Part shown: positions 1-64,000 of the stretch, piece by piece | Layout of the letters: every line of letters starts with the position of its first letter | Numbering within the stretch: the first letter of the stretch is position 1 | From: Escherichia coli | Lineage (GTDB): Bacteria > Pseudomonadota > Gammaproteobacteria > Enterobacterales > Enterobacteriaceae | DNA length: 64,000 nt | Direction: 5' to 3' (one strand) | NCBI RefSeq assembly: GCF_030013205.1 | Contig: NZ_CP122648.1 | Position numbers and translations under genes: made by a program | The notes under the pieces: generated by a model | Seen by the model: only the letters and a program-made list of their open reading frames with translations | The model's database searches: none | Told to the model about the DNA's origin: nothing

Positions 1-297
1 CAAAGCGGCGCGCGTCTGGGGCTGGATGAAGGCAAAGAAGTGTTGATATTGCTAAAAGCGCCGTGGGTAGGCATTACTCAGGACGAAGCTGTCGCACAAA
101 ACGCCGACAACCAATTACCGGGTATTATTAGTCATATTGAGCGCGGCGCAGAGCAGTGCGAAGTATTAATGGCGCTACCCGACGGGCAAACACTGTGCGC
201 CACAGTGCCGGTAAATGAAGCGACTTCTCTTCAGCAAGGACAGAATGTCACGGCCTACTTTAATGCCGACAGCGTGATTATCGCCACGCTGTGCTAA
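1..297 (+). CDS. modE: Molybdate-responsive regulator ModE, C-terminal part (5' end lies outside window)
   Basis: Frame-1 ORF open from window start to stop at 297; translation resembles the C-terminal Mop domain of ModE; located immediately upstream of modF as in K-12. Confidence 0.75.
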   Translation, partial: QSGARLGLDEGKEVLILLKAPWVGITQDEAVAQNADNQLPGIISHIERGAEQCEVLMALPDGQTLCATVPVNEATSLQQGQNVTAYFNADSVIIATLC

Positions 298-364
298 GCG
301 TGTTGACAATTTGTTATGAAACACGTATCCCTGTCAGTAATCGCTGCACAAAATGGGATATAAA

Positions 365-1837
365 ATGTCATCGTTGCAAATTTTGCAAGGCACGTTTCGT
401 CTTAGCGACACAAAAACGCTGCAATTGCCTCAGCTAACGTTAAACGCGGGTGATAGTTGGGCGTTTGTCGGTTCGAATGGAAGCGGGAAATCGGCCCTGG
501 CCCGTGCGCTGGCGGGGGAACTTCCGCTTTTGAAAGGTGAACGGCAAAGCCAGTTTTCCCACATCACTCGTCTCTCCTTCGAGCAATTGCAAAAGCTCGT
601 CAGCGACGAATGGCAGCGGAATAACACCGATATGCTCGGCCCTGGCGAAGATGACACCGGGCGTACCACGGCTGAAATCATTCAGGATGAAGTAAAGGAT
701 GCACCGCGTTGTATGCAACTGGCGCAGCAGTTCGGTATTACCGCCCTCCTCGACCGACGCTTTAAATACCTTTCCACTGGCGAGACGCGAAAAACCCTGC
801 TGTGTCAGGCGCTGATGTCGGAGCCTGACTTGTTGATTCTTGATGAGCCGTTCGATGGCCTGGATGTTGCCTCACGTCAGCAGCTGGCTGAGCTACTCGC
901 CTCGTTACATCAGTCCGGTATTACTCTGGTACTGGTGCTCAATCGCTTCGATGAGATCCCGGAATTTGTCCAGTTTGCTGGCGTGCTGGCGGATTGTACG
1001 TTAGCGGAAACGGGCGCTAAAGAGGAACTGCTCCAACAAGCACTCGTTGCGCAACTGGCGCATAGCGAACAGCTTGAAGGTGTACAACTGCCGGAGCCGG
1101 ATGAACCTTCAGCACGTCACGCCTTACCCGCCAACGAACCGCGCATTGTGCTGAACAACGGCGTGGTTTCTTATAATGATCGCCCCATTCTTAATAACCT
1201 TAGCTGGCAGGTGAATCCAGGTGAACACTGGCAAATTGTCGGGCCAAATGGCGCGGGAAAATCGACGTTATTAAGCCTGATTACTGGCGATCATCCGCAA
1301 GGTTACAGCAACGATTTGACGCTTTTCGGACGACGTCGCGGCAGCGGCGAAACCATCTGGGATATCAAAAAGCATATCGGTTACGTCAGCAGTAGTTTGC
1401 ATCTGGATTACCGGGTCAGTACTACTGTGCGTAATGTGATTCTTTCTGGCTATTTTGATTCGATTGGCATTTATCAGGCCGTTTCGGATCGCCAGCAAAA
1501 ACTGGTGCAGCAGTGGCTGGATATTCTCGGCATTGATAAACGCACGGCTGACGCTCCGTTCCATAGTCTTTCCTGGGGGCAACAACGCCTGGCGCTGATC
1601 GTCCGCGCGCTGGTGAAACATCCGACGTTGCTTATTCTCGATGAACCACTACAGGGGCTTGATCCGCTCAATCGCCAGCTTATCCGCCGGTTTGTTGATG
1701 TGCTGATTAGCGAAGGTGAAACGCAATTGTTGTTTGTTTCGCACCACGCTGAAGATGCGCCTGCCTGTATTACCCATCGTCTTGAGTTCGTGCCAGACGG
1801 CGGACTCTATCGCTATGTGCTGACAAAAATAAATTGA
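365..1837 (+). CDS. modF: ABC-type ATPase ModF (two nucleotide-binding domains)
   Basis: ORF 353..1837; start placed at MSSLQ (365) to match the recalled K-12 ModF N-terminus; two Walker A motifs (GSNGSGKS, GPNGAGKS). Confidence 0.9.
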   Translation: MSSLQILQGTFRLSDTKTLQLPQLTLNAGDSWAFVGSNGSGKSALARALAGELPLLKGERQSQFSHITRLSFEQLQKLVSDEWQRNNTDMLGPGEDDTGRTTAEIIQDEVKDAPRCMQLAQQFGITALLDRRFKYLSTGETRKTLLCQALMSEPDLLILDEPFDGLDVASRQQLAELLASLHQSGITLVLVLNRFDEIPEFVQFAGVLADCTLAETGAKEELLQQALVAQLAHSEQLEGVQLPEPDEPSARHALPANEPRIVLNNGVVSYNDRPILNNLSWQVNPGEHWQIVGPNGAGKSTLLSLITGDHPQGYSNDLTLFGRRRGSGETIWDIKKHIGYVSSSLHLDYRVSTTVRNVILSGYFDSIGIYQAVSDRQQKLVQQWLDILGIDKRTADAPFHSLSWGQQRLALIVRALVKHPTLLILDEPLQGLDPLNRQLIRRFVDVLISEGETQLLFVSHHAEDAPACITHRLEFVPDGGLYRYVLTKIN

Positions 1838-1894
1838 GTCGGTAGTGCTGACCGTGCCGGAGGCGGCCTAAGCGCCCTCTCCGGCCAACGGTTC

Positions 1895-1929
1895 GACGCA
1901 TCCAGGCATGAAACCGCGTCTTTTTTTTC
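1895..1929 (+). terminator. Putative intrinsic terminator downstream of modF
   Basis: Inverted repeat gacgc...gcgtc followed by a run of 8 T at 1921-1928; loop is long, so weak. Confidence 0.35.
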
Positions 1930-2004
1930 AGATAAAAAGCGCAATCATTCATAAACCCTCTGTTTTATAATCACTTAATCGCGCATAAAAAACGGCTAAA
2001 TTCT

Positions 2005-2068
2005 TGTGTAAACGATTCCACTAATTTATTCCATGTCACACTTTTCGCATCTTTGTTATGCTATGGTT
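2005..2068 (+). promoter_or_regulatory. gal operon control region: OE operator, CRP site, P2/P1 -10 elements
   Basis: GTGTAAACGATTCCAC (2005-2020) matches the GalR/GalS external operator; TAATTTATTCCATGTCACACTTTTCG CRP region; TATGCTATGGTTATTTCA -10 region upstream of galE ATG at 2100. Confidence 0.8.
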
Positions 2069-2099
2069 ATTTCATACCATAAGCCTAATGGAGCGAATT

Positions 2100-3116
2100 A
2101 TGAGAGTTCTGGTTACCGGTGGTAGCGGTTACATTGGAAGTCATACCTGTGTGCAATTACTGCAAAACGGTCATGATGTCATCATTCTTGATAACCTCTG
2201 TAACAGTAAGCGCAGCGTACTGCCCGTTATCGAGCGTTTAGGCGGCAAACATCCAACGTTTGTTGAAGGCGATATCCGTAACGAAGCGTTGATGACCGAG
2301 ATCCTGCACGATCACGCTATCGACACCGTGATCCACTTCGCCGGGCTGAAAGCCGTTGGCGAATCGGTACAAAAACCGCTGGAATATTACGACAACAATG
2401 TTAACGGCACCCTGCGCCTGATTAGCGCCATGCGCGCCGCGAACGTCAAAAACTTTATCTTTAGCTCCTCCGCCACCGTTTATGGCGATCAGCCCAAAAT
2501 TCCATACGTTGAAAGCTTCCCGACCGGCACACCGCAAAGCCCTTACGGCAAAAGCAAACTGATGGTTGAACAGATCCTCACCGATCTGCAAAAAGCCCAG
2601 CCGGACTGGAGCATTGCCCTGCTGCGCTACTTCAACCCGGTTGGCGCACATCCGTCGGGCGATATGGGCGAAGATCCGCAAGGCATTCCGAATAACCTGA
2701 TGCCATACATCGCCCAGGTTGCTGTAGGCCGTCGCGACTCGCTGGCGATTTTTGGTAACGATTATCCGACCGAAGACGGTACTGGCGTACGCGATTACAT
2801 CCACGTAATGGATCTGGCGGACGGTCACGTCGTGGCGATGGAGAAACTGGCGAACAAGCCAGGCGTACACATCTACAACCTCGGCGCTGGCGTAGGCAGC
2901 AGCGTGCTGGACGTGGTTAATGCCTTCAGCAAAGCCTGCGGCAAACCAGTTAACTATCATTTTGCACCGCGTCGCGAGGGCGACCTTCCGGCCTACTGGG
3001 CGGACGCCAGCAAAGCCGACCGTGAACTGAACTGGCGCGTGACGCGCACACTCGATGAAATGGCGCAGGACACCTGGCACTGGCAGTCACGCCATCCACA
3101 GGGATATCCCGATTAA
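2100..3116 (+). CDS. galE: UDP-glucose 4-epimerase
   Basis: ORF 2058..3116; start at MRVLVTGGSGYIGSH (Rossmann NAD motif) at 2100. Confidence 0.95.
   Translation: MRVLVTGGSGYIGSHTCVQLLQNGHDVIILDNLCNSKRSVLPVIERLGGKHPTFVEGDIRNEALMTEILHDHAIDTVIHFAGLKAVGESVQKPLEYYDNNVNGTLRLISAMRAANVKNFIFSSSATVYGDQPKIPYVESFPTGTPQSPYGKSKLMVEQILTDLQKAQPDWSIALLRYFNPVGAHPSGDMGEDPQGIPNNLMPYIAQVAVGRRDSLAIFGNDYPTEDGTGVRDYIHVMDLADGHVVAMEKLANKPGVHIYNLGAGVGSSVLDVVNAFSKACGKPVNYHFAPRREGDLPAYWADASKADRELNWRVTRTLDEMAQDTWHWQSRHPQGYPD
2119..2134 (+). promoter_or_regulatory. gal internal operator OI inside galE 5' coding region
   Basis: GTGGTAGCGGTTACAT at 2119-2134, about 114 bp from OE as expected for the GalR DNA loop. Confidence 0.7.
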
Positions 3117-3125
3117 GGAACGACC

Positions 3126-4172
3126 ATGACGCAATTTAATCCCGTTGATCATCCACATCGCCGCTACAACCCGCTCACCGGGCAATGGATTCTGGTTTCA
3201 CCGCACCGCGCTAAGCGCCCCTGGCAGGGGGCGCAGGAAACGCCAGCCAAACAGGTGTTACCTGCGCACGATCCAGATTGCTTCCTCTGCGCAGGTAATG
3301 TGCGGGTGACAGGCGATAAAAACCCCGATTACACCGGGACTTACGTTTTCACTAATGACTTTGCGGCCTTGATGTCTGACACGCCAGATGCGCCAGAAAG
3401 CAACGATCCGCTGATGCGTTGCCAGAGCGCGCGCGGTACCAGCCGGGTGATCTGCTTTTCACCGGATCACAGTAAAACGTTGCCAGAACTCAGCGTTGCG
3501 GCATTGACGGAAATCGTCAAAACCTGGCAGGAGCAAACCGCAGAACTGGGGAAAACATACCCATGGGTGCAGGTCTTTGAAAACAAAGGTGCGGCGATGG
3601 GCTGCTCTAACCCGCATCCGCACGGACAGATTTGGGCAAATAGCTTCCTGCCTAACGAAGCTGAGCGCGAAGACCGCCTGCAAAAAGAATATTTTGCCGA
3701 ACAGAAATCACCAATGCTGGTGGATTATGTTCAGCGCGAGCTGGCAGACGGTAGCCGTACCGTTGTCGAAACCGAACACTGGTTAGCCGTCGTGCCTTAC
3801 TGGGCTGCCTGGCCGTTCGAAACGCTACTGCTGCCCAAAGCCCACGTTTTACGGATCACCGATTTGACCGACGCCCAGCGCAGCGATTTGGCACTGGCGT
3901 TGAAAAAGCTGACCAGTCGTTATGACAACCTCTTCCAGTGCTCCTTCCCCTACTCTATGGGCTGGCACGGCGCGCCATTTAATGGCGAAGAGAATCAACA
4001 CTGGCAGCTGCACGCGCACTTTTATCCGCCTCTGTTGCGCTCCGCCACCGTACGTAAATTTATGGTTGGTTATGAAATGCTGGCAGAGACCCAGCGAGAC
4101 CTGACCGCAGAACAGGCAGCAGAGCGTTTGCGCGCAGTCAGCGATATCCATTTTCGCGAATCCGGAGTGTAA
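3126..4172 (+). CDS. galT: Galactose-1-phosphate uridylyltransferase
   Basis: 348-aa ORF with HPH active-site motif (CSNPHPHGQ); matches recalled GalT. Confidence 0.95.
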
Positions 4173-4175
4173 GAA

Positions 4176-5324
4176 ATGAGTCTGAAAGAAAAAACACAAT
4201 CTCTGTTTGCCAACGCATTTGGCTACCCTGCCACTCACACCATTCAGGCGCCTGGCCGCGTGAATTTGATTGGTGAACACACCGACTACAACGACGGTTT
4301 CGTTCTGCCCTGCGCGATTGATTATCAAACCGTGATCAGTTGTGCACCACGCGATGACCGTAAAGTTCGCGTGATGGCAGCCGATTATGAAAATCAGCTC
4401 GACGAGTTTTCCCTCGATGCGCCCATTGTCGCGCATGAAAGCTATCAATGGGCTAACTACGTTCGTGGCGTGGTGAAACATCTGCAACTGCGTAACAACA
4501 GCTTCGGCGGCGTGGACATGGTGATTAGCGGCAACGTGCCGCAGGGTGCCGGGTTAAGTTCTTCCGCTTCACTGGAAGTCGCGGTCGGAACCGTATTGCA
4601 GCAGCTTTATCATCTGCCGCTGGACGGCGCACAAATCGCGCTTAACGGCCAGGAAGCAGAAAACCAGTTTGTTGGCTGTAACTGCGGGATCATGGATCAG
4701 CTAATTTCCGCACTCGGCAAGAAAGATCATGCCTTGCTGATTGACTGCCGCTCACTGGGGACTAAAGCAGTTTCCATGCCGAAAGGTGTGGCTGTCGTCA
4801 TCATTAACAGTAACTTCAAACGTACCCTGGTTGGCAGCGAATACAACACCCGTCGTGAACAGTGCGAAACTGGTGCGCGTTTCTTCCAGCAGCCAGCGCT
4901 GCGCGATGTCACCATTGAAGAGTTCAACGCTGTTGCGCATGAACTGGACCCAATCGTGGCAAAACGCGTGCGTCATATCCTGACTGAAAACGCCCGCACC
5001 GTTGAAGCTGCCAGCGCGCTGGAGCAAGGCGACCTGAAACGTATGGGCGAGTTGATGGCGGAGTCTCATACCTCTATGCGCGATGATTTCGAAATCACCG
5101 TGCCGCAAATTGACACTCTGGTAGAAATCGTCAAAGCTGTGATTGGCGACAAAGGTGGCGTACGCATGACCGGCGGCGGATTTGGCGGCTGTATCGTCGC
5201 GCTGATCCCGGAAGAGCTGGTGCCTGCCGTACAGCAAGCTGTCGCTGAACAATATGAAGCAAAAACAGGTATTAAAGAGACTTTTTACGTTTGTAAACCA
5301 TCACAAGGAGCAGGACAGTGCTGA
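4176..5324 (+). CDS. galK: Galactokinase
   Basis: 382-aa ORF, GHMP kinase motifs ([11 protein letters not shown]); 3-nt gap after galT. Confidence 0.95.
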
Positions 5325-6358
5325 ACGAAACTCCCGCACTGGCACCCGATGGTCAGCCGTACCGACTGTTAACTTTGCGTAACAACGCAGGGATGGTAGT
5401 CACGCTGATGGACTGGGGTGCGACTTTACTTTCAGCCCGTATTCCGCTTTCCGATGGCAGCGTCCGCGAGGCGCTGCTTGGCTGCGCCAGCCCGGAATGC
5501 TATCAGGATCAGGCCGCGTTTCTGGGGGCCTCTATTGGTCGTTATGCCAACCGCATCGCCAATAGCCGTTATACCTTTGACGGTGAAACCGTGACGCTTT
5601 CGCCAAGCCAGGGCGTTAACCAGCTGCACGGCGGCCCGGAAGGGTTCGACAAACGTCGCTGGCAGATTGTGAACCAGAATGATCGTCAGGTGCTATTTGC
5701 CCTGAGTTCAGATGATGGCGATCAGGGCTTCCCGGGTAATCTCGGCGCGACGGTGCAATATCGTCTGACCGACGATAACCGTATCTCCATTACTTATCGC
5801 GCCACAGTTGATAAACCTTGCCCGGTGAATATGACTAATCACGTCTATTTCAATCTTGACGGCGAGCAGTCTGACGTGCGCAATCACAAGTTGCAGATTC
5901 TGGCGGACGAATATCTGCCGGTTGATGAAGGCGGCATTCCGCACGACGGCCTAAAATCTGTCGCTGGAACGTCTTTTGATTTCCGCAGCGCCAAAATCAT
6001 CGCCAGTGAGTTTCTTGCCGACGACGATCAGCGCAAAGTGAAAGGTTACGATCACGCGTTCTTGTTACAGGCCAAAGGCGATGGCAAGAAAGTGGCGGCG
6101 CATGTCTGGTCAGCAGATGAAAAATTGCAGCTGAAGGTCTACACCACCGCTCCGGCTCTGCAATTCTACTCCGGCAACTACCTCGGCGGCACACCGTCGC
6201 GGGGAACCGAACCTTACGCCGACTGGCAAGGGCTGGCGTTGGAAAGCGAGTTTCTGCCGGACAGCCCGAACCACCCTGAATGGCCGCAACCGGACTGCTT
6301 CCTGCGTCCTGGCGAAGAGTATTCCAGCCTGACGGAATATCAGTTTATTGCTGAGTAA
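5318..6358 (+). CDS. galM: Aldose 1-epimerase (galactose mutarotase)
   Basis: 346-aa ORF overlapping galK end by 7 nt; matches GalM. Confidence 0.95.
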
Positions 6359-6363
6359 TGTTA

Positions 6364-6390
6364 AGCCCTCGTCATGAGGGCTTTATCTTC
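6364..6390 (+). terminator. Putative intrinsic terminator after galM
   Basis: Hairpin agccctc-gtca-tgagggct (6364-6382) followed by a T-rich stretch. Confidence 0.5.
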
Positions 6391-6560
6391 ATATTGTTCA
6401 AATCACCAGCAAACACCGACATATTTGCAACTCAATATTCACAACAACCTTACACTGCGACACTATTTTCGCTATGGTTATGCGTAAGCATTGCTGTTGC
6501 TTCGTCACGGCAATATAATGAGAATTATTATCATTAAAAGATGATTTGAGGAGTAAGTAT

Positions 6561-7313
6561 ATGGCTGTAACTAAGCTGGTTCTGGTTCGTCATGGCGAAA
6601 GTCAGTGGAACAAAGAAAACCGTTTCACCGGTTGGTACGACGTGGATCTGTCTGAGAAAGGCGTAAGCGAAGCAAAAGCAGCAGGTAAGCTGCTGAAAGA
6701 GGAAGGTTACAGCTTTGACTTTGCTTACACCTCTGTGCTGAAACGCGCTATCCATACCCTGTGGAATGTGCTGGACGAACTGGATCAGGCATGGCTGCCC
6801 GTTGAGAAATCCTGGAAACTGAACGAACGTCACTATGGTGCGTTGCAGGGTCTGAACAAAGCAGAAACCGCTGAAAAGTATGGCGACGAGCAGGTGAAAC
6901 AGTGGCGTCGTGGTTTTGCAGTGACTCCGCCGGAACTGACTAAAGATGATGAGCGTTATCCGGGTCACGATCCACGTTACGCGAAGCTGAGCGAGAAAGA
7001 ACTGCCACTGACGGAAAGCCTGGCGCTGACCATTGACCGCGTGATCCCTTACTGGAATGAAACCATTCTGCCGCGTATGAAGAGCGGTGAGCGCGTAATC
7101 ATCGCCGCACACGGTAACTCGTTACGTGCGCTGGTGAAATATCTCGATAACATGAGCGAAGAAGAGATTCTTGAGCTGAATATCCCGACTGGTGTGCCAC
7201 TGGTGTATGAGTTCGACGAGAATTTCAAACCGTTGAAACGCTATTATCTGGGTAATGCTGACGAGATCGCGGCGAAAGCAGCGGCCGTTGCGAACCAGGG
7301 TAAAGCGAAGTAA
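6561..7313 (+). CDS. gpmA: 2,3-bisphosphoglycerate-dependent phosphoglycerate mutase
   Basis: ORF 6546..7313; start at [17 protein letters not shown] (6561) with GAGGAG RBS at 6548-6553; catalytic RHG motif. Confidence 0.95.
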
Positions 7314-7337
7314 ACGTCATTCGCTTAAAAATGAGAA

Positions 7338-7366
7338 AGCCGACTGCAAGTGAGTCGGCTTTTTTG
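7338..7366 (+). terminator. Intrinsic terminator after gpmA
   Basis: Stem agccgact / agtcggct (7338-7345 / 7353-7360) followed by TTTTTT. Confidence 0.7.
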
Positions 7367-7478
7367 TTTGTCGTTGCTAACAATGGAGCACATTGCCTGA
7401 TGCGACGCTGCGCGTCTTGTCAGGGCTACGGTGATTCATCGGATACGCCACTCTGACGGCGCATCCGACAATTAAACC

Positions 7479-8531
7479 TTACCCGCGACGCGCTTTTACT
7501 GCATTCGCCAGTTGACGTAACAGAGCATCGGTATCTTCCCAGCCGATGCAGGCATCAGTGATGCTCTTGCCATAGGCCAGCGGTTCCCCACTCTCGAGGC
7601 TCTGATTGCCTTCCACCAGATGGCTTTCCACCATCACGCCAATAATGGCCTTTTCGCCACCGGCAATCTGCTGGCAAACGTCAGCACAAACATCCATCTG
7701 CTTTTTGAATTGTTTTGACGAGTTAGCATGGCTGAAATCGATCATCACCTGTGCTGGCAGGCCTGCTTTGTTCAGCCCTTCTTTCACTTCAGCAACGTGC
7801 TTCGCGCTGTAGTTAGGCTCTTTACCACCGCGCAGAATGATATGGCAATCGCCGTTACCGCTGGTATTCACAATCGCCGAATGCCCCCATTTCGTTACGG
7901 ACAGGAAGCAGTGCGGCGCACCGGCGGCATTAATGGCATCGATAGCCACTTTAATCGTACCGTCGGTGCCATTTTTGAAGCCGACCGGACAAGAAAGACC
8001 AGACGCCAGTTCGCGGTGCACCTGCGATTCCGTAGTACGTGCGCCAATTGCCCCCCAACTCATCAGGTCCGCGAGATATTGTGGGGTGATCATATCGAGA
8101 AATTCACCCGCTGCTGGCAAACCGCTGTCGTTAATATCAAGCAGCAATTTACGGGCAATACGCAGACCGTCGTTGATCTGGAAGCTGTTATCCATATGCG
8201 GATCATTAATCAGCCCTTTCCAGCCCACCGTTGTACGCGGCTTTTCAAAATAGACGCGCATTACGATTTCCAGCTCATCTTTCAGCTCTTCACGCATCGT
8301 CAGCAAGCGAGTGGCATACTCTTTTGCTGCGACAGGATCATGAATTGAGCATGGGCCAATCACCACCAGCAGGCGATCATCATTACCTTTCAGGATCTTA
8401 TGGATCGCTTTTCGGGCATGGGCAACCGTATTCGCGGCATTTTCAGTAGCGGGGAATTTTTCCAGCAATGCGACAGGAGGAAGTAACTCTTTGATTTCTT
8501 TGATGCGTAAATCGTCGTTCTGATAATTCAT
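7479..8531 (-). CDS. aroG: Phe-sensitive DAHP synthase
   Basis: 350-aa ORF matching recalled AroG (MNYQNDDLRIKEIKELLPP...). Confidence 0.95.
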   Translation of the reverse strand: MNYQNDDLRIKEIKELLPPVALLEKFPATENAANTVAHARKAIHKILKGNDDRLLVVIGPCSIHDPVAAKEYATRLLTMREELKDELEIVMRVYFEKPRTTVGWKGLINDPHMDNSFQINDGLRIARKLLLDINDSGLPAAGEFLDMITPQYLADLMSWGAIGARTTESQVHRELASGLSCPVGFKNGTDGTIKVAIDAINAAGAPHCFLSVTKWGHSAIVNTSGNGDCHIILRGGKEPNYSAKHVAEVKEGLNKAGLPAQVMIDFSHANSSKQFKKQMDVCADVCQQIAGGEKAIIGVMVESHLVEGNQSLESGEPLAYGKSITDACIGWEDTDALLRQLANAVKARRG

Positions 8532-8601
8532 GTCTGTTCCAGTGTTGCCATACTTATCTTAGTGAATGCAATACTTCCAATCTATATCTTCCGTCAGAAT
8601 G

Positions 8602-8619
8602 TGTAAACGGGGTTTTACA
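8602..8619. promoter_or_regulatory. TyrR box upstream of aroG
   Basis: TGTAAA-cggggt-TTTACA, a perfect match to the TyrR consensus TGTAAA-N6-TTTACA, about 70 bp upstream of the aroG start. Confidence 0.7.
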
Positions 8620-8846
8620 CTATGAACGGATTAATCCTGGAATTAGCAAGAAAAACGCCAGATTGTCGCGAAAAACGAGATCTCTCCTACAATTTCTAAC
8701 TGTAACTCCTTTGTTTGTTAATTATTTCAAGATTCTCTGCTGGGTATCTTTGCCTGGCTGAAATCTTAAACCATTGCCTTATATTCACCTGCAAATGCAC
8801 TGTTGGAAGAGGTTATCCGACATAACGACCATAACAGGAGCATCCT

Positions 8847-9227
8847 ATGAAAATGACAAAACTGGCCACACTATTTTTGACTACCACTCTAAGCCTTGCC
8901 AGCGGTGCCGCACTGGCTGCCGATAGCGGAGCGCAAAGCAATAACGGCCAGGCAAACGCCGCAGCTGATGCGGGCCAGATAGCCCCTGATGCCCGTGAAA
9001 ATGTCGCGCCAAATAACGTCGACAATAACGGGGTAAATACCGGTTCTGGCGGCACAATGCTGCATCCGGATGGTTCTTCAATGAACAATGACGGCATGAC
9101 CAAAGATGAAGAGCACAAGAACACCATGTGCAAAGATGGTCGCTGCCCGGATATCAATAAAAAAGTCCAAACCGGTGATGGCATCAACAATGATGTCGAT
9201 ACCAAAACCGACGGTACCACGCAGTAA
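8847..9227 (+). CDS. ybgS: Small secreted/periplasmic protein YbgS (signal peptide, Asn/Gly/Asp-rich)
   Basis: 126-aa ORF with N-terminal signal peptide (...[11 protein letters not shown]); position between aroG and zitB as in K-12. Confidence 0.8.
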
Positions 9228-9248
9228 CCCTGCGAAATAGCCAATAAT

Positions 9249-9279
9249 GGGAGAGCGGAGTCTCTCCCTTTTAATTTTT
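9249..9279 (+). terminator. Intrinsic terminator after ybgS
   Basis: Stem gggagag / ctctccc followed by ttttaattttt. Confidence 0.6.
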
Positions 9280-9340
9280 CCCTTCTAAAAGCAGTATGAT
9301 GTCATAAAGTTAAGTGAGAATAATTAAGGGATGACTCGTC

Positions 9341-10282
9341 ATGGCGCACTCACACTCACACACTTCCTCACACCTGCCAGAAGATAATAATGCTCGTCGC
9401 TTGTTGTATGCTTTCGGCGTGACTGCCGGGTTTATGCTCGTAGAAGTCATTGGTGGTTTTCTTTCCGGTTCTCTGGCATTGCTGGCCGATGCGGGTCATA
9501 TGTTGACCGATACTGCCGCCCTGCTTTTCGCCCTACTCGCAGTGCAATTTTCCCGTCGTCCTCCCACCATTCGCCACACTTTCGGTTGGCTAAGATTGAC
9601 CACGCTCGCGGCGTTTGTGAATGCCATCGCCCTGGTGGTGATTACTATTTTGATTGTCTGGGAGGCGATAGAACGCTTCCGCACTCCGCGTCCGGTCGAG
9701 GGCGGCATGATGATGGCAATTGCCGTGGCTGGGCTGCTGGCAAATATACTTTCTTTCTGGTTACTTCATCACGGCAGCGAAGAGAAAAACCTCAACGTGC
9801 GAGCAGCGGCACTGCATGTGCTCGGGGACCTGCTGGGTTCGGTTGGGGCTATTATTGCCGCGTTGATTATTATCTGGACCGGCTGGACACCTGCTGACCC
9901 CATTCTCTCAATACTGGTGTCGCTTCTGGTTCTGCGTAGCGCGTGGCGACTGTTGAAAGATAGCGTGAATGAATTACTTGAAGGTGCACCGGTATCGCTG
10001 GATATCGCCGAACTGAAGCGTCGTATGTGCCGGGAAATCCCGGAAGTCCGCAATGTGCACCATGTACATGTATGGATGGTAGGCGAGAAGCCGGTGATGA
10101 CGCTGCATGTGCAGGTGATCCCGCCACACGATCACGATGCCTTGTTAGATCAGATCCAACACTACCTGATGGATCACTATCAGATTGAGCACGCCACTAT
10201 TCAGATGGAATATCAACCTTGTCATGGGCCAGACTGCCACCTGAATGAAGGGGTGTCTGGCCATTCACATCATCACCATTAA
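9341..10282 (+). CDS. zitB: Cation-diffusion-facilitator zinc efflux transporter
   Basis: 313-aa ORF, His-rich N and C termini (HSHSH..., GHSHHHH), six-TM CDF architecture. Confidence 0.9.
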
Positions 10283-10998
10283 TGGGACAGCGCGCGTGAA
10301 CCTCTTTCGCGTGCGCTGTTGATCCACATCCGGCTGCCGTTGAGGGCAATAAAGGTCAGGATGATGTACTCCAGAGACATGGCGTAAACGCCCTGAAGTG
10401 CAAAAATAACGACGCTAATCACGTTAATAATCACCCACAACAGCCAGTTTTCCACATACTTACGCGTCATCAGAATCATTGCCACGATAGATAACACCAT
10501 CATGCATGAATCCCAGAACGGGAAAGCGTCCGGTTGCAGTTCAGGCATCACAACCTGTAATCCTAATGCTTGCATGATCATGACTGCCACGCGGGTCAAA
10601 AATGCAAACACCGGATTGATAAATACCGTCATCAGACCAATCGAAACAACGCAAACCGCCAACCAGCTTAGCGCCTTCGGCAATGGCAACCAGCGAATTT
10701 TCAACTCCGCCTCGTTCTGACTGGTTTGTCGCGACCACGCATACCAACCGTAAATATTCGCGGCAAAGAAAAACACCTGTAATAGCAGGCTGGCATACAG
10801 CTGAATCTGAAAGAAAATAATGCCAAACAAGGTGACGTTGATCAGGCCAAAGAAGTAGTTGCTGATCTTCTCCAGACTGGCAAGGCCAATACACAGCAAC
10901 CCGGCGATCGTGCCTACCGCTTCGATCCATGAGAGATCATAACCGCCTGCTCCTATTGGTATATGTACCAGGATATTCTGCACACTAAAAAAATCCAT
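10279..10998 (-). CDS. pnuC: Nicotinamide riboside transporter PnuC
   Basis: 239-aa membrane-protein ORF immediately downstream of nadA on the same strand; stop codon overlaps the zitB stop (convergent). Confidence 0.9.
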
Positions 10999-11035
10999 CT
11001 TTCCCCCAAAGCGTAACGTTACGCCTTATTATTCG

Positions 11036-12079
11036 TTATCCACGTAGTGTAGCCGCAAAATCCAGCATACGATTGAGCGGCACCAGCGCCCTCTCTCGCA
11101 GCCTTTCATCAACATGAACCTCGTGATTGCTTCCTTCCTGTTCTAATGCCTCTGCGATGGCCTGAAGGCCATTCATGGCCATCCACGGACAATGCGCGCA
11201 GCTGCGGCAGGTTGCACCCTCACTTGCGGTTGGTGCTTCCAGTAACTCTTTATCTGGCACCGCCTGCTGCATTTTGTAGAAAATACCCCGATCGGTTGCC
11301 ACAATAAGCCTCTGATGTGGCAATGTTTTCGCAGCAGCGATCAGTTGACTGGTGGAACCGACCGCATCCGCCATATCGACAATAGCTTGTGGTGATTCTG
11401 GATGCACCAGTATGGCAGCATCCGGGTATTCTTCTTGCAAGCGGGTTAACGCCTGAGTCTTAAATTCATCATGCACAATGCAGGCACCCTGCCAGCATAA
11501 AATGTCTGCGCCCGTCTGTTTTTGCACGTAACGCCCCAGATGTTTGTCGGGAGCCCAGATGATTTTTTCACCCAAACTATCCAGATGATCAATAAGTTCG
11601 ACAGCAATGCTTGAAGTTACCACCCAATCTGCCCGCGCTTTTACCGCAGCAGAAGTGTTGGCGTAGACGACGACAGTATGATCGGGATGGGCATCGCAAA
11701 ATGCGTTAAATTCTTCAACTGGGCAGCCGAGATCCAGTGAACATTCAGCCTGAAGTGTCGGCATCAGAATTGTTTTTTCCGGACTGAGAATTTTGGCGGT
11801 TTCTCCCATAAATCTCACCCCAGCGACTAACAACGTAGAAGCGGGATGCTTTGCACCGAAGCGCGCCATTTCCAGAGAATCAGAAATACAGCCACCGGTT
11901 TCTTCTGCCAGTTGTTGAATTTCGGGATCGGTATAGTAATGGGCAACCATCACCGCATTACGTTCTTTTAGCAGACGTTTTATCTTCTCGCGGTAATACG
12001 CTTTTTCATCAATGCTTAACGGCGTCGGCTTCGGGGGGAAAGGATAAATCGCCGTGTCTGGATCAAACATCACGCTCAT
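11036..12079 (-). CDS. nadA: Quinolinate synthase A
   Basis: 347-aa ORF with conserved Cys residues for the 4Fe-4S cluster; matches NadA. Confidence 0.95.
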
Positions 12080-12324
12080 CTTACCATCTCGTTTTACAGG
12101 CTTAACGTTAAAACCGACATGAGCGTAATATTCGCTGTTATCGGTGTAATTTGTTTTATATGCTAAACAAGATAGTCGAATGGTGGGGAAAAGTCACTCG
12201 AATTACGTATGAGATGCCGAATGCCACACTTTGCGTCTTATTTCTCCGACGTAAAGTTGTTTACGCAGCAAACGCGGAGTATGTCATCTGGGTTAAGAAT
12301 TGAAATTGAGAGATGCCTGAATAG

Positions 12325-12352
12325 CAAAAAAGCGCCTTTAGGGCGCTTTTTT
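12325..12352 (-). terminator. Intrinsic terminator at the end of the lysT tRNA operon
   Basis: Palindrome aaaaaagcgcc-ttta-gggcgctttttt; reads as hairpin plus U-run on either strand. Confidence 0.7.
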
Positions 12353-12356
12353 ACAT

Positions 12357-12432
12357 TGGTGGGTCGTGCAGGATTCGAACCTGCGACCAATTGATTAAAA
12401 GTCAACTGCTCTACCAACTGAGCTAACGACCC
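12357..12432 (-). tRNA. tRNA-Lys (anticodon UUU)
   Basis: Reverse complement matches recalled E. coli tRNA-Lys exactly, including encoded CCA. Confidence 0.9.
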
Positions 12433-12465
12433 CTTGCGGGATTATGCTGCTTTAATCATTCAGGA

Positions 12466-12541
12466 TGGTGGGTCGTGCAGGATTCGAACCTGCGACCAAT
12501 TGATTAAAAGTCAACTGCTCTACCAACTGAGCTAACGACCC
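12466..12541 (-). tRNA. tRNA-Lys (anticodon UUU)
   Basis: Identical 76-nt copy of the tRNA-Lys sequence. Confidence 0.9.
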
Positions 12542-12589
12542 ATACGGGTGTTACCTGAAAGATTTCTACTCGAAACCAATCTTTAAGAT

Positions 12590-12660
12590 TGGTGGGTCGT
12601 GCAGGATGACTCGCTTCGCTCGCCCTACGGGCCGTTGCTGGCGCAACGTTATCCTTCACG
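12590..12660 (-). repeat. tRNA-Lys 3'-end-derived remnant repeat (copy 1)
   Basis: First 18 nt (tggtgggtcgtgcaggat) are identical to the tRNA-Lys 3' end including CCA, then the sequence diverges into a segment with small palindromes (gttgc-gtca-gcaac, gccc-gaa-gggc when read on the - strand). Confidence 0.6.
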
Positions 12661-12687
12661 CTTAACATCTGAGTTTGATGTTAAAAC

Positions 12688-12763
12688 TGGTGGGTCGTGC
12701 AGGATTCGAACCTGCGACCAATTGATTAAAAGTCAACTGCTCTACCAACTGAGCTAACGACCC
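12688..12763 (-). tRNA. tRNA-Lys (anticodon UUU)
   Basis: Identical 76-nt copy of tRNA-Lys. Confidence 0.9.
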
Positions 12764-12765
12764 GG

Positions 12766-12841
12766 TGGTGGGTGATGACGGGATCGAACCGCCGACCCCC
12801 TCCTTGTAAGGGAGGTGCTCTCCCAGCTGAGCTAATCACCC
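12766..12841 (-). tRNA. tRNA-Val (anticodon UAC)
   Basis: Reverse complement matches recalled E. coli tRNA-Val(UAC); lies 2 nt from the adjacent tRNA-Lys. Confidence 0.9.
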
Positions 12842-12886
12842 GATACTACGCTGGATACTACAACTAACTAGGTTAGTGGTGGGTCG

Positions 12887-12957
12887 TGCAGGATGACTCG
12901 ACTTCGTCTCGCCCTTCGGGCCGTTGCTGACGCAACGTTATCCTTCACGTTTTACTA
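12887..12957 (-). repeat. tRNA-Lys 3'-end-derived remnant repeat (copy 2)
   Basis: Same structure as copy 1 with a few substitutions (tggtgggtcgtgcaggatgactcgacttcgtctcgcccttcgggccgttgctgacgcaacgttatccttcacg). Confidence 0.6.
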
Positions 12958-12976
12958 CCGCTTCCACCTTAGCGAT

Positions 12977-13052
12977 TGGTGGGTCGTGCAGGATTCGAAC
13001 CTGCGACCAATTGATTAAAAGTCAACTGCTCTACCAACTGAGCTAACGACCC
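12977..13052 (-). tRNA. lysT: tRNA-Lys (anticodon UUU), first gene of the operon
   Basis: Identical 76-nt tRNA-Lys sequence; promoter-like elements lie just upstream. Confidence 0.9.
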
Positions 13053-13094
13053 ACTTTTTCGTTGCTTTCGGTTTGTTTGATATCCCGTGGCAAC

Positions 13095-13140
13095 GGCGGC
13101 ATATATTACTGATTTCAGACTTGAGCGCAACAAAAATTTC
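13095..13140 (-). promoter_or_regulatory. Putative promoter of the lysT tRNA operon
   Basis: On the - strand: -35 TTGCGC (13125-13130), 16-bp spacer, -10 TAATAT (13103-13108), GC-rich discriminator (atgccgcc), AT-rich UP-like stretch upstream. Confidence 0.5.
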
Positions 13141-13216
13141 GATGTAGATCACTCAACTGCTTATGATTCGCACGACACGACCAGAAATAATGCGACTTCT
13201 GGTCGTGTGTTATGCA

Positions 13217-14008
13217 TTACATCGCGTTCAGACGTTTTTGCGCCTGTTTAGCGCCATCAGTACCAGGGTATTTACTGATAACCTGCTGGTATACGGCTTT
13301 CGCTTTTGCGGTGTCACCTTTGTCCTGCATGATGACGCCGACTTTAAACATCGCATCTGCAGCCTTCGGTGACTTCGGATAGTTTTTCACTACCGAAGCA
13401 AAATAATACGCAGCGTCATCTTTTTTACCCTTGTTGTAGTTTAACTGACCCAGCCAATAATTGGCGTTTGGCAGGTAAGTTGAATCAGGGTAATTTTTGA
13501 TGAAATTCTGAAATGCCACCATTGCGTCATCCTGGCGGGATTTATCCTGCACCAGCGCAATAGCTGCATTGTAATCCGTGTTTGCATCACCGCTTTTCAC
13601 CGGCGCGCCAGCATTCGCAGTACCAGCATCAGCTGTCGGCGTCGTTGATGCCGCCGCACCGCTTTGATCGCCGCTGGTTGATTGCGCCGCTGCACCACCG
13701 CTGCTGAGGCTATCGATCTGCAACAGGATCTGCTTTTGCCGCTCCATGACCTGATTCAGTTGATACTGATTTTCCTGAATCTGACCACGCAGGGAATCAA
13801 TATCGGATTGATTATCAGAGAGTTGTTGCTGGAGTTGGGTTAAAAGCTGGCTGTGAGCATTTGAAATACGCTCAAGTTGAGTGACGCGGTCTTCGACCGA
13901 GCCTGAGCCGACACTACTGATTGGTGCCTGAGCAAAAGCGGCCCAGGGGGCCGCTATACCAACCAGTAACGACAGACTCAATAGTTGATGTCTGAAGTTA
14001 CTGCTCAT
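13217..14008 (-). CDS. cpoB: Cell division coordinator CpoB (YbgF), TPR protein
   Basis: 263-aa ORF: signal peptide, Gln/Leu-rich coiled coil, C-terminal TPR repeats; last gene of the tol-pal cluster. Confidence 0.9.
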   Translation of the reverse strand: MSSNFRHQLLSLSLLVGIAAPWAAFAQAPISSVGSGSVEDRVTQLERISNAHSQLLTQLQQQLSDNQSDIDSLRGQIQENQYQLNQVMERQKQILLQIDSLSSGGAAAQSTSGDQSGAAASTTPTADAGTANAGAPVKSGDANTDYNAAIALVQDKSRQDDAMVAFQNFIKNYPDSTYLPNANYWLGQLNYNKGKKDDAAYYFASVVKNYPKSPKAADAMFKVGVIMQDKGDTAKAKAVYQQVISKYPGTDGAKQAQKRLNAM

Positions 14009-14017
14009 GCAATTCTC

Positions 14018-14563
<546 letters not shown>

Positions 14564-14573
14564 TTAATTATTA

Positions 14574-15866
14574 TCACAGATACGGCGACCAGGCAGGGAA
14601 TTTGACCTGTCCATCAGTTGCCGGAAGACGCGCTTTGAAACGCCCATCTGTAGAAACCAAATTCAGCACGGATCCCATCCCCTGAGAAGAGCTGTAGATT
14701 ACCATAGTGCCGTTAGGTGCCAGACTTGGCGTTTCATCCAGGAACGTGGACGACAGAACTTGTACGCCTCCCGTTGCCAGATCTTGTTTGGCAATGTGCT
14801 GCTGCCCACCATTGGAGCTGACCATTACCATAAATTTACCGTCGCTGCTGACATCCGCATCCTGGTTCTGCGAACCTTCCCAGGTAATACGTTGTGGCGC
14901 ACCGCCGTTGATATTCACTTTATAAACCTGTGGACGACCGGCCTGGTCAGAAGTAAATGCCAGGTTCTGGCTGTCCGGGAACCAGGTCGGTTCGGTATTG
15001 TTACTGCGACCATCCGTCACCTGGCGGATCTGACCAGAAGCCAAATCCATTACGTACAGGTTCAGACTACCGGTTTTCGACAAGGCGAATGCCAGTTTGC
15101 TGCCGTCTGGCGAGAATGCAGGTGCACCGTTGTGACGCGGGAATGAAGCCACCTGACGTACAGCGCCATTTGCCAGCGTTTGGATGACCAGCGCGGAACG
15201 ACCGCTTTCGAAGGTCACATAAGCCAGTTTAGAACCGTCTGGTGACCACGCCGGAGACATCAGCGGCTGCGGTGAACGGTGAACGACAAACTGGTTGTAA
15301 CCGTCATAGTCAGATACGCGCAGTTCATACGGGAACTGACCGCCGTTGGTCTGAACAACGTAGGCAATACGGGTACGGAACGCACCTTTAATGCCGGTCA
15401 GTTTTTCAAACACTTCATCACTGGCGGTATGACCAGCATAACGCAGCCACTGCTTGTTCACTTTGTACGAGTTCTGAGCAAGTACAGTACCCGGTGCGCC
15501 GCCAGTGTCAACAAGTTGATAAGCAACATTGTAAGAACCATCCGGATTCGGAGTGACCTGACCGACAACTACAGCGTCAATGCCCAGTGCGGACCATGCA
15601 GCTGGTTGTACTTCCTGCGCACTACCCGGCTGCTGTGGCAGACGAGCGCGATCTAACGGATTAAATTTACCGCTGTTACGCAAGTCGGCAGCAACGATGC
15701 CGCCAATATCTTCAGGTGCCGCACCAGGGCCCGCCCACTGGAAAGGAACAACTCCAATAGGACGACCGGAATCTACACCGCTGTCGATCACAATGCGGAC
15801 TTCAGCATGCAGAACTGATGCCCACAGTATGAGAAAACCAAATGCTACTCGTAATGCCTGCTTCAT
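14574..15866 (-). CDS. tolB: Tol-Pal system periplasmic protein TolB
   Basis: ORF 14574..15869 (MMKQALR...); beta-propeller protein matching TolB. Confidence 0.95.
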
Positions 15867-15998
15867 CATATCTCCCTTATCTGGACCGATGGCCCACGAT
15901 AATTTAGCAGAATGTTAACAAACTAAAATACACAAAACTACCAGAACCCCGTGGCAACCGGTGCCTGATGTTGACCGTCGGAACAGTCAACATCGCGA

Positions 15999-17264
15999 TT
16001 ACGGTTTGAAGTCCAATGGCGCGTTTTTGAACACTTCATATACTGCCTGGCTTGGTGGTTTCGGGATCTTCGCAAGTTTAGCTGCTGCCAACGCAGCCTG
16101 ACAAAGTGCGGGATCGCCACCTTCAGGTTTGATATCCAGTAACATACCATCGGGTGCCAGTTTTATGCGCAGCGTACAGGTTTTGCCTGCATAGGACGAT
16201 GCGTCGTAGAACTTACTTTCGATAGCAGATTTAATCTGCCCGGCATAGTTATTGATATCGGCCCCTGATGCGCCATTGTTTTTAGTATTACCACTCCCAG
16301 CAGGCGAAGCATTGTTCCCTTTCGCCCCTCCCCCCGTTTTCGGTGCATTCTTACCAGAGCTTAGCTCACCGAAAATATCATCTGCCTCTGCGGCAGCTTT
16401 TGCTGCAGCGGCTTTTTCAGCTGCTGCTTTTGCCGCTGCCGCTTTTTTGTCTGCGGCGGCTTTTTCTGCCGCTGCTTTTTTATCAGCTGCTGCCTTTTCA
16501 GCAGCCGCTTTTTCTGCTGCTTTTTTGTCGGCTGCAGCTTTCTCTGCTGCCGCTTTCTTATCAGCTGCAGCCTTTTCAGCAGCCGCTTTCTTCTCAGCTT
16601 CTGCCTTGGCTTTTTCAGCAGCTTCAGTTGCTGCTTTCTTTCTTGCTTCAGCTGCAGCTGCTTCTGCCGCTTCCGCTTTCTTCTTCAGTGCCGCCGCGGC
16701 TGCCTCGGCTTTTTTCTGCGCTTCGGCTGCGGCTTTGGCGGCTTCTGCTTCTGCTTTTTTCTTCGCGTCTGCAGCCGCTTTCTTCGCTGCTTCTTCCGCA
16801 GCTTTAGCATCCGCTTCGGCCTTCGCTTTAGCATCTGCCGCCGCTTTCGCTGCCGCTTCTTCCGCTTGCTTCTGCTTTAACTCGGCCTGTTTTGCGGCTT
16901 CTTCAGCCTGCTTTTTCTGTTCCTGAGCAGCTAACCGCTCTTTCTCAAGTTGCTTCAGGCGTTCCTGTTCAGCCGCTTGTTTCTCACGCAGTTCTTCAGC
17001 AGCCTGCTGTTCCTTCATCTTGCGCTGCTCATCAGAACGCTTCGCGCTTGATTCCTGGCTTTGCATGCGTTTGTACTGCTCAACTACCGCACCTGAATCA
17101 ACCATGACAGCGTCGATGGATGAACCACCGCCGCCTCCGGCTGAAGCTTCTATATTCTCATCGAACGAACTCCAGATCAGCGCCGCAAATAAGATGACAT
17201 GCAGCACTGCTGAAATAATTATCGCCCGCTTGAGCTTGTCGTTTTGTTCGGTTGCCTTTGACAC
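15999..17264 (-). CDS. tolA: Tol-Pal system protein TolA
   Basis: 421-aa ORF: N-terminal TM anchor, long Ala/Lys/Glu-rich helical domain II, C-terminal domain III. Confidence 0.9.
   Translation of the reverse strand: MSKATEQNDKLKRAIIISAVLHVILFAALIWSSFDENIEASAGGGGGSSIDAVMVDSGAVVEQYKRMQSQESSAKRSDEQRKMKEQQAAEELREKQAAEQERLKQLEKERLAAQEQKKQAEEAAKQAELKQKQAEEAAAKAAADAKAKAEADAKAAEEAAKKAAADAKKKAEAEAAKAAAEAQKKAEAAAAALKKKAEAAEAAAAEARKKAATEAAEKAKAEAEKKAAAEKAAADKKAAAEKAAADKKAAEKAAAEKAAADKKAAAEKAAADKKAAAAKAAAEKAAAAKAAAEADDIFGELSSGKNAPKTGGGAKGNNASPAGSGNTKNNGASGADINNYAGQIKSAIESKFYDASSYAGKTCTLRIKLAPDGMLLDIKPEGGDPALCQAALAAAKLAKIPKPPSQAVYEVFKNAPLDFKP
16380..16900 (-). repeat. Imperfect tandem repeats encoding the Ala/Lys/Glu-rich helical domain II of TolA
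   Basis: Repeated gctgc(t/c)gc... units on the + strand, translating to reiterated (E/K/D)-(K/A)-AAA motifs. Confidence 0.8.
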
Positions 17265-17328
17265 TCTCGGTTTCCAAAAACTGTTCGCCTGTTACCCGCT
17301 CTCTTTCAAGCAAGGGAAACGCAGATGT

Positions 17329-17757
17329 TTAGATAGGCTGCGTCATTAAACCAACCGATTTCACACCCGCACTATGTAACAAGTTCAGTGCTTTAATTAT
17401 TTCATCGTAAGGCACATCTTTTGCGCCACCGATCAGAAAGACCGTTTTCGGGTTGGCCTTGAAACGGCTGGACACTTCCGCCACCACCTGCTCTGGTGGT
17501 AAACGCTCCAGGCGATCTTTCTCAACCACCACGGTGTACTGACCAATACCAGACACTTCAACAATCACTGGCGGATTATCGTTACTGCTCACCGCCTGTG
17601 ATTCAGTAGCGTCTGGCAGATCGACCTCCACGCTCTGGGTGATGATGGGCGCTGTCGCCATAAAGATCAGCAACAGCACCAGCAGTACGTCCAGCAACGG
17701 TACAATGTTGATTTCGGACTTGAGATCGCGACGACCTCGTCCACGCGCTCTGGCCAT
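17329..17757 (-). CDS. tolR: Tol-Pal system protein TolR
   Basis: 142-aa ORF, ExbD/TolR family, single TM. Confidence 0.95.
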   Translation of the reverse strand: MARARGRGRRDLKSEINIVPLLDVLLVLLLIFMATAPIITQSVEVDLPDATESQAVSSNDNPPVIVEVSGIGQYTVVVEKDRLERLPPEQVVAEVSSRFKANPKTVFLIGGAKDVPYDEIIKALNLLHSAGVKSVGLMTQPI

Positions 17758-17760
17758 GGC

Positions 17761-18854
<1,094 letters not shown>

Positions 18855-18954
18855 TTTACATCCCGGTAATGCAACAAAAGTTAGAGCTTTTAAACGCTGC
18901 TACTATACGCGCGCGATTGAGGTTTGGGAATGAGGGCAAGTTAAGGGAGCGTAA

Positions 18955-18990
18955 AAATTTATGGGCCTGAAGCGGCCCATAAATTTTTAA
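18955..18990 (-). terminator. Bidirectional intrinsic terminator downstream of ybgE
   Basis: Palindrome aaatttatgggcc-tgaagc-ggcccataaattt flanked by T-runs. Confidence 0.6.
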
Positions 18991-19003
18991 AGAGAATTCT
19001 GAT

Positions 19004-19297
19004 TTAAAAGAAGAAGAAAATCAGCCCGACAATGAGAACAATATCGGCAAGCAAAGGGCAAAAAATCCCTTGCCAGAGAACCTTCTGCGGACGAAAGCCC
19101 ACGCCGTGAATAACACCAGCACAGACGGCCCACATCAGCAATAAACCATGCCAGATTTCCAGTTCACTGGTCTTCGCGGCGAAACGTGACGGGTCCCAAA
19201 ACATACATCCTGCTAACAGAAGCGCCATCACGAAGGAAAGCGCCCGCAGGGGGCGCTTGTCCATTACCGCATACAAGGTTGCGATAATCTTACTCAT
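19004..19297 (-). CDS. ybgE: Small membrane protein YbgE (cyd operon)
   Basis: 97-aa hydrophobic ORF downstream of cydB/cydX. Confidence 0.85.
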   Translation of the reverse strand: MSKIIATLYAVMDKRPLRALSFVMALLLAGCMFWDPSRFAAKTSELEIWHGLLLMWAVCAGVIHGVGFRPQKVLWQGIFCPLLADIVLIVGLIFFFF

Positions 19298-19410
19298 CAG
19301 ATGTCTTCTTGACCGGCTTTGCCTGATTCGACGTGCTCAAGCGCCAGCGCGGTGATTACCCCAAACGAACAGGCAAGAAGCGTTCCCAGAATCCATGCGA
19401 AATACCACAT
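19297..19410 (-). CDS. cydX: Cytochrome bd-I accessory small subunit CydX (37 aa)
   Basis: Hand-translated from the - strand: MWYFAWILGTLLACSFGVITALALEHVESGKAGQEDI*; below the ORF-track size cutoff; its stop overlaps the ybgE start codon by 1 nt. Confidence 0.85.
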   Translation of the reverse strand: MWYFAWILGTLLACSFGVITALALEHVESGKAGQEDI

Positions 19411-19424
19411 TTTTAGCTCCTTAC

Positions 19425-20564
19425 TTAGTACAGAGAGTGGGTGTTACGTTCAATATCTTCTTTGGTGATACGACCGAACATTTTCCAGTAACACCAGGCG
19501 GTGTAGAGCAGAATGATCGGTACCAGAACCACCGCAACCCAGGTCATGACGTTAAGTGTCAGCTGGCTGGAAGTTGCATCCCACATTGTCAGACTTGCGT
19601 TCATCATGGTGCTGGACGGCATCACAAACGGGAACATTGCGATACCGGCAGTCAGGATGATGCAGGCCAGCGTCAGGGAGGAGAACACAAACGCCCACGC
19701 GGCTTTATCCATACGTGCAGTCAGGATGGTCAGCAGCGGCAGAACCACACCCAGTGCCGGAATAGCCCACAGAATTGGCGTGTTGTTGAAGTTTACCAGC
19801 CATGCGCCAGCTTCACGAACCACTTCTTTATTCAGCGGGTTAGAGGCTGCGTAATGGTCCATTGTCGATTTCACGACATAACCATCGATACCGTACATCA
19901 CCCATACGCCAGCCAGTGCGAAGCAGACCAGTGTCACCAGTGCCGCCACCTGAGCCGTTGCACGGGTACGCAGGTGCAGTTCGCCCACGGTACGCATTTG
20001 CAGGTAAGTCGCGCCCTGAGTAATGATCATTCCTACGCTCACCACGCCAGCCAGCAGGCCGAACGGGTTAAGCAGCTGGAAGAAGTTACCGGTGTAGTAC
20101 AGACGCAGATATTCATCAACGTTGAACGGTACGCCCTGCAACAGGTTACCGAACGCCACACCAATCACCAGCGGCGGAACGAAGCTACCAATGAAGATGC
20201 CCCAGTCCCACATGTTACGCCAGCGGGTTTCTTCAATCTTGGAGCGGTAGTCAAAACCGACCGGACGGAAGAACAAAGATGCCAGCACGAGGATCATCGC
20301 CACATAGAAGCCGGAGAACGCAGCGGCATAGACCATCGGCCAGGCAGCAAAGAGTGCGCCGCCCGCGGTGATCAGCCAAACCTGGTTACCGTCCCAGTGT
20401 GGTGCAATGGAGTTAATCATAATTCGACGCTCGGTGTCGTTACGACCGAGGAAACGGGTGAGCATGCCCACCCCCATGTCGAAACCGTCAGTGACTGCAA
20501 AACCAATCAGCAGAACGCCAACCAGCAGCCACCAGATAAAACGCAATACTTCATAATCGATCAT
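19425..20564 (-). CDS. cydB: Cytochrome bd-I ubiquinol oxidase subunit II
   Basis: 379-aa polytopic membrane ORF matching CydB. Confidence 0.95.
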   Translation of the reverse strand: MIDYEVLRFIWWLLVGVLLIGFAVTDGFDMGVGMLTRFLGRNDTERRIMINSIAPHWDGNQVWLITAGGALFAAWPMVYAAAFSGFYVAMILVLASLFFRPVGFDYRSKIEETRWRNMWDWGIFIGSFVPPLVIGVAFGNLLQGVPFNVDEYLRLYYTGNFFQLLNPFGLLAGVVSVGMIITQGATYLQMRTVGELHLRTRATAQVAALVTLVCFALAGVWVMYGIDGYVVKSTMDHYAASNPLNKEVVREAGAWLVNFNNTPILWAIPALGVVLPLLTILTARMDKAAWAFVFSSLTLACIILTAGIAMFPFVMPSSTMMNASLTMWDATSSQLTLNVMTWVAVVLVPIILLYTAWCYWKMFGRITKEDIERNTHSLY

Positions 20565-20579
20565 TTGACGACTCCTGTC

Positions 20580-22148
20580 TTAGCGTGCCGGCTGAGTAGT
20601 CGTGGAAGACTGCTCAAAGTGATAGCGACCGGTTTTCAGGCTGCTTGGGCCGAGGCGTGCATACTTGAACATTAAGAACAATTCTGCCACCAGGAACAGG
20701 GTATACAGGCCGCAAATCAGCACCATTGAGAAGATGAGATCGCCTGCGGTCAGTGACGAGTTCGCCACAGCTGTCGGCAGCACTTCACCGATAGCCCACG
20801 GTTGGCGGCCATATTCAGCCACGAACCAGCCCGCTTCTACAGCAATCCACGGCAGCGGAATACCGTACAGCGCGGCGCGCAGCAGCCATTTTTTCTCGCC
20901 AATGCGGTTGCGGATGACACTCCAGAAAGAGAGCGCGATGATTGCCAGCAGCAGGAAGCCACACGCCACCATGATACGGAACGCGAAGTACAGCGGCGCT
21001 ACACGCGGAATGGAGTCTTTGGTTGCCTGTTGAATCTGCGCTTCAGTCGCATCCGCCACGTTTGGCGTATAGCGTTTCAGCAGCAGACCGTAACCGAGGT
21101 CTTTCTTCATGCTATTGAACTGGTCACGAACCGCCTGGTCGGTAGAACCAGAACGCAGTTGTTCGAGCAGAGAGTACGCCTTCATCCCGTTACGAATGCG
21201 TTCTTCATGCTGCACCATCAGCTCTTTCAGGCCGATAACCGGGGTATCCACGGAACGCGTTGCAATGATGCCCAGTGCGTAAGGGATCTGGATTGCAAAT
21301 TTGTTCGTCTCCTCTTCCTGATCAGGAATGCCGAACAGAGTAAAGGCAGCAGGTGCAGGTTGCGTTTCCCACTCGGCTTCAATAGCAGCCAGTTTGGTTT
21401 TCTGCACGTCGCCCATTTCGTAACCAGATTCATCACCCAGAACAATAACAGACAGAACGGCAGCCATACCGAAGCTGGCAGCGATAGCAAAGGAGCGTTT
21501 AGCGAAGGCGAAGTCACGACCTTTCAGCATATACCATGCGCTGATACCGAGGATGAACATCGCGCCAGTCACATAACCAGAGGCTACAGTGTGAACGAAT
21601 TTCACCTGAGCAACCGGGTTAAGCACCAGCTCGGAGAAGCTCACCATCTCCATACGCATAGTTTCAAAGTTGAAATCGGATGCGATTGGGTTTTGCATCC
21701 AGCCGTTCGCAACCAGAATCCACAGTGCGGACAGGTTTGAACCGAGCGCCACCAGCCAGGTGACACACATATGCTGAACTTTACCCAGACGATCCCAACC
21801 GAAGAAGAACAGACCTACAAAGGTGGATTCGAGGAAGAAGGCCATCAGACCTTCGATTGCCAGCGGCGCACCGAAGATATCCCCTACATAGTGGGAATAG
21901 TAAGACCAGTTAGTCCCGAACTGGAACTCCATGGTCAGACCGGTAGCCACACCCAGAGCGAAGTTGATACCAAACAACTTGCCCCAGAACTTGGTCATAT
22001 CTTTATAAATCTGTTTGCCGGAAAGGACGTAGACCGTTTCCATAATGGCCAGCAGGAACGCCATACCGAGCGTCAGTGGCACAAAAAGGAAGTGGTACAT
22101 CGCGGTCAAGGCAAACTGTAAGCGCGACAGTTCGACTATATCTAACAT
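20580..22148 (-). CDS. cydA: Cytochrome bd-I ubiquinol oxidase subunit I
   Basis: ORF 20580..22151 (MMLDIV...); matches CydA, start at the second Met. Confidence 0.95.
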
Positions 22149-22151
22149 CAT

Positions 22152-22950
22152 GACTCCTTGCTCATCGCATGAAGACTCCGAGAGTGAACCCCGTTAGAAA
22201 GGGTCACACGCATGCCCCAATACAAAATTATTTGCTCGCCTCTATCGTTGCCATTTCATCAAAAGAGGAAAAGACAATGATAAAAAAGTTACAAATATGT
22301 TAATGAATAAACCAAATTGATCCCGTAATTATATTACGCCGCAAAATCCTTACAATAAACAGGTTTTTATTGAGCAAATTTGCATTTTTCGACAGTGATC
22401 AATTTATAGCGAAATTGTCACGATCTCACCAATTTGATCTACGACAATTTATCGTGTTTTGCAGATTTTTTTCAAGAATTAAAAATTGATTTATATCAAA
22501 ACCAACCAAATATGTTAATTATGTATAAACCATAGATCATTGGTGATTTTATTGTTAATTTATTGTGAAATATTTATGCAACACAATTATTACAATGAAA
22601 AGGTATAGATAAAAAACCAGTGTTTTATTTAACAGAACCGCCTTATCCACTTTTTATAATACCAATTGATTAGATTAGCCAATTTGTTGCTATTTTACAT
22701 AACATATTTTTATCAAAGTTAATTGATTGTTGCGTTTATGAGCACCGGCCGTAAGCCCGTTATGTTATTGTTTCATTAGTAATAATCACTTAAATGTATC
22801 GATGAAACAGGTATGACTTAGCGGGAGTGATTGTTTCTGAGTGAACAGAGACCACTTTCGCCTGATAAATGAAAAATGAGCGATTTTTGCAAGTTAGTTT
22901 TTCTATAGCCGAGTACGCTCAGCGCCTCGCTTGATTACAATGAGGTTGCT
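22152..22950 (-). promoter_or_regulatory. Long AT-rich cydAB regulatory region
   Basis: About 800 bp AT-rich non-coding DNA upstream of cydA (a 60-bp sample at 22501-22560 has 14/60 G+C); contains FNR-like palindromes. Confidence 0.7.
22486..22499. promoter_or_regulatory. FNR-type binding site (perfect TTGAT-N4-ATCAA)
   Basis: ttgatttatatcaa matches the FNR consensus exactly; a second imperfect site ttgatctacgacaa at 22434-22447 lies 52 bp away. Confidence 0.5.
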
Positions 22951-22953
22951 GCT

Positions 22954-23898
22954 ATGAGTCCTGATAATATCAGTTCTGCTGTCAATCGCTTCTCAGGTTG
23001 GCCATCTAATGATCCTCTAAAAACAGATAAAGAATCAATGACATCACCCATGACTGTGCAGGTAATAAAGATGATTGCCGCCATCCTTGACCCACATCGG
23101 ATAGTCGTTGGAATCGATACACTTTATACAACGCAGCGCGAAACATTTACCTCAGAGAGTCAACAGCTCATTGAATCAGCATTGCAAACACTTCATGTGA
23201 TGAATTTAAATAACCTGGAAACAAATCTCGATGAGGAAGGTCACTATCTGGCTTTTGGATATAACGTTGACACTCCTGACAGAATAACCGTTTCTGCTTA
23301 TAATGAAAAAAAGCCTGGCTGCTATGGCCAATGTCTTTTAATACAGGATGACGAAACAGACTTATTTAACCTGATAAAAGTTAAAATTTTTGAAGCCAGA
23401 CATAATTATGTCGCTCAATTGATGAGCGATCCGGAATTTATGTTCAAATTTAGTTATAGCGCTCAACAAAATAGATTAGAACCTCATCTTCTGGTTCCCA
23501 CTTATTTCCCTCTAAAAACAAACGAACCGGTTACGCAAGAGGATGTACTGTTACTTTATCGTTTCTTTAAAATGGATGGTGATTTTAATATATTAACATC
23601 AGATGAATACATGAGCATCATGACACCTCTGATGAAGTGTGAGCGCAGCATCCACGACCACAACAGGTATGTGACGGGCAAAGATACCCTTCTTCTGGAC
23701 TATCCTCCTTCTGGTAACCAGATATATTTCCATATTTTTCCTGACGAATCAGCAACACTAGTCCTTTATTTTTCAAACAATGACATTGAATGTTTCGTCT
23801 TTGAAAGAGATATTCCGAGCCAGTATCGCTTTTTCAAAATGTTTACCAATCTGGCACTGGTTATTGATCAGTTAACCGATGCCAATCAAATACTTTAA
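22954..23898 (+). CDS. Hypothetical protein (314 aa), low-GC orphan, no recognisable family
   Basis: Uninterrupted ORF with GAGG RBS 8 nt upstream of the ATG; AT-rich codon usage (spot counts 25/60 and 18/60 G+C) unlike neighbouring core genes. Confidence 0.6.
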   Translation: MSPDNISSAVNRFSGWPSNDPLKTDKESMTSPMTVQVIKMIAAILDPHRIVVGIDTLYTTQRETFTSESQQLIESALQTLHVMNLNNLETNLDEEGHYLAFGYNVDTPDRITVSAYNEKKPGCYGQCLLIQDDETDLFNLIKVKIFEARHNYVAQLMSDPEFMFKFSYSAQQNRLEPHLLVPTYFPLKTNEPVTQEDVLLLYRFFKMDGDFNILTSDEYMSIMTPLMKCERSIHDHNRYVTGKDTLLLDYPPSGNQIYFHIFPDESATLVLYFSNNDIECFVFERDIPSQYRFFKMFTNLALVIDQLTDANQIL

Positions 23899-23978
23899 TT
23901 TTTATATATTCCCTGTGGCAAATATTGCTAAACAATGCCCGGGGATTAATTTTTATTACTCACGGAAAGATTTAAATA

Positions 23979-24401
23979 ATGATCCCATCTCAAATCTCTT
24001 TCAACACCCTTCCTGTCAATGCAACATACGCTTCAGAGACAACAGTTGACACACAAAAATTCTCTGACATCCTCTACTCAGCGGGGTGTTCCCTAAAGGA
24101 TCTGGCTTATCTGAGCAGATGTCTGGCATCAATACATCCGACTATCGCCAAAAACATTTATGAAACAGAAAATCTCAGCGATCAAAAATTACTACATATT
24201 GATTGCCGTAGTACAAATGAAATCAAGATAAATATCTTTTTTGGTCAACAACGAGAAGGATTAATTGAAATTAGTTCTGACACAGTCATTTTTTCGATAC
24301 TGTCTTCATTGATTGACTCCACCATTTCTAAATTTCAACACCAAAACCCCGTTAACGGTTCTGTAAATCCTGACCTATTGTATGAGGATTATACTGATTA
24401 A
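23979..24401 (+). CDS. Hypothetical protein (140 aa), low-GC orphan, no recognisable family
   Basis: ORF 80 bp downstream of the 314-aa ORF on the same strand, similar composition; polar Ser/Thr/Ile/Asn/Pro-rich N-terminus. Confidence 0.5.
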   Translation: MIPSQISFNTLPVNATYASETTVDTQKFSDILYSAGCSLKDLAYLSRCLASIHPTIAKNIYETENLSDQKLLHIDCRSTNEIKINIFFGQQREGLIEISSDTVIFSILSSLIDSTISKFQHQNPVNGSVNPDLLYEDYTD

Positions 24402-24948
24402 ATCCCTCCTGTCGCGAAAAATGGCCTGCGTTATTGCCAGACGTAATAAAACTTTTGATTAACGTTTCTCGTACTGGTAGCACCTTCATGTACTTTTCTT
24501 TTTTACGAAAAATCAAAAGAGCTAACAAAGGTCATAATTCGCATGAATCATTAATTATTTGTTATTTTCAACATTATTTTTACATTAAGCAGAGATGAAT
24601 TGCTGTGAAATTCGACTTAACTTTTATGAAATGCATTTACTCATGGCTAAAGCCACGTCACAAAAATGCAAATTAGAAGTTGATCACAATTATCTCAATA
24701 CATCAAATCAAGTTAATTTTAAAAATTTAACATTCATGACATCAGTTGACATAACACACTGAATTAAAATGAGAATTTGAAAACACACTTTAAACAATCA
24801 TTTCCCGAAAGACATTTTGAAAATAGATCAATTGCAACATTACGGTCAGATAAAGACACTCCTGTGATATTAAACCTGTGCCGTTATGAACGGCCATAAA
24901 TACGACGTGTGTAACTTATTTTACTCTCTGTCTTACAAAGGATTACCC
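24402..24948 (+). promoter_or_regulatory. AT-rich leader / probable promoter region of the glutamate mutase operon
   Basis: 547 bp of AT-rich non-coding DNA directly upstream of the first operon gene; no ORF of 60 aa or more. Confidence 0.4.
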
Positions 24949-25398
24949 ATGAAGAAAGCAACACTTGTGATTGGCGTTATTGGCGCGGACTGCCATGCAG
25001 TAGGCAATAAAGTTCTGGACCGCGTTTTTAGCAACCATGGCTTCAGAGTCATTAATCTGGGCGTAATGGTCAGCCAGGACGAATATATTGATGCGGCCAT
25101 TGAAACTGGCGCTGACGCGATTGTCGTCTCCTCTATCTATGGGCATGGCGATATCGATTGTCTGGGCATGCGCGAACGCTGCATTGAGCGTGGGCTGGGT
25201 AACATCCTGCTCTATGTGGGCGGTAACCTGGTGGTCGGAAAACATGACTTCGCTGACGTGGAAACCAAGTTCAAAGAGATGGGATTTGATCGCGTCTTTT
25301 CCCCAAGTCATGACTTAGAAGATGTTTGTCAGCTGATGGCCCACGATATCAACCAACGTCATGACGTTGATACTCGCATTCTTGAAGAGGCAATCTGA
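24949..25398 (+). CDS. Glutamate mutase sigma (S) subunit, B12-binding (methylaspartate mutase small subunit)
   Basis: Start chosen at [21 protein letters not shown] (AAGGA RBS upstream); DxHxxG cobalamin-binding motif; aligns by eye with recalled Clostridium GlmS/MutS. Confidence 0.85.
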
Positions 25399-26786
25399 TG
25401 CAAATCGTCTCTGTCGATATTGGTTCGACGTGGACCAAAGCAGCCCTCTTCACCCGGGAGGGGGACGCGTTAACGTTGGTTAACCACGTTCTGACCCCAA
25501 CCACCACCCATCATCTGGCGAAGGGGTTTTTCTCCAGCCTGGACCAGGTGTTAAACGTAGATGATGCCCTCCCCCTGTTAAACAGTGGTGAGGTTGCATT
25601 GAAGTATTCCTCCTCTGCCAAAGGTGGGCTGGCGGTTGCCGCAATGGGATTGGTGCCTTCTATCACCCTGGAAACCGCGAAAGTAACCGCTCACTCTGCG
25701 GGTGCTAAAATTGCGCAATATTACGCCTACAAGCTGAACCGCCGTGATATCCAGGCACTGGAAGAAACGCAGCCCGATATTCTCTTGTTCACCGGCGGCA
25801 CCGATGGCGGAGAAGAAAGCTACGGACTGAATAACGCCCGTGTGTTGGCAGAATCCAAACTCGACTGCGCCATTATTTATGCCGGAAACCGGGATATTCA
25901 GGACGAGGTGCAGGAGGTCCTCGGGCATAAAGACCTGACCATCGTCGACAACGTTCTGCCCGATCTTGACCATCCGAACCCTTTAGCCGCACGCCAGGCT
26001 ATTTGCGACATATTCCTTAAACGCATCGTTAAAGGGAAAGGGCTGGATGTCATTGTTGATAAAACAGGCGAAGAACCAATGCCGACACCATGGACGGTCT
26101 TTGAACTGGTTAAGGCAATCAGTAACGTCGATCACAGCTGGAAAGAGTTCATGCTGATCGACATGGGCGGCGCAACCACCGATGTTTATTCCGCCTGTGC
26201 CAACACGCTCTCGCCCGACACCGTTCTACACGGCGTACCGGAACCCTTCGTGAAACGGACGGTGGAAGGCGATCTGGGAATGCGCGTCTCGGCAATGGTG
26301 GTTGGTGAAAGTGCGAAAGAGTTAGTCAATGTGAATTTTGCTCAGCAACCCGCACAGCTGGACGCTTTTTATCATTACCTCCGCCATCTAGTCGCTCATC
26401 CCGACTACTTACCCGCGAATGCAGAAGAAAAATATTTCGATACCGTCCTGGCCGGAGTGTGTGTGGGTTATGCCACCGAAAGACATGCGGGCACCAAAAA
26501 AGAGGTCTGCACCTGCGTCGGCAATGTCGATTTACAGATGGGACGTGATCTGACAACCGTGCGTAAAGTCGTGGGTTCCGGCGGATGGCTCTCGCGTGCC
26601 AGTCAGTTCGATATGCATCACTGGTTGAAATACCGCGAGTTAAACGACGACGGTAAACGCATTCTCTTACCGACCGAATTTGAATATTACCGCGATTCCC
26701 GGGGGCTATTACCACTGCTGGCAAACGTCGCCAGAGTCGATCCGCTGGCCGCCGCGCGCACCAGTATTCAATGCTTAACCCTATAA
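25398..26786 (+). CDS. Glutamate mutase-associated protein GlmL/MutL-like
   Basis: 462-aa ORF lying between the S and E subunit genes, the same order as in the clostridial operon; start overlaps the upstream stop. Confidence 0.7.
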   Translation: MQIVSVDIGSTWTKAALFTREGDALTLVNHVLTPTTTHHLAKGFFSSLDQVLNVDDALPLLNSGEVALKYSSSAKGGLAVAAMGLVPSITLETAKVTAHSAGAKIAQYYAYKLNRRDIQALEETQPDILLFTGGTDGGEESYGLNNARVLAESKLDCAIIYAGNRDIQDEVQEVLGHKDLTIVDNVLPDLDHPNPLAARQAICDIFLKRIVKGKGLDVIVDKTGEEPMPTPWTVFELVKAISNVDHSWKEFMLIDMGGATTDVYSACANTLSPDTVLHGVPEPFVKRTVEGDLGMRVSAMVVGESAKELVNVNFAQQPAQLDAFYHYLRHLVAHPDYLPANAEEKYFDTVLAGVCVGYATERHAGTKKEVCTCVGNVDLQMGRDLTTVRKVVGSGGWLSRASQFDMHHWLKYRELNDDGKRILLPTEFEYYRDSRGLLPLLANVARVDPLAAARTSIQCLTL

Positions 26787-26804
26787 CAATTAAGGCTGCA
26801 ATCA

Positions 26805-28250
26805 ATGGAACTTCGAAATAAGAAATTAACCCATGACGAATTCATGACCGAGCGGCAACAGGTACTGAAAACCTGGGAAACCGGCAAGGATGTTGAAAAC
26901 TTTGAAGATGGCGTTAAATACCAACAAACCATCCCTGAGCATAAACGCTTCTCTCTTGCGCTGCTGAAAGCAGACAAGGAAGGTAAAACCCTTAGCCAAC
27001 CGCGCGCAGGTGTGGCGCTGATGGACGAACACATCGAACTACTGAAAACACTACAAGAAGAGTGCGATCTGCTGCCGAGCACTATCGATGCATATACCCG
27101 TCTGAATCGGTACGAAGAAGCGGCTGTAGGGATTAAAAAATCCATCGAAGCCGGAACCTCTAAACTGAACGGTTTGCCGGTAGTTAACCATGGCGTCGCA
27201 GCTTGCCGTCGCCTCACCGAAGCCCTGCAAAAACCGCTACAGATCCGCCACGGCACGCCAGATGCGCGTCTGCTGGCTGAAATCTCGATGTCCAGCGGCT
27301 TTACCAGTTACGAAGGCGGCGGCATTTCCTACAACATTCCGTATGCCAAACGCGTAACGCTGGAAAAATCGATCCGCGACTGGCAGTACTGCGACCGTTT
27401 AATGGGGATGTATGAAGAACACGGGATCCGCATCAACCGCGAACCGTTTGGCCCACTAACGGGTACGCTGATCCCGCCGTTTATCTCGCACTCTATCGCG
27501 ATCATCGAAGGCTTGCTGGCGCTGGAACAGGGTGTGAAATCTATCACCGTTGGTTATGGACAGGTCGGCAGCCTGACGCAGGATGTTGCGGCGATCCAGT
27601 CTCTGCGTGAACTTGCACACGAATATTTTCAGAGCTATGGCTATACCGACTATGAATTAAGTACCGTGTTTCACCAGTGGATGGGCGGCTTTCCGGAAGA
27701 CGAATCGAAAGCGTTCGCTATTATCTCCTGGGGCGCAGCCGTCGCGGGGATGTCTGGTGCCACCAAAGTCATCACCAAAAGTCCGCACGAAGCCTGGGGT
27801 ATCCCGACTGCCGCTGCCAACATTCAGGGGCTGAAAGCCTCCCGCCAGATGCTCAACATGGTCAACGAGCAGAAATTCCCGCCGTGCCCTGCGGTTGAAC
27901 TGGAAATTGAACTGATTAAGAGCGAGGTTCGCGCAGTACTGAATAAAGTGTTCGAACTGGGTAATGGTGATATTGCGCGCGGTACGGTGCTGGCATTTGA
28001 AGCGGGCGTACTGGATGTGCCGTTTGCACCAGCCGCGTGTAACGCGGGCAAAATTCTTCCGGTCCGTGACAACACCGGCGCGATACGCGTACTGGAAGCC
28101 GGAGCCGTTCCATTGCCAAAAGATATTCTCGACCTCCACCACGATTACGTTGCTGAACGCGCACGCTTTGAAGGACGCCAACCGACATTCCAGATGGTTG
28201 TAGATGACATCAATGCTGTATCCCACAGTAAATTAATAGGAAGACCATAA
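26805..28250 (+). CDS. Glutamate mutase epsilon (E) subunit (methylaspartate mutase large subunit)
   Basis: 481-aa ORF, size and position consistent with GlmE/MutE; TIM-barrel-type sequence. Confidence 0.8.
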   Translation: MELRNKKLTHDEFMTERQQVLKTWETGKDVENFEDGVKYQQTIPEHKRFSLALLKADKEGKTLSQPRAGVALMDEHIELLKTLQEECDLLPSTIDAYTRLNRYEEAAVGIKKSIEAGTSKLNGLPVVNHGVAACRRLTEALQKPLQIRHGTPDARLLAEISMSSGFTSYEGGGISYNIPYAKRVTLEKSIRDWQYCDRLMGMYEEHGIRINREPFGPLTGTLIPPFISHSIAIIEGLLALEQGVKSITVGYGQVGSLTQDVAAIQSLRELAHEYFQSYGYTDYELSTVFHQWMGGFPEDESKAFAIISWGAAVAGMSGATKVITKSPHEAWGIPTAAANIQGLKASRQMLNMVNEQKFPPCPAVELEIELIKSEVRAVLNKVFELGNGDIARGTVLAFEAGVLDVPFAPAACNAGKILPVRDNTGAIRVLEAGAVPLPKDILDLHHDYVAERARFEGRQPTFQMVVDDINAVSHSKLIGRP

Positions 28251-29491
28251 TGAAAATAAAACAGGCCCTGTTCACCGCTGGCTACTCCTCATTCTATTTC
28301 GATGACCAGCAGGCGATAAAAAACGGAGCGGGTCATGACGGCTTTTTTTATACCGGGGAGCCAGTAACACAGGGGTTTAACGCCGTACGTCAGGCCGGGG
28401 AGTGCGTATCGGTACAGTTGATTCTGGAAAACGGCGCGGTCGCCGTAGGTGACTGTGCTGCCGTACAGTATTCCGGGGCAGGTGGTCGCGATCCACTGTT
28501 CCTCGCGGAGCACTTTATTCCGTTCCTCAACGACCATATCAAGCCATTACTGGTAGGCCGCGATGTGGATACTTTCCTGCCGAATGCCCGTTTCTTCGAC
28601 AAATTGCGTATTGACGGCAACTTGCTGCATACCGCCGTGCGCTACGGATTATCACAGGCGCTGCTTGATGCTACCGCGCTGGCAACCGGCCGTCTGAAAA
28701 CTGAAGTGGTCTGTGATGAATGGCAGTTGCCACGCGTGGCGGAATCCATTCCATTATTTGGTCAGAGCGGCGACGATCGATATATCGCCGTCGATAAGAT
28801 GATCCTTAAGGGCATCGACGTGCTGCCCCATGCACTGATTAATAACGTCGAAGAGAAACTGGGCTTTAAAGGTGAAAAACTGCGCGAATATGTCCGCTGG
28901 CTGTCGGATCGTATTCTGAGCAAGCGCACCAGCGCACGCTACCACCCTACCCTGCACATCGATGTATACGGCACTATCGGTCTGATCTTCGATATGGATC
29001 CGCTTCGCTGTGCGCAATACATCGCCAGCCTGGAAAAAGAAGCGCAAGGCCTGCCGCTCTACATTGAAGGTCCGGTCGATGCCGGTAACAAGCCCGATCA
29101 AATTCGCCTGCTGACCGCGATTACCAAAGAGCTGACGCGCCTCGGTTCCGGCGTGAAACTAGTGGCCGATGAATGGTGTAACACCTACCAGGATATTGTT
29201 GATTTCACCGATGCCGCCAGTTGCCACATGGTGCAAATCAAAACCCCGGATCTGGGCAGTATTCACAACATCGTCAATGCAGTTCTTTATTGCAACAGCC
29301 ACAGCATGGAAGCGTACCAGGGCGGCACCTGCAATGAAACTGATGTCAGTGCCCGCACCTGTGTCCACGTCGCCCTTGCCGCTCGCCCCATGCGTATGCT
29401 GGTAAAACCAGGGATGGGCTTTGACGAAGGCCTCGATATCGTCTTCAACGAAATGAATCGTACTATCGCGCTGTTGCAGGCTAAGGATTAA
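28250..29491 (+). CDS. 3-Methylaspartate ammonia-lyase
   Basis: 413-aa ORF (enolase superfamily size), immediately downstream of and overlapping the E subunit gene (TAATG). Confidence 0.8.
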   Translation: MKIKQALFTAGYSSFYFDDQQAIKNGAGHDGFFYTGEPVTQGFNAVRQAGECVSVQLILENGAVAVGDCAAVQYSGAGGRDPLFLAEHFIPFLNDHIKPLLVGRDVDTFLPNARFFDKLRIDGNLLHTAVRYGLSQALLDATALATGRLKTEVVCDEWQLPRVAESIPLFGQSGDDRYIAVDKMILKGIDVLPHALINNVEEKLGFKGEKLREYVRWLSDRILSKRTSARYHPTLHIDVYGTIGLIFDMDPLRCAQYIASLEKEAQGLPLYIEGPVDAGNKPDQIRLLTAITKELTRLGSGVKLVADEWCNTYQDIVDFTDAASCHMVQIKTPDLGSIHNIVNAVLYCNSHSMEAYQGGTCNETDVSARTCVHVALAARPMRMLVKPGMGFDEGLDIVFNEMNRTIALLQAKD

Positions 29492-29494
29492 CAA

Positions 29495-30865
29495 ATGGCT
29501 CGTTCTTTTAAAGTCTTATCGCCTACGGCAATCCTCGGGTATGGATTCCCGGAGGAGAGCTTCCGCAAAGCGATGGCAGAATCGCCCGATCTGATCGCCG
29601 TTGATGCTGGCTCTTCCGATCCTGGCCCCCACTACCTCGGGGCGGGCAAACCGTTTACCGATCGCGCAGGGGTCAAGCGCGATCTGCGCTATATGATCAC
29701 CGCAGGCGTGCAAAATAATATACCGGTGGTGATCGGAACGGCCGGCGGTTCTGGTGCCGCTCCACACCTGGAGTGGTGCCGAGAAATAATTCATGAGATT
29801 GCCCGGGAAGAGCACCTCTCGTTCTCGATGGCGCTGATCCCGGCAGACGTTGACAAAGCCATCGTCCACCAGGCGCTGGATAACGGCAAAATCACGGCGC
29901 TGGATTTTGTCCCGCCGTTAACCCACGACGCGATTGACGAAAGTACGTATATCGTCGCGCAAATGGGCATCGAACCCTTCCAGCAGGCGCTGAAAGAAGG
30001 CGCGCAAGTGGTGCTGGGCGGGCGCGCTTACGACCCGGCCTGCTTTGCTGCGCTACCGATCATGCAAGGCTTTGATGAAGGTCTGGCGCTGCATTGTGGG
30101 AAAATCCTTGAATGCGCGGCAATCGCCGCAACGCCCGGCTCAGGCTCTGACTGTGCGATGGGCATCATTGATGACAACGGCTTTACGCTGAAGACATTTA
30201 ATCCGAAGCGTAAATTTACCGAAACGTCAGCAGCTGCACACACACTGTATGAGAAATCCGATCCCTACTTCCTGCCAGGACCTGGCGGCGTGTTGAACCT
30301 GAAAAGCTGCACATTTAAAGCGGTCAATGACGGCGAAGTGTACGTCAGCGGTTCTAAGCATGAAGAAACGCCGTATTCCCTGAAACTGGAAGGTGCGCGA
30401 CGGGTGGGCTTCCGCTGTCTGACCATCGCCGGAACGCGCGACCCGATCATGATCGCCGGGATCGATAAAATCATCGATGAAGTCAAAACCAGCGTTTCGC
30501 GTAACCTGTCGCTCGACGATGACAGCATTCACATCAATTTCCACCTGTACGGCAAAAACGGGGTGATGGGCGACCATGAACCGATGCAAACTGCCGGGCA
30601 TGAGCTGGGGATTGTCCTTGATGTAGTTGCACCGACCCAGGAAATTGCCAACAGCGTTTGCTCGCTGGTGCGCTCTACCATGCTGCACTACGGCTATGAA
30701 AACCGCATCGCTACCGCAGGTAATCTGGCGTTCCCGTTCTCCCCTTCTGATATTCAGGGCGGGCCGGTATACGAATTTTCCATATATCACCTGATTGAAG
30801 CCAACGACGCTCTGCGTTTTGATTTCCATATTGAACAGGTGACGCCAGAAGGAGTTCAGGCATGA
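29495..30865 (+). CDS. DUF1446 (AtuA-like) family protein, function unknown
   Basis: 456-aa ORF 3 nt after the lyase stop; family assignment from memory of this size class and its usual pairing with a small DUF4387 partner. Confidence 0.55.
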   Translation: MARSFKVLSPTAILGYGFPEESFRKAMAESPDLIAVDAGSSDPGPHYLGAGKPFTDRAGVKRDLRYMITAGVQNNIPVVIGTAGGSGAAPHLEWCREIIHEIAREEHLSFSMALIPADVDKAIVHQALDNGKITALDFVPPLTHDAIDESTYIVAQMGIEPFQQALKEGAQVVLGGRAYDPACFAALPIMQGFDEGLALHCGKILECAAIAATPGSGSDCAMGIIDDNGFTLKTFNPKRKFTETSAAAHTLYEKSDPYFLPGPGGVLNLKSCTFKAVNDGEVYVSGSKHEETPYSLKLEGARRVGFRCLTIAGTRDPIMIAGIDKIIDEVKTSVSRNLSLDDDSIHINFHLYGKNGVMGDHEPMQTAGHELGIVLDVVAPTQEIANSVCSLVRSTMLHYGYENRIATAGNLAFPFSPSDIQGGPVYEFSIYHLIEANDALRFDFHIEQVTPEGVQA

Positions 30866-31061
30866 AACAGTCAATTGTCTCACTGGCGCAAGTCATTCGT
30901 TCGAAAAATGCCGGACCTTACGAACTGGTTTTAGATATTTTATTTAAAACCAAAGAAAACTATGAGCGAGTCAAATCATCAGGGCAATTAACCCCAGAAC
31001 TGATTGGGTGATGCTGCCAACTTACTGATTTAGTGTATGATGGTGTTTTTGAGGTGCTCCA

Positions 31062-31337
31062 GTGGCTTCTGTTTCTATCAGCTGTCCCTCCTGTTCAGCT
31101 ACTGACGGGGTGGTGCGTAACGGCAAAAGCACCGCCGGACATCAGCGCTATCTCTGCTCTCACTGCCGTAAAACATGGCAACTACAGTTCACTTACGCCG
31201 CCTCTCAGCCCGGTACGCACCAGAAAATCATTGATATGGCCATGAATGGCGTCGGATGTCGCGCCAGTGCACGCATTATTGGCGTTGGCCTCAACACGAT
31301 TTTCCGCCACTTAAAAAACTCAGGCCGCAGTCGGTAA
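31062..31337 (+). CDS. insA: IS1 protein InsA
   Basis: 91-aa ORF with zinc-finger Cys residues (CPSCSA...CSHC). Confidence 0.9.
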
Positions 31338-31759
31338 CCTCGCGCATACAACCGGGCAGTGATGTGATTGTCTGCGCTGAAATGGACGAACAGTGGGGCT
31401 ACGTCGGTGCTAAATCACGTCAGCGCTGGCTGTTTTACGCGTATGACAGGATGCGGAGGACGGTTGTGGCGCACGTCTTCGGTGAACGCACTCTGGCCAC
31501 ACTGGAGCGTCTTCTGAGCCTGCTGTCGGCCTTTGAGGTCGTGGTATGGATGACGGATGGCTGGCCGCTGTATGAATCACGCCTGAAGGGAAAGCTGCAC
31601 GTTATCAGCAAGCGTTATACTCAGCGCATTGAGCGGCATAACCTGAATCTGAGACAACATCTGGCAAGGCTGGGACGGAAGTCACTGTCGTTCTCAAAAT
31701 CGGTGGAGCTGCATGACAAGGTCATCGGGCATTATCTGAACATAAAACACTATCAGTAA
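31256..31759 (+). CDS. insB: IS1 InsB frame (expressed as InsAB' transposase by -1 frameshift)
   Basis: 167-aa ORF in the -1 frame relative to insA; slippery A-run (ttaaaaaactc) at about 31311-31321. Confidence 0.9.

Positions 31760-64000: not shown

Follow-up and report, generated by a model that had tools for sequence, protein, structure and literature searches.

At tyrP, a weak TyrR box is paired with the strong one. The strong tyrP box lies over the -35 element and represses transcription by blocking the access of RNA polymerase, and in the akr-ipdC region of Enterobacter cloacae TyrR binds cooperatively to adjacent strong and weak boxes (PMC4374768). A strong TyrR box has been defined by at least 10 of 12 matches to the consensus and by an invariant G and C located 14 bp apart (Coulson & Patten 2015, PMC4374768). 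The same source, citing Baseggio 1990, describes the aroG operator as a strong, consensus-perfect TyrR box that overlaps the -35 element and at which repression occurs with phenylalanine and tryptophan; its discussion ascribes the low and constant expression of aroG to competition between TyrR and RNA polymerase. Phenylalanine is also named as co-repressor for aroG in PMC4174253. Moreover, aroG is stated to be among the TyrR targets identified by genomic SELEX, and ATP-domain mutations influence both Phe- and Tyr-mediated repression of aroG (PMC5791370).

We analysed a 64-kb stretch of Escherichia coli DNA, hereafter the window, to which all positions refer unless K-12 is named. At 8602-8619 its plus strand reads TGTAAACGGGGTTTTACA, and the minus strand, which is the aroG sense, reads TGTAAAACCCCGTTTACA. 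This 18-mer agrees with TGTAAA-N6-TTTACA at 12 of 12 positions with 0 mismatches, exactly as the initial annotation had read it, and both the invariant G (8603) and the invariant C (8618) are present, 14 bp apart; with 12/12 matches, the site lies above the limit of 10 that defines a strong box. No other exact match occurs in the whole window. None of 100 dinucleotide-preserving shuffles contained such a match (mean 0, max 0), and only 0.0035 exact sites per window are expected from base composition. Sites with at most two mismatches numbered 3 in the window against 2.6 expected, which is not significant. Since the looser matches occur at chance level, the signal lies in the exact match and in its position. 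Two such looser sites were considered: one at 56031-56048, in the nei/pxpA area (TGGAAAAATGAGTTAACA), which carries two mismatches and retains the G-N14-C pair, and a second, also with two mismatches, at 60827-60844. Their number is consistent with chance.

The gene adjoining the site is aroG (7479..8531, minus strand), encoding the Phe-sensitive DAHP synthase, as had been proposed from the sequence; this assignment is based on the open reading frame, on the identity of its product to K-12 AroG (348 of 350 amino acids) and on RefSeq annotation. RefSeq genomes with 100% identity to window positions 8450-8900 carry the annotation aroG. In the record of strain K_EC180, galM and gpmA are found on one side of aroG and ybgS, zitB, pnuC and nadA on the other. 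The two residues in which the product departs from K-12 AroG are adjacent, A78T and L79M (codons 78-79, window 8295-8300). Given the minus-strand orientation of aroG, the box lies upstream of it, at -88 to -71 relative to the ATG, within a 315-bp intergenic region that is common to the divergent gene ybgS.

No second or weak TyrR box was found in the aroG-ybgS intergenic region, where the sites with four or fewer mismatches are devoid of the G-N14-C pair. One consensus-perfect box upstream of aroG with no second G-N14-C box fits a single-box operator. The locus resembles tyrP in the placement of a strong box over the -35 element but differs from it in having one box only and in responding to phenylalanine and tryptophan. 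With akr-ipdC of Enterobacter cloacae it shares the regulator and the consensus; however, the boxes are paired there, and the aroG-ybgS region has no such partner. All together, we estimate at about 0.95 the probability that 8602-8619 is the aroG operator, a single strong TyrR box whose proximal half is the sigma70 -35 hexamer.

The palindrome might also be read as the target of another regulator in place of TyrR, for example CRP (TGTGA-N6-TCACA) or TrpR, given that its TGT..ACA ends look superficially like CRP half-sites and that TrpR co-regulates other aromatic-pathway genes. However, the site gives no CRP match with three or fewer mismatches, and its pentamers would be separated by N8 rather than N6; the intergenic sequence that comes closest to a TrpR operator is located elsewhere and carries 7 mismatches; and every consensus position of the site is that of TyrR. 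The CRP and TrpR readings were therefore rejected on spacing and mismatch counts, and we regard recognition by any regulator other than TyrR as exceedingly improbable.

Comparison with K-12 MG1655 bears directly on the identity of the TyrR box. Over about 220 bp upstream of aroG and through its start codon, the two sequences are identical, which covers the box with its flanks, the promoter with both its -35 and -10 hexamers, and the 5' UTR. In K-12 (NC_000913.3) the same 18-mer occupies 785545-785562, with the ATG at 785633; the alignment that had been proposed as a check on the initial annotation therefore finds the 18-mer unchanged at the corresponding K-12 position, and a displacement of the box in K-12 was not seen. 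The two operators are also alike in their description, namely a consensus-perfect box over the -35 with Phe/Trp-dependent repression (PMC4374768). The RefSeq K-12 record lists no regulatory feature over the aroG stretch, only coding sequences, and the site was accordingly identified from the literature. A full-text literature search returned no match to the exact 18-mer on either strand, nor to the wording 'single TyrR' in combination with aroG, and the reviews and comparative papers searched do not give TyrR box coordinates for aroG. Equating the site with the described operator depends on the secondary description of Baseggio et al. 1990 in its citing paper, together with the uniqueness of the sequence. 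Differences between this strain and K-12 appear only farther upstream, in the ybgS 5' UTR, and in the two AroG residues, with none in the operator or promoter. Six substitutions are located in the ybgS 5' UTR (window 8743-8752 and 8774), five of them within 10 bp; in the aroG sense, the window has CAAAGATACC where K-12 has TTATGAAACG. Outside these positions, the alignment of window 8520-8850 shows no difference from K-12 over the remaining ~300 bp.

The published K-12 transcription start site (TSS) allowed us to place the box relative to the promoter. Kim et al. 2012 (PMC3415461 Table S1) mapped the aroG TSS at 784815 (+ strand, older coordinates) with 385 reads and a 41-nt 5' UTR, and give the -50 to +1 sequence as TAGTGTAAAACCCCGTTTACACATTCTGACGGAAGATATAGATTGGAAGTA. 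Transferred to the window, where the sequence is identical, this start is the A at 8572 (minus strand), with a 41-nt 5' UTR at 8532-8572. A consensus promoter scan of the aroG strand found TTTACA (8607-8602, 5/6), a 17-nt spacer and TAGATT (8584-8579, 4/6). With the TSS at 8572, scan and published start together place the -10 hexamer TAGATT (8579..8584, minus) at -12 to -7, the -35 hexamer TTTACA (8602..8607, minus) at -35 to -30, and the TyrR box (8602..8619, no strand assigned) at -47 to -30. It follows from this placement that the aroG-proximal arm of the box is itself the -35 hexamer, and the distal arm TGTAAA (8614..8619, minus) lies at -47 to -42, outside the core promoter hexamers. The spacing of 17 nt is within the 16-18 nt required of a sigma70 promoter (aroGp), and the TSS falls 7 nt after the -10, within the required 5-9. 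The box is thus found in the promoter of a TyrR-regulon gene, overlapping the core promoter at its -35, an arrangement compatible with repression. PMC4374768 is inconsistent on this point, its introduction placing the aroG box over the -35 and its discussion over the '-10 element'; the sequence and the TSS data support the former. The claim of a known TyrR repression of aroG through this box is supported by the description in that paper, by the K-12 identity and by the position over the -35.

The same start sites bear on whether the repeat could act in RNA, as a hairpin, terminator or attenuator. It is a perfect 6-bp inverted repeat, but its stem is A/T-rich and lacks a T-run, and a search of window 8400-8900 gave no terminator-like site. 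Moreover, both the aroG start (8572, minus strand) and the ybgS start (8702, plus strand) lie downstream of the repeat, which is thus part of neither mRNA. We therefore rejected this reading on the terminator search and the TSS positions; its likelihood is practically nil.

The ybgS start itself is weak. In K-12 it was mapped with 6 reads and a 145-nt 5' UTR (PMC3415461 Table S1), and its transfer gives 8702 (plus strand) in the window; a candidate ybgS -10 element, TACAAT, was read from the sequence at 8688-8693 (plus). TyrR activates some promoters from upstream boxes, and with its centre at about -91.5 from this start the aroG box might additionally activate or modulate ybgS from upstream. 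Nevertheless, TyrR-dependent ybgS expression appears in no source examined, the distance is greater than that at ipdC, where 33 bp separate the centre of the upstream box from that of the -35 (PMC4374768), and the start is, as stated, a weak one. We thus consider a role of the box at ybgS, in addition to its role at aroG, to be unlikely.

Conservation of the operator was examined within and beyond the species. A 66-nt segment comprising the -10, the box and 21 nt upstream was 100% identical in 5347 of the 5425 complete E. coli genomes containing the segment. Across species, we scanned one genome per species with degenerate 5' aroG codons (MNYQNDDLRIKE), a query pattern biased to Enterobacterales, which yielded at least 120 loci (L002-L121), and 119 of the loci listed had enough upstream sequence. 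Both arms were perfect (12/12) in 89 of these 119 Enterobacterales species among the loci listed; the perfect boxes lay 85 to 94 nt before the ATG, in most cases at -88. The 6-nt spacer took 32 distinct sequences among the box-bearing loci and the immediate upstream flank of the box varied as well; the -10 hexamer was near-invariant in 87 unique box-bearing upstream sequences. Conserved arms around a free spacer, as expected of a TyrR box, are therefore what the loci listed display; the information-content profile anchored on the box is circular for the arms themselves. Every sampled Enterobacteriaceae genus had a perfect box, as had Rahnella; these genera include Citrobacter, Enterobacter, Klebsiella, Raoultella, Salmonella, Kluyvera, Buttiauxella, Cedecea, Kosakonia and Leclercia. 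A single mismatch was seen in E. albertii (L004, TGTAAG), in Chimaeribacter (L045) and in one Rahnella (L089). Only the proximal TTTACA is kept in Serratia, Yersinia, Rouxiella, Ewingella, Hafnia, Pantoea and Winslowiella, in which the distal arm was either lost or never present.

These lineages bear on the reading in which TTTACA is nothing but a sigma70 -35 element, its TGTAAA partner 6 nt upstream being a coincidence to which no regulator binds. The proximal arm is indeed the -35, and Serratia, Yersinia, Pantoea and Hafnia, which have TTTACA but no distal arm, indicate that the promoter is possible without the palindrome. However, a chance partner is hard to reconcile with a distal arm that stays perfect in 89 of the 119 species while the spacer takes its 32 forms and the upstream bases vary, with the 0.0035 exact palindromes expected per window, or with PMC4374768, which assigns TyrR repression to the consensus-perfect box. 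Its role as a -35 would be enough to conserve the proximal arm, so that only the distal arm provides independent evidence; the distal arm is kept in Enterobacteriaceae and missing in the genera that retain TTTACA alone, which shows selection on the palindrome and not only on the -35. Of the results obtained here, this contrast between lineages speaks most strongly for a functional distal arm, and a merely coincidental partner appears highly improbable.

A sigma54 -24/-12-like element, CTGGCGTTTTTCTTGCTA, was also observed at 8661-8644 (minus strand); it is oriented toward aroG and lies upstream of the TyrR box, at a distance of 24 nt. The same motif underlies a low-stringency sigma54 ChIP-seq peak centred at 784715, classed as 'outside gene, sense' with aroG as the downstream gene (Bonocora et al. 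2015, PMC4591121 Table S2), and an RpoN-holoenzyme gSELEX peak falls in the ybgS/aroG spacer (Shimada et al. 2021, PMC8743547). Sigma54 binding at this spacer is thus published data and not new. The main text of PMC4591121 makes no mention of aroG, ybgS or a TyrR box beside a sigma54 site; aroG was not found in its table of sigma54-responsive genes (Table S4), in which ybgS is down 2.6-fold on sigma54 expression in a delta-rpoN strain. Sigma54-like motifs numbered 36 in the window against 44 expected, hence not above chance, and of the 119 loci listed only those of E. coli and E. albertii retain the TTGC half of the element. These two grounds, the confinement of the TTGC half to Escherichia and a motif frequency at chance, led us to reject a conserved sigma54 promoter. 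TyrR belongs to the enhancer-binding-protein family, and K-12 TyrR has no GAFTGA motif after ESELFGH. It is very unlikely, in our view, that TyrR, without GAFTGA, gates a second aroG promoter dependent on sigma54 or interacts with it, or that bound sigma54 holoenzyme modulates the sigma70 promoter; a sigma54 transcript from the element would be expected to begin near 8634 and would have to traverse the TyrR box at about +16 to +33. Elsewhere, an antisense intragenic sigma54 ChIP-seq peak in nadA, at K-12 781947 with the motif CGGGTATTCTTCTTGCAA (PMC4591121 Table S2), would correspond to about window 11440 by coordinate transfer from K-12.

For the aroG operator, the following mechanism is suggested. 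A TyrR dimer on the palindrome would cover -47 to -30, and the bound protein would compete with sigma70 RNA polymerase for the -35 region. Transcription of aroG would then be lowered when phenylalanine or tryptophan, acting as co-repressors, is plentiful. Because there is no neighbouring weak box, repression would be independent of the cooperative, tyrosine-induced binding of a hexamer to paired sites. The initial annotation, which had named TyrR repression in general, can be refined to this extent: the co-repressors reported for aroG are phenylalanine and tryptophan, and the box is single, with no weak partner. The sequence, its uniqueness, the K-12 identity, the position over the -35 and the phylogenetic conservation were observed here; TyrR binding, its dependence on phenylalanine or tryptophan as effectors and the competition model come from the literature, and we infer that the same mechanism operates in the present strain. 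The tyrR gene is outside the window, so that its presence in the source genome could be judged at the species level: a K-12 tyrR query matched 5415 of 5426 complete E. coli genomes, and tyrR is thus very likely present.

The aroG TyrR operator is already known and ordinary, and the initial annotation had indeed expected the box and offered it as a positive control for motif reading, which it proved to be. Its value is that of a control only: a textbook operator can be read from the raw sequence of this window, and the motif calling and the gene assignment of the earlier reader were reliable here. The comparison across species adds one small point, that the aroG TyrR box is a feature of the Enterobacteriaceae together with Rahnella.

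Follow-up and report, generated by a model that had tools for sequence, protein, structure and literature searches.

The founding member of the RtT family is rtT/rttR, an element of the Escherichia coli tyrT-tyrV operon (Bosl and Kersten 1991, as discussed in PMC3318445). Processing of the lysT operon, which contains five of the six K-12 tRNA-Lys genes and is essential in K-12 (PMC11480407), was described in that strain by Agrawal, Mohanty and Kushner (2014; PMC4176162). The sections of their paper that deal with lysT attribute the separation of its tRNAs mainly to RNase P, with RNase E only helping; the spacers were probed, and in those sections processing intermediates alone are described, with no report of discrete spacer species or repeats. 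Partial tRNA genes (attR fragments) are known from the far end of islands and prophages (Williams 2002 and Reiter 1989, both as cited in PMC9897764), and changes in tRNA gene copy number via tandem duplications are described in work on Pseudomonas fluorescens SBW25 (PMC7661048, PMC10954465). Our literature search found no account of RtT units within the lysT operon, nor of how they vary between strains.

The locus analyzed here lies in a 64-kb stretch of E. coli DNA (the window) whose chromosome is that of the pig ETEC strain ETEC4079 (1 mismatch over 31,307 bases). The window contains exactly five tRNA genes, in the order Lys, Val, Lys, Lys, Lys on the minus strand, as called by ARAGORN and by the Rfam tRNA model, and neither found further tRNA genes anywhere in the 64 kb. 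The operon is flanked by tolB-pal-cpoB on one side and nadA-pnuC on the other; it thus occupies the lysT position between cpoB (ybgF) and nadA and shares both its upstream region and its terminator with K-12. An 18-mer, ATCCTGCACGACCCACCA, occurs six times in the window, always on the minus strand (expected chance copies in 100 shuffles, 0.00): four copies belong to tRNA-Lys genes, and the other two stand free, at 12877-12894 and 12590-12607. The first-pass annotation of this DNA had listed five tRNA genes plus two remnants bearing a tRNA-Lys end, and ARAGORN, Rfam and the exact 18-nt copies bear this out, with no intact tRNA beyond the five. We consider it likely, with a probability of roughly 0.8, that the locus is a contracted natural allele of the E. 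coli lysT operon, that both "remnants" are old, tRNA-derived short forms of RtT, and that the repeat-loss and RNA steps proposed below apply to it. The operon and its spacer elements are real, ordinary and already known.

In transcription order, the operon runs lysT, RtT, valT, lysW/Y, RtT, lysZ, lysQ, terminator, spanning a predicted 732 bp between the first base of lysT and the last of the terminator, and all coordinates given here are on the minus strand. A candidate lysT promoter (13103..13130) has a -35 element TTGCGC at 13130-13125, a 16-nt spacer and a -10 element TAATAT at 13108-13103. As read from the sequence, a GC-rich discriminator, GCCGCC, follows the -10 and an A/T-rich stretch precedes the -35, and from these features we infer that this is the lysT promoter; over the 88 nt ahead of lysT the sequence does not differ from that of K-12. 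The first gene called by ARAGORN, tRNA-Lys(UUU) no. 1 (12977..13052; Rfam 79.2 bits), is the equivalent of K-12 lysT and identical in sequence to K-12 tRNA-Lys. It is followed by RtT short-form unit 1, of 100 nt (12877..12976), which is orthologous to the element in the K-12 lysT-valT spacer and consists of a type-A, position-specific 5' segment with a GGUGG motif (12950-12976) and a 73-nt structured core (12877-12949). The core runs from the box CGTGAAGGAT (12940-12949) through the hairpins P2, Pc and P3 to the 18-nt tRNA-Lys 3'-end copy (12877-12894); the MFE fold of the unit is -28.5 kcal/mol (z -3.8). The 35-nt spacer between unit 1 and tRNA-Val (12842..12876) corresponds, with one substitution, to the entire lysT-valT spacer of RtT-less strains such as ATCC 25922.

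The equivalent of K-12 valT, tRNA-Val(UAC) (12766..12841; ARAGORN; Rfam 65.9 bits), is followed by a 2-nt CC spacer, the same as between K-12 valT and lysW. The next ARAGORN call, tRNA-Lys(UUU) no. 2 (12688..12763), is a lysW/lysY hybrid, with the lysW-like valT-CC arrangement upstream and the K-12 lysY-lysZ spacer downstream. That spacer begins with RtT short-form unit 2 (98 nt, 12590..12687), the ortholog of the K-12 lysY-lysZ element; its 5' part is a type-B hairpin (12661-12687), followed by a 71-nt core (12590-12660), with the box CGTGAAGGAT at 12651-12660 and the 18-nt tRNA-Lys copy at 12590-12607, and the entire unit folds with a z of -3.5. The 48-nt spacer from unit 2 to tRNA-Lys no. 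3 (12542..12589) is, apart from a few substitutions, the entire 48-nt spacer of RtT-less strains. ARAGORN places tRNA-Lys(UUU) no. 3, the lysZ equivalent, at 12466..12541, and the 33-nt spacer behind it (12433..12465) is without RtT, matching the post-remnant part of the K-12 lysZ-lysQ spacer with one substitution. The last gene, tRNA-Lys(UUU) no. 4 (12357..12432; ARAGORN, Rfam tRNA model), is equivalent to lysQ. A Rho-independent terminator, atgtAAAAAAGCGCCctaaaGGCGCTTTTTTgctat, read from the sequence and present in a single copy (12321..12356), follows it. Terminator and preceding 18 nt together form a 54-nt repeat that in K-12 and the closest relatives brackets a 156-bp trailing RtT unit; this unit is absent after tRNA-Lys no. 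4 in ETEC4079. A simple promoter/terminator scan of the window called neither the K-12-identical promoter region nor the terminator, the latter probably missed through an A/T run that extends the stem, and its only calls were the P2 palindromes, on the opposite strand and no more numerous than expected by chance. Tandem Repeats Finder found no array in the window; the units number too few, with dissimilar spacers between them.

Both spacer elements score above the RF00391 gathering score of 45 (60.6 bits for unit 1 and 54.4 bits for unit 2), a threshold reached partly because the alignments, which contain a 44-nt insertion, already start within the upstream tRNA-Lys. The RtT 5' domain (model positions roughly 24-62, comprising the GGUUCGA T-arm half and CGAGCG..AGCGAGA) is missing from the short form, and the cmscan alignment fills these positions with the upstream tRNA-Lys; both the K-12 trailing long form and the Photorhabdus units possess the domain. 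In placement, both units lie in the operon on the same strand, 3' of a tRNA gene, and begin directly after the tRNA-Lys CCA. At their 3' ends they copy the host tRNA from the T loop through CCA, with 18/18 nt identical to tRNA-Lys, and the tyrT RtT units end in the equivalent 19 nt of tRNA-Tyr. K-12 itself has five RF00391 matches in its lysT operon, one after each tRNA-Lys. The suggestion, raised in the first-pass annotation as an alternative, that the remnants are standard spacer repeats was therefore right: K-12 has five, Rfam places the units above threshold and they occur in many genera. That annotation had also correctly seen the 18-nt tRNA-Lys end and a conserved segment, which it read in plus-strand order; in the direction of transcription the conserved segment precedes the CCA-bearing 18-mer, which forms the 3' end of the element. 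Its estimate of about 55 nt describes a real segment, and the structured cores including the 18-mer measure 73 and 71 nt. In sister strains RefSeq places an "RtT sRNA" behind the final Lys gene; only this trailing long form is marked and the internal short forms go unannotated, so such "remnants" can be expected to be rediscovered again and again. Four clustered "RtT RNA" annotations of 166-170 nt in a Klebsiella paper (PMC4147364) are probably the same kind of match. A coding reading of the units in the style of the tyrT tpr was rejected: the two differ in length by 2 nt within P3 and indels of 1-4 nt occur among family members, so that no reading frame is conserved.

The elements extend far beyond E. 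coli. An exact 24-mer (CGAGTC plus the 18-mer) occurs at no fewer than 120 loci across many genera, among them Citrobacter, Enterobacter, Klebsiella, Salmonella, Erwinia, Dickeya, Pectobacterium, Serratia and Photorhabdus. At every locus with retrieved upstream DNA, the 24-mer is preceded by a tRNA-Lys or by a further RtT unit, and the position-specific 5' types are common to different genera. RtT elements are thus old structured spacers after tRNA-Lys(UUU) genes throughout the Enterobacterales. Units in Photorhabdus and Chimaeribacter (RtT score, 77 bits) join tRNA-Lys positions 1-58 (49-57/58 identical) to a 64-nt cassette and the 18-mer, and Photorhabdus arrays comprise 10 or more units. 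Since such units are almost whole tRNA-Lys copies whose T loop holds a cassette, the elements are anciently tRNA-derived: RtT elements are distant derivatives of tRNA with a structured cassette in the T loop. The position of the cassette, at 58/59, is common to Lys- and Tyr-derived units.

Each RtT element is predicted to fold into a four-way junction. Its outer helix, on which RNAalifold and single-sequence folds agree, pairs the box CGTGAAGGAT with the tRNA-derived strand ATCCTGCACG (9/10 pairs). A covariation count on the family alignment (A1) found 94.1% of cells paired and double changes in seven pairs, as against 2.4 ± 0.9 in shuffles (0/500 reached seven) and at most three in slid controls. 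Two hairpins covary within the element. In P2, whose stem is 98.7% paired (closing pair, 100%), five of the six pairs show double changes. Within A1 the 3' strand of the outer helix is fixed by the search pattern and cannot covary, so that support for this helix comes from thermodynamics and from the comparison of Lys with Tyr elements (two compensatory pairs, one A.G mismatch). The lysT and tyrT boxes differ exactly where their host tRNAs differ, and the tyrT rtT box GGGGAAGGAT complements the tRNA-Tyr-derived ATCCTTCCCC at every position, which argues that the box tracks its host tRNA. In the Rfam alignment the tRNA T loop would pair at long range with CCCGAAGG; for the short form this was set aside, a local GCCC/GGGC hairpin being predicted instead.

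Compared with K-12, whose seven genes the first-pass annotation had stated correctly, the arrangement is not identical: five genes are present, and the unit of valZ plus one Lys is missing. Removal of 304, 99 and 156 bp from the K-12 operon yields that of the window, with 8 substitutions over about 890 nt. The 304-bp segment, containing valZ and one Lys, is bounded by tRNA-Lys copies, and its junction falls somewhere in tRNA-Lys no. 2 and the next 11 nt (an 87-nt repeat). The 99-bp segment is one RtT unit bounded by 18-mer direct repeats; its junction is the last 18 nt of tRNA-Lys no. 3 (12466-12483), where the K-12 RtT unit is missing. The 156-bp segment, a trailing RtT plus a duplicate terminator, is bounded by the 54-bp repeats of 18-mer plus terminator. 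Contraction of the array by recombination between repeats, as first proposed, thus holds relative to K-12, with three repeat-bounded segments accounting for the difference. Direct repeats of three kinds (76-bp tRNA-Lys copies, 18-bp copies closing RtT units, and the 54-bp 18-mer-plus-terminator repeat) allow units to be lost or gained between them by slippage or unequal recombination, and three such events, of 304, 99 and 156 bp, separate ETEC4079 from K-12. Outgroups and parsimony lead us to infer that the direction was loss rather than gain.

Within E. coli the locus is very polymorphic, with eleven architectures among 13 parsed strains, including seven tRNAs with no RtT at all (ATCC 25922) and trailing units numbering 0, 1 or 2; across strains, the lysT operon carries 0 to 6 RtT units. 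Allele frequencies come from samples of 59-60 genomes, and locus lengths, obtained with a flank-only query from an evenly spread sample, take about 17 values among 59 genomes. In the 59 genomes about 88% carry 5 Lys (with 2 Val where the count was displayed), about 10% carry 4 Lys and 2 Val, and about 2% carry 4 Lys and 1 Val; overall, the last combination recurs in no fewer than 60 complete genomes, E24377A and B7A among them. BLAST counts at ">=80% coverage" (169, 1027 and 3920) were rejected as allele counts because insertions in the subject leave query coverage unlowered. The short spacers of RtT-less strains match the post-remnant parts of the K-12 spacers position for position, with a few substitutions, and spacers with and without RtT coexist within one operon. 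Strains without RtT in the operon show that the element is dispensable, and those with seven tRNAs and no RtT show that it is not needed for processing. The allele of ETEC4079 has one tRNA-Lys(UUU) and one tRNA-Val(UAC) fewer than K-12, which matters little; four tRNA-Lys copies clearly suffice, since many wild strains carry the allele. As a small, highly polymorphic repeat array, the locus could confuse assemblies and variant calls. "Intergenic SNVs" at lysT have been reported in laboratory-evolution papers.

Other explanations of the same pattern differ in what they make of the repeats. Were the remnants stubs of the two missing tRNA genes, left by internal deletions as the array contracted, a link implied in the first-pass annotation, one would point to the match between two remnants and two genes fewer than K-12 and to the exact tRNA-Lys 3' end that each carries. 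The K-12 comparison refutes this and leaves it almost no credence: five such elements are present in the full seven-gene operon of K-12; both window units are orthologous to K-12 spacer elements; and one missing gene is a tRNA-Val, yet both remnants are Lys-type. Moreover, the missing valZ and Lys left no scar, their junction lying inside a perfect 87-nt repeat, the elements occur in many genera, and the remnants pre-date the contraction. We also find it very improbable that the 18-nt copies are att-site scars of an integrative element that entered the tRNA-Lys 3' end, was later reduced to about 80 nt and was excised by an integrase. An intact tRNA, an insert and a direct repeat from T loop to CCA do form the footprint of tRNA integration (van der Gulik et al. 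2023, PMC9897764), and entire units are precisely present or absent between strains; the latter does not discriminate, because deletion between direct repeats gives the same outcome, and with 18-bp repeats about 100 bp apart such deletion requires no integrase. Against an att origin, the 80-82 nt between tRNA and repeat contain no gene, for an integrase or otherwise, the insert forms a conserved RNA structure that shows covariation, position-specific variants common to different genera mark the units as old residents, and a dsDNA circle of 99-156 bp would be implausible as a recombination intermediate. Nor did a viral-contig scan with the core motif GGCCCGNAGGGCGAG, an unspecific 14-base GC-rich pattern, show the RtT 3' signature at any of the 120 loci listed. 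Collapse of tandem repeats during assembly is a concern in a region made of 76-bp and roughly 100-150-bp repeats, particularly as ETEC4079 alone among nearly identical pig-ETEC relatives is without the 156-bp trailing unit. Such an artefact is nevertheless highly unlikely: the four-Lys/one-Val core, from which valZ, one Lys and the lysZ-lysQ RtT are all missing, is shared by 60 or more independent complete genomes (eight sister ETEC strains as well as E24377A and B7A among them), the identical architecture without the trailing unit recurs in the unrelated EPSSH018 and ET201, and all junctions are clean, in-register repeat junctions.

The remaining proposals concern what an RtT unit might do. 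One holds that it would be a functional processing module, a tRNA-minihelix mimic (a T-stem-like plus an acceptor-like helix followed by ACC) that would recruit RNase P to the long spacers between a Lys gene and the next gene; the number of such modules would tune maturation of the operon. The box, in which acceptor positions 5-7 are joined to the 5' strand of the T stem, pairs with the strand copied from the tRNA, and A-C-C follows the helix, and the lysT sections of PMC4176162 make operon separation depend mainly on RNase P; the function is deduced from shape alone, though, and seven-tRNA strains without RtT exist, as do operons in which RtT-bearing and RtT-free spacers coexist, so that we hold this unlikely. 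Similarly doubtful, if a shade less so, is the proposal that the units are selected, T-loop-interrupted derivatives of tRNA(Lys/Tyr), that is, CCA-ended tRNA mimics with a four-way junction, which would be excised by tRNA-processing enzymes and act in trans. If so, their targets might be RelA and the stringent response, on which rtT is said to have once been proposed to act, or enzymes reading tRNA 3' ends; the 0-6 units per lysT operon and the Photorhabdus arrays would amount to a tunable dosage, and the 58/59 cassette common to Lys and Tyr units would point to site-specific spread between tRNA genes.

For the reading we prefer, that of a contracted lysT allele with old RtT short forms in its spacers, the RNA steps, some of them shown in K-12 by others, may be sketched as follows. 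The entire array would be transcribed as one precursor, from which RNase P, helped by RNase E, would separate the tRNAs, and each RtT would fold on its own into its four-way junction. Pairing of the box CGTGAAGGAT with ATCCTGCACG would keep the latter from competing with the neighboring tRNA-Lys 3' strand. Because an RtT ends in the same ...ACCCACCA as a tRNA, the exonucleases that trim tRNA 3' ends should stop there, leaving a discrete, CCA-ended RNA of about 70-100 nt. By analogy with tyrT, whose 171-nt rtT RNA reportedly sets the precedent for a discrete released RNA, lysT would release a stable RtT RNA. The 18-nt tRNA ends in lysT spacers are not to be taken as gene decay; they belong to a structured, tRNA-derived family that is conserved across a bacterial order.

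Set beside the known systems, the lysT units share with tyrT rtT their place 3' of a tRNA gene in the same transcript, tandem repetition, a 5' box complementary to the copied tRNA 3' end, and the succession of P2 hairpin, invariant GGCCCGAAGGGCGA motif and P3 hairpin. They differ in size (about 100 nt with a 71-73-nt core, against 171-178 nt), in being without the 5' domain (the GGTTCGA T-arm half and the CGAGCG..AGCGAGA segment) and in lying between tRNA genes, whereas tyrT rtT follows the last one; the lysT box also keeps GAAGG as in the Tyr type, hence its one A.G mismatch to the Lys strand. With attR fragments, RtT has in common a repeat of the tRNA 3' part from the T loop onward, shortly downstream of an intact gene; unlike them, it has no mobile element between the repeats, the intervening 80 nt being structured RNA orthologous across genera. 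As in SBW25, the tRNA complement shifts through repeat recombination and varies within the species. The lysT events are small (99-304 bp) and confined to one operon, with tRNA genes and RtT ends serving as repeats, and they represent standing natural polymorphism, whereas the SBW25 changes arose in laboratory populations. The K-12 operon agrees with that of the window in chromosomal position, tRNA sequences, terminator and orthologous spacers, and differs in having seven tRNAs, five RtT units and two terminators, against five, two and one.

ARAGORN, with the Rfam tRNA model in agreement, placed five tRNA genes on the minus strand, in transcription order tRNA-Lys(UUU) (12977-13052), tRNA-Val(UAC) (12766-12841) and three further tRNA-Lys (12688-12763, 12466-12541 and 12357-12432), and ARAGORN found no tRNA gene elsewhere in the 64-kb window. 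The 18-mer ATCCTGCACGACCCACCA, i.e., the final 18 nt of tRNA-Lys, occurs six times where chance predicts none; four occurrences lie within the Lys genes and two are free-standing (12877-12894 and 12590-12607, minus strand). The five genes and two free tRNA-Lys 3' ends reported in the first-pass annotation are thus confirmed, and the feature is real. Its statement that each remnant starts with the 18 nt described the plus strand; in transcription order, the copy closes the element at its 3' end. The operon is flanked by tolB-pal-cpoB and nadA-pnuC, as is the K-12 lysT operon, and the 88 nt preceding the first tRNA are completely identical to K-12. The operon region is 100% identical to that of E. 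coli ETEC4079, a pig faecal isolate, and window bases 1-31,307 differ from the ETEC4079 chromosome by a single mismatch (position 14526; window C, record T). Within the flank, the pal-cpoB intercistronic region (13979-14117, minus strand) matches the CpoB/ybgF RNA thermometer (RF02782, 142 bits) and is identical in K-12. By identity with ETEC4079, ~24950-31300, beyond the cyd operon, holds a methylaspartate mutase/methylaspartate ammonia-lyase cluster, a truncated DUF4387 gene and an IS1. The mutase/ammonia-lyase cluster is not known from K-12.

Both remnants match the RtT RNA family (RF00391), scoring 60.6 and 54.4 bits against an Rfam gathering score of 45. The K-12 lysT operon has five tRNA-Lys genes, each with an RtT match behind it; the fifth match is a long form that sits past the terminator and is followed by an identical second terminator (2654-2845 of the K-12 locus), so its transcription would need read-through. 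Given these matches in both the window and K-12, the remnants are standard operon architecture, the alternative of "standard spacer repeats" that had been left open. RefSeq labels the trailing copy "RtT sRNA" in sister strains. RefSeq/PGAP annotates only free-standing long forms, leaving the internal short forms unannotated in K-12 and in the window-matching record, presumably because their Rfam matches overlap tRNA-Lys. The four clustered "RtT RNA" annotations of 166-170 nt in a Klebsiella study (PMC4147364) are probably the same kind of match.

We then compared the operon with K-12 spacer by spacer. The first Lys-Val spacer (135 nt with RtT) corresponds to the K-12 lysT-valT spacer, Val-CC-Lys to valT-lysW, the following spacer (146 nt with RtT) to lysY-lysZ, and the 33-nt spacer, with one substitution, to the post-RtT part of lysZ-lysQ; the last Lys leads to one terminator only. 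Removing three segments from K-12 in silico yielded the window operon with 8 substitutions in ~890 nt: 304 bp from lysW through the CTC before lysY (loss of valZ and one Lys; bounded by an 87-nt repeat), 99 bp comprising one RtT unit (bounded by the 18-mer), and 156 bp comprising the trailing RtT and duplicate terminator (bounded by a 54-nt repeat). These repeat-bounded differences bear out, relative to K-12, the earlier suggestion of contraction by recombination between repeats. The terminator-to-nadA intergenic stretch (~12200-12320, minus strand) shows ~30 differences from K-12 in ~100 nt, compared to the operon's 8 in ~890 nt. The 156-bp trailing unit is absent from the window, single in K-12 and double in TUM20902 (see also compared loci L002, 2395-2586, and L007, 2403-2750). 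Eight pig ETEC strains, the nearest relatives, retain this unit in an otherwise matching operon.

To place this allele within E. coli, we parsed the cpoB-nadA interval of 13 strains, which displayed 11 distinct architectures. Each Lys-to-next-gene spacer has two states, long with RtT (135/149/146/132 nt) or short (35/51/48/33 nt), the short being, position for position save a few substitutions, the post-remnant part of the long. The trailing unit is present in 0, 1 or 2 copies, and losses of Val-Lys units or terminal Lys genes differ by strain, VL40 lacking valT-lysW instead. In ATCC 25922 and AR_0077, the operon has its full set of seven tRNAs yet lacks RtT entirely, so RtT is dispensable there. 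A flank-only query of 59 genomes sampled evenly across 5,425 complete genomes returned ~17 locus lengths: 52 of the 59 had 5 Lys (2 Val where the count was displayed), 6 had 4 Lys and 2 Val, and 1 had 4 Lys and 1 Val. The best 60 matches to the window operon, E24377A and B7A among them, all have 4 Lys and 1 Val; EPSSH018 and ET201 share its entire architecture, absence of the trailing unit included. Because of these sampled frequencies and this recurrence in other genomes, the five-gene operon is an established natural allele carried by a minority of complete genomes (roughly 1-3%). Among small E. coli loci, lysT ranks with the more polymorphic.

Beyond E. coli, at least 120 loci carry the exact 24-mer formed by CGAGTC and the 18-mer; they span Citrobacter, Enterobacter, Klebsiella, Salmonella, Atlantibacter, Erwinia, Dickeya, Pectobacterium, Serratia, Edwardsiella, Photorhabdus and others, and, among loci with upstream DNA retrieved, the 24-mer always lies downstream of tRNA-Lys(UUU) or another RtT unit. 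Short forms (Lys, ~82 nt, 18-mer) occur inside lysT-type operons, and long forms (Lys, ~137-160 nt, 18-mer), often in tandem, past the terminators of lysT-type and valU-type (Val-Val-Val-Lys) operons. In E. coli and across the Enterobacterales, the latter carry at least one long form ~137 nt behind tRNA-Lys (e.g., L061, L017, L033, L042, L059, L097 and many more of the compared loci). RtT appears to be a general companion of tRNA-Lys(UUU) genes, within and beyond the lysT operon. The 27 nt at the 5' end of a short form are specific to its position in the operon: type A, containing GGTGG, stands behind the first Lys, and type B, with a TTAACATC...GATGTTAA hairpin, behind the Lys that follows Val. 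Since both types are common to several genera, RtT units are old residents, and the RtT-less E. coli spacers are most simply read, from outgroups and parsimony rather than a tree, as derived deletions between 18-bp direct repeats.

The tRNA ancestry of RtT is best preserved in tandem arrays of 176-nt units in Photorhabdus, with 10.7 copies in P. asymbiotica (locus L027, 8655-10531). Each unit consists of near-intact tRNA-Lys positions 1-58 (49-57/58 identical) with a UUU anticodon arm, a 64-nt cassette (hairpins P2, Pc and P3) and the 18-mer, i.e., a tRNA-Lys whose T loop is split between A58 and A59. As RtT, these Photorhabdus units reach 77 bits, with the tRNA body aligned to the 5' half of the Rfam model, and therefore the matches in the window extend over the upstream tRNA-Lys. 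Further T-loop-interrupted units were found in L020, L026, L038, L104, L113-L115 and L106 (Chimaeribacter); the acceptor and anticodon arms are intact in some copies, others show point changes, and ARAGORN calls no tRNA in these arrays. One Pectobacterium and two Erwinia units keep tRNA-Lys ~28-58 upstream of the cassette, Enterobacteriaceae long forms keep only GCAGGTTCGA (49-58), and the tyrT unit runs ...CCAAGGTTCGA, cassette, then ATCC.... The description "tRNA-derived" therefore holds more deeply than 18 nt, but the derivation is ancient and unrelated to the two genes missing here.

RNAalifold on an alignment of 62 distinct short forms (A1) predicted a four-way junction: an outer helix of CGTGAAGGAT with ATCCTGCACG (the first 10 nt of the 18-mer; one A.G mismatch), hairpins P2 (CGTTGC/GCAACG), Pc (GCCC/GGGC) and P3 (GAC/GTC, or GC/GC in a variant 2 nt shorter), and the 3' tail ACCCACCA. 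Folding the two window units singly reproduced this shape, in the MFE structure for unit 1 and in the centroid for unit 2, with core free energies of -28.5 kcal/mol (z -3.8) and -25.3 kcal/mol (z -1.95) and whole-unit z of -2.5 and -3.5, respectively. In the MFE fold of the type-A unit (5' segment 12950-12976), the conserved GGUGG (A1 columns 11-15) pairs with CCACC of its own tail (12877-12886); pairing with the 3' end of the preceding tRNA-Lys, 8 nt away, would be just as possible. By count, 94.1% of A1 cells are paired, and 7 pairs, all in P2 and P3, show double changes, compared to 2.4 ± 0.9 in shuffles (0/500 reach 7) and at most 3 in slid controls. The outer helix is invariant in A1 because the search pattern fixed its 3' strand. 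In the K-12 tyrT rtT repeats, the 5' strand of this helix (the box), GGGGAAGGAT, is the exact complement of the tRNA-Tyr-derived strand ATCCTTCCCC, two pairs being changed on both sides relative to the Lys type; at the sequence level, this is independent support for the outer helix and indicates that the box tracks the host tRNA. We read the box of both types as acceptor positions 5-7 joined to the T-stem 5' strand, which would make it the 5' strand of a tRNA "minihelix." On the opposite strand, the P2 palindromes and the TTATCCTT behind them were also flagged as resembling terminators (12633-12648 and 12922-12937, plus strand); these 2 flags are probably meaningless, as shuffled sequences give a comparable number (1.4 ± 1.2).

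We considered other origins for the remnants and the short operon. Stubs of the two lost genes are refuted by K-12, which has seven genes and five RtT. The repeat geometry would fit att-site scars of an integrative element (PMC9897764), but this origin is very improbable, as no mobile element separates the repeats, the sequence they enclose is a conserved structured RNA and orthologous units occur in different genera. Assembly collapse is unlikely for the five-gene core arrangement, seen in at least 60 independent genomes, and is a remote possibility for the strain-specific 156-bp difference. Comparison of alleles shows gain and loss of units between direct repeats, whether tRNA-Lys genes, the 18-mer, or the 18-mer plus terminator.

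Agrawal, Mohanty and Kushner (2014, PMC4176162) describe the K-12 lysT operon as a single precursor whose tRNAs require RNase P for separation, with RNase E contributing in the spacers; they give its terminator as the same as that of valU and presume its removal by RNase P. Within such a precursor, each RtT would fold autonomously, its box sequestering the tRNA-like strand and so preventing mispairing with the neighboring tRNA-Lys body, and 3' trimming should halt at the tRNA-identical CCA end, leaving a discrete RNA by analogy with the 171-nt rtT RNA of tyrT. From its shape only, RtT might be an RNase P entry module, an attractive though unlikely idea, and a stringent-response role has been suggested for rtT (summarized in 10.1101/2024.07.17.603846). 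Worth noting for the RtT family are the precise presence/absence polymorphism, the host-tRNA-tracking box and the T-loop-interrupted tRNA-Lys arrays. The operon itself is explained by an element family and a tRNA operon that were both known, present here as a contracted natural allele common to many sequenced strains.

Follow-up and report, generated by a model that had tools for sequence, protein, structure and literature searches.

The alanine/lysine/glutamate-rich repeat tract of tolA domain II in an Escherichia coli genome

The tolA locus

The window considered here, a 64,000-nucleotide stretch of an E. coli genome, contains an open reading frame at 15999-17264 (minus strand) that is identified from its sequence as E. 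coli tolA. Its product scores well above the cut-offs of both NCBIfam TolA equivalog models, NF007065 (554 bits against 213) and TIGR02794 (308.4 bits against 59.45), carries the TolA C-terminal domain of Pfam (PF06519) at residues 325-419 (130.9 bits) and is 100% identical to the K-12 protein WP_000030637.1 across all 421 residues. The solved structures 1TOL, 1S62, 2X9A and 3QDP match residues 292-421 of this protein, and PDB entries 9K49 and 9DDM contain TolA chains at full length. The tolA DNA differs from that of K-12 at 16 sites, all of them third codon positions and all synonymous, with a pS (0.055) similar to that of the neighbouring genes (0.039). The locus, ybgC-tolQ-tolR-tolA-tolB-pal-cpoB, is colinear with the annotated K-12 order; each gene aligns gap-free and the open reading frames have the expected sizes. 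RefSeq annotates tolA alone at this position in every genome listed, and an Rfam scan at gathering thresholds gave no match within the gene. The features of the gene and its product are as follows.

15999-17264, minus strand: tolA coding sequence, GTG start, 421 amino acids plus stop (ORF list, NCBIfam, K-12 alignment)
16002-16334, minus strand: domain III, residues 311-421, globular, binding TolB, colicin and phage g3p (PF06519, solved structures)
16326-16427, minus strand: CpoB (YbgF) binding segment as reported, residues 280-313 (PMC8928145, PMC3477136)
16335-17123, minus strand: domain II, residues 48-310, long α-helical periplasm-spanning stalk (composition, AF2, literature)
17124-17264, minus strand: domain I, residues 1-47, inner-membrane anchor helix (translation, AF2, literature boundary)
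16380-16900, minus strand: flagged stretch within domain II, rich in Ala, Lys and Glu(Asp), residues 122-295 (composition)

The boundary of domain I follows Levengood 1991, as cited in PMC3477136. Within this domain residues 3-34 are helical in the AF2 prediction, and the SHLS motor-binding motif, with positions as given in PMC8928145 (S18, H22, L29 and S33; window 17166-17213), is present and invariant in 11 of 11 alleles. Domain II is composed of 40% Ala, 19% Lys and 15% Glu, and residues 122-295 are richer still in alanine (Ala 53%, Lys 23%, Glu 14%, Asp 5%). The first-pass annotation had assigned this stretch to domain II of TolA, a placement borne out by the equivalog matches, the identity with K-12 and the gene order. 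The tract is thus almost certainly the Ala/Lys/Glu(Asp)-rich part of TolA domain II, in the modal 13-unit, K-12-type allele, and no observation speaks against this identification.

Extent and significance of the tandem repeat

The tract and its 13 units have already been published, as have its variation between strains, its instability through recombination and the phenotypes that it affects (PMC3477136); in MG1655, Zhou, Michiels and Aertsen (2012) described 13 imperfect repeats of 15 or 18 bp. In the window, the flagged stretch resolves into the following parts.

16386-16592, minus strand: core tandem-repeat tract, 13 imperfect 15/18-nt units, residues 225-293 (unit parse, Tandem Repeats Finder (TRF))
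16436-16594, minus strand: two copies of a 78-nt (26-residue, five-unit) block (best TRF row)
16593-16900, minus strand: degenerate 5' part, residues 122-224, Ala/Lys/Glu-rich (TRF, charge pattern)

Parsed unit by unit, the core tract follows the pattern K1-2 A2-4 (E/D/A) and forms a regular series of five or six residues, with super-periods of 11 and 26 residues. TRF reports periods of 15, 18, 33 and 78 nt at 16387-16607. The best row, at 16436-16594, has a period of 78 nt, 2.0 copies, 87% matches and a score of 248, and weaker rows, scoring 32-68, lie at 16706-16877. Across the entire 64-kb window, the tolA array is the sole tandem repeat with a score of at least 60.

One alternative is that there is no true tandem repeat here, merely the low-complexity composition of an Ala/Lys/Glu-rich helix. 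Shuffling of the 521-nt flagged stretch argues strongly against this: the score of 248 compares with 45.8 ± 18.3 (maximum 108) in 200 dinucleotide shuffles and with 69.5 ± 20.7 (maximum 159) when codon order is shuffled, 0 of 200 such shuffles reaching 248. The core tract alone gives the same result (245 against 62 ± 23, equalled by 0 of 300 codon-order shuffles). For 16593-16900, however, an explanation by composition is essentially right, as the best score there is 68, which 52 of 300 codon-order shuffles equal, and no significant tandem periodicity is present in the DNA. In addition, the likeness of the units at the DNA level does not exceed what the protein dictates: a test for homogenisation of the units (concerted evolution) was not significant, with 17 of 200 protein-keeping synonymous-codon shuffles reaching the observed score. 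The units are therefore old, their silent sites having diverged, with the exception of the 78-nt block. Against composition as the whole explanation stand the regular five- or six-residue parse with its two super-periods and the natural alleles, described below, which vary by whole units and include perfect tandem duplications of 78, 33 and 6 nt. For the core tract, the shuffle controls and these natural duplications together refute it, and as an account of the repeat in general it is very improbable. The long imperfect tandem repeats that had been described over 16380-16900 are accordingly upheld for 16386-16592, or to 16607 on the TRF rows, and not for 16593-16900. Since significance is confined to the core tract, a true tandem array makes up about 40% of the flagged span, and its 5' ~60% is compositionally biased Ala/Lys/Glu coding sequence.

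The possibility that silent sites of the repeat have diverged to excess was also considered and rejected. The pS of the flagged part is 0.082, and that of the neighbouring genes 0.039 (Fisher p 0.035). This difference does not hold up: comparison with the remainder of tolA gives a p of 0.12, and the pS of ybgE by itself is 0.119.

Length variation among E. coli strains

In the published survey of 234 isolates, the number of units ranged from 8 to 16, with 13 units in 66% (PMC3477136). A comparable picture was obtained from 5,425 complete E. coli genomes, which were sampled systematically in two sets, of 39 and of 60 rows. The reference tolA length was present in 26 of 39 and 40 of 60 sampled genomes, about two thirds in each case. 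The remaining genes differ from the reference by -81 to +78 nt, every difference being a multiple of 3, so that sampled genes span 1185-1344 nt (394-447 aa). A regular-expression parse assigns 11-18 units to these alleles; the 18-unit allele exceeds the published range, with the qualification that the electrophoretic sizing of that study may not count units in the same way. The polymorphism in TolA length claimed at first pass is thus confirmed and agrees with the published work. The comparison with reference strains that had been suggested places the window allele at 421 aa and 13 units, the same as K-12 and of the modal length.

In a protein alignment of 11 alleles, indels of 5, 11, 15, 26 and 27 residues occur, all of them, among the sampled alleles, within residues ~169-246 (window ~16530-16760). 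The larger differences cluster in one zone:

16530-16640, minus strand: zone of larger natural length differences, residues ~209-246 (11-allele protein alignment, DNA indel mapping)

An extra 6-nt duplication maps at ~16757 at the DNA level. Residues 242-421 are invariant in the alignment, and repeat units 11-13, which fall within the segment reported in PMC8928145 and PMC3477136 to bind CpoB (YbgF), are invariant across all sampled alleles. The insertions of +78, +33 and +6 nt are 100% identical to the neighbouring copy, and in one natural allele the 78-nt block of 16436-16594 is the site of a perfect 78-nt tandem duplication. As five-unit deletions predominate among experimental contractions (PMC3477136), this block is the likely substrate of the commonest five-unit deletions and duplications, a reading that links the natural duplication to the experimental deletions by inference. 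Strains therefore differ in copy number by whole units and in frame, as is characteristic of a variable-number repeat. Two genomes of O157:H7 differ by 30 residues in TolA (394 against 424 aa), and the 436-aa protein WP_000030659.1 occurs in isolates from both Sweden and Laos.

Two candidate anomalies were set aside. An apparent larger rearrangement in two hits, in which the tolA match fell in 'two places' with 83% coverage, proved to be the ordinary 436-aa allele. A divergent allele (21% coverage, 78% identity) is annotated as tolA 'frameshifted; internal stop', and its more than 80 small indels are limited to nt 340-1018, which points to a failure of assembly or polishing in the repeat.

Antisense open reading frames

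The strand opposite tolA is open in all three frames across the repeat region.

16252-16926, plus strand: antisense ORF of 224 aa, TTG start, stop-free run 16249-16923; judged spurious
16343-16807, plus strand: antisense ORF of 154 aa, GTG start, stop-free run 16286-16804; spurious
16365-16877, plus strand: third antisense frame, codon-aligned, 171 stop-free codons, absent from the ORF list; spurious

The first-pass annotation had listed the first two frames as spurious products of the repeat. Both are present as listed, and composition, codon usage and the absence of an ATG or a family match agree that they are spurious; their cause, on the other hand, is not repetition as such. The frames are open because the reverse complement of GCN, AAR, GAR and GAY almost never gives a stop codon, and they are thus a by-product of this restricted codon set.

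That the 224-aa frame, rich in Ala, Phe, Ser and Leu, might be a genuine overlapping gene within tolA was nevertheless weighed. It is the longest stop-free run in the region (225 codons) and is open in 11 of 11 alleles; antisense overlapping genes have been claimed in the E. coli literature, and all 12 of its differences from K-12 are synonymous in its own frame. This last observation carries no information, however, because its third positions coincide with those of tolA (GCN is read as GCN on both strands), so that synonymy is forced by shared wobble positions and silent variation in tolA is silent in the antisense frame too; substitutions speak neither for this frame nor against it. In this frame, Ala codons of tolA read as Ala, Lys as Phe or Leu, and Glu or Asp as Ser. 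The two frames lacking this geometry behave otherwise, with 7 of 7 differences from K-12 non-synonymous in 16343-16807 and 10 of 10 in 16365-16877, and for these two the substitution test is decisive. The open run of 16252-16926 is also no longer than the composition of tolA predicts: the frame is wholly open in 52% of tolA codon-order shuffles, and its run follows tolA allele length exactly (198-251 codons over the 11 alleles). Both listed ORFs begin with TTG or GTG and contain no in-frame ATG; no Shine-Dalgarno-like sequence lies in the 20 nt upstream of their starts, and neither has a family match in Pfam or NCBIfam, RefSeq annotating tolA alone. The codon log-likelihood per codon is 0.10 for 16252-16926 and -0.01 for 16343-16807, against 0.66 for tolA and a minimum of 0.15 among the 16 long ORFs taken as real genes that served as reference. 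A consensus scan places ten terminator-like hairpins on the plus strand of 16252-16926, where 2.5 would be expected over both strands. In addition, antisense ORFs as long or longer lie opposite non-repetitive genes of the window, for example 19395-20675 (plus strand, 426 aa) opposite cydB. None of the eight papers on overlapping genes that ranked highest refers to tolA. A genuine antisense gene is therefore extremely unlikely, and it is just as improbable that 16252-16926 is translated into a hydrophobic Ala/Phe/Ser-rich peptide whose length co-varies with that of TolA.

Helical structure and charge pattern of domain II

Domain II has been described as a helical hairpin of ~220 Å (PMC8928145), built from Lys1-2-Ala3-4-(Glu/Asp) repeats, and a structured domain II is required (PMC10666116). 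The unit parse and the AF2 prediction agree with this γ-proteobacterial type of domain II, which is defined by α-helical repeats of that form. AF2 predicts helices at residues 60-200 and 204-302, separated by a break at 201-203, with pLDDT mostly 78-89 in these blocks. As the prediction was run from a single sequence without an alignment (mean pLDDT 70.6, pTM 0.25), the model supports the helicity of domain II and not the packing of its two helices. The charge pattern points in the same direction. Pairs of K/R at position i with E/D at i+4 number 24 in the flagged stretch, against 7.5 in shuffles (z 7.6), and no enrichment of Lys with Glu/Asp is seen at spacings of i+3 or i+5. In the degenerate part (16593-16900), 13 such pairs are present against 4.5, with 0 of 5000 shuffles equalling this number.

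The core tract is an intragenic tandem repeat, and the 5' remainder of the flagged stretch is a degenerate form of the same theme. The flagged stretch as a whole is predicted to form a long α-helix in which Lys(i) and Glu/Asp(i+4) would be placed for helix-stabilising salt bridges. In the predicted hairpin, it would account for the greater part of the second arm and for the distal half of the first. The stalk would span the periplasm, carrying domain III from the TolQR motor of the inner membrane, which is driven by protons, to TolB-Pal at the outer membrane. Force transduction by TolA to TolB-Pal is dependent on the PMF (PMC10666116, PMC8928145), and the part that domain II plays in transmitting force, as a structured stalk, is the subject of current work (PMC10666116, PMC8928145, PMC12204202).

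Origin and significance of the length variation

Because the units have similar DNA, whole units may be gained or lost in frame through misaligned recombination or through slippage during replication, which would lead to the length variation observed among strains. Why the tract varies is a separate question. Zhou et al. proposed that it is an adaptive contingency locus, whose copy number switches fast and is under selection because it adjusts traits of the envelope, among them tolerance of bile salts, entry of phage fd and the response to acid and osmotic stress (PMC3477136). In support of this model, contraction, which is RecA-dependent, has a frequency of ~7e-5, and among engineered variants of 2-39 units deoxycholate tolerance spans four orders of magnitude and susceptibility to fd differs (PMC3477136). 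The 30-residue difference between the two O157:H7 genomes and the in-frame nature of every length variant are also consistent with it, as are those insertions that are perfect, and hence recent, duplications. Against it, a single length is common to about two thirds of the sampled genomes; the finding of WP_000030659.1 in both Sweden and Laos suggests that alleles are mostly inherited stably; and the silent-site divergence of the units is at odds with turnover or homogenisation at a very high rate. Furthermore, the published experiments selected contractions only (PMC3477136). An alternative scenario is near-neutral drift in length close to an optimum under stabilising selection. On this balance of evidence, the contingency model is possible but rather unlikely.

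Whichever model applies, the observation itself is real but ordinary: the window holds the standard, commonest tolA allele, already known and of low interest as a discovery, so nothing unusual is expected of Tol-Pal function. Two practical consequences follow for genome analysis. The repeat tract can break assemblies and annotation, as in the one 'complete' genome whose garbled tolA is flagged as a pseudogene. Alanine-rich repeats will also mislead gene callers and those screens for antisense genes that use synonymous conservation, because one antisense frame has the wobble positions of the real gene.

Comparison with related alleles and systems

The closest relative is K-12 tolA (Levengood et al. 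1991; Zhou et al. 2012), which matches the window in operon context and in its 13 units of 15/18 nt and differs in its DNA at the 16 synonymous sites alone. The alleles encoding WP_000030680.1 (394 aa, O157:H7), WP_000030659.1 (436 aa) and WP_073527434.1 (447 aa) share domains I and III and units 4-13 with the window, but such length alleles have 11-18 units in place of 13. O157-type alleles, unlike that of the window, are without the ATEAAEKAKAEAE spacer ahead of the tract.

Beyond TolA, the tract resembles alanine-based helical peptides with Glu and Lys at (i, i+4), engineered (EAAAK)n rigid linkers and the natural ER/K single α-helix domains, in its Ala-rich sequence, in its opposite charges placed four residues apart and in its predicted helicity. 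Compared with ER/K domains, the TolA tract is far richer in alanine and less charged, and its pairs are oriented from Lys(i) to Glu/Asp(i+4). An ER/K domain is also a lone helix, whereas TolA domain II has been modelled in the literature as a two-helix hairpin. Domain II of TonB, with its Glu-Pro and Lys-Pro repeats, provides a second parallel. It is a polyproline-II helix where that of TolA is α-helical, sequence similarity between the two is absent, and the repeat tract of the window contains no proline. In function it is the analogous, repeat-built and periplasm-spanning centre of a paralogous force transducer, and the two central domains can in part replace one another (PMC10666116).

The tolA gene and its locus

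The flagged stretch lies within a single gene:

15999-17264 (-): tolA ORF, 421 aa, GTG start

Every testable defining feature of TolA is present in this product. The two NCBIfam TolA equivalogs are matched at 554 and 308 bits (cut-offs 213 and 59), and residues 325-419 correspond to the Pfam TolA C-terminal domain. Among solved structures it matches PDB 9K49 and 9DDM, whose TolA chains are full-length, and 1TOL, 1S62, 2X9A and 3QDP, which cover domain III. The motor-binding SHLS residues (PMC8928145) are found at S18, H22, L29 and S33. The window is oriented opposite to the K-12 map, running from the gal genes and a tRNA array through cpoB-pal-tolB-tolA-tolR-tolQ-ybgC to cyd, and each gene of the tol-pal locus is colinear with its counterpart in the K-12 annotation. 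The comparison with a reference strain proposed in the first-pass annotation gives a protein of 421 aa and 13 units, 100% identical to K-12 TolA by alignment. All 16 DNA differences from K-12 tolA are third-codon and synonymous; pS is 0.055 for tolA and 0.039 for the pooled neighbouring genes.

Two further elements lie alongside these genes:

13979-14117 (-): Rfam CpoB/ybgF intergenic RNA thermometer between pal and cpoB (RF02782, 142 bits)
12357-13052 (-): tRNA array downstream of cpoB, with four tRNA-Lys (UUU) genes, one tRNA-Val (UAC) gene and two RtT-like elements

The window's five tRNA genes compare with seven (five Lys, two Val) at this place in the K-12 record, and thus a second tandem array beside tol-pal is also copy-number variable between strains.

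Extent and structure of the repeat

Positions 16380-16900 encode domain II residues 122-295, composed of 53% Ala, 23% Lys, 14% Glu and 5% Asp. Tandem Repeats Finder (TRF) places overlapping arrays with periods of 15, 18, 33 and 78 nt at 16387-16607, the highest scoring of which (period 78, 2.0 copies, 87% matches) reaches 248, and weak rows at 16706-16877. Apart from the tolA array, no tandem repeat in the 64-kb window scores 60 or more.

Best TRF scores and shuffled controls
Sequence; observed; control; result
Flagged 521 nt; 248; 200 dinucleotide shuffles; 45.8 +/- 18.3, max 108
Flagged 521 nt; 248; 200 codon-order shuffles; 69.5 +/- 20.7, 0/200 reach 248
16386-16592; 245; 300 codon-order shuffles; 0/300 reach 245
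16593-16901; 68; 300 codon-order shuffles; 52/300 reach 68

Since 16386-16592 exceeds its shuffles whereas 16593-16901 does not, the repeat signal comes from the former. The long imperfect tandem repeats initially described across the whole span are therefore upheld for 16386-16592 but not for 16593-16901: the true array occupies ~40% of the flagged span and the rest is biased Ala/Lys/Glu coding sequence.

Residues 225-293 divide exactly into 13 units of five or six residues (15 or 18 nt):

Units 1-7: KKAAAE, KAAAD, KKAAAE, KAAAD, KKAAE, KAAAE, KAAAD
Units 8-13: KKAAAE, KAAAD, KKAAAA, KAAAE, KAAAA, KAAAE

Lys autocorrelation reveals super-periods of 11 and 26 residues, the counterparts of the 33 and 78 nt TRF periods. 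As 17 of 200 protein-preserving synonymous-codon shuffles reach the observed DNA score, the DNA repeat is essentially a shadow of the protein repeat. The units are diverged at silent sites, and each unit of the tolA repeat has been reported to be unique in sequence (PMC3477136).

Open frames on the antisense strand

The two antisense ORFs noted previously, 16252-16926 (+) and 16343-16807 (+), are both present in the ORF list, and all three + strand frames lack stops across the tract:

16249-16923 (+): 225 codons, frame of ORF 16252-16926
16286-16804 (+): 173 codons, frame of ORF 16343-16807
16365-16877 (+): 171 codons, third frame

Their earlier dismissal as spurious is borne out, although the repeat itself is not the cause. 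Residues 122-295 are encoded almost only by GCN, AAR, GAR and GAY, and the frames are open because the reverse complements of these codons give no stop codons; the frame of 16252-16926 remains fully open in 52% of codon-order shuffles. Across ten further alleles, open-run length rises and falls with tolA length, the longest run measuring 198 to 251 codons. Neither ORF contains an ATG, has an evident ribosome-binding site or matches a Pfam or NCBIfam family. Codon log-likelihoods per codon are 0.10, -0.01 and -0.11 for the three frames, compared with 0.66 for tolA and at least 0.15 for 16 long ORFs of the window taken as real genes. All differences from K-12 are non-synonymous in the frame of 16343-16807 (7/7) and in the third frame (10/10); all 12 are synonymous in the frame of 16252-16926 because its third positions coincide with those of tolA, making this count uninformative. 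Translation of ORF 16252-16926, the one novel reading left to weigh, is considered very unlikely.

Long antisense ORFs are common in the window even without repeats:

19395-20675 (+): 426 aa, overlapping cydB (-)
13985-14605 (+): 206 aa, overlapping pal (-)
44565-46262 (+): 565 aa, overlapping a 592-aa ORF at 44466-46244 (-)

Their - strand partners are longer or equal in length. With comparable or longer antisense ORFs opposite ordinary genes, those of tolA are not exceptional.

A consensus scan found 11 terminator-like hairpins (a GC-rich stem with a T run after it) on both strands, compared with 2.5 +/- 1.7 in shuffles, and ten + strand examples lie inside the repeat at 16382-16750. They arise because GCNGCN is self-complementary and is followed by TTT, the complement of Lys codons. 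Judged by sequence, the + strand hairpins could in principle stop antisense transcription.

Length variation among strains

Present in 5,425 of 5,426 complete E. coli genomes, tolA was sampled for length in rows picked at even steps down the match ranking (39 and 60 rows). The gene measures 1266 nt in 26 of 39 full-length rows, and across 16280-16960 the length equals the reference in 40 of 60 rows; this share of about two thirds agrees with the 13 units published for 66% of 234 isolates (PMC3477136). The remaining third are shorter (-81, -51, -45, -42, -33, -15 nt) or longer (+6, +9, +15, +24, +30, +33, +45, +78 nt), always by multiples of three, confirming the proposed length polymorphism. 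Among 11 aligned alleles (394-447 aa; 11-18 units by a regular-expression parse), length differences are confined to residues ~169-246 and residues 242-421 are unchanged.

At the DNA level each of the +78, +33 and +6 nt insertions shows 100% identity with the adjacent copy, and the segment lost in one 33-nt deletion is 82% identical to the one beside it. Changes of this kind are what slippage, or misaligned recombination, between units would give. This putative origin agrees with experimentally measured RecA-dependent contractions, in which 5-unit deletions predominate (PMC3477136). The longest, most similar internal repeat is a 78-nt (5-unit) block at 16436-16594, which we infer to be the preferred substrate of unit changes.

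One retrieved locus, L012 (NZ_AP024561.1, strain NIPH17_0036, a 'complete' genome), has tolA at 897-2038 annotated as 'frameshifted; internal stop'. Its small indels (over 80) and its 68 mismatches all fall within nt 340-1018, the domain II region, between clean flanks; the defect is most likely a repeat-caused assembly or polishing failure rather than a real pseudogene.

Helical character and role of domain II

The flagged stretch contains 24 Lys/Arg(i) to Glu/Asp(i+4) pairs where shuffles give 7.5 (z 7.6), and no enrichment over shuffles is seen there at i+3 or i+5. In the non-repetitive residues 122-224 there are 13 such i+4 pairs against 4.5, a count reached by 0/5000 shuffles. The i/i+4 spacing places opposite charges on adjacent α-helix turns, an arrangement familiar from alanine-based E/K helical peptides. 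Run without an alignment, AlphaFold2 predicts helices at 60-200 and 204-302 separated by a break at 201-203. Within both, pLDDT is mostly 78-89; as overall pTM is only 0.25, the model does not establish their packing. The assignment of the flagged region to the helical spacer domain of TolA holds, residues 122-295 lying in domain II.

Domain II is described as an extended helical hairpin of ~220 Å (PMC8928145) that brings domain III from the TolQR motor across to TolB-Pal, and outer-membrane stabilisation reportedly depends on its being structured (PMC8928145; PMC10666116). CpoB binding is reported for residues 280-313 (PMC8928145; PMC3477136), which take in units 11-13.

Strain background

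Beyond cydA, and ahead of the long ORFs that follow, is a ~15-kb block with genes for GlmL, methylaspartate mutase subunit E, methylaspartate ammonia-lyase, a DctA/GltP-type transporter, class I fumarate hydratase, cob(I)yrinic acid a,c-diamide adenosyltransferase and a LysR-type regulator:

~22200-37300: block resembling a methylaspartate-pathway glutamate-catabolism island
~30997-31784: IS1-family element within it; numerous chromosomes and plasmids carry matching IS1 transposase copies

Of 5,426 complete E. coli genomes, only 1,116 carry at least 80% of the block. The best database matches for 15999-17264 and 22200-37300 are porcine E. coli isolates, including CFSAN018748 (100% identity across tolA) and ETEC4079 (100% over 15.1 kb of the block), and the source of the window is probably a closely related strain.

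Relation to the published tolA repeat

The earlier interpretation is supported, and three points refine it: how far the true repeat extends, that codon composition accounts for the open antisense frames, and that a third such frame exists. The feature itself is not new. Levengood et al. (1991) and Zhou et al. (2012, two papers) have described this intragenic tandem repeat of tolA, and the window carries its commonest allele.

Follow-up and report, generated by a model that had tools for sequence, protein, structure and literature searches.

The cyd operon and its translation signals

The stretch of E. coli DNA analysed here (the window, 64,000 bases) carries the genes of cytochrome bd-I on its minus strand. 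cydA (20580..22148), known from its RefSeq annotation, encodes subunit I, the subunit contacted by CydX (PMC8951039, PMC13189123), and is followed by cydB for subunit II (19425..20564), which is annotated in RefSeq and matches PF02322 with 369.5 bits and NF011579 with 867.9 bits. Next comes cydX (formerly ybgT; 19297..19410), the gene of a 37-aa single-helix cytochrome bd-I subunit, and then ybgE (19004..19297), encoding a 97-aa cyd-operon protein of unknown function (PF09600, 116 bits; NF007881, 185.2 bits). Read on the minus strand from 19410, the cydX frame runs ATG TGG TAT TTC ... ATC TGA, with the ATG at 19410..19408 and the TGA at 19299..19297. Its 37 sense codons and stop translate as MWYFAWILGTLLACSFGVITALALEHVESGKAGQEDI.

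The stop codon of cydB (TAA, 19427..19425) is separated from cydX by a gap of 14 nt, and within this gap lies the Shine-Dalgarno sequence of cydX, TAAGGAG (19417..19423, minus strand), with a 6-nt spacer to the ATG. At the other end, base 19297 is both the last base of the cydX TGA and the first base of the ybgE ATG (19297..19295), so that the two genes overlap by 1 nt. The duplex energies with the 3' end of 16S rRNA were -8.0 kcal/mol for cydA, -6.9 for cydB and -8.4 for cydX, and only -2.4 for ybgE. The ybgE gene differs from that of K-12 at eight bases and encodes an identical protein.

A 25-codon frame with a TTG start (22148..22225, minus strand) ends in a stop that overlaps the ATG of cydA and was examined as a possible upstream open reading frame. 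It was rejected, since what it reads at its 3' end is simply AAGGAG, the Shine-Dalgarno sequence of cydA, in frame. The scan for terminators and promoters between 18700 and 23000 found no excess over shuffled sequence (6 versus 4.8 and 6 versus 5.1, respectively) and is uninformative on the boundaries of the operon. No RNA family overlapping cydX was found in the Rfam scan.

The list of open reading frames with a cutoff of 60 aa contains only two entries at the cydX locus, ybgE and a frame of 426 aa antisense to cydB (19395..20675, plus strand). This second frame is longer than cydB itself (379 aa), covers the first 16 bases of cydX and is unannotated; it is almost certainly a shadow ORF. A track of frames of at least 60 aa thus displays the shadow ORF yet hides the real cydX.

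Identity and conservation of the 37-codon frame

The sequence-only reading of this DNA had placed a 37-aa cydX gene at 19297-19410 on the minus strand, between cydB and ybgE and overlapping the latter by 1 nt, and had pointed out that functional small genes are invisible at a cutoff of 60 aa. The translation, the solved structures and the RefSeq annotation all agree with this placement, the base common to the two genes is the overlap described above, and cydX is indeed missing from the list of frames. The product is identical at 37/37 positions to chain X ("cytochrome bd-I ubiquinol oxidase subunit X") of PDB entries 6RKO, 6RX4 and seven further entries. Positions 3478694-3542693 of NZ_CP122643.1, the genome of E. 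coli ETEC4079 from pig faeces in Belgium, differ from the window at one base, and there the RefSeq CDS WP_000270282.1 ("cytochrome bd-I oxidase subunit CydX") corresponds exactly to 19297..19410 on the minus strand in window coordinates. The counterpart in K-12 MG1655, b4515, differs from the window by one synonymous base. An 801-base stretch around cydX was found in 5425 of the 5426 complete E. coli genomes, with cydX annotated under the match in 10/10 records among the matches listed.

Profile searches gave the same assignment. The product scored 53.9 bits against Pfam PF08173 (YbgT_YccB; cut-off 26.2, E 1.8e-14) and 70.7 bits against the CydX equivalog of NCBIfam, TIGR02106 (cyd_oper_ybgT; cut-off 31.6, E 9.1e-20), which by these curated cut-offs places it in the CydX family. 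Like the members of this family, the gene lies directly downstream of cydB in the cydAB operon and on the same strand, and its product falls in the range of about 30-55 aa, with an N-terminal hydrophobic helix that carries Y3, W6 and G9 and is followed by the acidic E25. The conserved CydX residues are those named in PMC6005532, and W2, Y3, W6, G9 and E25 are all found in the window. By its identity to chain X, the protein is expected to be a member of the bd-I complex.

Weak matches to the small subunit of the paralogous bd-II oxidase (AppX or CbdX) were also obtained, namely to the CbdX model NF011333 (E 1.3e-4) and to the AppX chains 7OSE_C (E 0.015) and 7OY2_X (E 0.19), and could be read as placing the frame in bd-II rather than bd-I. 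With 21.7 bits, however, the frame falls well short of the NF011333 cut-off of 57, while it passes that of the CydX equivalog. The genomic location agrees: the frame stands beside bd-I-type cydA and cydB genes and not in an appCB operon, the best model of the adjoining cydB being the bd-I-type NF011579 (867.9 bits versus 718), while a second subunit II model, NF011602, stays below its cut-off (513.7 versus 681). As the sequence is moreover identical to the bd-I chain X, the probability that it is the bd-II paralogue is negligible, and the frame is taken as cydX in what follows.

An open frame of this length is by itself within chance. In the 2 kb around cydX there are 36 open reading frames of at least 20 aa, and the RBS scan, in which every possible frame of 10-59 aa from start to stop codon within the window's 7,143 bases of intergenic DNA was scored by the pairing of the 17 nt upstream with the 3' end of 16S rRNA (cydX and ybgU being deliberately left unmasked), yielded 280 candidates. 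Frames of such sizes are thus common, which is what would be expected if the frame were a chance ORF in a non-coding spacer between cydB and ybgE from which no protein is made. The content of the frame is beyond chance because of its identity to the solved chain, the E-values of both profile searches, its conservation with dN/dS below 1 (see below) and its Shine-Dalgarno sequence, which ranked first of the 280 with -8.4 kcal/mol. With the exact protein present in nine solved structures and its biochemistry published (PMC4325964), we regard a chance ORF as having virtually no probability.

The same scan placed second a 23-codon frame with a GTG start (19337..19408, minus strand), which would use the same Shine-Dalgarno sequence and might be proposed as the frame that is translated in place of cydX. 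It owes this rank to its start, which is only 2 nt after the cydX ATG. This GTG frame has no family match, and the substitutions, which fall predominantly at third positions of the ATG frame, and the solved protein fit only the ATG frame. Translation of the GTG frame instead of cydX is therefore very improbable.

The conservation of cydX was explored with a degenerate DNA pattern for M-W-Y-F-x-W-I-L-G, which was scanned in one genome per bacterial species and for which about one chance match was estimated. At least 120 loci from Alpha-, Beta- and Gammaproteobacteria match it. Of the 120 matches listed, 114 are preceded at a short distance by the end of a CydB homologue, with a median of 18 nt between the end of the CydB alignment and the cydX ATG; four of the six loci without an upstream CydB have less than 100 nt of upstream sequence. 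The 119 complete frames among the matches listed are all 30-57 aa long, and at positions that the pattern leaves free they share A13 in 118 and E25 in 117 cases. The Shine-Dalgarno energy in the homologous loci listed has a median of -8.35 kcal/mol and reaches -5 kcal/mol or lower in 97% of them. In ten 37-codon sequences from Enterobacterales, Nei-Gojobori dN/dS values for codons 10-37, which lie outside the pattern, ranged from 0.04 to 0.63, and the differences from the window by codon position 1/2/3 were 44/18/85. The conservation, the dN/dS values below 1 and the dominance of third-position differences together indicate a protein-coding gene under purifying selection, and agree with a published survey that found 306 CydX homologues (PMC4325964).

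Three of the recovered loci deserve a separate description. Two Paraburkholderia loci, L023 (1216..1371) and L108 (8751..8894), hold cydX-like frames (51 and 47 aa) in which the MWYFTWILG motif is complete, and no cydA or cydB was found anywhere in these loci (9.6 and 10.8 kb, respectively); the two frames look like orphan homologues of CydX. The frame in L023 has a stop that overlaps the start of a gene for a P-loop (GTGKT) protein. In L047, which comes from an uncultured symbiont of the genus Paraburkholderia, the first nine codons of the cydX frame after cydB are preserved, and an unrelated sequence rich in arginine follows; the frame has probably become a pseudogene by frameshift, in the reduced genome of a symbiont.

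Taken together, we are close to certain that the 37-codon frame is cydX, which stands third in the cydABX-ybgE operon, after cydB and before ybgE, and encodes a subunit of cytochrome bd-I. Nothing counts against this identification. The gene is already known: it has long been annotated in K-12, has been mutagenised residue by residue and solved structurally, and is called automatically by the NCBI pipeline. It adds little to biology here and serves as a calibration point, or positive control, for the detection of small genes.

Other small genes and features of the window

The sequence-only reading had also suspected that further short genes were missed in the same way, for example around gltA/ybgD or in the AT-rich spacers of the accessory segment, and had proposed a short-ORF search with RBS scoring to find them. 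Hidden small genes do exist in the window, at other places than those suspected. Two lie in the sdhC-gltA gap: ybgU (47358..47465, plus strand), a 35-aa gene upstream of gltA that RefSeq calls "hypothetical protein" in this strain and whose product differs from that of K-12 at a single residue, 33 (K for R), and ybgV (47449..47481, plus strand), a 10-aa gene that overlaps ybgU and is without RefSeq annotation in this strain. For both, epitope tagging and ribosome profiling of start sites have provided experimental support in K-12 (PMC6001520, bioRxiv 10.1101/511675). SdhX, a small regulatory RNA derived from the 3' end of the sucD transcript, lies at 37273..37371 on the minus strand with 99/99 aligned bases identical to K-12; it is absent from the matching RefSeq annotation and from the output of the Rfam gathering scan.

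In the gltA-ybgD gap (48955-49343) the best candidates, 49123..49170 (minus strand, 15 aa) and 49084..49242 (plus strand, 52 aa, GTG start), were rejected as unsupported. Neither has a K-12 counterpart at a blastn E-value of 1e-5, and against strain C4 the sole informative substitution is non-synonymous. The island spacers at 22525-22953, 24402-24948 and 36708-37264 gave only GTG and TTG frames of 12-40 aa with Shine-Dalgarno energies of -4.2 to -6.9, none of them convincing. Neither in the gltA-ybgD gap nor in these spacers did the short-ORF and RBS scan return a candidate that combined an ATG start with strong Shine-Dalgarno pairing. As for the search itself, it succeeded with cydX, but ybgU and ybgV ranked only 35th and 40th of 280 and would be missed. 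RBS scoring alone is therefore insufficient as a detector; homology and profile searches and ribosome profiling are what finds such small genes.

The accessory segment itself, 14.7 kb at 22525..37264, has no K-12 counterpart and stands in place of mngR-mngA-mngB; its boundary (37264/37265) comes directly after SdhX. It contains genes for methylaspartate mutase S, L and E, methylaspartate ammonia-lyase, an AtuA-family and a DUF4387 protein, a dicarboxylate symporter, a class I fumarase, cobO and a LysR regulator, and looks like an island for glutamate fermentation by the methylaspartate pathway. At least 80% of an 18-kb query containing it (window 22000-40000) is covered in 973 of the 5426 E. 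coli genomes. A copy of IS1 (768 bp, 31007..31774), flanked by the 8-bp target duplication ACTGATTG at 30999..31006 and 31775..31782, splits the DUF4387 gene of the island, which is uninterrupted in strain C4.

Several other features were observed outside the island. The tRNA array after cpoB (12357..13052, minus strand) has five genes, four for Lys and one for Val, compared with seven in K-12 and strain C4; the tRNA genes are interspersed with two RtT-like repeats (Rfam RF00391), and the change in copy number looks like the result of recombination among these repeats. A full-length match (142 bits) to the CpoB/ybgF intercistronic RNA thermometer of Rfam (RF02782) spans the pal-cpoB junction at 13979..14117 on the minus strand. 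The fimbrial usher gene ybgQ (49961..52420, plus strand) has an internal stop and is a pseudogene in this strain. At the right end of the window, a remnant of an ISAs1-family transposase (ybfD; 63180..63947, minus strand) likewise has an internal stop.

Proposed function of CydX, the ybgE junction and known systems

Residues 1-24 of CydX carry no charges and have a mean Kyte-Doolittle value of +1.8, whereas residues 25-37 have a hydropathy of -1.2 with four acidic and one basic residue; this points to one transmembrane helix followed by a short acidic tail. Translation would start 14 nt after cydB and use a strong ribosome-binding site of its own. Following the literature, its helix would pack on transmembrane helices of CydA beside haem b558 and the quinol-binding Q-loop, and would be needed for the stable assembly and the activity of cytochrome bd-I. 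CydX was reported to contact CydA TM helices 1, 4, 5, 6 and 7 in the region of haem b558 and the Q-loop, with a mainly structural role (PMC8951039), and deletion of cydX leads to slow growth, sensitivity to reductant and reduced oxidase activity (PMC4325964, PMC6005532). In a cryo-EM study of 2026, two CydX helices form the interface of a bd-I dimer through Met1-Trp2 contacts and a leucine zipper, and Thr10 lines a ubiquinone pocket common to CydX and CydA (PMC13189123). Alanine scanning revealed no single essential residue, and the N-terminal block is required (PMC6005532). Since the window CydX is identical to the protein studied in these papers, the published contacts and the requirement for activity should transfer to it. 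The bd oxidases of some species function without any CydX (PMC13189123, PMC8951039), which argues for a structural or stabilising role rather than a catalytic one.

The junction with ybgE is the only point that is without a match in the accessible cydX literature. The same TGATG or TAATG arrangement was present in the window and in all eight of the Enterobacteriaceae loci recovered (Escherichia albertii, two Citrobacter, three Enterobacter, Superficieibacter and one Klebsiella sp.), and in Rahnella, Yersinia, Providencia, Vibrio and Aeromonas the cydX-ybgE spacing differs by a few bases. Given the near absence of Shine-Dalgarno pairing at ybgE and the overlap of its start codon with the stop of cydX, the gene is probably translated by coupling, that is, by ribosomes that finish cydX. 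In a stronger form of this proposal, synthesis of the uncharacterised membrane protein YbgE would depend strictly on termination at cydX; its amount would then be tied to that of CydX at a constant ratio, and it would serve bd-I as a transient factor in assembly or as a conditional partner. We consider this stronger form rather unlikely. A kanamycin cassette placed between cydX and ybgE gave no bd-I-deficient phenotype (PMC6005532), which counts against a functional weight of the coupling, and YbgE is a chain in none of the solved bd-I complexes, which counts against its reading as a bd-I partner.

Compared with known systems, the window CydX is the same protein, at 37/37 residues, as that of E. 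coli K-12 (YbgT, b4515; 6RKO and 6RX4 chain X; WP_000270282.1), and in the K-12 operon, too, cydX follows cydB after 14 nt and shares 1 nt with ybgE. The two strains differ upstream of the cyd operon, where K-12 has mngR-mngAB and the window has the methylaspartate-pathway island. AppX/CbdX (YccB), the small subunit of bd-II, shares PF08173 and the N-terminal MWY..W..G motif with CydX and like it sits beside subunit I (PMC8951039), but has 30 aa and is encoded in the appCBX operon elsewhere in the genome. CydS of the Geobacillus thermodenitrificans bd oxidase is also a single helix at a similar place on CydA (PMC8951039); it comes from the short-Q-loop enzymes and is described as similar but not homologous to CydX (PMC13189123). 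CydH/CydY (YnhF), the fourth subunit of bd-I, is likewise a single-helix small protein that was missed by early annotation (PMC8951039). Unlike cydX, its gene lies outside the cyd operon and outside the window, and the protein binds between CydA TM1 and TM9 and blocks an alternative O2 entry.

Follow-up and report, generated by a model that had tools for sequence, protein, structure and literature searches.

The cydAB operon is a model of oxygen-graded gene control and, to our knowledge, all dissection of its promoter has been carried out on the allele of E. coli K-12. In the window, i.e., the whole 64,000-nucleotide stretch of E. coli DNA that was analysed, cydA occupies positions 20580-22148 on the minus strand. 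The coding sequence is supported both by the list of open reading frames and by the annotation of the identical region in strain 118UI; its RefSeq-style start is 22148, and the reading frame itself extends to 22151, where there is another in-frame ATG. As the first-pass annotation had noted, an orphan reading frame with its ATG at 22954 is divergent from cydA; it is a 314-aa gene on the plus strand (orph1, 22954-23898). The same annotation had described the intervening DNA as the cydAB regulatory region, retained next to an accessory segment that begins immediately beyond it.

The comparison with K-12 contradicts the latter description. Identity is 99.0% in the cydA coding sequence and 97.5% at positions -80 to -1 relative to cydA, and it is 73.9% at positions -373 to -81, i.e., the region does not share the identity of the surrounding core genome as represented by cydA. 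Beyond -373 (window position ~22524), the identity of about 50% is at the level of noise and a BLAST search against K-12 yields no similarity, while an alignment aided by outgroup sequences can be carried to about -420. Divergence begins approximately 80 bp upstream of cydA (~22228), with a sharp edge located in or downstream of the cydA leader. Only the last ~80 bp are K-12-like, and the promoter region is not retained from K-12 but is an allele diverged by 26%. The first-pass annotation had itself taken a junction inside the cydA promoter as evidence against its reading, and since only positions -80 to -1 are K-12-like, the junction literally falls there.

The difference is not a peculiarity of one strain. 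Of 5,425 complete E. coli genomes searched, 3,177 matched the K-12 region at 99% identity or more and only four at 90-99%; together they form the K-12 type (3,181 genomes; ~59%). In 2,244 genomes (~41%), the match was at most 90% and confined to the proximal part; these are of the window type. A reciprocal search with the window region agrees with this split. Two discrete alleles of the cydA upstream region segregate within the species. Among the carriers of the window type are O157:H7, Ecol_867, and A26, and the 802 bp at 22152-22953 are 100% identical to strain 118UI and 99.3% identical to an O157:H7 strain.

To see which elements of the region are conserved, we used a footprinting alignment of 430 bp upstream of cydA in 23 sequences from about 15 genera, namely, the two E. 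coli alleles together with Citrobacter, Klebsiella, Enterobacter, Raoultella, Kluyvera, Kosakonia, and others. Both FNR-type sites reported in the first pass are present. The FNR-2 box TTGATTTATATCAA (22486-22499, no strand assigned) is a perfect TTGAT-N4-ATCAA palindrome and the only one in the 64 kb (0.09 expected by chance; at least one in 9 of 100 shuffles). The imperfect FNR-1 box TTGATCTACGACAA (22434-22447, no strand assigned; TTGTCGTAGATCAA on the cydA strand) contains two mismatches, both within one half-site, and its center is 52 bp away from that of FNR-2. Matches with two mismatches are common (48 in the window versus ~35 expected); hence the FNR-1 box carries no weight when taken alone, and its weight comes from homology and conservation. 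In the pairwise alignment with K-12, the boxes fall on the K-12 FNR sites and not elsewhere: FNR-2 aligns column for column with TTGATATTTATCAA (K-12 positions 771110-771123) and FNR-1 with TTGTTCTCGATCAA (771162-771175), the K-12 boxes being likewise 52 bp apart. The proposed dual-FNR architecture of cydAB is in place here, with both boxes homologous to their K-12 counterparts and the spacing kept.

The FNR-2 column contains a perfect TTGAT-N4-ATCAA in 19 of the 23 enterobacterial sequences. In FNR-1, TTG and ATCAA are invariant in all 23 sequences and the six bases between them vary freely; such invariant half-sites around a free spacer are the pattern expected of a real operator. The FNR-1 box has two mismatches in the window allele versus one in K-12, and repression could be weaker as a result. 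A third element, TTGATCACTGTCGA on the cydA strand (22389-22402, listed on the plus strand), is also a two-mismatch FNR match of the form TTGATC...TCGA, with TTGATC invariant in 23 of 23 sequences; it looks like an FNR half-site or a site of another factor. FNR-1 lies 45 bp upstream of it, and the start of the second promoter, described below, ~72 bp downstream.

The promoter scan identified a P1-type sigma-70 promoter, TTGAAA-18-TAAATT (22446-22475, minus strand), which sits between the two FNR boxes; its hexamers are homologous to TTGGAA-18-TAAATT of K-12, and the -10 region is conserved in the 23-sequence alignment. The second K-12 FNR site is reportedly at -1.5, according to the 1997 work of Cotter et al. 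The cydAB FNR site at -53.5 is documented in K-12, where the operon is classed as directly repressed by FNR (Myers et al., PMC3688515). This site places the K-12 P1 start at 771170, with the second box across the start, and the same reasoning (PMC3688515) puts the probable P1 start of the window at ~22439, overlapped by FNR-1. Closer to cydA, there is a second sigma-70 promoter, TTGTAA-16-TATAAT (22328-22355, minus strand), with 10 of 12 hexamer matches and a start equivalent to ~22324. Its TTGTAA is conserved in 21 of 23 sequences, and the homologous K-12 promoter coincides with a transcription start that was mapped 172 nt before cydA (Kim et al., PMC3415461 supplement). The -10 hexamer is TATAAT in the window versus the weaker TATATA in K-12 (771251-771278); TATAAT is also seen in several other genera (Citrobacter, K. 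oxytoca, Trabulsiella).

The last K-12-like stretch is the cydA leader (-80 to -1; 22149-22228, minus strand). At 97.5% identity to K-12, it is nearly invariant in the 23 sequences from ~15 genera, and a consensus hairpin is predicted for it by RNAalifold, in which some of the pairs covary (GUG..CAC, AUG..CAU, UUG..CAA). The leader matched no family in an Rfam scan of 22000-25000, in which the sole match was a chance microRNA (E = 0.97). This conserved stretch with its predicted stem-loop may be an undescribed leader element.

Three ArcA ChIP-seq regions (cydA1-3) with published boxes are known upstream of K-12 cydA (Park et al., PMC3798270). Two of the three (PMC3798270) lie upstream of -373, outside the BLAST similarity between the alleles. 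We scanned both alleles with a position weight matrix built from the boxes in Table S3 of PMC3798270. The proximal predicted box of the window (22286-22303, plus strand; 20.5 bits) is conserved in the 23 sequences and is the positional equivalent of cydA3, where the K-12 box, at the same distance from cydA, scores 15.3 bits. A predicted array (22512-22595, plus strand), with boxes at 22512 (16.2 bits), 22541 (14.5), 22552 (20.5), and 22578 (13.9), is the positional equivalent of cydA2; the BLAST similarity to K-12 stops inside this array (~22524), and its TTAACA repeats are conserved across genera. Finally, a pair of predicted distal boxes (22699-22733, no strand assigned) at 22699 (17.3 bits) and 22716 (14.0 bits) is tentatively equated with cydA1 by its similar distance from cydA. 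This block is invariant among the window, locus L086, and L085 (the divergent lineage) in spite of its diverging flanks; both boxes recur at these distances in strain A26, the 14.0-bit box with two base changes (12.1 bits).

Counted to the first ATG of the reading frame at 22151 (the annotated start at 22148 adds 3 bp), the proximal box is located at -143 in K-12 and in the window, the array boxes at -378, -398, and -409 versus -369, -398, and -409, and the distal boxes at -581 and -626 versus -556 and -573, i.e., the proximal three match within a few bp and the distal pair is ~25-50 bp off. Proximal scores of the window compared to K-12 are 20.5 versus 15.3 and 20.5 versus 13.0 bits. With equivalent ArcA boxes at the same distances in both alleles, the regulatory logic seems to be preserved. 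When the K-12 cydA boxes were left out of the matrix, the 802 bp contained four boxes of at least 15 bits versus 0.08 expected, a count reached in none of 1,000 dinucleotide shuffles; the neighboring 1.9 kb, equally AT-rich, contain one such box. The GC content of 22200-22599 is 29%, and AT-rich DNA of such composition is the kind silenced by H-NS. H-NS was reported for the K-12 cydA spacer (PMC3798270; PMC3946193), and in K-12, ArcA activates by countering H-NS whereas FNR represses (PMC3798270; PMC3688515; PMC3998891; PMC3946193).

On the far side of the spacer, gene content is variable. In the annotated twin, strain 118UI, gal and tol-pal are followed by ybgC-ybgE-cydX-cydB-cydA on the minus strand. 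Past the spacer, the plus strand carries two hypothetical genes, glmS, glmL, glmE, mal, an AtuA-family gene, a DUF4387 gene, and a transporter gene, and then genes for a class I fumarase (fumD), cobO, and a LysR regulator, up to sucD. This methylaspartate cluster, present in 1,122 complete E. coli genomes (~21%), sits where K-12 has mngRAB. The contents of the sucD-cydA interval vary (nothing, mngRAB, or the methylaspartate cluster), making it a multi-genus hotspot. Among the loci listed (L005-L084), the interval is empty in most species. Again among the loci listed, mngRAB occupies it in E. cloacae, Lelliottia, Kluyvera, and C. freundii, the methylaspartate cluster in C. werkmanii, K. oxytoca, K. 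spallanzanii, and P. vulneris, and the inserts always share one orientation. In ~1,100 E. coli genomes, a gene for a tetratricopeptide-repeat (TPR) protein replaces orph1 or the island upstream of cydA (10326-11441 of locus L003, 10540-11733 of L004); among the loci listed, a 65%-identical copy occupies the same place in Enterobacter sp. BIGb0383 (L032). The window itself contains a copy of IS1 (31005-31775) with an exact terminal repeat GGTGATGCTGCCAACTTACTGAT (31007-31029). Strain 118UI lacks this 770-bp insertion, which seems to break up the DUF4387 gene, beside the AtuA-family gene.

Where the accessory segment starts depends on the strain used for comparison, and it is not directly beyond the regulatory region (~22950), as had been assumed: the edge lies at ~22228 relative to K-12 and at ~22789 relative to E. 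coli with the TPR gene (A26, Ecol_867), at which point homology to these strains ends. The following orph1-linked 5' region (22790-22953, plus strand) is absent from the TPR-gene strains, and its last ~100 bp are conserved. With L085, a contig of a more distantly related Escherichia lineage, the window can be aligned across orph1 as far as 24004 and again from 37271, on the sucD side. The orphans are missing in Citrobacter, Klebsiella oxytoca, and Pseudescherichia, where the methylaspartate cluster lies immediately next to cydA. Strain CFSAN018748 (swine) matches both orph1 (in the stretch 22954-24401) and mal (28250-29491) at 100% identity, but mal reaches only 98.2% with 118UI, so the best matches of the cydA side and of the island side differ.

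The orphans deserve separate mention. Neither orph1 nor orph2 (140 aa; 23979-24401, plus strand, between orph1 and glmS) matched a Pfam or NCBIfam family. The orph1 gene is known from Escherichia only: beyond close Escherichia copies, a word-indexed search of 5.8 billion clusters found none, and an exhaustive HMMER search over 1.84 billion representatives retrieved only near-identical proteins or fragments. Its AlphaFold2 model, based on a four-sequence alignment, has a mean pLDDT of 47 and is too poor to use. Its length is constant at 314 aa and its dN/dS is 0.34-0.42 at dS up to 0.52, which points to a real gene under moderate constraint. It occurs in 1,135 of 5,426 E. coli genomes, and within this species it co-occurs with the methylaspartate cluster (1,135 versus 1,122 genomes). 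In L085, an orph1 with 65% amino-acid identity is divergent from cydA across an 804-bp spacer; between it and sucD there is an unrelated gene of 258 aa. Judged by these genomes, orph1 is an older neighbor of cydA in Escherichia. The dN/dS of orph2 is 0.29 relative to L086, and orph2 is absent from L085. The literature searched contained no mention of the orphan genes under their O157 Sakai locus tags.

As for expression of orph1, the promoter scan detected no sigma-70-like promoter on that strand at its threshold, and a looser scan gave only 8-of-12 matches, far from the ATG. The sequence TGAGCG-N4-TTGCA was considered as a sigma-54 element and rejected by eye, the GG being missing and the spacing wrong. 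The last ~100 bp before the ATG are better conserved than orph1 itself in comparisons with L085 and L086, and the invariant distal ArcA block is located 221-255 bp upstream of the gene. Given these two conserved segments, it is possible that orph1 shares oxygen control.

Which of the two alleles is the older one? Besides the island, the window type occurs in three other gene neighborhoods, namely, sucD-TPR gene-cydA (A26), mngRAB-TPR gene-cydA (Ecol_867), and one with a TPR remnant (E69), in all of which homology to the window extends to ~22789. The L085 contig, obtained through an exact-protein look-up, lacks the methylaspartate genes; its cydA is 94.4% identical to that of the window, and in the promoter segment, identity is 93.9% to the window but only 74.8% to K-12. 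Citrobacter shares 84% identity with the window type and 80% with the K-12 type. Further, K-12 and Ecol_867 are 96-99% identical near sucD, dropping to 83% at the 3' end of mngB beside the junction, and their MngB proteins are 91% identical; this divergence in mngRAB points to a recombination tract extending over the cydA promoter as well. From the varied neighborhoods, L085, Citrobacter, and the drop in mngB, the window allele appears to be the orthologous, ancestral one and the K-12 allele the replacement, a polarity that rests mainly on one outgroup contig, L085. The K-12 allele was most likely brought in by recombination, in which case the imported tract would extend from within mngB to a point at or just downstream of -80 of cydA. 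A CydA search of genome contigs provided cydA loci from at least 80 species, with one E. coli and many other genera; among the matches listed, there were none from Salmonella, E. albertii, or E. fergusonii, and none of the 80 outgroup loci qualified as a donor of the K-12 allele.

Replacement of the promoter in the K-12 lineage has to be weighed against other histories. Had the K-12 region been retained intact, with an island of the orphans and the methylaspartate cluster beginning at ~22950, the homology of the FNR boxes and P1 to K-12 would follow directly, and so would the co-occurrence of orph1 with the cluster in ~21% of E. coli genomes. This history is quite improbable, as K-12-like sequence is confined to -80 to -1, with 74% identity or no alignment elsewhere, homology to other E. 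coli stops at ~22789, and the orph1 of L085 adjoins cydA without the cluster. A reversed polarity, in which K-12 has the native promoter and that of the window was acquired, along with the methylaspartate island, from a donor resembling Citrobacter or Klebsiella, also appears unlikely. The glm-mal cluster is indeed found divergent beside cydA in C. werkmanii, two Citrobacter sp., and K. oxytoca, with the same placement in K. spallanzanii, P. vulneris, and Escherichia sp. ESNIH1, and Citrobacter is nearer to the window allele (84%) than to that of K-12 (80%). However, a recent import would show much more than 84% identity, window-type alleles occur in island-free E. coli (A26, Ecol_867, E69), an island-free divergent Escherichia lineage has the allele at exactly the divergence of its cydA, and it is the K-12 allele that is about equally distant from everything (74-80%).

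Divergence of the alleles might also have arisen in situ, without recombination, if selection on the promoter was relaxed or positive; conserved sites and free spacers are what is seen in regulatory DNA under stabilizing selection. We find this very hard to accept in view of 26% divergence beside a 99%-identical gene with a sharp edge between them, the near lack of intermediates among 5,425 genomes, and the unusual divergence of the adjacent mngB (down to 83%). A further explanation, namely, that motifs resembling FNR and ArcA sites arose by chance because the DNA is AT-rich, may be suggested by the 29% GC content, the abundance of two-mismatch FNR matches, and the perfect FNR box found in 9 of 100 shuffles. 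It is scarcely credible: the same columns are conserved across 23 sequences and are homologous to experimentally supported K-12 sites, the number of ArcA boxes was reached in 0 of 1,000 shuffles, and the neighboring AT-rich 1.9 kb have only one box of at least 15 bits.

We consider it probable that segment 22149-22953, with its two FNR boxes, P1, the second promoter, and three predicted ArcA regions, is a working cydAB oxygen-control region that has the K-12 architecture and represents the ancestral Escherichia allele, the K-12 allele being the imported one. Protein binding and the regulatory outcome in this strain most likely follow the logic established in K-12. The AT-rich region (29% GC) would be silenced by H-NS. 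At low oxygen, ArcA-P would bind the direct-repeat arrays at about -146, -372 to -412, and -556 to -576 and relieve the silencing, so that transcription from P1 (~22439) and from the promoter starting near 22324 would rise. In anoxia, FNR dimers on FNR-2 and on FNR-1, which overlaps the P1 start, would repress P1. As a net outcome, synthesis of cytochrome bd-I would peak at low oxygen. The predicted binding sites keep their positions in both alleles, and it is the intervening DNA that has diverged.

The preserved architecture leaves room for quantitative differences. Higher proximal ArcA scores, the consensus -10 hexamer of the second promoter, and the weaker FNR-1 box would together give the window type more bd-I than the K-12 type under low oxygen and anoxia. 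We put forward as a tentative and rather doubtful proposal that the two alleles set different oxygen response curves for bd-I and that orph1 may share the distal ArcA site with cydA. If true, the textbook K-12 promoter model misstates respiratory regulation in ~41% of E. coli, and there is a possible difference between lineages in low-oxygen respiration. In about four in ten complete E. coli genomes, O157:H7 included, the promoter region is 26% different from that of K-12 or cannot be aligned with it. The FNR and ArcA sites kept in both alleles provide a natural experiment on how much of a complex promoter is constrained. For annotation, the start of the accessory segment is corrected, and the first orphan becomes an old neighbor of cydA.

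The cydAB control region of the window is a known system in a little-noted allelic form. The K-12 region, reportedly dissected by Cotter et al. in 1997 and Govantes et al. in 2000, is said to combine P1, further promoters P2-P5, FNR sites at -53.5 and -1.5, and activation by ArcA-P against H-NS. The window shares with it the FNR pair 52 bp apart, the P1 hexamers, the second promoter, the ArcA distances, the AT-rich composition, and the last 80 nt of the leader (97.5% identical). It differs in having 74% identity at -81 to -373 and no BLAST similarity further upstream, and its upstream neighbor is orph1, in contrast to mngB with a REP element in K-12. No description of a two-allele form of cydAB was found in the literature.

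The accessory segment is the methylaspartate (glutamate fermentation) cluster with fumD described in E. coli O157:H7 (Kronen and Berg 2015, PMC4682846), with which it shares glmS, glmL, glmE, mal, the AtuA-family, DUF4387, and transporter genes, as well as fumD, cobO, and the LysR regulator. That paper (PMC4682846) reports 26.5% for the cluster, compared to ~21% of complete E. coli genomes here, and its figure legend lists neither the two orphan genes nor the link to cydA. In the window, the orphans stand between the cluster and cydA, whereas in other genera the cluster abuts cydA directly.

The closest general parallel is horizontal regulatory switching, reportedly described by Oren et al. 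in 2014, i.e., switched intergenic regions. Such regions are also treated in the Piggy paper (Thorpe et al. 2018, PMC5890482), in the searched text of which we found no mention of cydA. We regarded a region as switched if at least two alleles below 90% identity and without intermediates lie upstream of the same core gene. The cydA region resembles these cases in its two divergent upstream alleles, the sharp drop at the gene edge, and the bimodal distribution, with 3,177 genomes at 99% identity or more, 2,244 at 90% or less, and only four between. The gene pair is not constant, since the upstream neighbor is mngB in K-12, orph1 in the window, and the TPR gene in A26 and Ecol_867; because the upstream gene differs, the case fits the "upstream" definition of Piggy and not the stricter "gene-pair" one. 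As the binding-site architecture is kept in both alleles, this switch may be of quantitative rather than qualitative importance.

Follow-up and report, generated by a model that had tools for sequence, protein, structure and literature searches.

The window, a 64,000-nt stretch of Escherichia coli contig NZ_CP122648.1, holds two same-strand open reading frames between cydA and the glutamate mutase gene glmS: A (22954–23898, + strand, ATG start), which encodes 314 aa, and B (23979–24401, + strand), which encodes 140 aa. The two lie in different reading frames and are separated by a non-coding gap of 80 bp (23899–23978). The sizes, coordinates, shared strand, 80-bp gap and 547-bp downstream spacer reported in the first-pass annotation are all exact. 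A corresponds to WP_001305591 (ECs0767 in O157 Sakai) and B to WP_000613115 (ECs0766), both annotated as 'hypothetical protein' in Sakai; in EDL933 they are probably Z0898 (A) and Z0897 (B), an assignment made through gene order and not through sequence. A GAGG (22942–22945) is located 8 nt 5′ of the ATG of A, and upstream of the ATG of B there is only a weak GGAAAG, 9 nt away. On the left side, the conserved proximal cydAB control region (22149–22524) lies upstream of cydA, which is encoded on the − strand. Homology to K-12 DH10B spans from 20500 to 22524 at 95.6% identity and stops there, and this control region, common to K-12, lies outside the orphan block. It is followed by a variable AT-rich region on the upstream side of A (22525–22953), within which homology to LF82 (B2) stops at 22789. 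The last 164 bp (22790–22953) are present only in A-carrying genomes and constitute the most polymorphic segment upstream of A. On the right side, an AT-rich spacer of 547 bp (24402–24948) extends from B to the annotated start of glmS (24949). The glutamate mutase operon presumably has its promoter region within this spacer, which belongs to the hyper-polymorphic AT-rich block shared with A and B. In the Sakai RefSeq record there is no ECs_0765 between B and glmS.

Consistent with the first-pass annotation, A and B have a foreign-like composition, with 38.2% and 37.1% GC, respectively, compared to 52.4% for glmS–glmE; their GC3 is 0.34–0.36 versus 0.56–0.62 for the neighbouring genes. The flanks are even more AT-rich, as had been described: the cydA–A intergenic region has 33.2% GC, the B–glmS spacer 32.2% and the gap between A and B 30%, and the block as a whole (22200–24948) has 34.9% GC versus 50.5% for the window. 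In a 300-bp profile, GC reaches its minimum of 26% at 22350–22800 and ranges from 26 to 36% across 22525–22953. The AT content of the block is well over the genome average, as is characteristic of xenogeneic DNA silenced by H-NS. The possibility that the block represents an RNA element, a promoter or a terminator was dropped because an Rfam scan gave 0 matches at E ≤ 1, promoter-like sites occur at the level expected from shuffled sequences (12 versus 12.0) and no terminator-like site was found 3′ of B in the scan. The scan likewise found no sigma-70-like consensus site on the + strand in the region upstream of A.

Both products are acidic and soluble (pI 4.7 for A, in which no membrane segment is predicted, and 4.65 for B), and they would be small, presumably cytoplasmic proteins with mixed helix and strand predictions. 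The statement that they belong to no recognisable family withstood all profile searches. Pfam returned nothing below E = 0.14 for either protein, NCBIfam gave 0 matches, PADLOC-DB 0 families at E ≤ 1, that is, no defence-protein model, and PDB sequences no match; in PHROGs, A had 0 matches and B a single non-significant one (E = 0.056) to a family of unknown function. An exhaustive hmmsearch (HMMER) against 1.84 billion representative proteins covered A and returned 14 matches, all from its own family; these are 36–131 aa long and cover A partially, none being longer or more distant. B was covered by word-indexed searches, which were run for both proteins against 5.8 billion proteins and returned Escherichia or Shigella sequences only. 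Furthermore, in a scan of species-representative genomes, the genes were detected only in E. albertii, Escherichia sp. MOD1-EC7003 and two mis-binned metagenome-assembled genomes. Two apparently divergent homologues of B (50–59% identity) were discarded: P0047 comes from a low-quality assembly whose DNA is 98% identical but full of indels, and P0046 displays the same scrambled pattern, probably an artefact of the same type. No phage origin is indicated, since tblastn gave no phage match for A or B, and a plasmid origin was rejected as well, the only matches being three E. coli records, one of 0.73 Mb (CP088669) and two of 4.9 Mb, which are filed as plasmids but are 99–100% identical and non-mobilizable. 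The identifiers ECs0766, ECs0767, Z0897 and Z0898 are not mentioned in this sense in the paper texts searched, and the supplements of further papers contain nothing on A or B.

Structure prediction led to the same result. The AF2 models of A and B are poor, with pLDDT values of 43 and 42, respectively, owing to shallow alignments, and a known fold may be compatible with models of this quality. Foldseek, one of the checks proposed in the first-pass annotation, gave no known relative: A matched only its own family in AFDB50, followed by noise (TM about 0.12), and B had no match in the PDB below E = 0.14. The low-confidence models suggest two helix–helix/3–4 strand/helix units in A and helices, three strands and one helix in B. 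This similar order of secondary structure elements had raised the possibility that a single unit occurs three times, as the N-terminal half of A, its C-terminal half and B, an idea rejected as unsupported, with a BLASTP E-value of 2.1, hhalign probabilities of at most 1.4% and Smith-Waterman shuffle p-values of 0.10–0.79 for the relatedness of the A halves and B. In the searches run, neither protein has a homologue beyond a narrow clade, the defining property of ORFans, and A and B are probably genuine single-copy orphan protein genes confined to the genus Escherichia, a conclusion that forms part of the joint reading given below.

The polar N-termini rich in Ser, Thr, Asn and Pro that had been pointed out in the first-pass annotation are indeed present (13 of the first 25 residues of A, counted from the translation, are Ser, Thr, Asn, Pro or Ile), but such composition is not specific. 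Together with the low GC content, common to many effector genes, and with the size and charge of B (140 aa, pI 4.65), which are typical of class I chaperones, they make the locus resemble the Tir/CesT-type pairs, in which A would be a type III secretion substrate and B its small acidic partner or chaperone. Moreover, LEE-positive lineages are among the carriers, namely, O157:H7, O55:H7, O145:H28, EPEC E2348/69 and E. albertii. However, no effector or CesT-type chaperone family is matched in Pfam or NCBIfam, and the predicted secondary structure of B appears unlike the α-β3-α-β2-α pattern of such chaperones. The genes reside on the chromosomal backbone, from cydA to glm, and not in a pathogenicity island, prophage or effector locus. 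In contrast to what is expected for an effector and its chaperone, the 'chaperone' has been lost and the 'effector' kept in LEE-positive E. albertii, and B is likewise a pseudogene next to a retained A in O145:H28. Finally, the carriers include, in addition to EHEC and EPEC, isolates from blood, urine, dog, chicken and wastewater, sources atypical of type III secretion pathotypes, and identical A proteins are found among them. The A–B locus is not known to be included in the published effector repertoires of Sakai and E2348/69. Taken together, these features make a secreted effector pair highly improbable.

The A–B pair is present in 1135 of 5426 complete E. coli genomes, about a fifth, and is single-copy, with a median of one place per genome. 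Outside Escherichia/Shigella the genes do not occur in the databases searched, and their position adjacent to cydA is constant. The gene order cydA–A–B–glutamate mutase is common to E. coli, E. albertii and the unclassified Escherichia sp. MOD1-EC7003, which argues for old, vertical inheritance and against a mobile module. In E. albertii L018–L020, cydA is followed by A, a stop-bearing B and then glmS–glmL–glmE–MAL. We had considered, based on E. albertii L003, that A predates the glm island, but this was withdrawn, as other E. albertii carry A, the stop-bearing B and the glm operon. The synonymous divergence (dS) that separates the E. coli and E. albertii copies amounts to 0.54 for A, compared to 0.65–0.97 for the glm genes; these similar values, along with the common order, suggest that the block was inherited together. 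Thus, of the separate horizontal origin suggested in the first-pass annotation, the foreign-like composition stands, whereas the event itself would be ancient at best. The interval between cydA and sucD is a hotspot of replacement, where no fewer than four different contents occur: in K-12 it contains mngRAB, in LF82 a TPR protein and in E. albertii L003 A plus a 258-aa gene.

The two genes have not shared the same fate. In E. albertii, A is intact, 314 aa long and free of indels in both configurations, with 65% amino acid identity to E. coli, although in the type strain it is frameshifted. By contrast, B of E. albertii L018 has an in-frame TGA at about codon 36 and L003 and L010 retain only a remnant of B, so that the two-gene module of the first-pass annotation is not an obligate one. 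ERIC elements interrupt both A and B in MOD1-EC7003, where the first 93 codons of B are gone; B is frameshifted in O145:H28 strain 16003, and variants P0010 and P0014 of B are frameshifted as well, with 160 aa. B is therefore dispensable and has been inactivated repeatedly across lineages. Nevertheless, residues 28–115 of B form a core that is near-invariant across E. coli, both ends being variable, and this conservation leaves room for a functional partnership of A and B within this species.

The arrangement of a larger gene followed by a small acidic one on the same strand, its position at a hypervariable chromosomal spot, fast protein evolution and high allelic diversity could also be taken to indicate a toxin–antitoxin, toxin–immunity or small defence pair. 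Against this stand the absence of any toxin, antitoxin or immunity family among the Pfam and NCBIfam matches, the 0 result with PADLOC and the lack of defence or mobile genes nearby. Furthermore, the gap between the genes is non-coding and polymorphic and spans 80 bp, with no translational coupling, which is atypical for type II pairs. The latter are normally expressed constitutively, whereas expression of A and B is essentially off. Since an intact A is found beside an inactivated B, a scheme with A as toxin and B as antidote is ruled out unless A is fully silent. A pair of this type is very unlikely. Overall, with no family match, no phage or plasmid relatives and no mobile-element context, the effector, toxin/immunity and defence ideas of the first-pass annotation found no backing.

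The constant cydA-adjacent position in all A-bearing lineages and the near-perfect co-occurrence with the glm operon, which by count is likewise present in 1135 of the 5426 genomes, might suggest that A and B have an accessory or regulatory function for cydAB or for the adjacent island encoding glutamate mutase (mesaconate pathway). Yet the genes can be uncoupled in both directions. The reading frames of glmS, glmL and glmE are open in MOD1-EC7003 despite the destruction of A and B, and conversely, E. albertii L003 retains A and E2348/69 retains both A and B without a functional glm operon. K-12 and B2 strains, for their part, run cydAB without A or B, and no DNA-binding or cofactor domain was found in either protein using Pfam. 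The co-occurrence of A–B with glm is explained by physical linkage, and an accessory role is very unlikely.

We further analysed how the sequences of A and B have evolved. The dN/dS of A is 0.28–0.45 (0.40 in the comparison with E. albertii) and is lowest in the annotated frame among all six; for comparison, the glm genes have values of 0.02–0.19 and cydA below 0.02. Substitutions in A are distributed over the three codon positions as 64/54/96, a significant excess at the third position (p = 0.0012; range 0.001–0.006). Moreover, A has remained open over 214 substitutions (23% DNA divergence from E. albertii), an outcome reached in only 3 of 5000 random-substitution trials (p = 0.0006). Judging from these patterns, A is truly protein-coding, fast-evolving and subject to weak purifying selection. 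The annotated frame of B also has the lowest dN/dS of six (0.21–0.41), with a non-significant codon-position bias. Diversity, computed over 7 E. coli alleles, is 0.04–0.085 (π) over 22530–24930 versus 0.005–0.02 in the flanks. It is low (0.011) in 22149–22524, 0.028 in 22525–22789, 0.081 in 22790–22953, 0.073 in the A–B gap, which also contains indel columns, and 0.052 in the B–glmS spacer, with a peak of 0.085. Within the reading frames it is 0.048–0.056, near the 0.05–0.08 of the flanking non-coding DNA, and the whole block is under relaxed constraint. An ω of 0.4 combined with such diversity would also fit genes drifting to loss.

Expression data are available for the O157 lineage under laboratory, plant and faeces conditions, A and B being matched through gene order. 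Z0896–Z0899, the four hypothetical ORFs that separate glmS from cydA in EDL933, have RPKM ≤ 12 in all 11 conditions (PMC4048457, Table S4). Z0897 reaches an RPKM of 2 in LB and 0 elsewhere (Landstorfer 2014, PMC4048457, Table S4), and the maximum for Z0898 is 5, in LB plus antibiotics (PMC4048457, Table S4), compared to 2–212 for cydA, with 81 in plain LB (PMC4048457, Table S4). In the shotgun proteome table of O157 strain 86-24, the rows pass from Z0894 to Z0900, with all four of these ORFs absent, and the supplements of two papers on EHEC regulators contain nothing on the A–B locus. Little transcription in the wild type (RPKM ≤ 5 for Z0897 and Z0898) is the second hallmark of H-NS-silenced DNA, and the behaviour of the locus fits the silencing anticipated in the first-pass annotation. 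From the AT content and low RNA levels, we infer that a nucleoid protein of the H-NS type silences the block.

Near-zero expression, the lack of both proteins in the proteome table and a diversity of the reading frames close to the non-coding level are what would be expected of decaying relics, that is, of genes acquired long ago that have become useless and silent and remain only because deletion is slow. Repeated inactivation agrees with this: besides the frameshift in A of the E. albertii type strain, the ERIC insertions, the nonsense codon in B and the frameshift variants, an IS4 insertion was found in the locus among the sampled genomes, and a fragment was found in Shigella dysenteriae. 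However, relics would not be expected to show the lowest dN/dS of six frames, the third-position excess, the persistence of the open frame of A over 214 substitutions or its constant, indel-free length in E. albertii. In addition, of 60 E. coli genomes sampled, 59 list both A and B as 'hypothetical protein' CDSs and show neither an IS nor any other disruption in the matched segment; this listing displays no pseudogene flags and includes strain 16003 with its frameshifted B. Decay is an unlikely explanation. An absence of transcription or translation, which the first-pass annotation had named as counting against its proposal, is nearly what the O157 data show, but it is countered by the selection on A: despite near-absent transcription in O157, A is not junk.

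Collectively, the reading we favour, with a probability of roughly 60%, is that A and B are Escherichia-only orphans in an ancestral, vertically inherited AT-rich block, A being weakly constrained, B dispensable and the locus silent. The block comprises about 2.7 kb (about 22200–24948, 35% GC) between the cydAB control region and the glutamate mutase/methylaspartate island. In this reading, its arrangement goes back to a common ancestor of E. coli, E. albertii and one or more unclassified Escherichia species (MOD1-EC7003). Rather than travelling as a mobile cassette, it would have been passed vertically and lost through deletion or replacement at the hypervariable cydA–sucD spot, and H-NS-type silencing of AT-rich DNA would hold it off. 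A would then have a conditional, non-essential, cytoplasmic role independent of B, the glm operon and the type III secretion system. If so, the locus offers a clean, datable case of orphan-gene persistence, in which weak selection maintains one gene, whereas the other has disappeared in independent events, namely, a nonsense mutation, frameshifts, an ERIC insertion and deletion. A contribution of the locus to virulence or defence is unlikely, which gives it low functional priority, barring induction in an hns-mutant or in-host dataset. A rather improbable variant holds that A is a functional, rapidly evolving Escherichia-specific protein with a new fold, de-silenced only in its natural niche, and B an optional partner; A and the optional B would then make up a new genus-specific accessory system and not junk. 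The niches proposed for de-silencing of A are the gut during anaerobic amino-acid fermentation and contact with a host or competitor.

Comparison with described systems helps to place these silent, vertically inherited orphans. H-NS-silenced cryptic loci of E. coli, such as the bgl operon (PMC2646131), resemble A–B in being AT-rich and silent in laboratory conditions; they persist in some members of the species, where weak selection is apparent, and have been lost or inactivated repeatedly in other lineages. Unlike A–B, whose silencing is deduced, the bgl genes belong to known families and have a known biochemical function and demonstrated H-NS dependence. The ORFans of O157:H7 (PMC4765031) share with A–B a narrow clade, low GC, poor expression and evolutionary signatures of coding. 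The O157 proteome table provided no evidence for translation of A. Unlike these ORFans, A is large for an orphan, at 314 aa, has long been annotated and is not recent but pre-dates the split of E. coli and E. albertii.

The best-supported reading of ORFs A (22954–23898, + strand, 314 aa) and B (23979–24401, + strand, 140 aa) is that they are old, Escherichia-restricted orphan genes lying in a silenced AT-rich block. The two are separated by 80 bp and are both annotated in RefSeq as 'hypothetical protein', corresponding to ECs0767 and ECs0766 of O157 Sakai, respectively. On the left lies cydA, transcribed divergently from A and B and followed by cydB-cydX-ybgE-tol-pal. On the right, beyond a 547-bp spacer (24402–24948), is a glutamate mutase/methylaspartate ammonia-lyase (MAL) island comprising, in order, glmS, glmL, glmE, MAL, AtuA-like, DUF4387, symporter, fumarase, cobO and LysR regulator genes, with sucD further on. 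Region 22200–24900 shows 100% DNA identity to strain K_EC180, and the source of the window is E. coli. GC content is 38.2% in A, 37.1% in B and 32–33% in the flanking non-coding DNA, and the block 22200–24948 stands at 34.9%, the window at 50.5% and the glm genes at 52.4%. The first-pass annotation, which had described an orphan low-GC two-gene module, was exact in the coordinates of both ORFs, the gap and the spacer, and right about composition; its observations stand, its interpretation only in part.

Neither protein has a significant match in Pfam, NCBIfam, PADLOC, PHROGs or PDB sequences. A HMMER scan of 1.84 billion representative proteins with the A profile returned 14 matches, all of 36–131 aa and covering parts of the profile, and a word-indexed search of 5.8 billion proteins found A and B only in Escherichia or Shigella. 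A tblastn search gave no match in phages and, in the plasmid collection, only three E. coli records, 99–100% identical and non-mobilizable. These PLSDB records (NZ_CP141089.1 and NZ_CP134663.1, chromosome-sized at 4.9 Mb each, and CP088669.1, 0.73 Mb) are probably chromosomal sequence deposited as plasmids. AlphaFold2 models are poor (pLDDT 43 for A and 42 for B) because the alignments are shallow, and fold searches with them, as the first-pass annotation had advised, returned only the own family or noise. A and B are orphans, in line with the initial verdict of no recognisable family. The models only hint at a helix-helix/three-strand/helix unit, of which A would have two and B one; despite these similar predicted units, internal A/B paralogy was unsupported by sequence tests. 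A and B are acidic (pI 4.7), with no hydrophobic stretch of membrane-span length. The proposal of a small defence module finds no support, as PADLOC gives no match and there is no defence-island context.

Selection tests show that A is a coding gene under weak purifying selection. Its dN/dS, in comparisons among E. coli alleles and with E. albertii A, is 0.28–0.45, the minimum among six reading frames, and substitutions by codon position (64/54/96) display a third-position excess (p=0.0012). Moreover, the ORF stayed open in 0.06% of trials in which the 214 differences observed between E. coli and E. albertii A were placed randomly. For B, dN/dS is likewise lowest in its own frame (0.21–0.41), but without a significant bias in codon position, and the evidence for B as a gene is weaker than for A. 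Within E. coli, core residues 28–115 of B are nearly invariant and both ends variable. Constraint on the pair is weak compared with the neighbouring genes: omega is 0.02–0.19 for glm genes and <0.02 for cydA, and dN of A (0.21) is 4- to 14-fold that of glm genes. Among E. coli strains, polymorphism in the AT-rich block at ~22530–24930 exceeds that of its flanks 3- to 8-fold (pi of 0.04–0.085 versus 0.005–0.02). This excess spans coding and non-coding DNA alike, with cydA and the glm genes as the low comparison, and A and B are barely less variable than the non-coding parts; relaxed constraint, faster mutation of silenced DNA or the maintenance of old alleles by recombination may account for it. 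That the locus, B especially, is pure junk is the main rival to the orphan-gene reading; for A, it is contradicted by the selection tests.

Two types of B allele can be told apart, chiefly by their N- and C-terminal ends, and some alleles, P0012 among them, look recombinant. A recurrent 160-aa variant (P0010 and P0014, the latter representing 105 member sequences) carries a frameshift near codon 127 (window ~24355–24465), whereby the conserved C-terminal YEDYTD tail is replaced and the frame runs into the spacer.

The survey of phylogenetic distribution suggested in the first-pass annotation confines the locus to Escherichia: with each species represented by a single scanned genome, it occurs, beyond E. 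coli, only in E. albertii and Escherichia sp. MOD1-EC7003. Two further species representatives, MAGs labelled Collinsella sp. and Citrobacter sp., have contigs 98–99% identical to the E. coli locus and are almost certainly mis-binned E. coli. In some E. albertii, cydA is followed by A, intact and 65% identical at the aa level, then by B interrupted by an in-frame TGA at about codon 36, and by a complete glm operon; other strains have a deletion from mid-B through the island, and A is frameshifted in the type strain. In MOD1-EC7003, two oppositely oriented ERIC (IRU) elements of ~120–130 bp (10348–10470 and 11090–11219 of its locus; ERIC1R primer 22/22, ERIC2 21/22) disrupt the pair, one sitting within A and the other in place of B codons 1–93, and the glmS, glmL and glmE frames are open. 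The common gene order in the three lineages, together with E. coli–E. albertii dS of 0.54 for A and 0.65–0.97 for glm genes, shows that the arrangement predates the species split and was vertically inherited as a unit, with no recent or mobile insertion. The idea that A is older than the glm island was dropped in view of the E. albertii strains with A, stop-containing B and the full operon. B is dispensable.

Of 5426 complete E. coli genomes, 1135 carry the pair, which is single-copy. In a sample of 60 genomes, the matched region contains only the CDS features of A and B in 59 and an IS4 insertion in the remaining one; the listing used does not display pseudogene flags. At least four alternative contents occupy the cydA–sucD interval (22149–36000), a hotspot of replacement: A, B and the glutamate mutase island in this window, mngR-mngA-mngB in K-12 (homology breakpoint at 22524), a single TPR protein in LF82 (breakpoint at 22789), and A plus a 258-aa outer-membrane-like gene in an E. 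albertii-like locus (L003). EPEC E2348/69 variety 2 has A, B, glmS and then ISEc13 there. In some pathogens, decay extends to the glutamate mutase operon itself: O145:H28 strain 16003 has a frameshift in glmL, and ISEc13 stands in place of everything beyond glmS in E2348/69 variety 2.

The glm operon is likewise found in 1135 genomes, as expected if A and B served it, but L003, MOD1-EC7003 and E2348/69 variety 2 keep A/B or glm genes without the other, contradicting such a role. Polar N-termini, confirmed in both translations, had prompted the proposal of a secreted effector pair. An effector–chaperone relationship is, however, contradicted by the loss of B with retention of A in LEE-positive E. 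albertii and O145:H28, by the chromosomal backbone context and by non-typical carrier sources, which include blood, urine, dog, chicken and wastewater isolates. The same genomes with A but without B contradict a toxin/immunity pair in which B is the antidote. A would act conditionally and without need of B, and would be non-essential. Annotated but uncharacterised, the two genes are best placed with silenced orphan genes of restricted taxonomic range; they would not surprise a specialist and make no open question directly testable, yet illustrate neatly how orphan genes persist and are lost.

Expression of the locus in O157 is near zero. In EDL933 transcriptomes (Landstorfer et al., PMC4048457, Table S4), none of the four hypothetical ORFs lying from glmS (Z0895) to cydA (Z0900) exceeds RPKM 12 in any of 11 conditions. 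By gene order, Z0897 is B (RPKM 2 in LB, 0 elsewhere) and Z0898 is A (maximum 5, in LB with antibiotics); cydA ranges over 2–212 (81 in plain LB), and transcription of the glm genes is close to nil as well (0–3 in the 11 conditions; PMC4048457). A shotgun proteome table of O157 strain 86-24 passes from Z0894 to Z0900 with nothing between (PMC3210124). We found no consensus promoter upstream of A, no terminator after B and no Rfam match in the locus. Silencing of the block is likely of the H-NS type. In the Sakai RefSeq record, no ECs_0765 stands between ECs_0764 (glmS) and ECs_0766 (B), the interval matching window 24402–24948. EDL933 has additional small ORFs, Z0896 and Z0899, in AT-rich non-coding DNA; the former is among the never-transcribed genes, and the latter reaches RPKM 11–12 at pH 9 and at 15 °C (PMC4048457).

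Follow-up and report, generated by a model that had tools for sequence, protein, structure and literature searches.

The 547-bp gap upstream of glmS in Escherichia coli is best explained as a promoter-operator region, a reading that as a whole carries a probability of roughly 0.6. It appears to be an uncharacterised but conventional activator-dependent promoter region, of which the last ~290 bp (24658-24948) are strongly conserved, would serve the glmS-glmL-glmE-mal operon and would have travelled with it through the Enterobacterales. A weak sigma-70 promoter (TTGCAA-17 nt-GACACT) would start transcription near 24867 and would probably require an activator. The candidate for this role is a GcvA-like LysR-type regulator, whose gene lies at the distant end of the cluster and which would bind a 37-bp operator that precedes the -35 element and overlaps it. 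Farther upstream, an IHF-like site (about -109) and a CRP-like GATCACAA site (about -187) both keep helical phase with this operator, and such phasing suggests a bent or looped nucleoprotein complex adding a global input, probably catabolite control. The 5'UTR of ~82 nt would have no more than a 5' hairpin, variable between lineages, and a conserved ribosome-binding region, with no riboswitch, attenuator or leader peptide. The remaining ~255 bp of the gap form a junction next to a two-ORF module that was acquired independently. Positions refer to the window, the whole stretch of 64,000 nucleotides of E. coli DNA that was analyzed, and predicted features are collected in Table 1.

Table 1. Coordinates of features predicted in the glmS upstream region, with the linked regulator gene
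Feature	Position	Strand	Remarks
Distal fast-evolving part	24402-24657	.	Junction between E. coli-specific two-ORF module and ancestral glm regulatory region
Degenerate remnant of distal CRP-like site, TGTGAAATTCGACTTA	24604-24619	+	Offset shared with Citrobacter site; low confidence
Site A, GATCACAA (24682-24689) within CRP-like 16-mer TTAGAAGTTGATCACA	24673-24689	+	Centre about -186.5 from predicted start
Site C, IHF-consensus-like core ATTCAGTGTGTTA	24752-24764	-	Centre about -109
Operator CATTTCCCGAAAGACATTTTGAAAATAGATCAATTGC	24799-24835 (-68 to -32)	+	37 bp; overlaps -35; candidate site for GcvA-like LysR regulator
Predicted sigma-70 -35 element TTGCAA	24832-24837	+	TTG in 29/29, always exactly 17 nt before -10
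Predicted weak -10 element GACACT	24855-24860	+	3/6 matches to TATAAT
Predicted transcription start region	24866-24869	+	6-9 nt past conserved -10 element
TATTAA motif	24868-24873	+	Kept in most Enterobacteriaceae only; candidate transcript start or extra operator
5'-proximal hairpin, GCCGTT/AACGGC stem, ATG loop	24877-24896	+	In predicted 5'UTR
Shine-Dalgarno AAGGA and glmS start codon	24938-24951	+	Shine-Dalgarno at 24938-24942
GcvA-like LysR-type regulator gene	35802-36707	-	Far end of cluster

Composition of the Gap

The gap runs exactly from 24402 to 24948, between the TAA codon at 24399-24401 that closes the upstream ORF and the ATG at 24949 that opens glmS, which is also where RefSeq places the start of this gene. 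It is non-coding and shows a GC content of 32.2% compared to 50.5% for the whole window, which puts it among the lowest 1% of 547-bp windows; the sole comparable stretch is the region upstream of cydA. The gap holds 33 A/T tracts of at least 4 nt versus 21.3 +/- 3.4 in shuffled sequences. The original prediction of an AT-rich, A-tract-rich, non-coding gap is thus borne out, including the lack of any ORF of at least 60 amino acids. The several inverted repeats that it also named do not exceed chance, with 8 perfect repeats of 6-nt arms against 7.0 +/- 3.4 in shuffles; a repeat finder returns only imperfect pairs, mostly far apart, and the sole G+C-rich hairpin of the gap is the one listed in Table 1. 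The low GC content and the enrichment in A-tracts are compatible with the proposed silencing by H-NS.

The cluster is found in 1135 of 5426 E. coli genomes (~1 in 5), O157:H7 included, and in many opportunistic Enterobacterales. The sole functional study found reports no methylaspartate ammonia-lyase activity in O157:H7 ATCC 700728 with or without oxygen, glutamate or cobalamins (PMC4682846). The predicted promoter, operator and candidate regulator would make the physiological role of the cluster and its inducing signal open to direct experiment.

A Rigidly Spaced Module with a Predicted Promoter

Comparison of the glmS upstream regions of 29 non-redundant Enterobacterales (Escherichia, Klebsiella, Citrobacter, Salmonella, Enterobacter, Lelliottia, Pluralibacter, Buttiauxella, Pseudescherichia, Yersinia, Morganella, Hafnia, Budvicia, and Yokenella) shows a rigidly spaced module common to all of them. 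The spacer between the two hexamers measures 17 nt in every sequence while its own sequence varies freely, and the -10 element keeps A at -11 and T at -7 in 29/29 and A at -9 in 28/29. The pattern has the features of a sigma-70 promoter, with a spacing within 16-18 nt, TTG, A at -11 and T at -7, and the element is predicted on these grounds; a promoter scan that requires 4/6 matches omits GACACT. Together with the operator described below, this module supports the earlier view of the gap as the site of the operon promoter and its regulatory elements.

The position of the -10 element makes a start near 24867 most likely, with a 5'UTR of ~82 nt. The gap would then not be mainly transcribed, which goes against its description as a leader. 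Among the entries listed in the EDL933 Cappable-seq supplement, whose stated growth conditions contain no anaerobic step, none falls within 8529xx-8534xx. Searches of the literature by pathway name and O157 locus tags returned no regulation or transcription start data for the locus.

Other promoter types were considered and rejected. Inspection excludes a sigma-54 promoter, as no GG-N10-GC is found, and also an extended -10 reading. The motif TATTAA contains an ATTAA that is at least 90% conserved in alignment A1; it lacks the T at -7 and is absent at that offset in Yersinia, Morganella, and Yokenella, and it is therefore not a universal -10 element.

The Proposed Operator and Its Candidate Regulator

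The proximal end of the operator, the 21-nt block TTTTGAAAATAGATCAATTGC at 24815-24835, is invariant across most genera of the Enterobacteriaceae and shows 0-1 mismatches in 41/41 Enterobacteriaceae-type loci examined. Its core ATCAATTG and the upstream CAAGA and CTGA.AATA motifs are retained in Yersinia, Hafnia, and Budvicia; Morganella and Yokenella retain CAAG and ATCAATTG without CTGA.AATA. Within E. coli, 1131 of 1135 genomes share an identical 41-mer at 24798-24838, compared to 507, 491, and 668 (43-59%) for control 41-mers. The stretch 24798-24948 is 97.4% identical to that of Escherichia sp. MOD1-EC7003, with 85.5-89.1% for adjacent coding DNA, and 100% identical to that of O157, with 97-98% for adjacent coding DNA.

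These values bear on whether the apparent conservation merely reflects the low diversity of a recently spread island, with the gap as an H-NS-coated AT-rich spacer free of specific elements. The AT-rich, A-tract-rich, and horizontally mobile context fits such a spacer, as does the lack of methylaspartase activity in the O157 strain under any condition tested (PMC4682846). Yet the core is more conserved than the coding sequence next to it. It does not vary among genera that differ by 10-15% in their GlmS proteins and whose flanking non-coding DNA does not align. As a complete explanation the spacer is refuted and hardly credible, though added binding of H-NS may occur.

The regulator most likely to bind the operator is the GcvA-like LysR-type protein of the cluster itself. 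Its best model is GcvA, with an NCBIfam score of 221.8 bits and E = 9e-43 against GcvA in the PDB; the NCBIfam score lies below the 288-bit cutoff, and the protein is therefore taken as a paralogue and not GcvA itself. The regulator has orthologues in the taxa where the cluster occurs, and the gene is genetically linked to the target operon; in two cases (L037 and L040), the longest contig recorded for the orthologue equals the glmS contig in length, so that both genes probably lie on one contig. In Yokenella, a transporter operon directly upstream of glmS is oriented divergently from the regulator gene, and the divergent promoter repeats the operator as TCAAGTTGTCTTCA..TTTT.TCAATTGC, followed by TTGCCT-17 nt-TATATA. 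The Yersinia regulator gene is also divergent from the operon upstream; the regulator-fumD intergenic region contains a block-B-like GCAGATAGAACAATTGC, followed at the fumD promoter by TTGCTT-16 nt-AATAAT. This linkage and these operator-like copies make a LysR-type regulator the best candidate for the main operator, in line with the LysR dependence suggested earlier.

A T-N11-A dyad, TATTTTGAAAATA, is present in many Enterobacteriaceae; E. coli has an imperfect version (CATTTT...), Klebsiella and Buttiauxella a broken one, and Yersinia none. The GcvA box consists of T-N11-A containing CTAAT (PMC3658693). Neither CTAAT nor ATTAG occurs in 24799-24835, so that by its box the operator would not be counted in the GcvA regulon.

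The 21 invariant nucleotides are more than one LysR dimer needs, and other or additional proteins may bind here.

A possible but unlikely alternative assigns the block to a global regulator or to a pair of overlapping proteins, with the LysR protein acting at another place or on other genes. The proteins considered are a CRP/FNR-family protein, ArgR, IHF (ATCAA-TTGC-TT), and H-NS (similar to TCGATAAATT). By reading of the sequence, the block contains TTGA-N7-TCAA, an IHF-like core ATCAA-N4-TT, and the H-NS-motif-like AGATCAATT, all by comparison with the respective consensus sequences. Besides these motifs and the length of the block, the alternative draws on the regulator's own promoter, where E. 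coli, Salmonella, and Enterobacter show no operator copy upstream of the gene. FNR and CRP readings of the block were nevertheless rejected, since the spacing between TTGA and TCAA is N7 and these proteins require N6. A global regulon is further opposed by a blastn search of 5,426 E. coli genomes, which finds no further copy of the block but has limited sensitivity for so short a query; no second operator copy occurs elsewhere in the window either. Operator-like copies are seen solely in Yokenella and Yersinia, at promoters in or beside the cluster near the regulator gene.

Upstream Sites in Phase with the Operator

Site A is found as GATCACAA in nearly all Enterobacterales glmS upstream regions, with the first bases altered in a few genera, e.g., GCTCACAA and TATCACAA. 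Its distance to the operator, start to start, is 136 bp in the window and ranges from 135 to 141 bp, with 135-138 bp in most Enterobacteriaceae and values as high as 141 bp in two isolates of Citrobacter. Yersinia, Morganella, and Budvicia have site A 31 bp farther from the operator, which amounts to about three helical turns, and lineage changes in spacing correspond to whole turns (10, 21, and 31 bp). TCACA is conserved across genera, and Yersinia, Hafnia, and Yokenella have CRP-like sites that range from good to perfect. As a CRP match, 24673-24688 has 2 mismatches, of which kind the window contains 26 against 26.9 expected, i.e., chance level; the centre corresponds to neither a class I nor a class II CRP position.

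Between site A and the operator, a minus-strand match to WATCAANNNNTTR (site C) stands at a fixed offset from ATCAATTG, at -74 to -77 in Enterobacteriaceae and Yokenella and at -96 to -97 in the Yersinia group. The best match shows 0-1 mismatches in 20 of the 29 sequences, in 18 of them on the minus strand at the fixed offset of the lineage, and the mean number of mismatches over the 29 sequences is 1.07 compared to 1.89 in shuffles. Alignment A1 shows no variation in the TG at 24760-24761. The E. coli core has 2 mismatches, which is chance level for a single match.

The anaerobic regulation proposed for the gap finds no counterpart in a conserved FNR-type site. The only FNR-like match (24680-24693, at about -180) has 2 mismatches, is of a kind expected by chance and does not keep its right half across genera, and no FNR site (TTGAT-N4-ATCAA) is recognized near -41.5. 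As a positive control, a perfect FNR site was recovered at 22486-22499 in the cydA region.

The resemblance of site A to a CRP site also allows for a second, CRP-dependent promoter upstream, with TAACAT at ~24727-24732 as its -10 element, a start near 24740 and site A at about -60. In that case a transcribed leader of ~210 nt would include both the operator and the proximal promoter, and the bound regulator would act there as a roadblock or repressor. A semi-conserved TA..A. is seen ~40 nt downstream of TCACA in many genera and agrees with this arrangement. It is nonetheless improbable: the putative -10 element is poorly conserved, the strict phasing of site A with the operator is left without a reason, and the TTG-17 nt-nAnAnT pattern is better explained by the promoter at 24832-24860.

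A GATC occurs in the invariant operator and also in site A of most, not all, Enterobacteriaceae. By analogy with the switch of the LysR-type OxyR and Dam at agn43, site A and the operator, which are spaced by ~13 helical turns and separated by an IHF-like bend, might form a looped on/off switch sensitive to Dam methylation. This idea is very improbable; if true, the switch would keep the operon silent in most cells and would account for the failure to induce activity in O157 in the laboratory.

The Predicted 5'UTR

Among genera the predicted UTR measures from 52 to ~250 nt, and its sequence, which varies widely, does not align between them. The (A/G)AGGATTACCC-ATG context of the start codon is kept in most genera. 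The glmS frame is open upstream to an ATG at 24886, inside the hairpin loop, in a stretch that does not align between genera.

The hairpin has a folding energy of -8.2 kcal/mol and a local z-score of -2.9. Hairpins of unrelated sequence stand at the same place in many but not all genera (mean z of -0.69 over the 29 sequences, 7 of which fall below -1.5). Positional conservation is thus a weak tendency, and several genera lack the hairpin. It is directly followed by CATAAATACG with no U-tract and is therefore not a terminator.

Control of the operon after initiation by a long, structured leader RNA (a riboswitch for cobalamin or another ligand, an attenuator or a leader peptide) could be expected from the B12-dependent enzyme encoded by the operon, from the length of the gap and from this hairpin. 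Such control is extremely improbable and already largely refuted. The Rfam/Infernal scan called for by the original prediction reveals no cobalamin riboswitch or other family in the gap, in agreement with the impression by eye that no such riboswitch is present. At E <= 10, cmscan of 23800-25300 gives only two chance eukaryotic matches, SNORD2 and HOTAIR_2; at gathering score nothing is found in the gap, the window yields just tRNAs, RtT, and the cpoB thermometer, and 10 orthologous loci yield zero matches. Folding of five sub-regions remains at the level of shuffles, with z-scores of -0.02 (the distal part), -0.8, +0.5, and +0.9 and the small hairpin as the exception, which speaks against the hidden leader RNA suggested earlier. 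No conserved structured 5' leader exists between the predicted start site and the start codon, as the variable length and the unalignable sequence of this DNA also attest. The invariant block, finally, is without codon-like wobble, and 23800-25300 contains no terminator-like site that could act as a terminator or attenuator.

A hidden small ORF fares no better. The largest ORFs of the gap, of 55 amino acids (24595-24762) and 54 amino acids (24434-24598), are broken by stops or frameshifts in O157, MOD1-EC7003, and MFDS1019527, and those ORFs that stay intact in relatives lie in DNA that is itself invariant. None of them is thus a likely small protein or leader peptide.

Comparison with Known Systems

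The gcvTHP control region of E. coli combines GcvA, Lrp, and distal sites, and the regulator here scores best against the GcvA model. Wilson, Urbanowski, and Stauffer reportedly placed, in 1995, GcvA site 1 on gcvT at about -69 to -34 and further sites ~200 bp upstream, with a protein that bends DNA in between. The corresponding predicted elements here are the proximal operator at about -68 to -32, the distal site at about -187, and the bend site at about -109. In contrast to gcvTHP, the operator is without CTAAT, the bending site is IHF-like and not of the Lrp type, and in E. coli the gene for the regulator is not a direct neighbour.

Classical LysR-type activator promoters (e.g., OxyR, CbnR, and BenM) feature a recognition site near -65 and an activation site overlapping the -35 element. 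The predicted weak sigma-70 promoter, the ~37-bp block from -68 to -32 over the -35 element, and the cluster-linked regulator resemble this arrangement, as does the divergent regulator and target of Yokenella with the same operator. Differences are found in the imperfect dyad, in the operator being a predicted one, and in the position of the E. coli regulator gene, 11 kb away and convergent with cobO; in Salmonella and Enterobacter, too, the gene is ~11 kb away and not divergent.

In promoters of the narGHJI type, an IHF bend brings a distant activator to the promoter; narG itself has FNR at -41.5, IHF near -110, and NarL near -200. The glmS region is similar in its IHF-like core at about -109 between a proximal and a distal (about -190) site and differs in having neither FNR nor NarL heptamer sites and in the 2 mismatches of the E. 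coli core. The cobalamin riboswitch RF00174 has nothing but its context in common with the region, in that the operon encodes an adenosylcobalamin-dependent mutase and a corrinoid adenosyltransferase; no sequence or structure match is found at any threshold, and no leader is conserved. The mechanism proposed for this B12-dependent glutamate-fermentation operon would in itself be conventional and unsurprising to a specialist in transcription.

The Distal Part of the Gap

The earlier treatment of the whole 547 bp as one regulatory region stands for its last ~290 bp, which are ancestral; the first ~255 bp are a poorly conserved junction. By comparison of alleles and species, only 24658-24948 is ancestral, and 24402-24657 adjoins an E. 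coli-specific insertion of two ORFs. The match to other Escherichia species starts at 24658; farther upstream it is limited to a 42-nt patch at 24543-24584, and 20-26% of the columns in the distal part vary among five E. coli alleles. A control 41-mer within it (24480-24520) is identical in just 491 of 1132 genomes. The scan of 23800-25300 predicts no terminator in this part, and the two orphan ORFs upstream show no significant family in Pfam, NCBIfam, PADLOC, and PHROGs scans.

The sequence at 24604-24619 has an offset of -223 from ATCAATTG, the same as that of a conserved CGTTAC-N5-TCACA in Citrobacter amalonaticus and C. sedlakii. The equivalent CRP-like site of Klebsiella, Salmonella, and Buttiauxella lies 11-14 bp farther upstream (-234 to -237), and the analogous distal position holds TATGA-N6-TCACA in Yersinia and a perfect TGTGA-N6-TCACA in Yokenella. 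The E. coli sequence, which has 3 mismatches and shows AGTGA in place of TGTGA in other alleles, may with low confidence be regarded as a degenerate leftover of this distal site.

Conservation of the gap within E. coli

The non-coding gap upstream of glmS, the first gene of the glutamate mutase (glm) operon, is a previously uncharacterised instance of a type of control region familiar from bacteria. What makes it of modest interest is an unusually sharp conservation. An identical copy of the 41-mer 24798-24838 is carried by 1131 of 1135 genomes, compared to 507, 491 and 668 genomes for control 41-mers from the same gap. Across five divergent alleles, 20 to 26% of the columns vary in 24402-24797, against 4% in 24798-24948. 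The latter stretch is more conserved than the coding DNA of glmS and glmL in all comparisons, which shows that its constancy does not merely reflect a low diversity of the island.

The original prediction of an AT-rich stretch with this position and length and no ORF of at least 60 amino acids is correct, with a GC content of 32.2% compared to 50.5% for the whole window, so that the gap ranks among the 1% of 547-bp windows with the lowest GC. The A-tracts it described are enriched (33 A/T tracts versus 21.3 ± 3.4 in shuffled sequences), whereas the inverted repeats occur at chance level (8 versus 7.0 ± 3.4). An AT-rich gap with many A-tracts is a plausible H-NS target. The CRP-, IHF- and H-NS-like elements of the gap are so named from their likeness to the respective consensus motifs.

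Features of the window surrounding the glmS control region
Feature	Position	Strand	Remarks
cydA	20580-22151	minus	
FNR consensus TTGATTTATATCAA	22486-22499		perfect
ORF1	22954-23898		314 aa, low GC
ORF2	23979-24401		140 aa, low GC
Gap	24402-24948		547 bp
Further upstream CRP-like site	24604-24619		degenerate
CRP-like 16-mer	24673-24688		
Site A 'GATCACAA'	24682-24689		within CRP-like 16-mer
IHF-like core	24752-24764	minus	2 mismatches
Operator	24799-24835		37 bp, -68 to -32; directly upstream of and overlapping -35 element
Predicted -35 element	24832-24837		TTGCAA; sigma-70, from conservation
Predicted -10 element	24855-24860		GACACT, after 17 nt
Hairpin	24877-24896		20 nt
IS1	31007-31774		768 bp, complete
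Palindrome	32039-32070		14-bp stem
LysR-family regulator	35802-36707	minus	

Predicted promoter, proposed operator and upstream elements

Comparison of the upstream DNA of 80 loci encoding GlmS relatives shows a long gap before glmS in almost all Enterobacterales loci (about 300 to >1200 bp, GC near 30%), which is mostly unalignable between genera apart from four conserved islands: the promoter, the operator, the IHF-like core and site A. The promoter pattern consists of TTG, exactly 17 variable nucleotides and nA(c)A(c/t)T. Each of TTG, A at position -11 and T at position -7 occurs in 29 of 29 non-redundant sequences, and two conserved parts held at a constant distance by a variable stretch indicate a sigma-70 promoter. 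The 21-nt core of the operator, TTTTGAAAATAGATCAATTGC, shows 0 to 1 mismatches in all 41 Enterobacteriaceae-type loci. Yersinia, Hafnia and Budvicia retain a recognisable operator, TTTT.CAAGA...CTGA.AATA.ATCAATTG; in Morganella and Yokenella, CAAG and ATCAATTG persist but the CTGA.AATA part does not.

The IHF-like core is a match to WATCAANNNNTTR with a constant offset and minus-strand orientation; the best match has 0 to 1 mismatches in 20 of 29 sequences, 18 of them at this offset and strand. Most Enterobacteriaceae have a distance of 135 to 138 bp from site A to the operator. In Yersinia, Morganella and Budvicia this distance is 31 bp longer, with an extra 21 bp from the operator to the IHF-like core and an extra 10 bp from that core to site A; each of the three shifts is near a whole number of helical turns. 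Upstream of site A, many genera have an additional CRP-like site, which is perfect in Yokenella and shows a single mismatch in Yersinia, Hafnia and Salmonella arizonae. Taken singly, the CRP-, IHF- and H-NS-like matches of E. coli itself are at chance level. In Yersinia, Hafnia, Morganella and Budvicia (comparison loci L043, L050, L042 and L039), the glm operon is preceded not by cydA but by cobalamin/siroheme biosynthesis genes, encoding a uroporphyrinogen methyltransferase, a PduX-like kinase and a CysG-like protein.

These elements bear out the proposed role of the gap in promotion and regulation. The glmS promoter would most likely be a weak, activator-dependent sigma-70 promoter controlled from the LysR-type operator, with the 'GATCACAA', CRP-like site feeding its input through an IHF-type bend. 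Conservation is the basis on which the start site, all protein assignments and the looping are inferred. Such a region makes the induction of the pathogen-associated glm operon directly testable.

RNA elements and small ORFs

The gap contains neither a riboswitch nor a hidden gene. An Infernal scan of all of Rfam gives no match in or around it even at E ≤ 10, in agreement with the original prediction, which saw no obvious cobalamin riboswitch signature, and none at gathering score in ten orthologous loci. Minimum free energies resemble those of shuffled controls, with z = -0.02 for the distal part, -0.8 for the predicted 5'UTR, +0.5 for the operator-to-ATG stretch and +0.9 for the upstream conserved part; the hairpin listed in the table is the sole local folding outlier. 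The suggested small ORF does not hold either, as the ORFs of 54 and 55 amino acids are interrupted by stops or frameshifts in other alleles of E. coli. Nor is the gap as a whole a leader: transcription is predicted to start near 24867, leaving a 5'UTR of only ~82 nt. Length and sequence downstream of the promoter vary widely among genera. In many of these, though not in all, a hairpin lies ~10 nt after the predicted start, with a sequence unrelated from case to case. In Citrobacter amalonaticus S646 (locus L013, about 3870-3985), a ~110-bp insertion with strong predicted secondary structure, resembling an enterobacterial intergenic repeat, lengthens the glmS 5'UTR to ~192 nt.

Candidate regulator of the operator

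The LysR-family regulator of the cluster has GcvA as its best-scoring model (NCBIfam, 222 bits versus a cutoff of 288) and matches the PDB GcvA structure with E = 9e-43; it is a GcvA paralogue and not GcvA itself. Orthologues with 57 to 99% identity occur in the same taxa as the glm cluster; two of them are on contigs as long as those bearing glmS and thus probably share a contig with it. In Yokenella (L086, 2273-2500; L054, 1-4000), an operon for FecCD, ABC, TonB-dependent receptor and periplasmic binding proteins, which probably serves corrinoid uptake, lies directly upstream of glmS, and the regulator gene is transcribed divergently from it. The divergent promoter bears a second Yokenella-type operator with 14/14 identity in TCAAGTTGTCTTCA, the same TCAATTGC and then TTGCCT-17 nt-TATATA, which would place cofactor transport in the same regulon as glutamate fermentation. 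The Yersinia regulator-fumD intergenic region contains GCAGATAGAACAATTGC and, after it, TTGCTT-16 nt-AATAAT, an arrangement that five species conserve. Both findings tie the regulator to the operator. In E. coli, Salmonella and Enterobacter, the DNA upstream of the regulator gene showed no such copy, and the CTAAT motif of genuine GcvA boxes (PMC3658693) is absent from the glm operator, so the regulator is proposed as the likely binder of the operator, with a probability of about 55-60%.

Genomic setting of the glm island

The gap lies within a variable island of the E. coli chromosome flanked by cydA and sucD. It is followed, in order, by glmS, glmL, glmE, the methylaspartate ammonia-lyase, AtuA-family, DUF4387 and dicarboxylate/amino-acid symporter genes, the class I fumarase gene fumD, cobO and, on the opposite strand, the regulator. 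The gap sequence is found in 1135 of 5426 complete E. coli genomes (88-100% identity), with no annotation underlying it in these; one of 1136 matches is a plasmid record, not a chromosome. Kronen and Berg described the cluster and characterised FumD, with no promoter or regulation data for the cluster, and methylaspartase activity of O157:H7 strain ATCC 700728 was undetected in all conditions tested (PMC4682846).

Homology to E. whittamii and Escherichia sp. E1V33 stops on the cydA side at about 22794 and resumes only at 24658, except for a 42-nt patch at 24543-24584. The intervening DNA contains ORF1 and ORF2, which have no significant family match in Pfam, NCBIfam, PADLOC or PHROGs and are almost confined to E. 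coli, where nearly all homologues of the 314-aa ORF occur. A copy of ORF1 with 65% identity, located between cydA and sucD of a genome that lacks the glm cluster (L083), makes the cydA-sucD interval look like an insertion hotspot. Together with the homology break, it indicates that the first ~255 bp of the glmS gap are the junction beside an independent insertion. No conserved element was found there, and neither a terminator-like site scan nor folding gave a convincing terminator for ORF2.

The sole other part of the window as AT-rich as the gap is the long region upstream of cydA, which carries the FNR consensus and is expected to be the cydAB control region. Within the glm cluster, the DUF4387 gene is disrupted by IS1, whose flanks rejoin the O157 sequence with an overlap of 8 bp; polar effects on downstream genes may follow. 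Between this gene and the symporter gene, the perfect palindrome GTAGATGCCTGAAT-CTCT-ATTCAGGCATCTAC, followed by a T-rich stretch, is probably a terminator dividing the cluster into two transcription units. E. coli ST2747 (L001, NZ_CP007394.1) has a gap 100% identical to that of the window and a decayed cluster, with only parts of glmS and glmL, a deletion from glmE through the AtuA-family gene and frameshifts in the symporter, fumD and LysR genes, which suggests that the glm operon is dispensable in some lineages.
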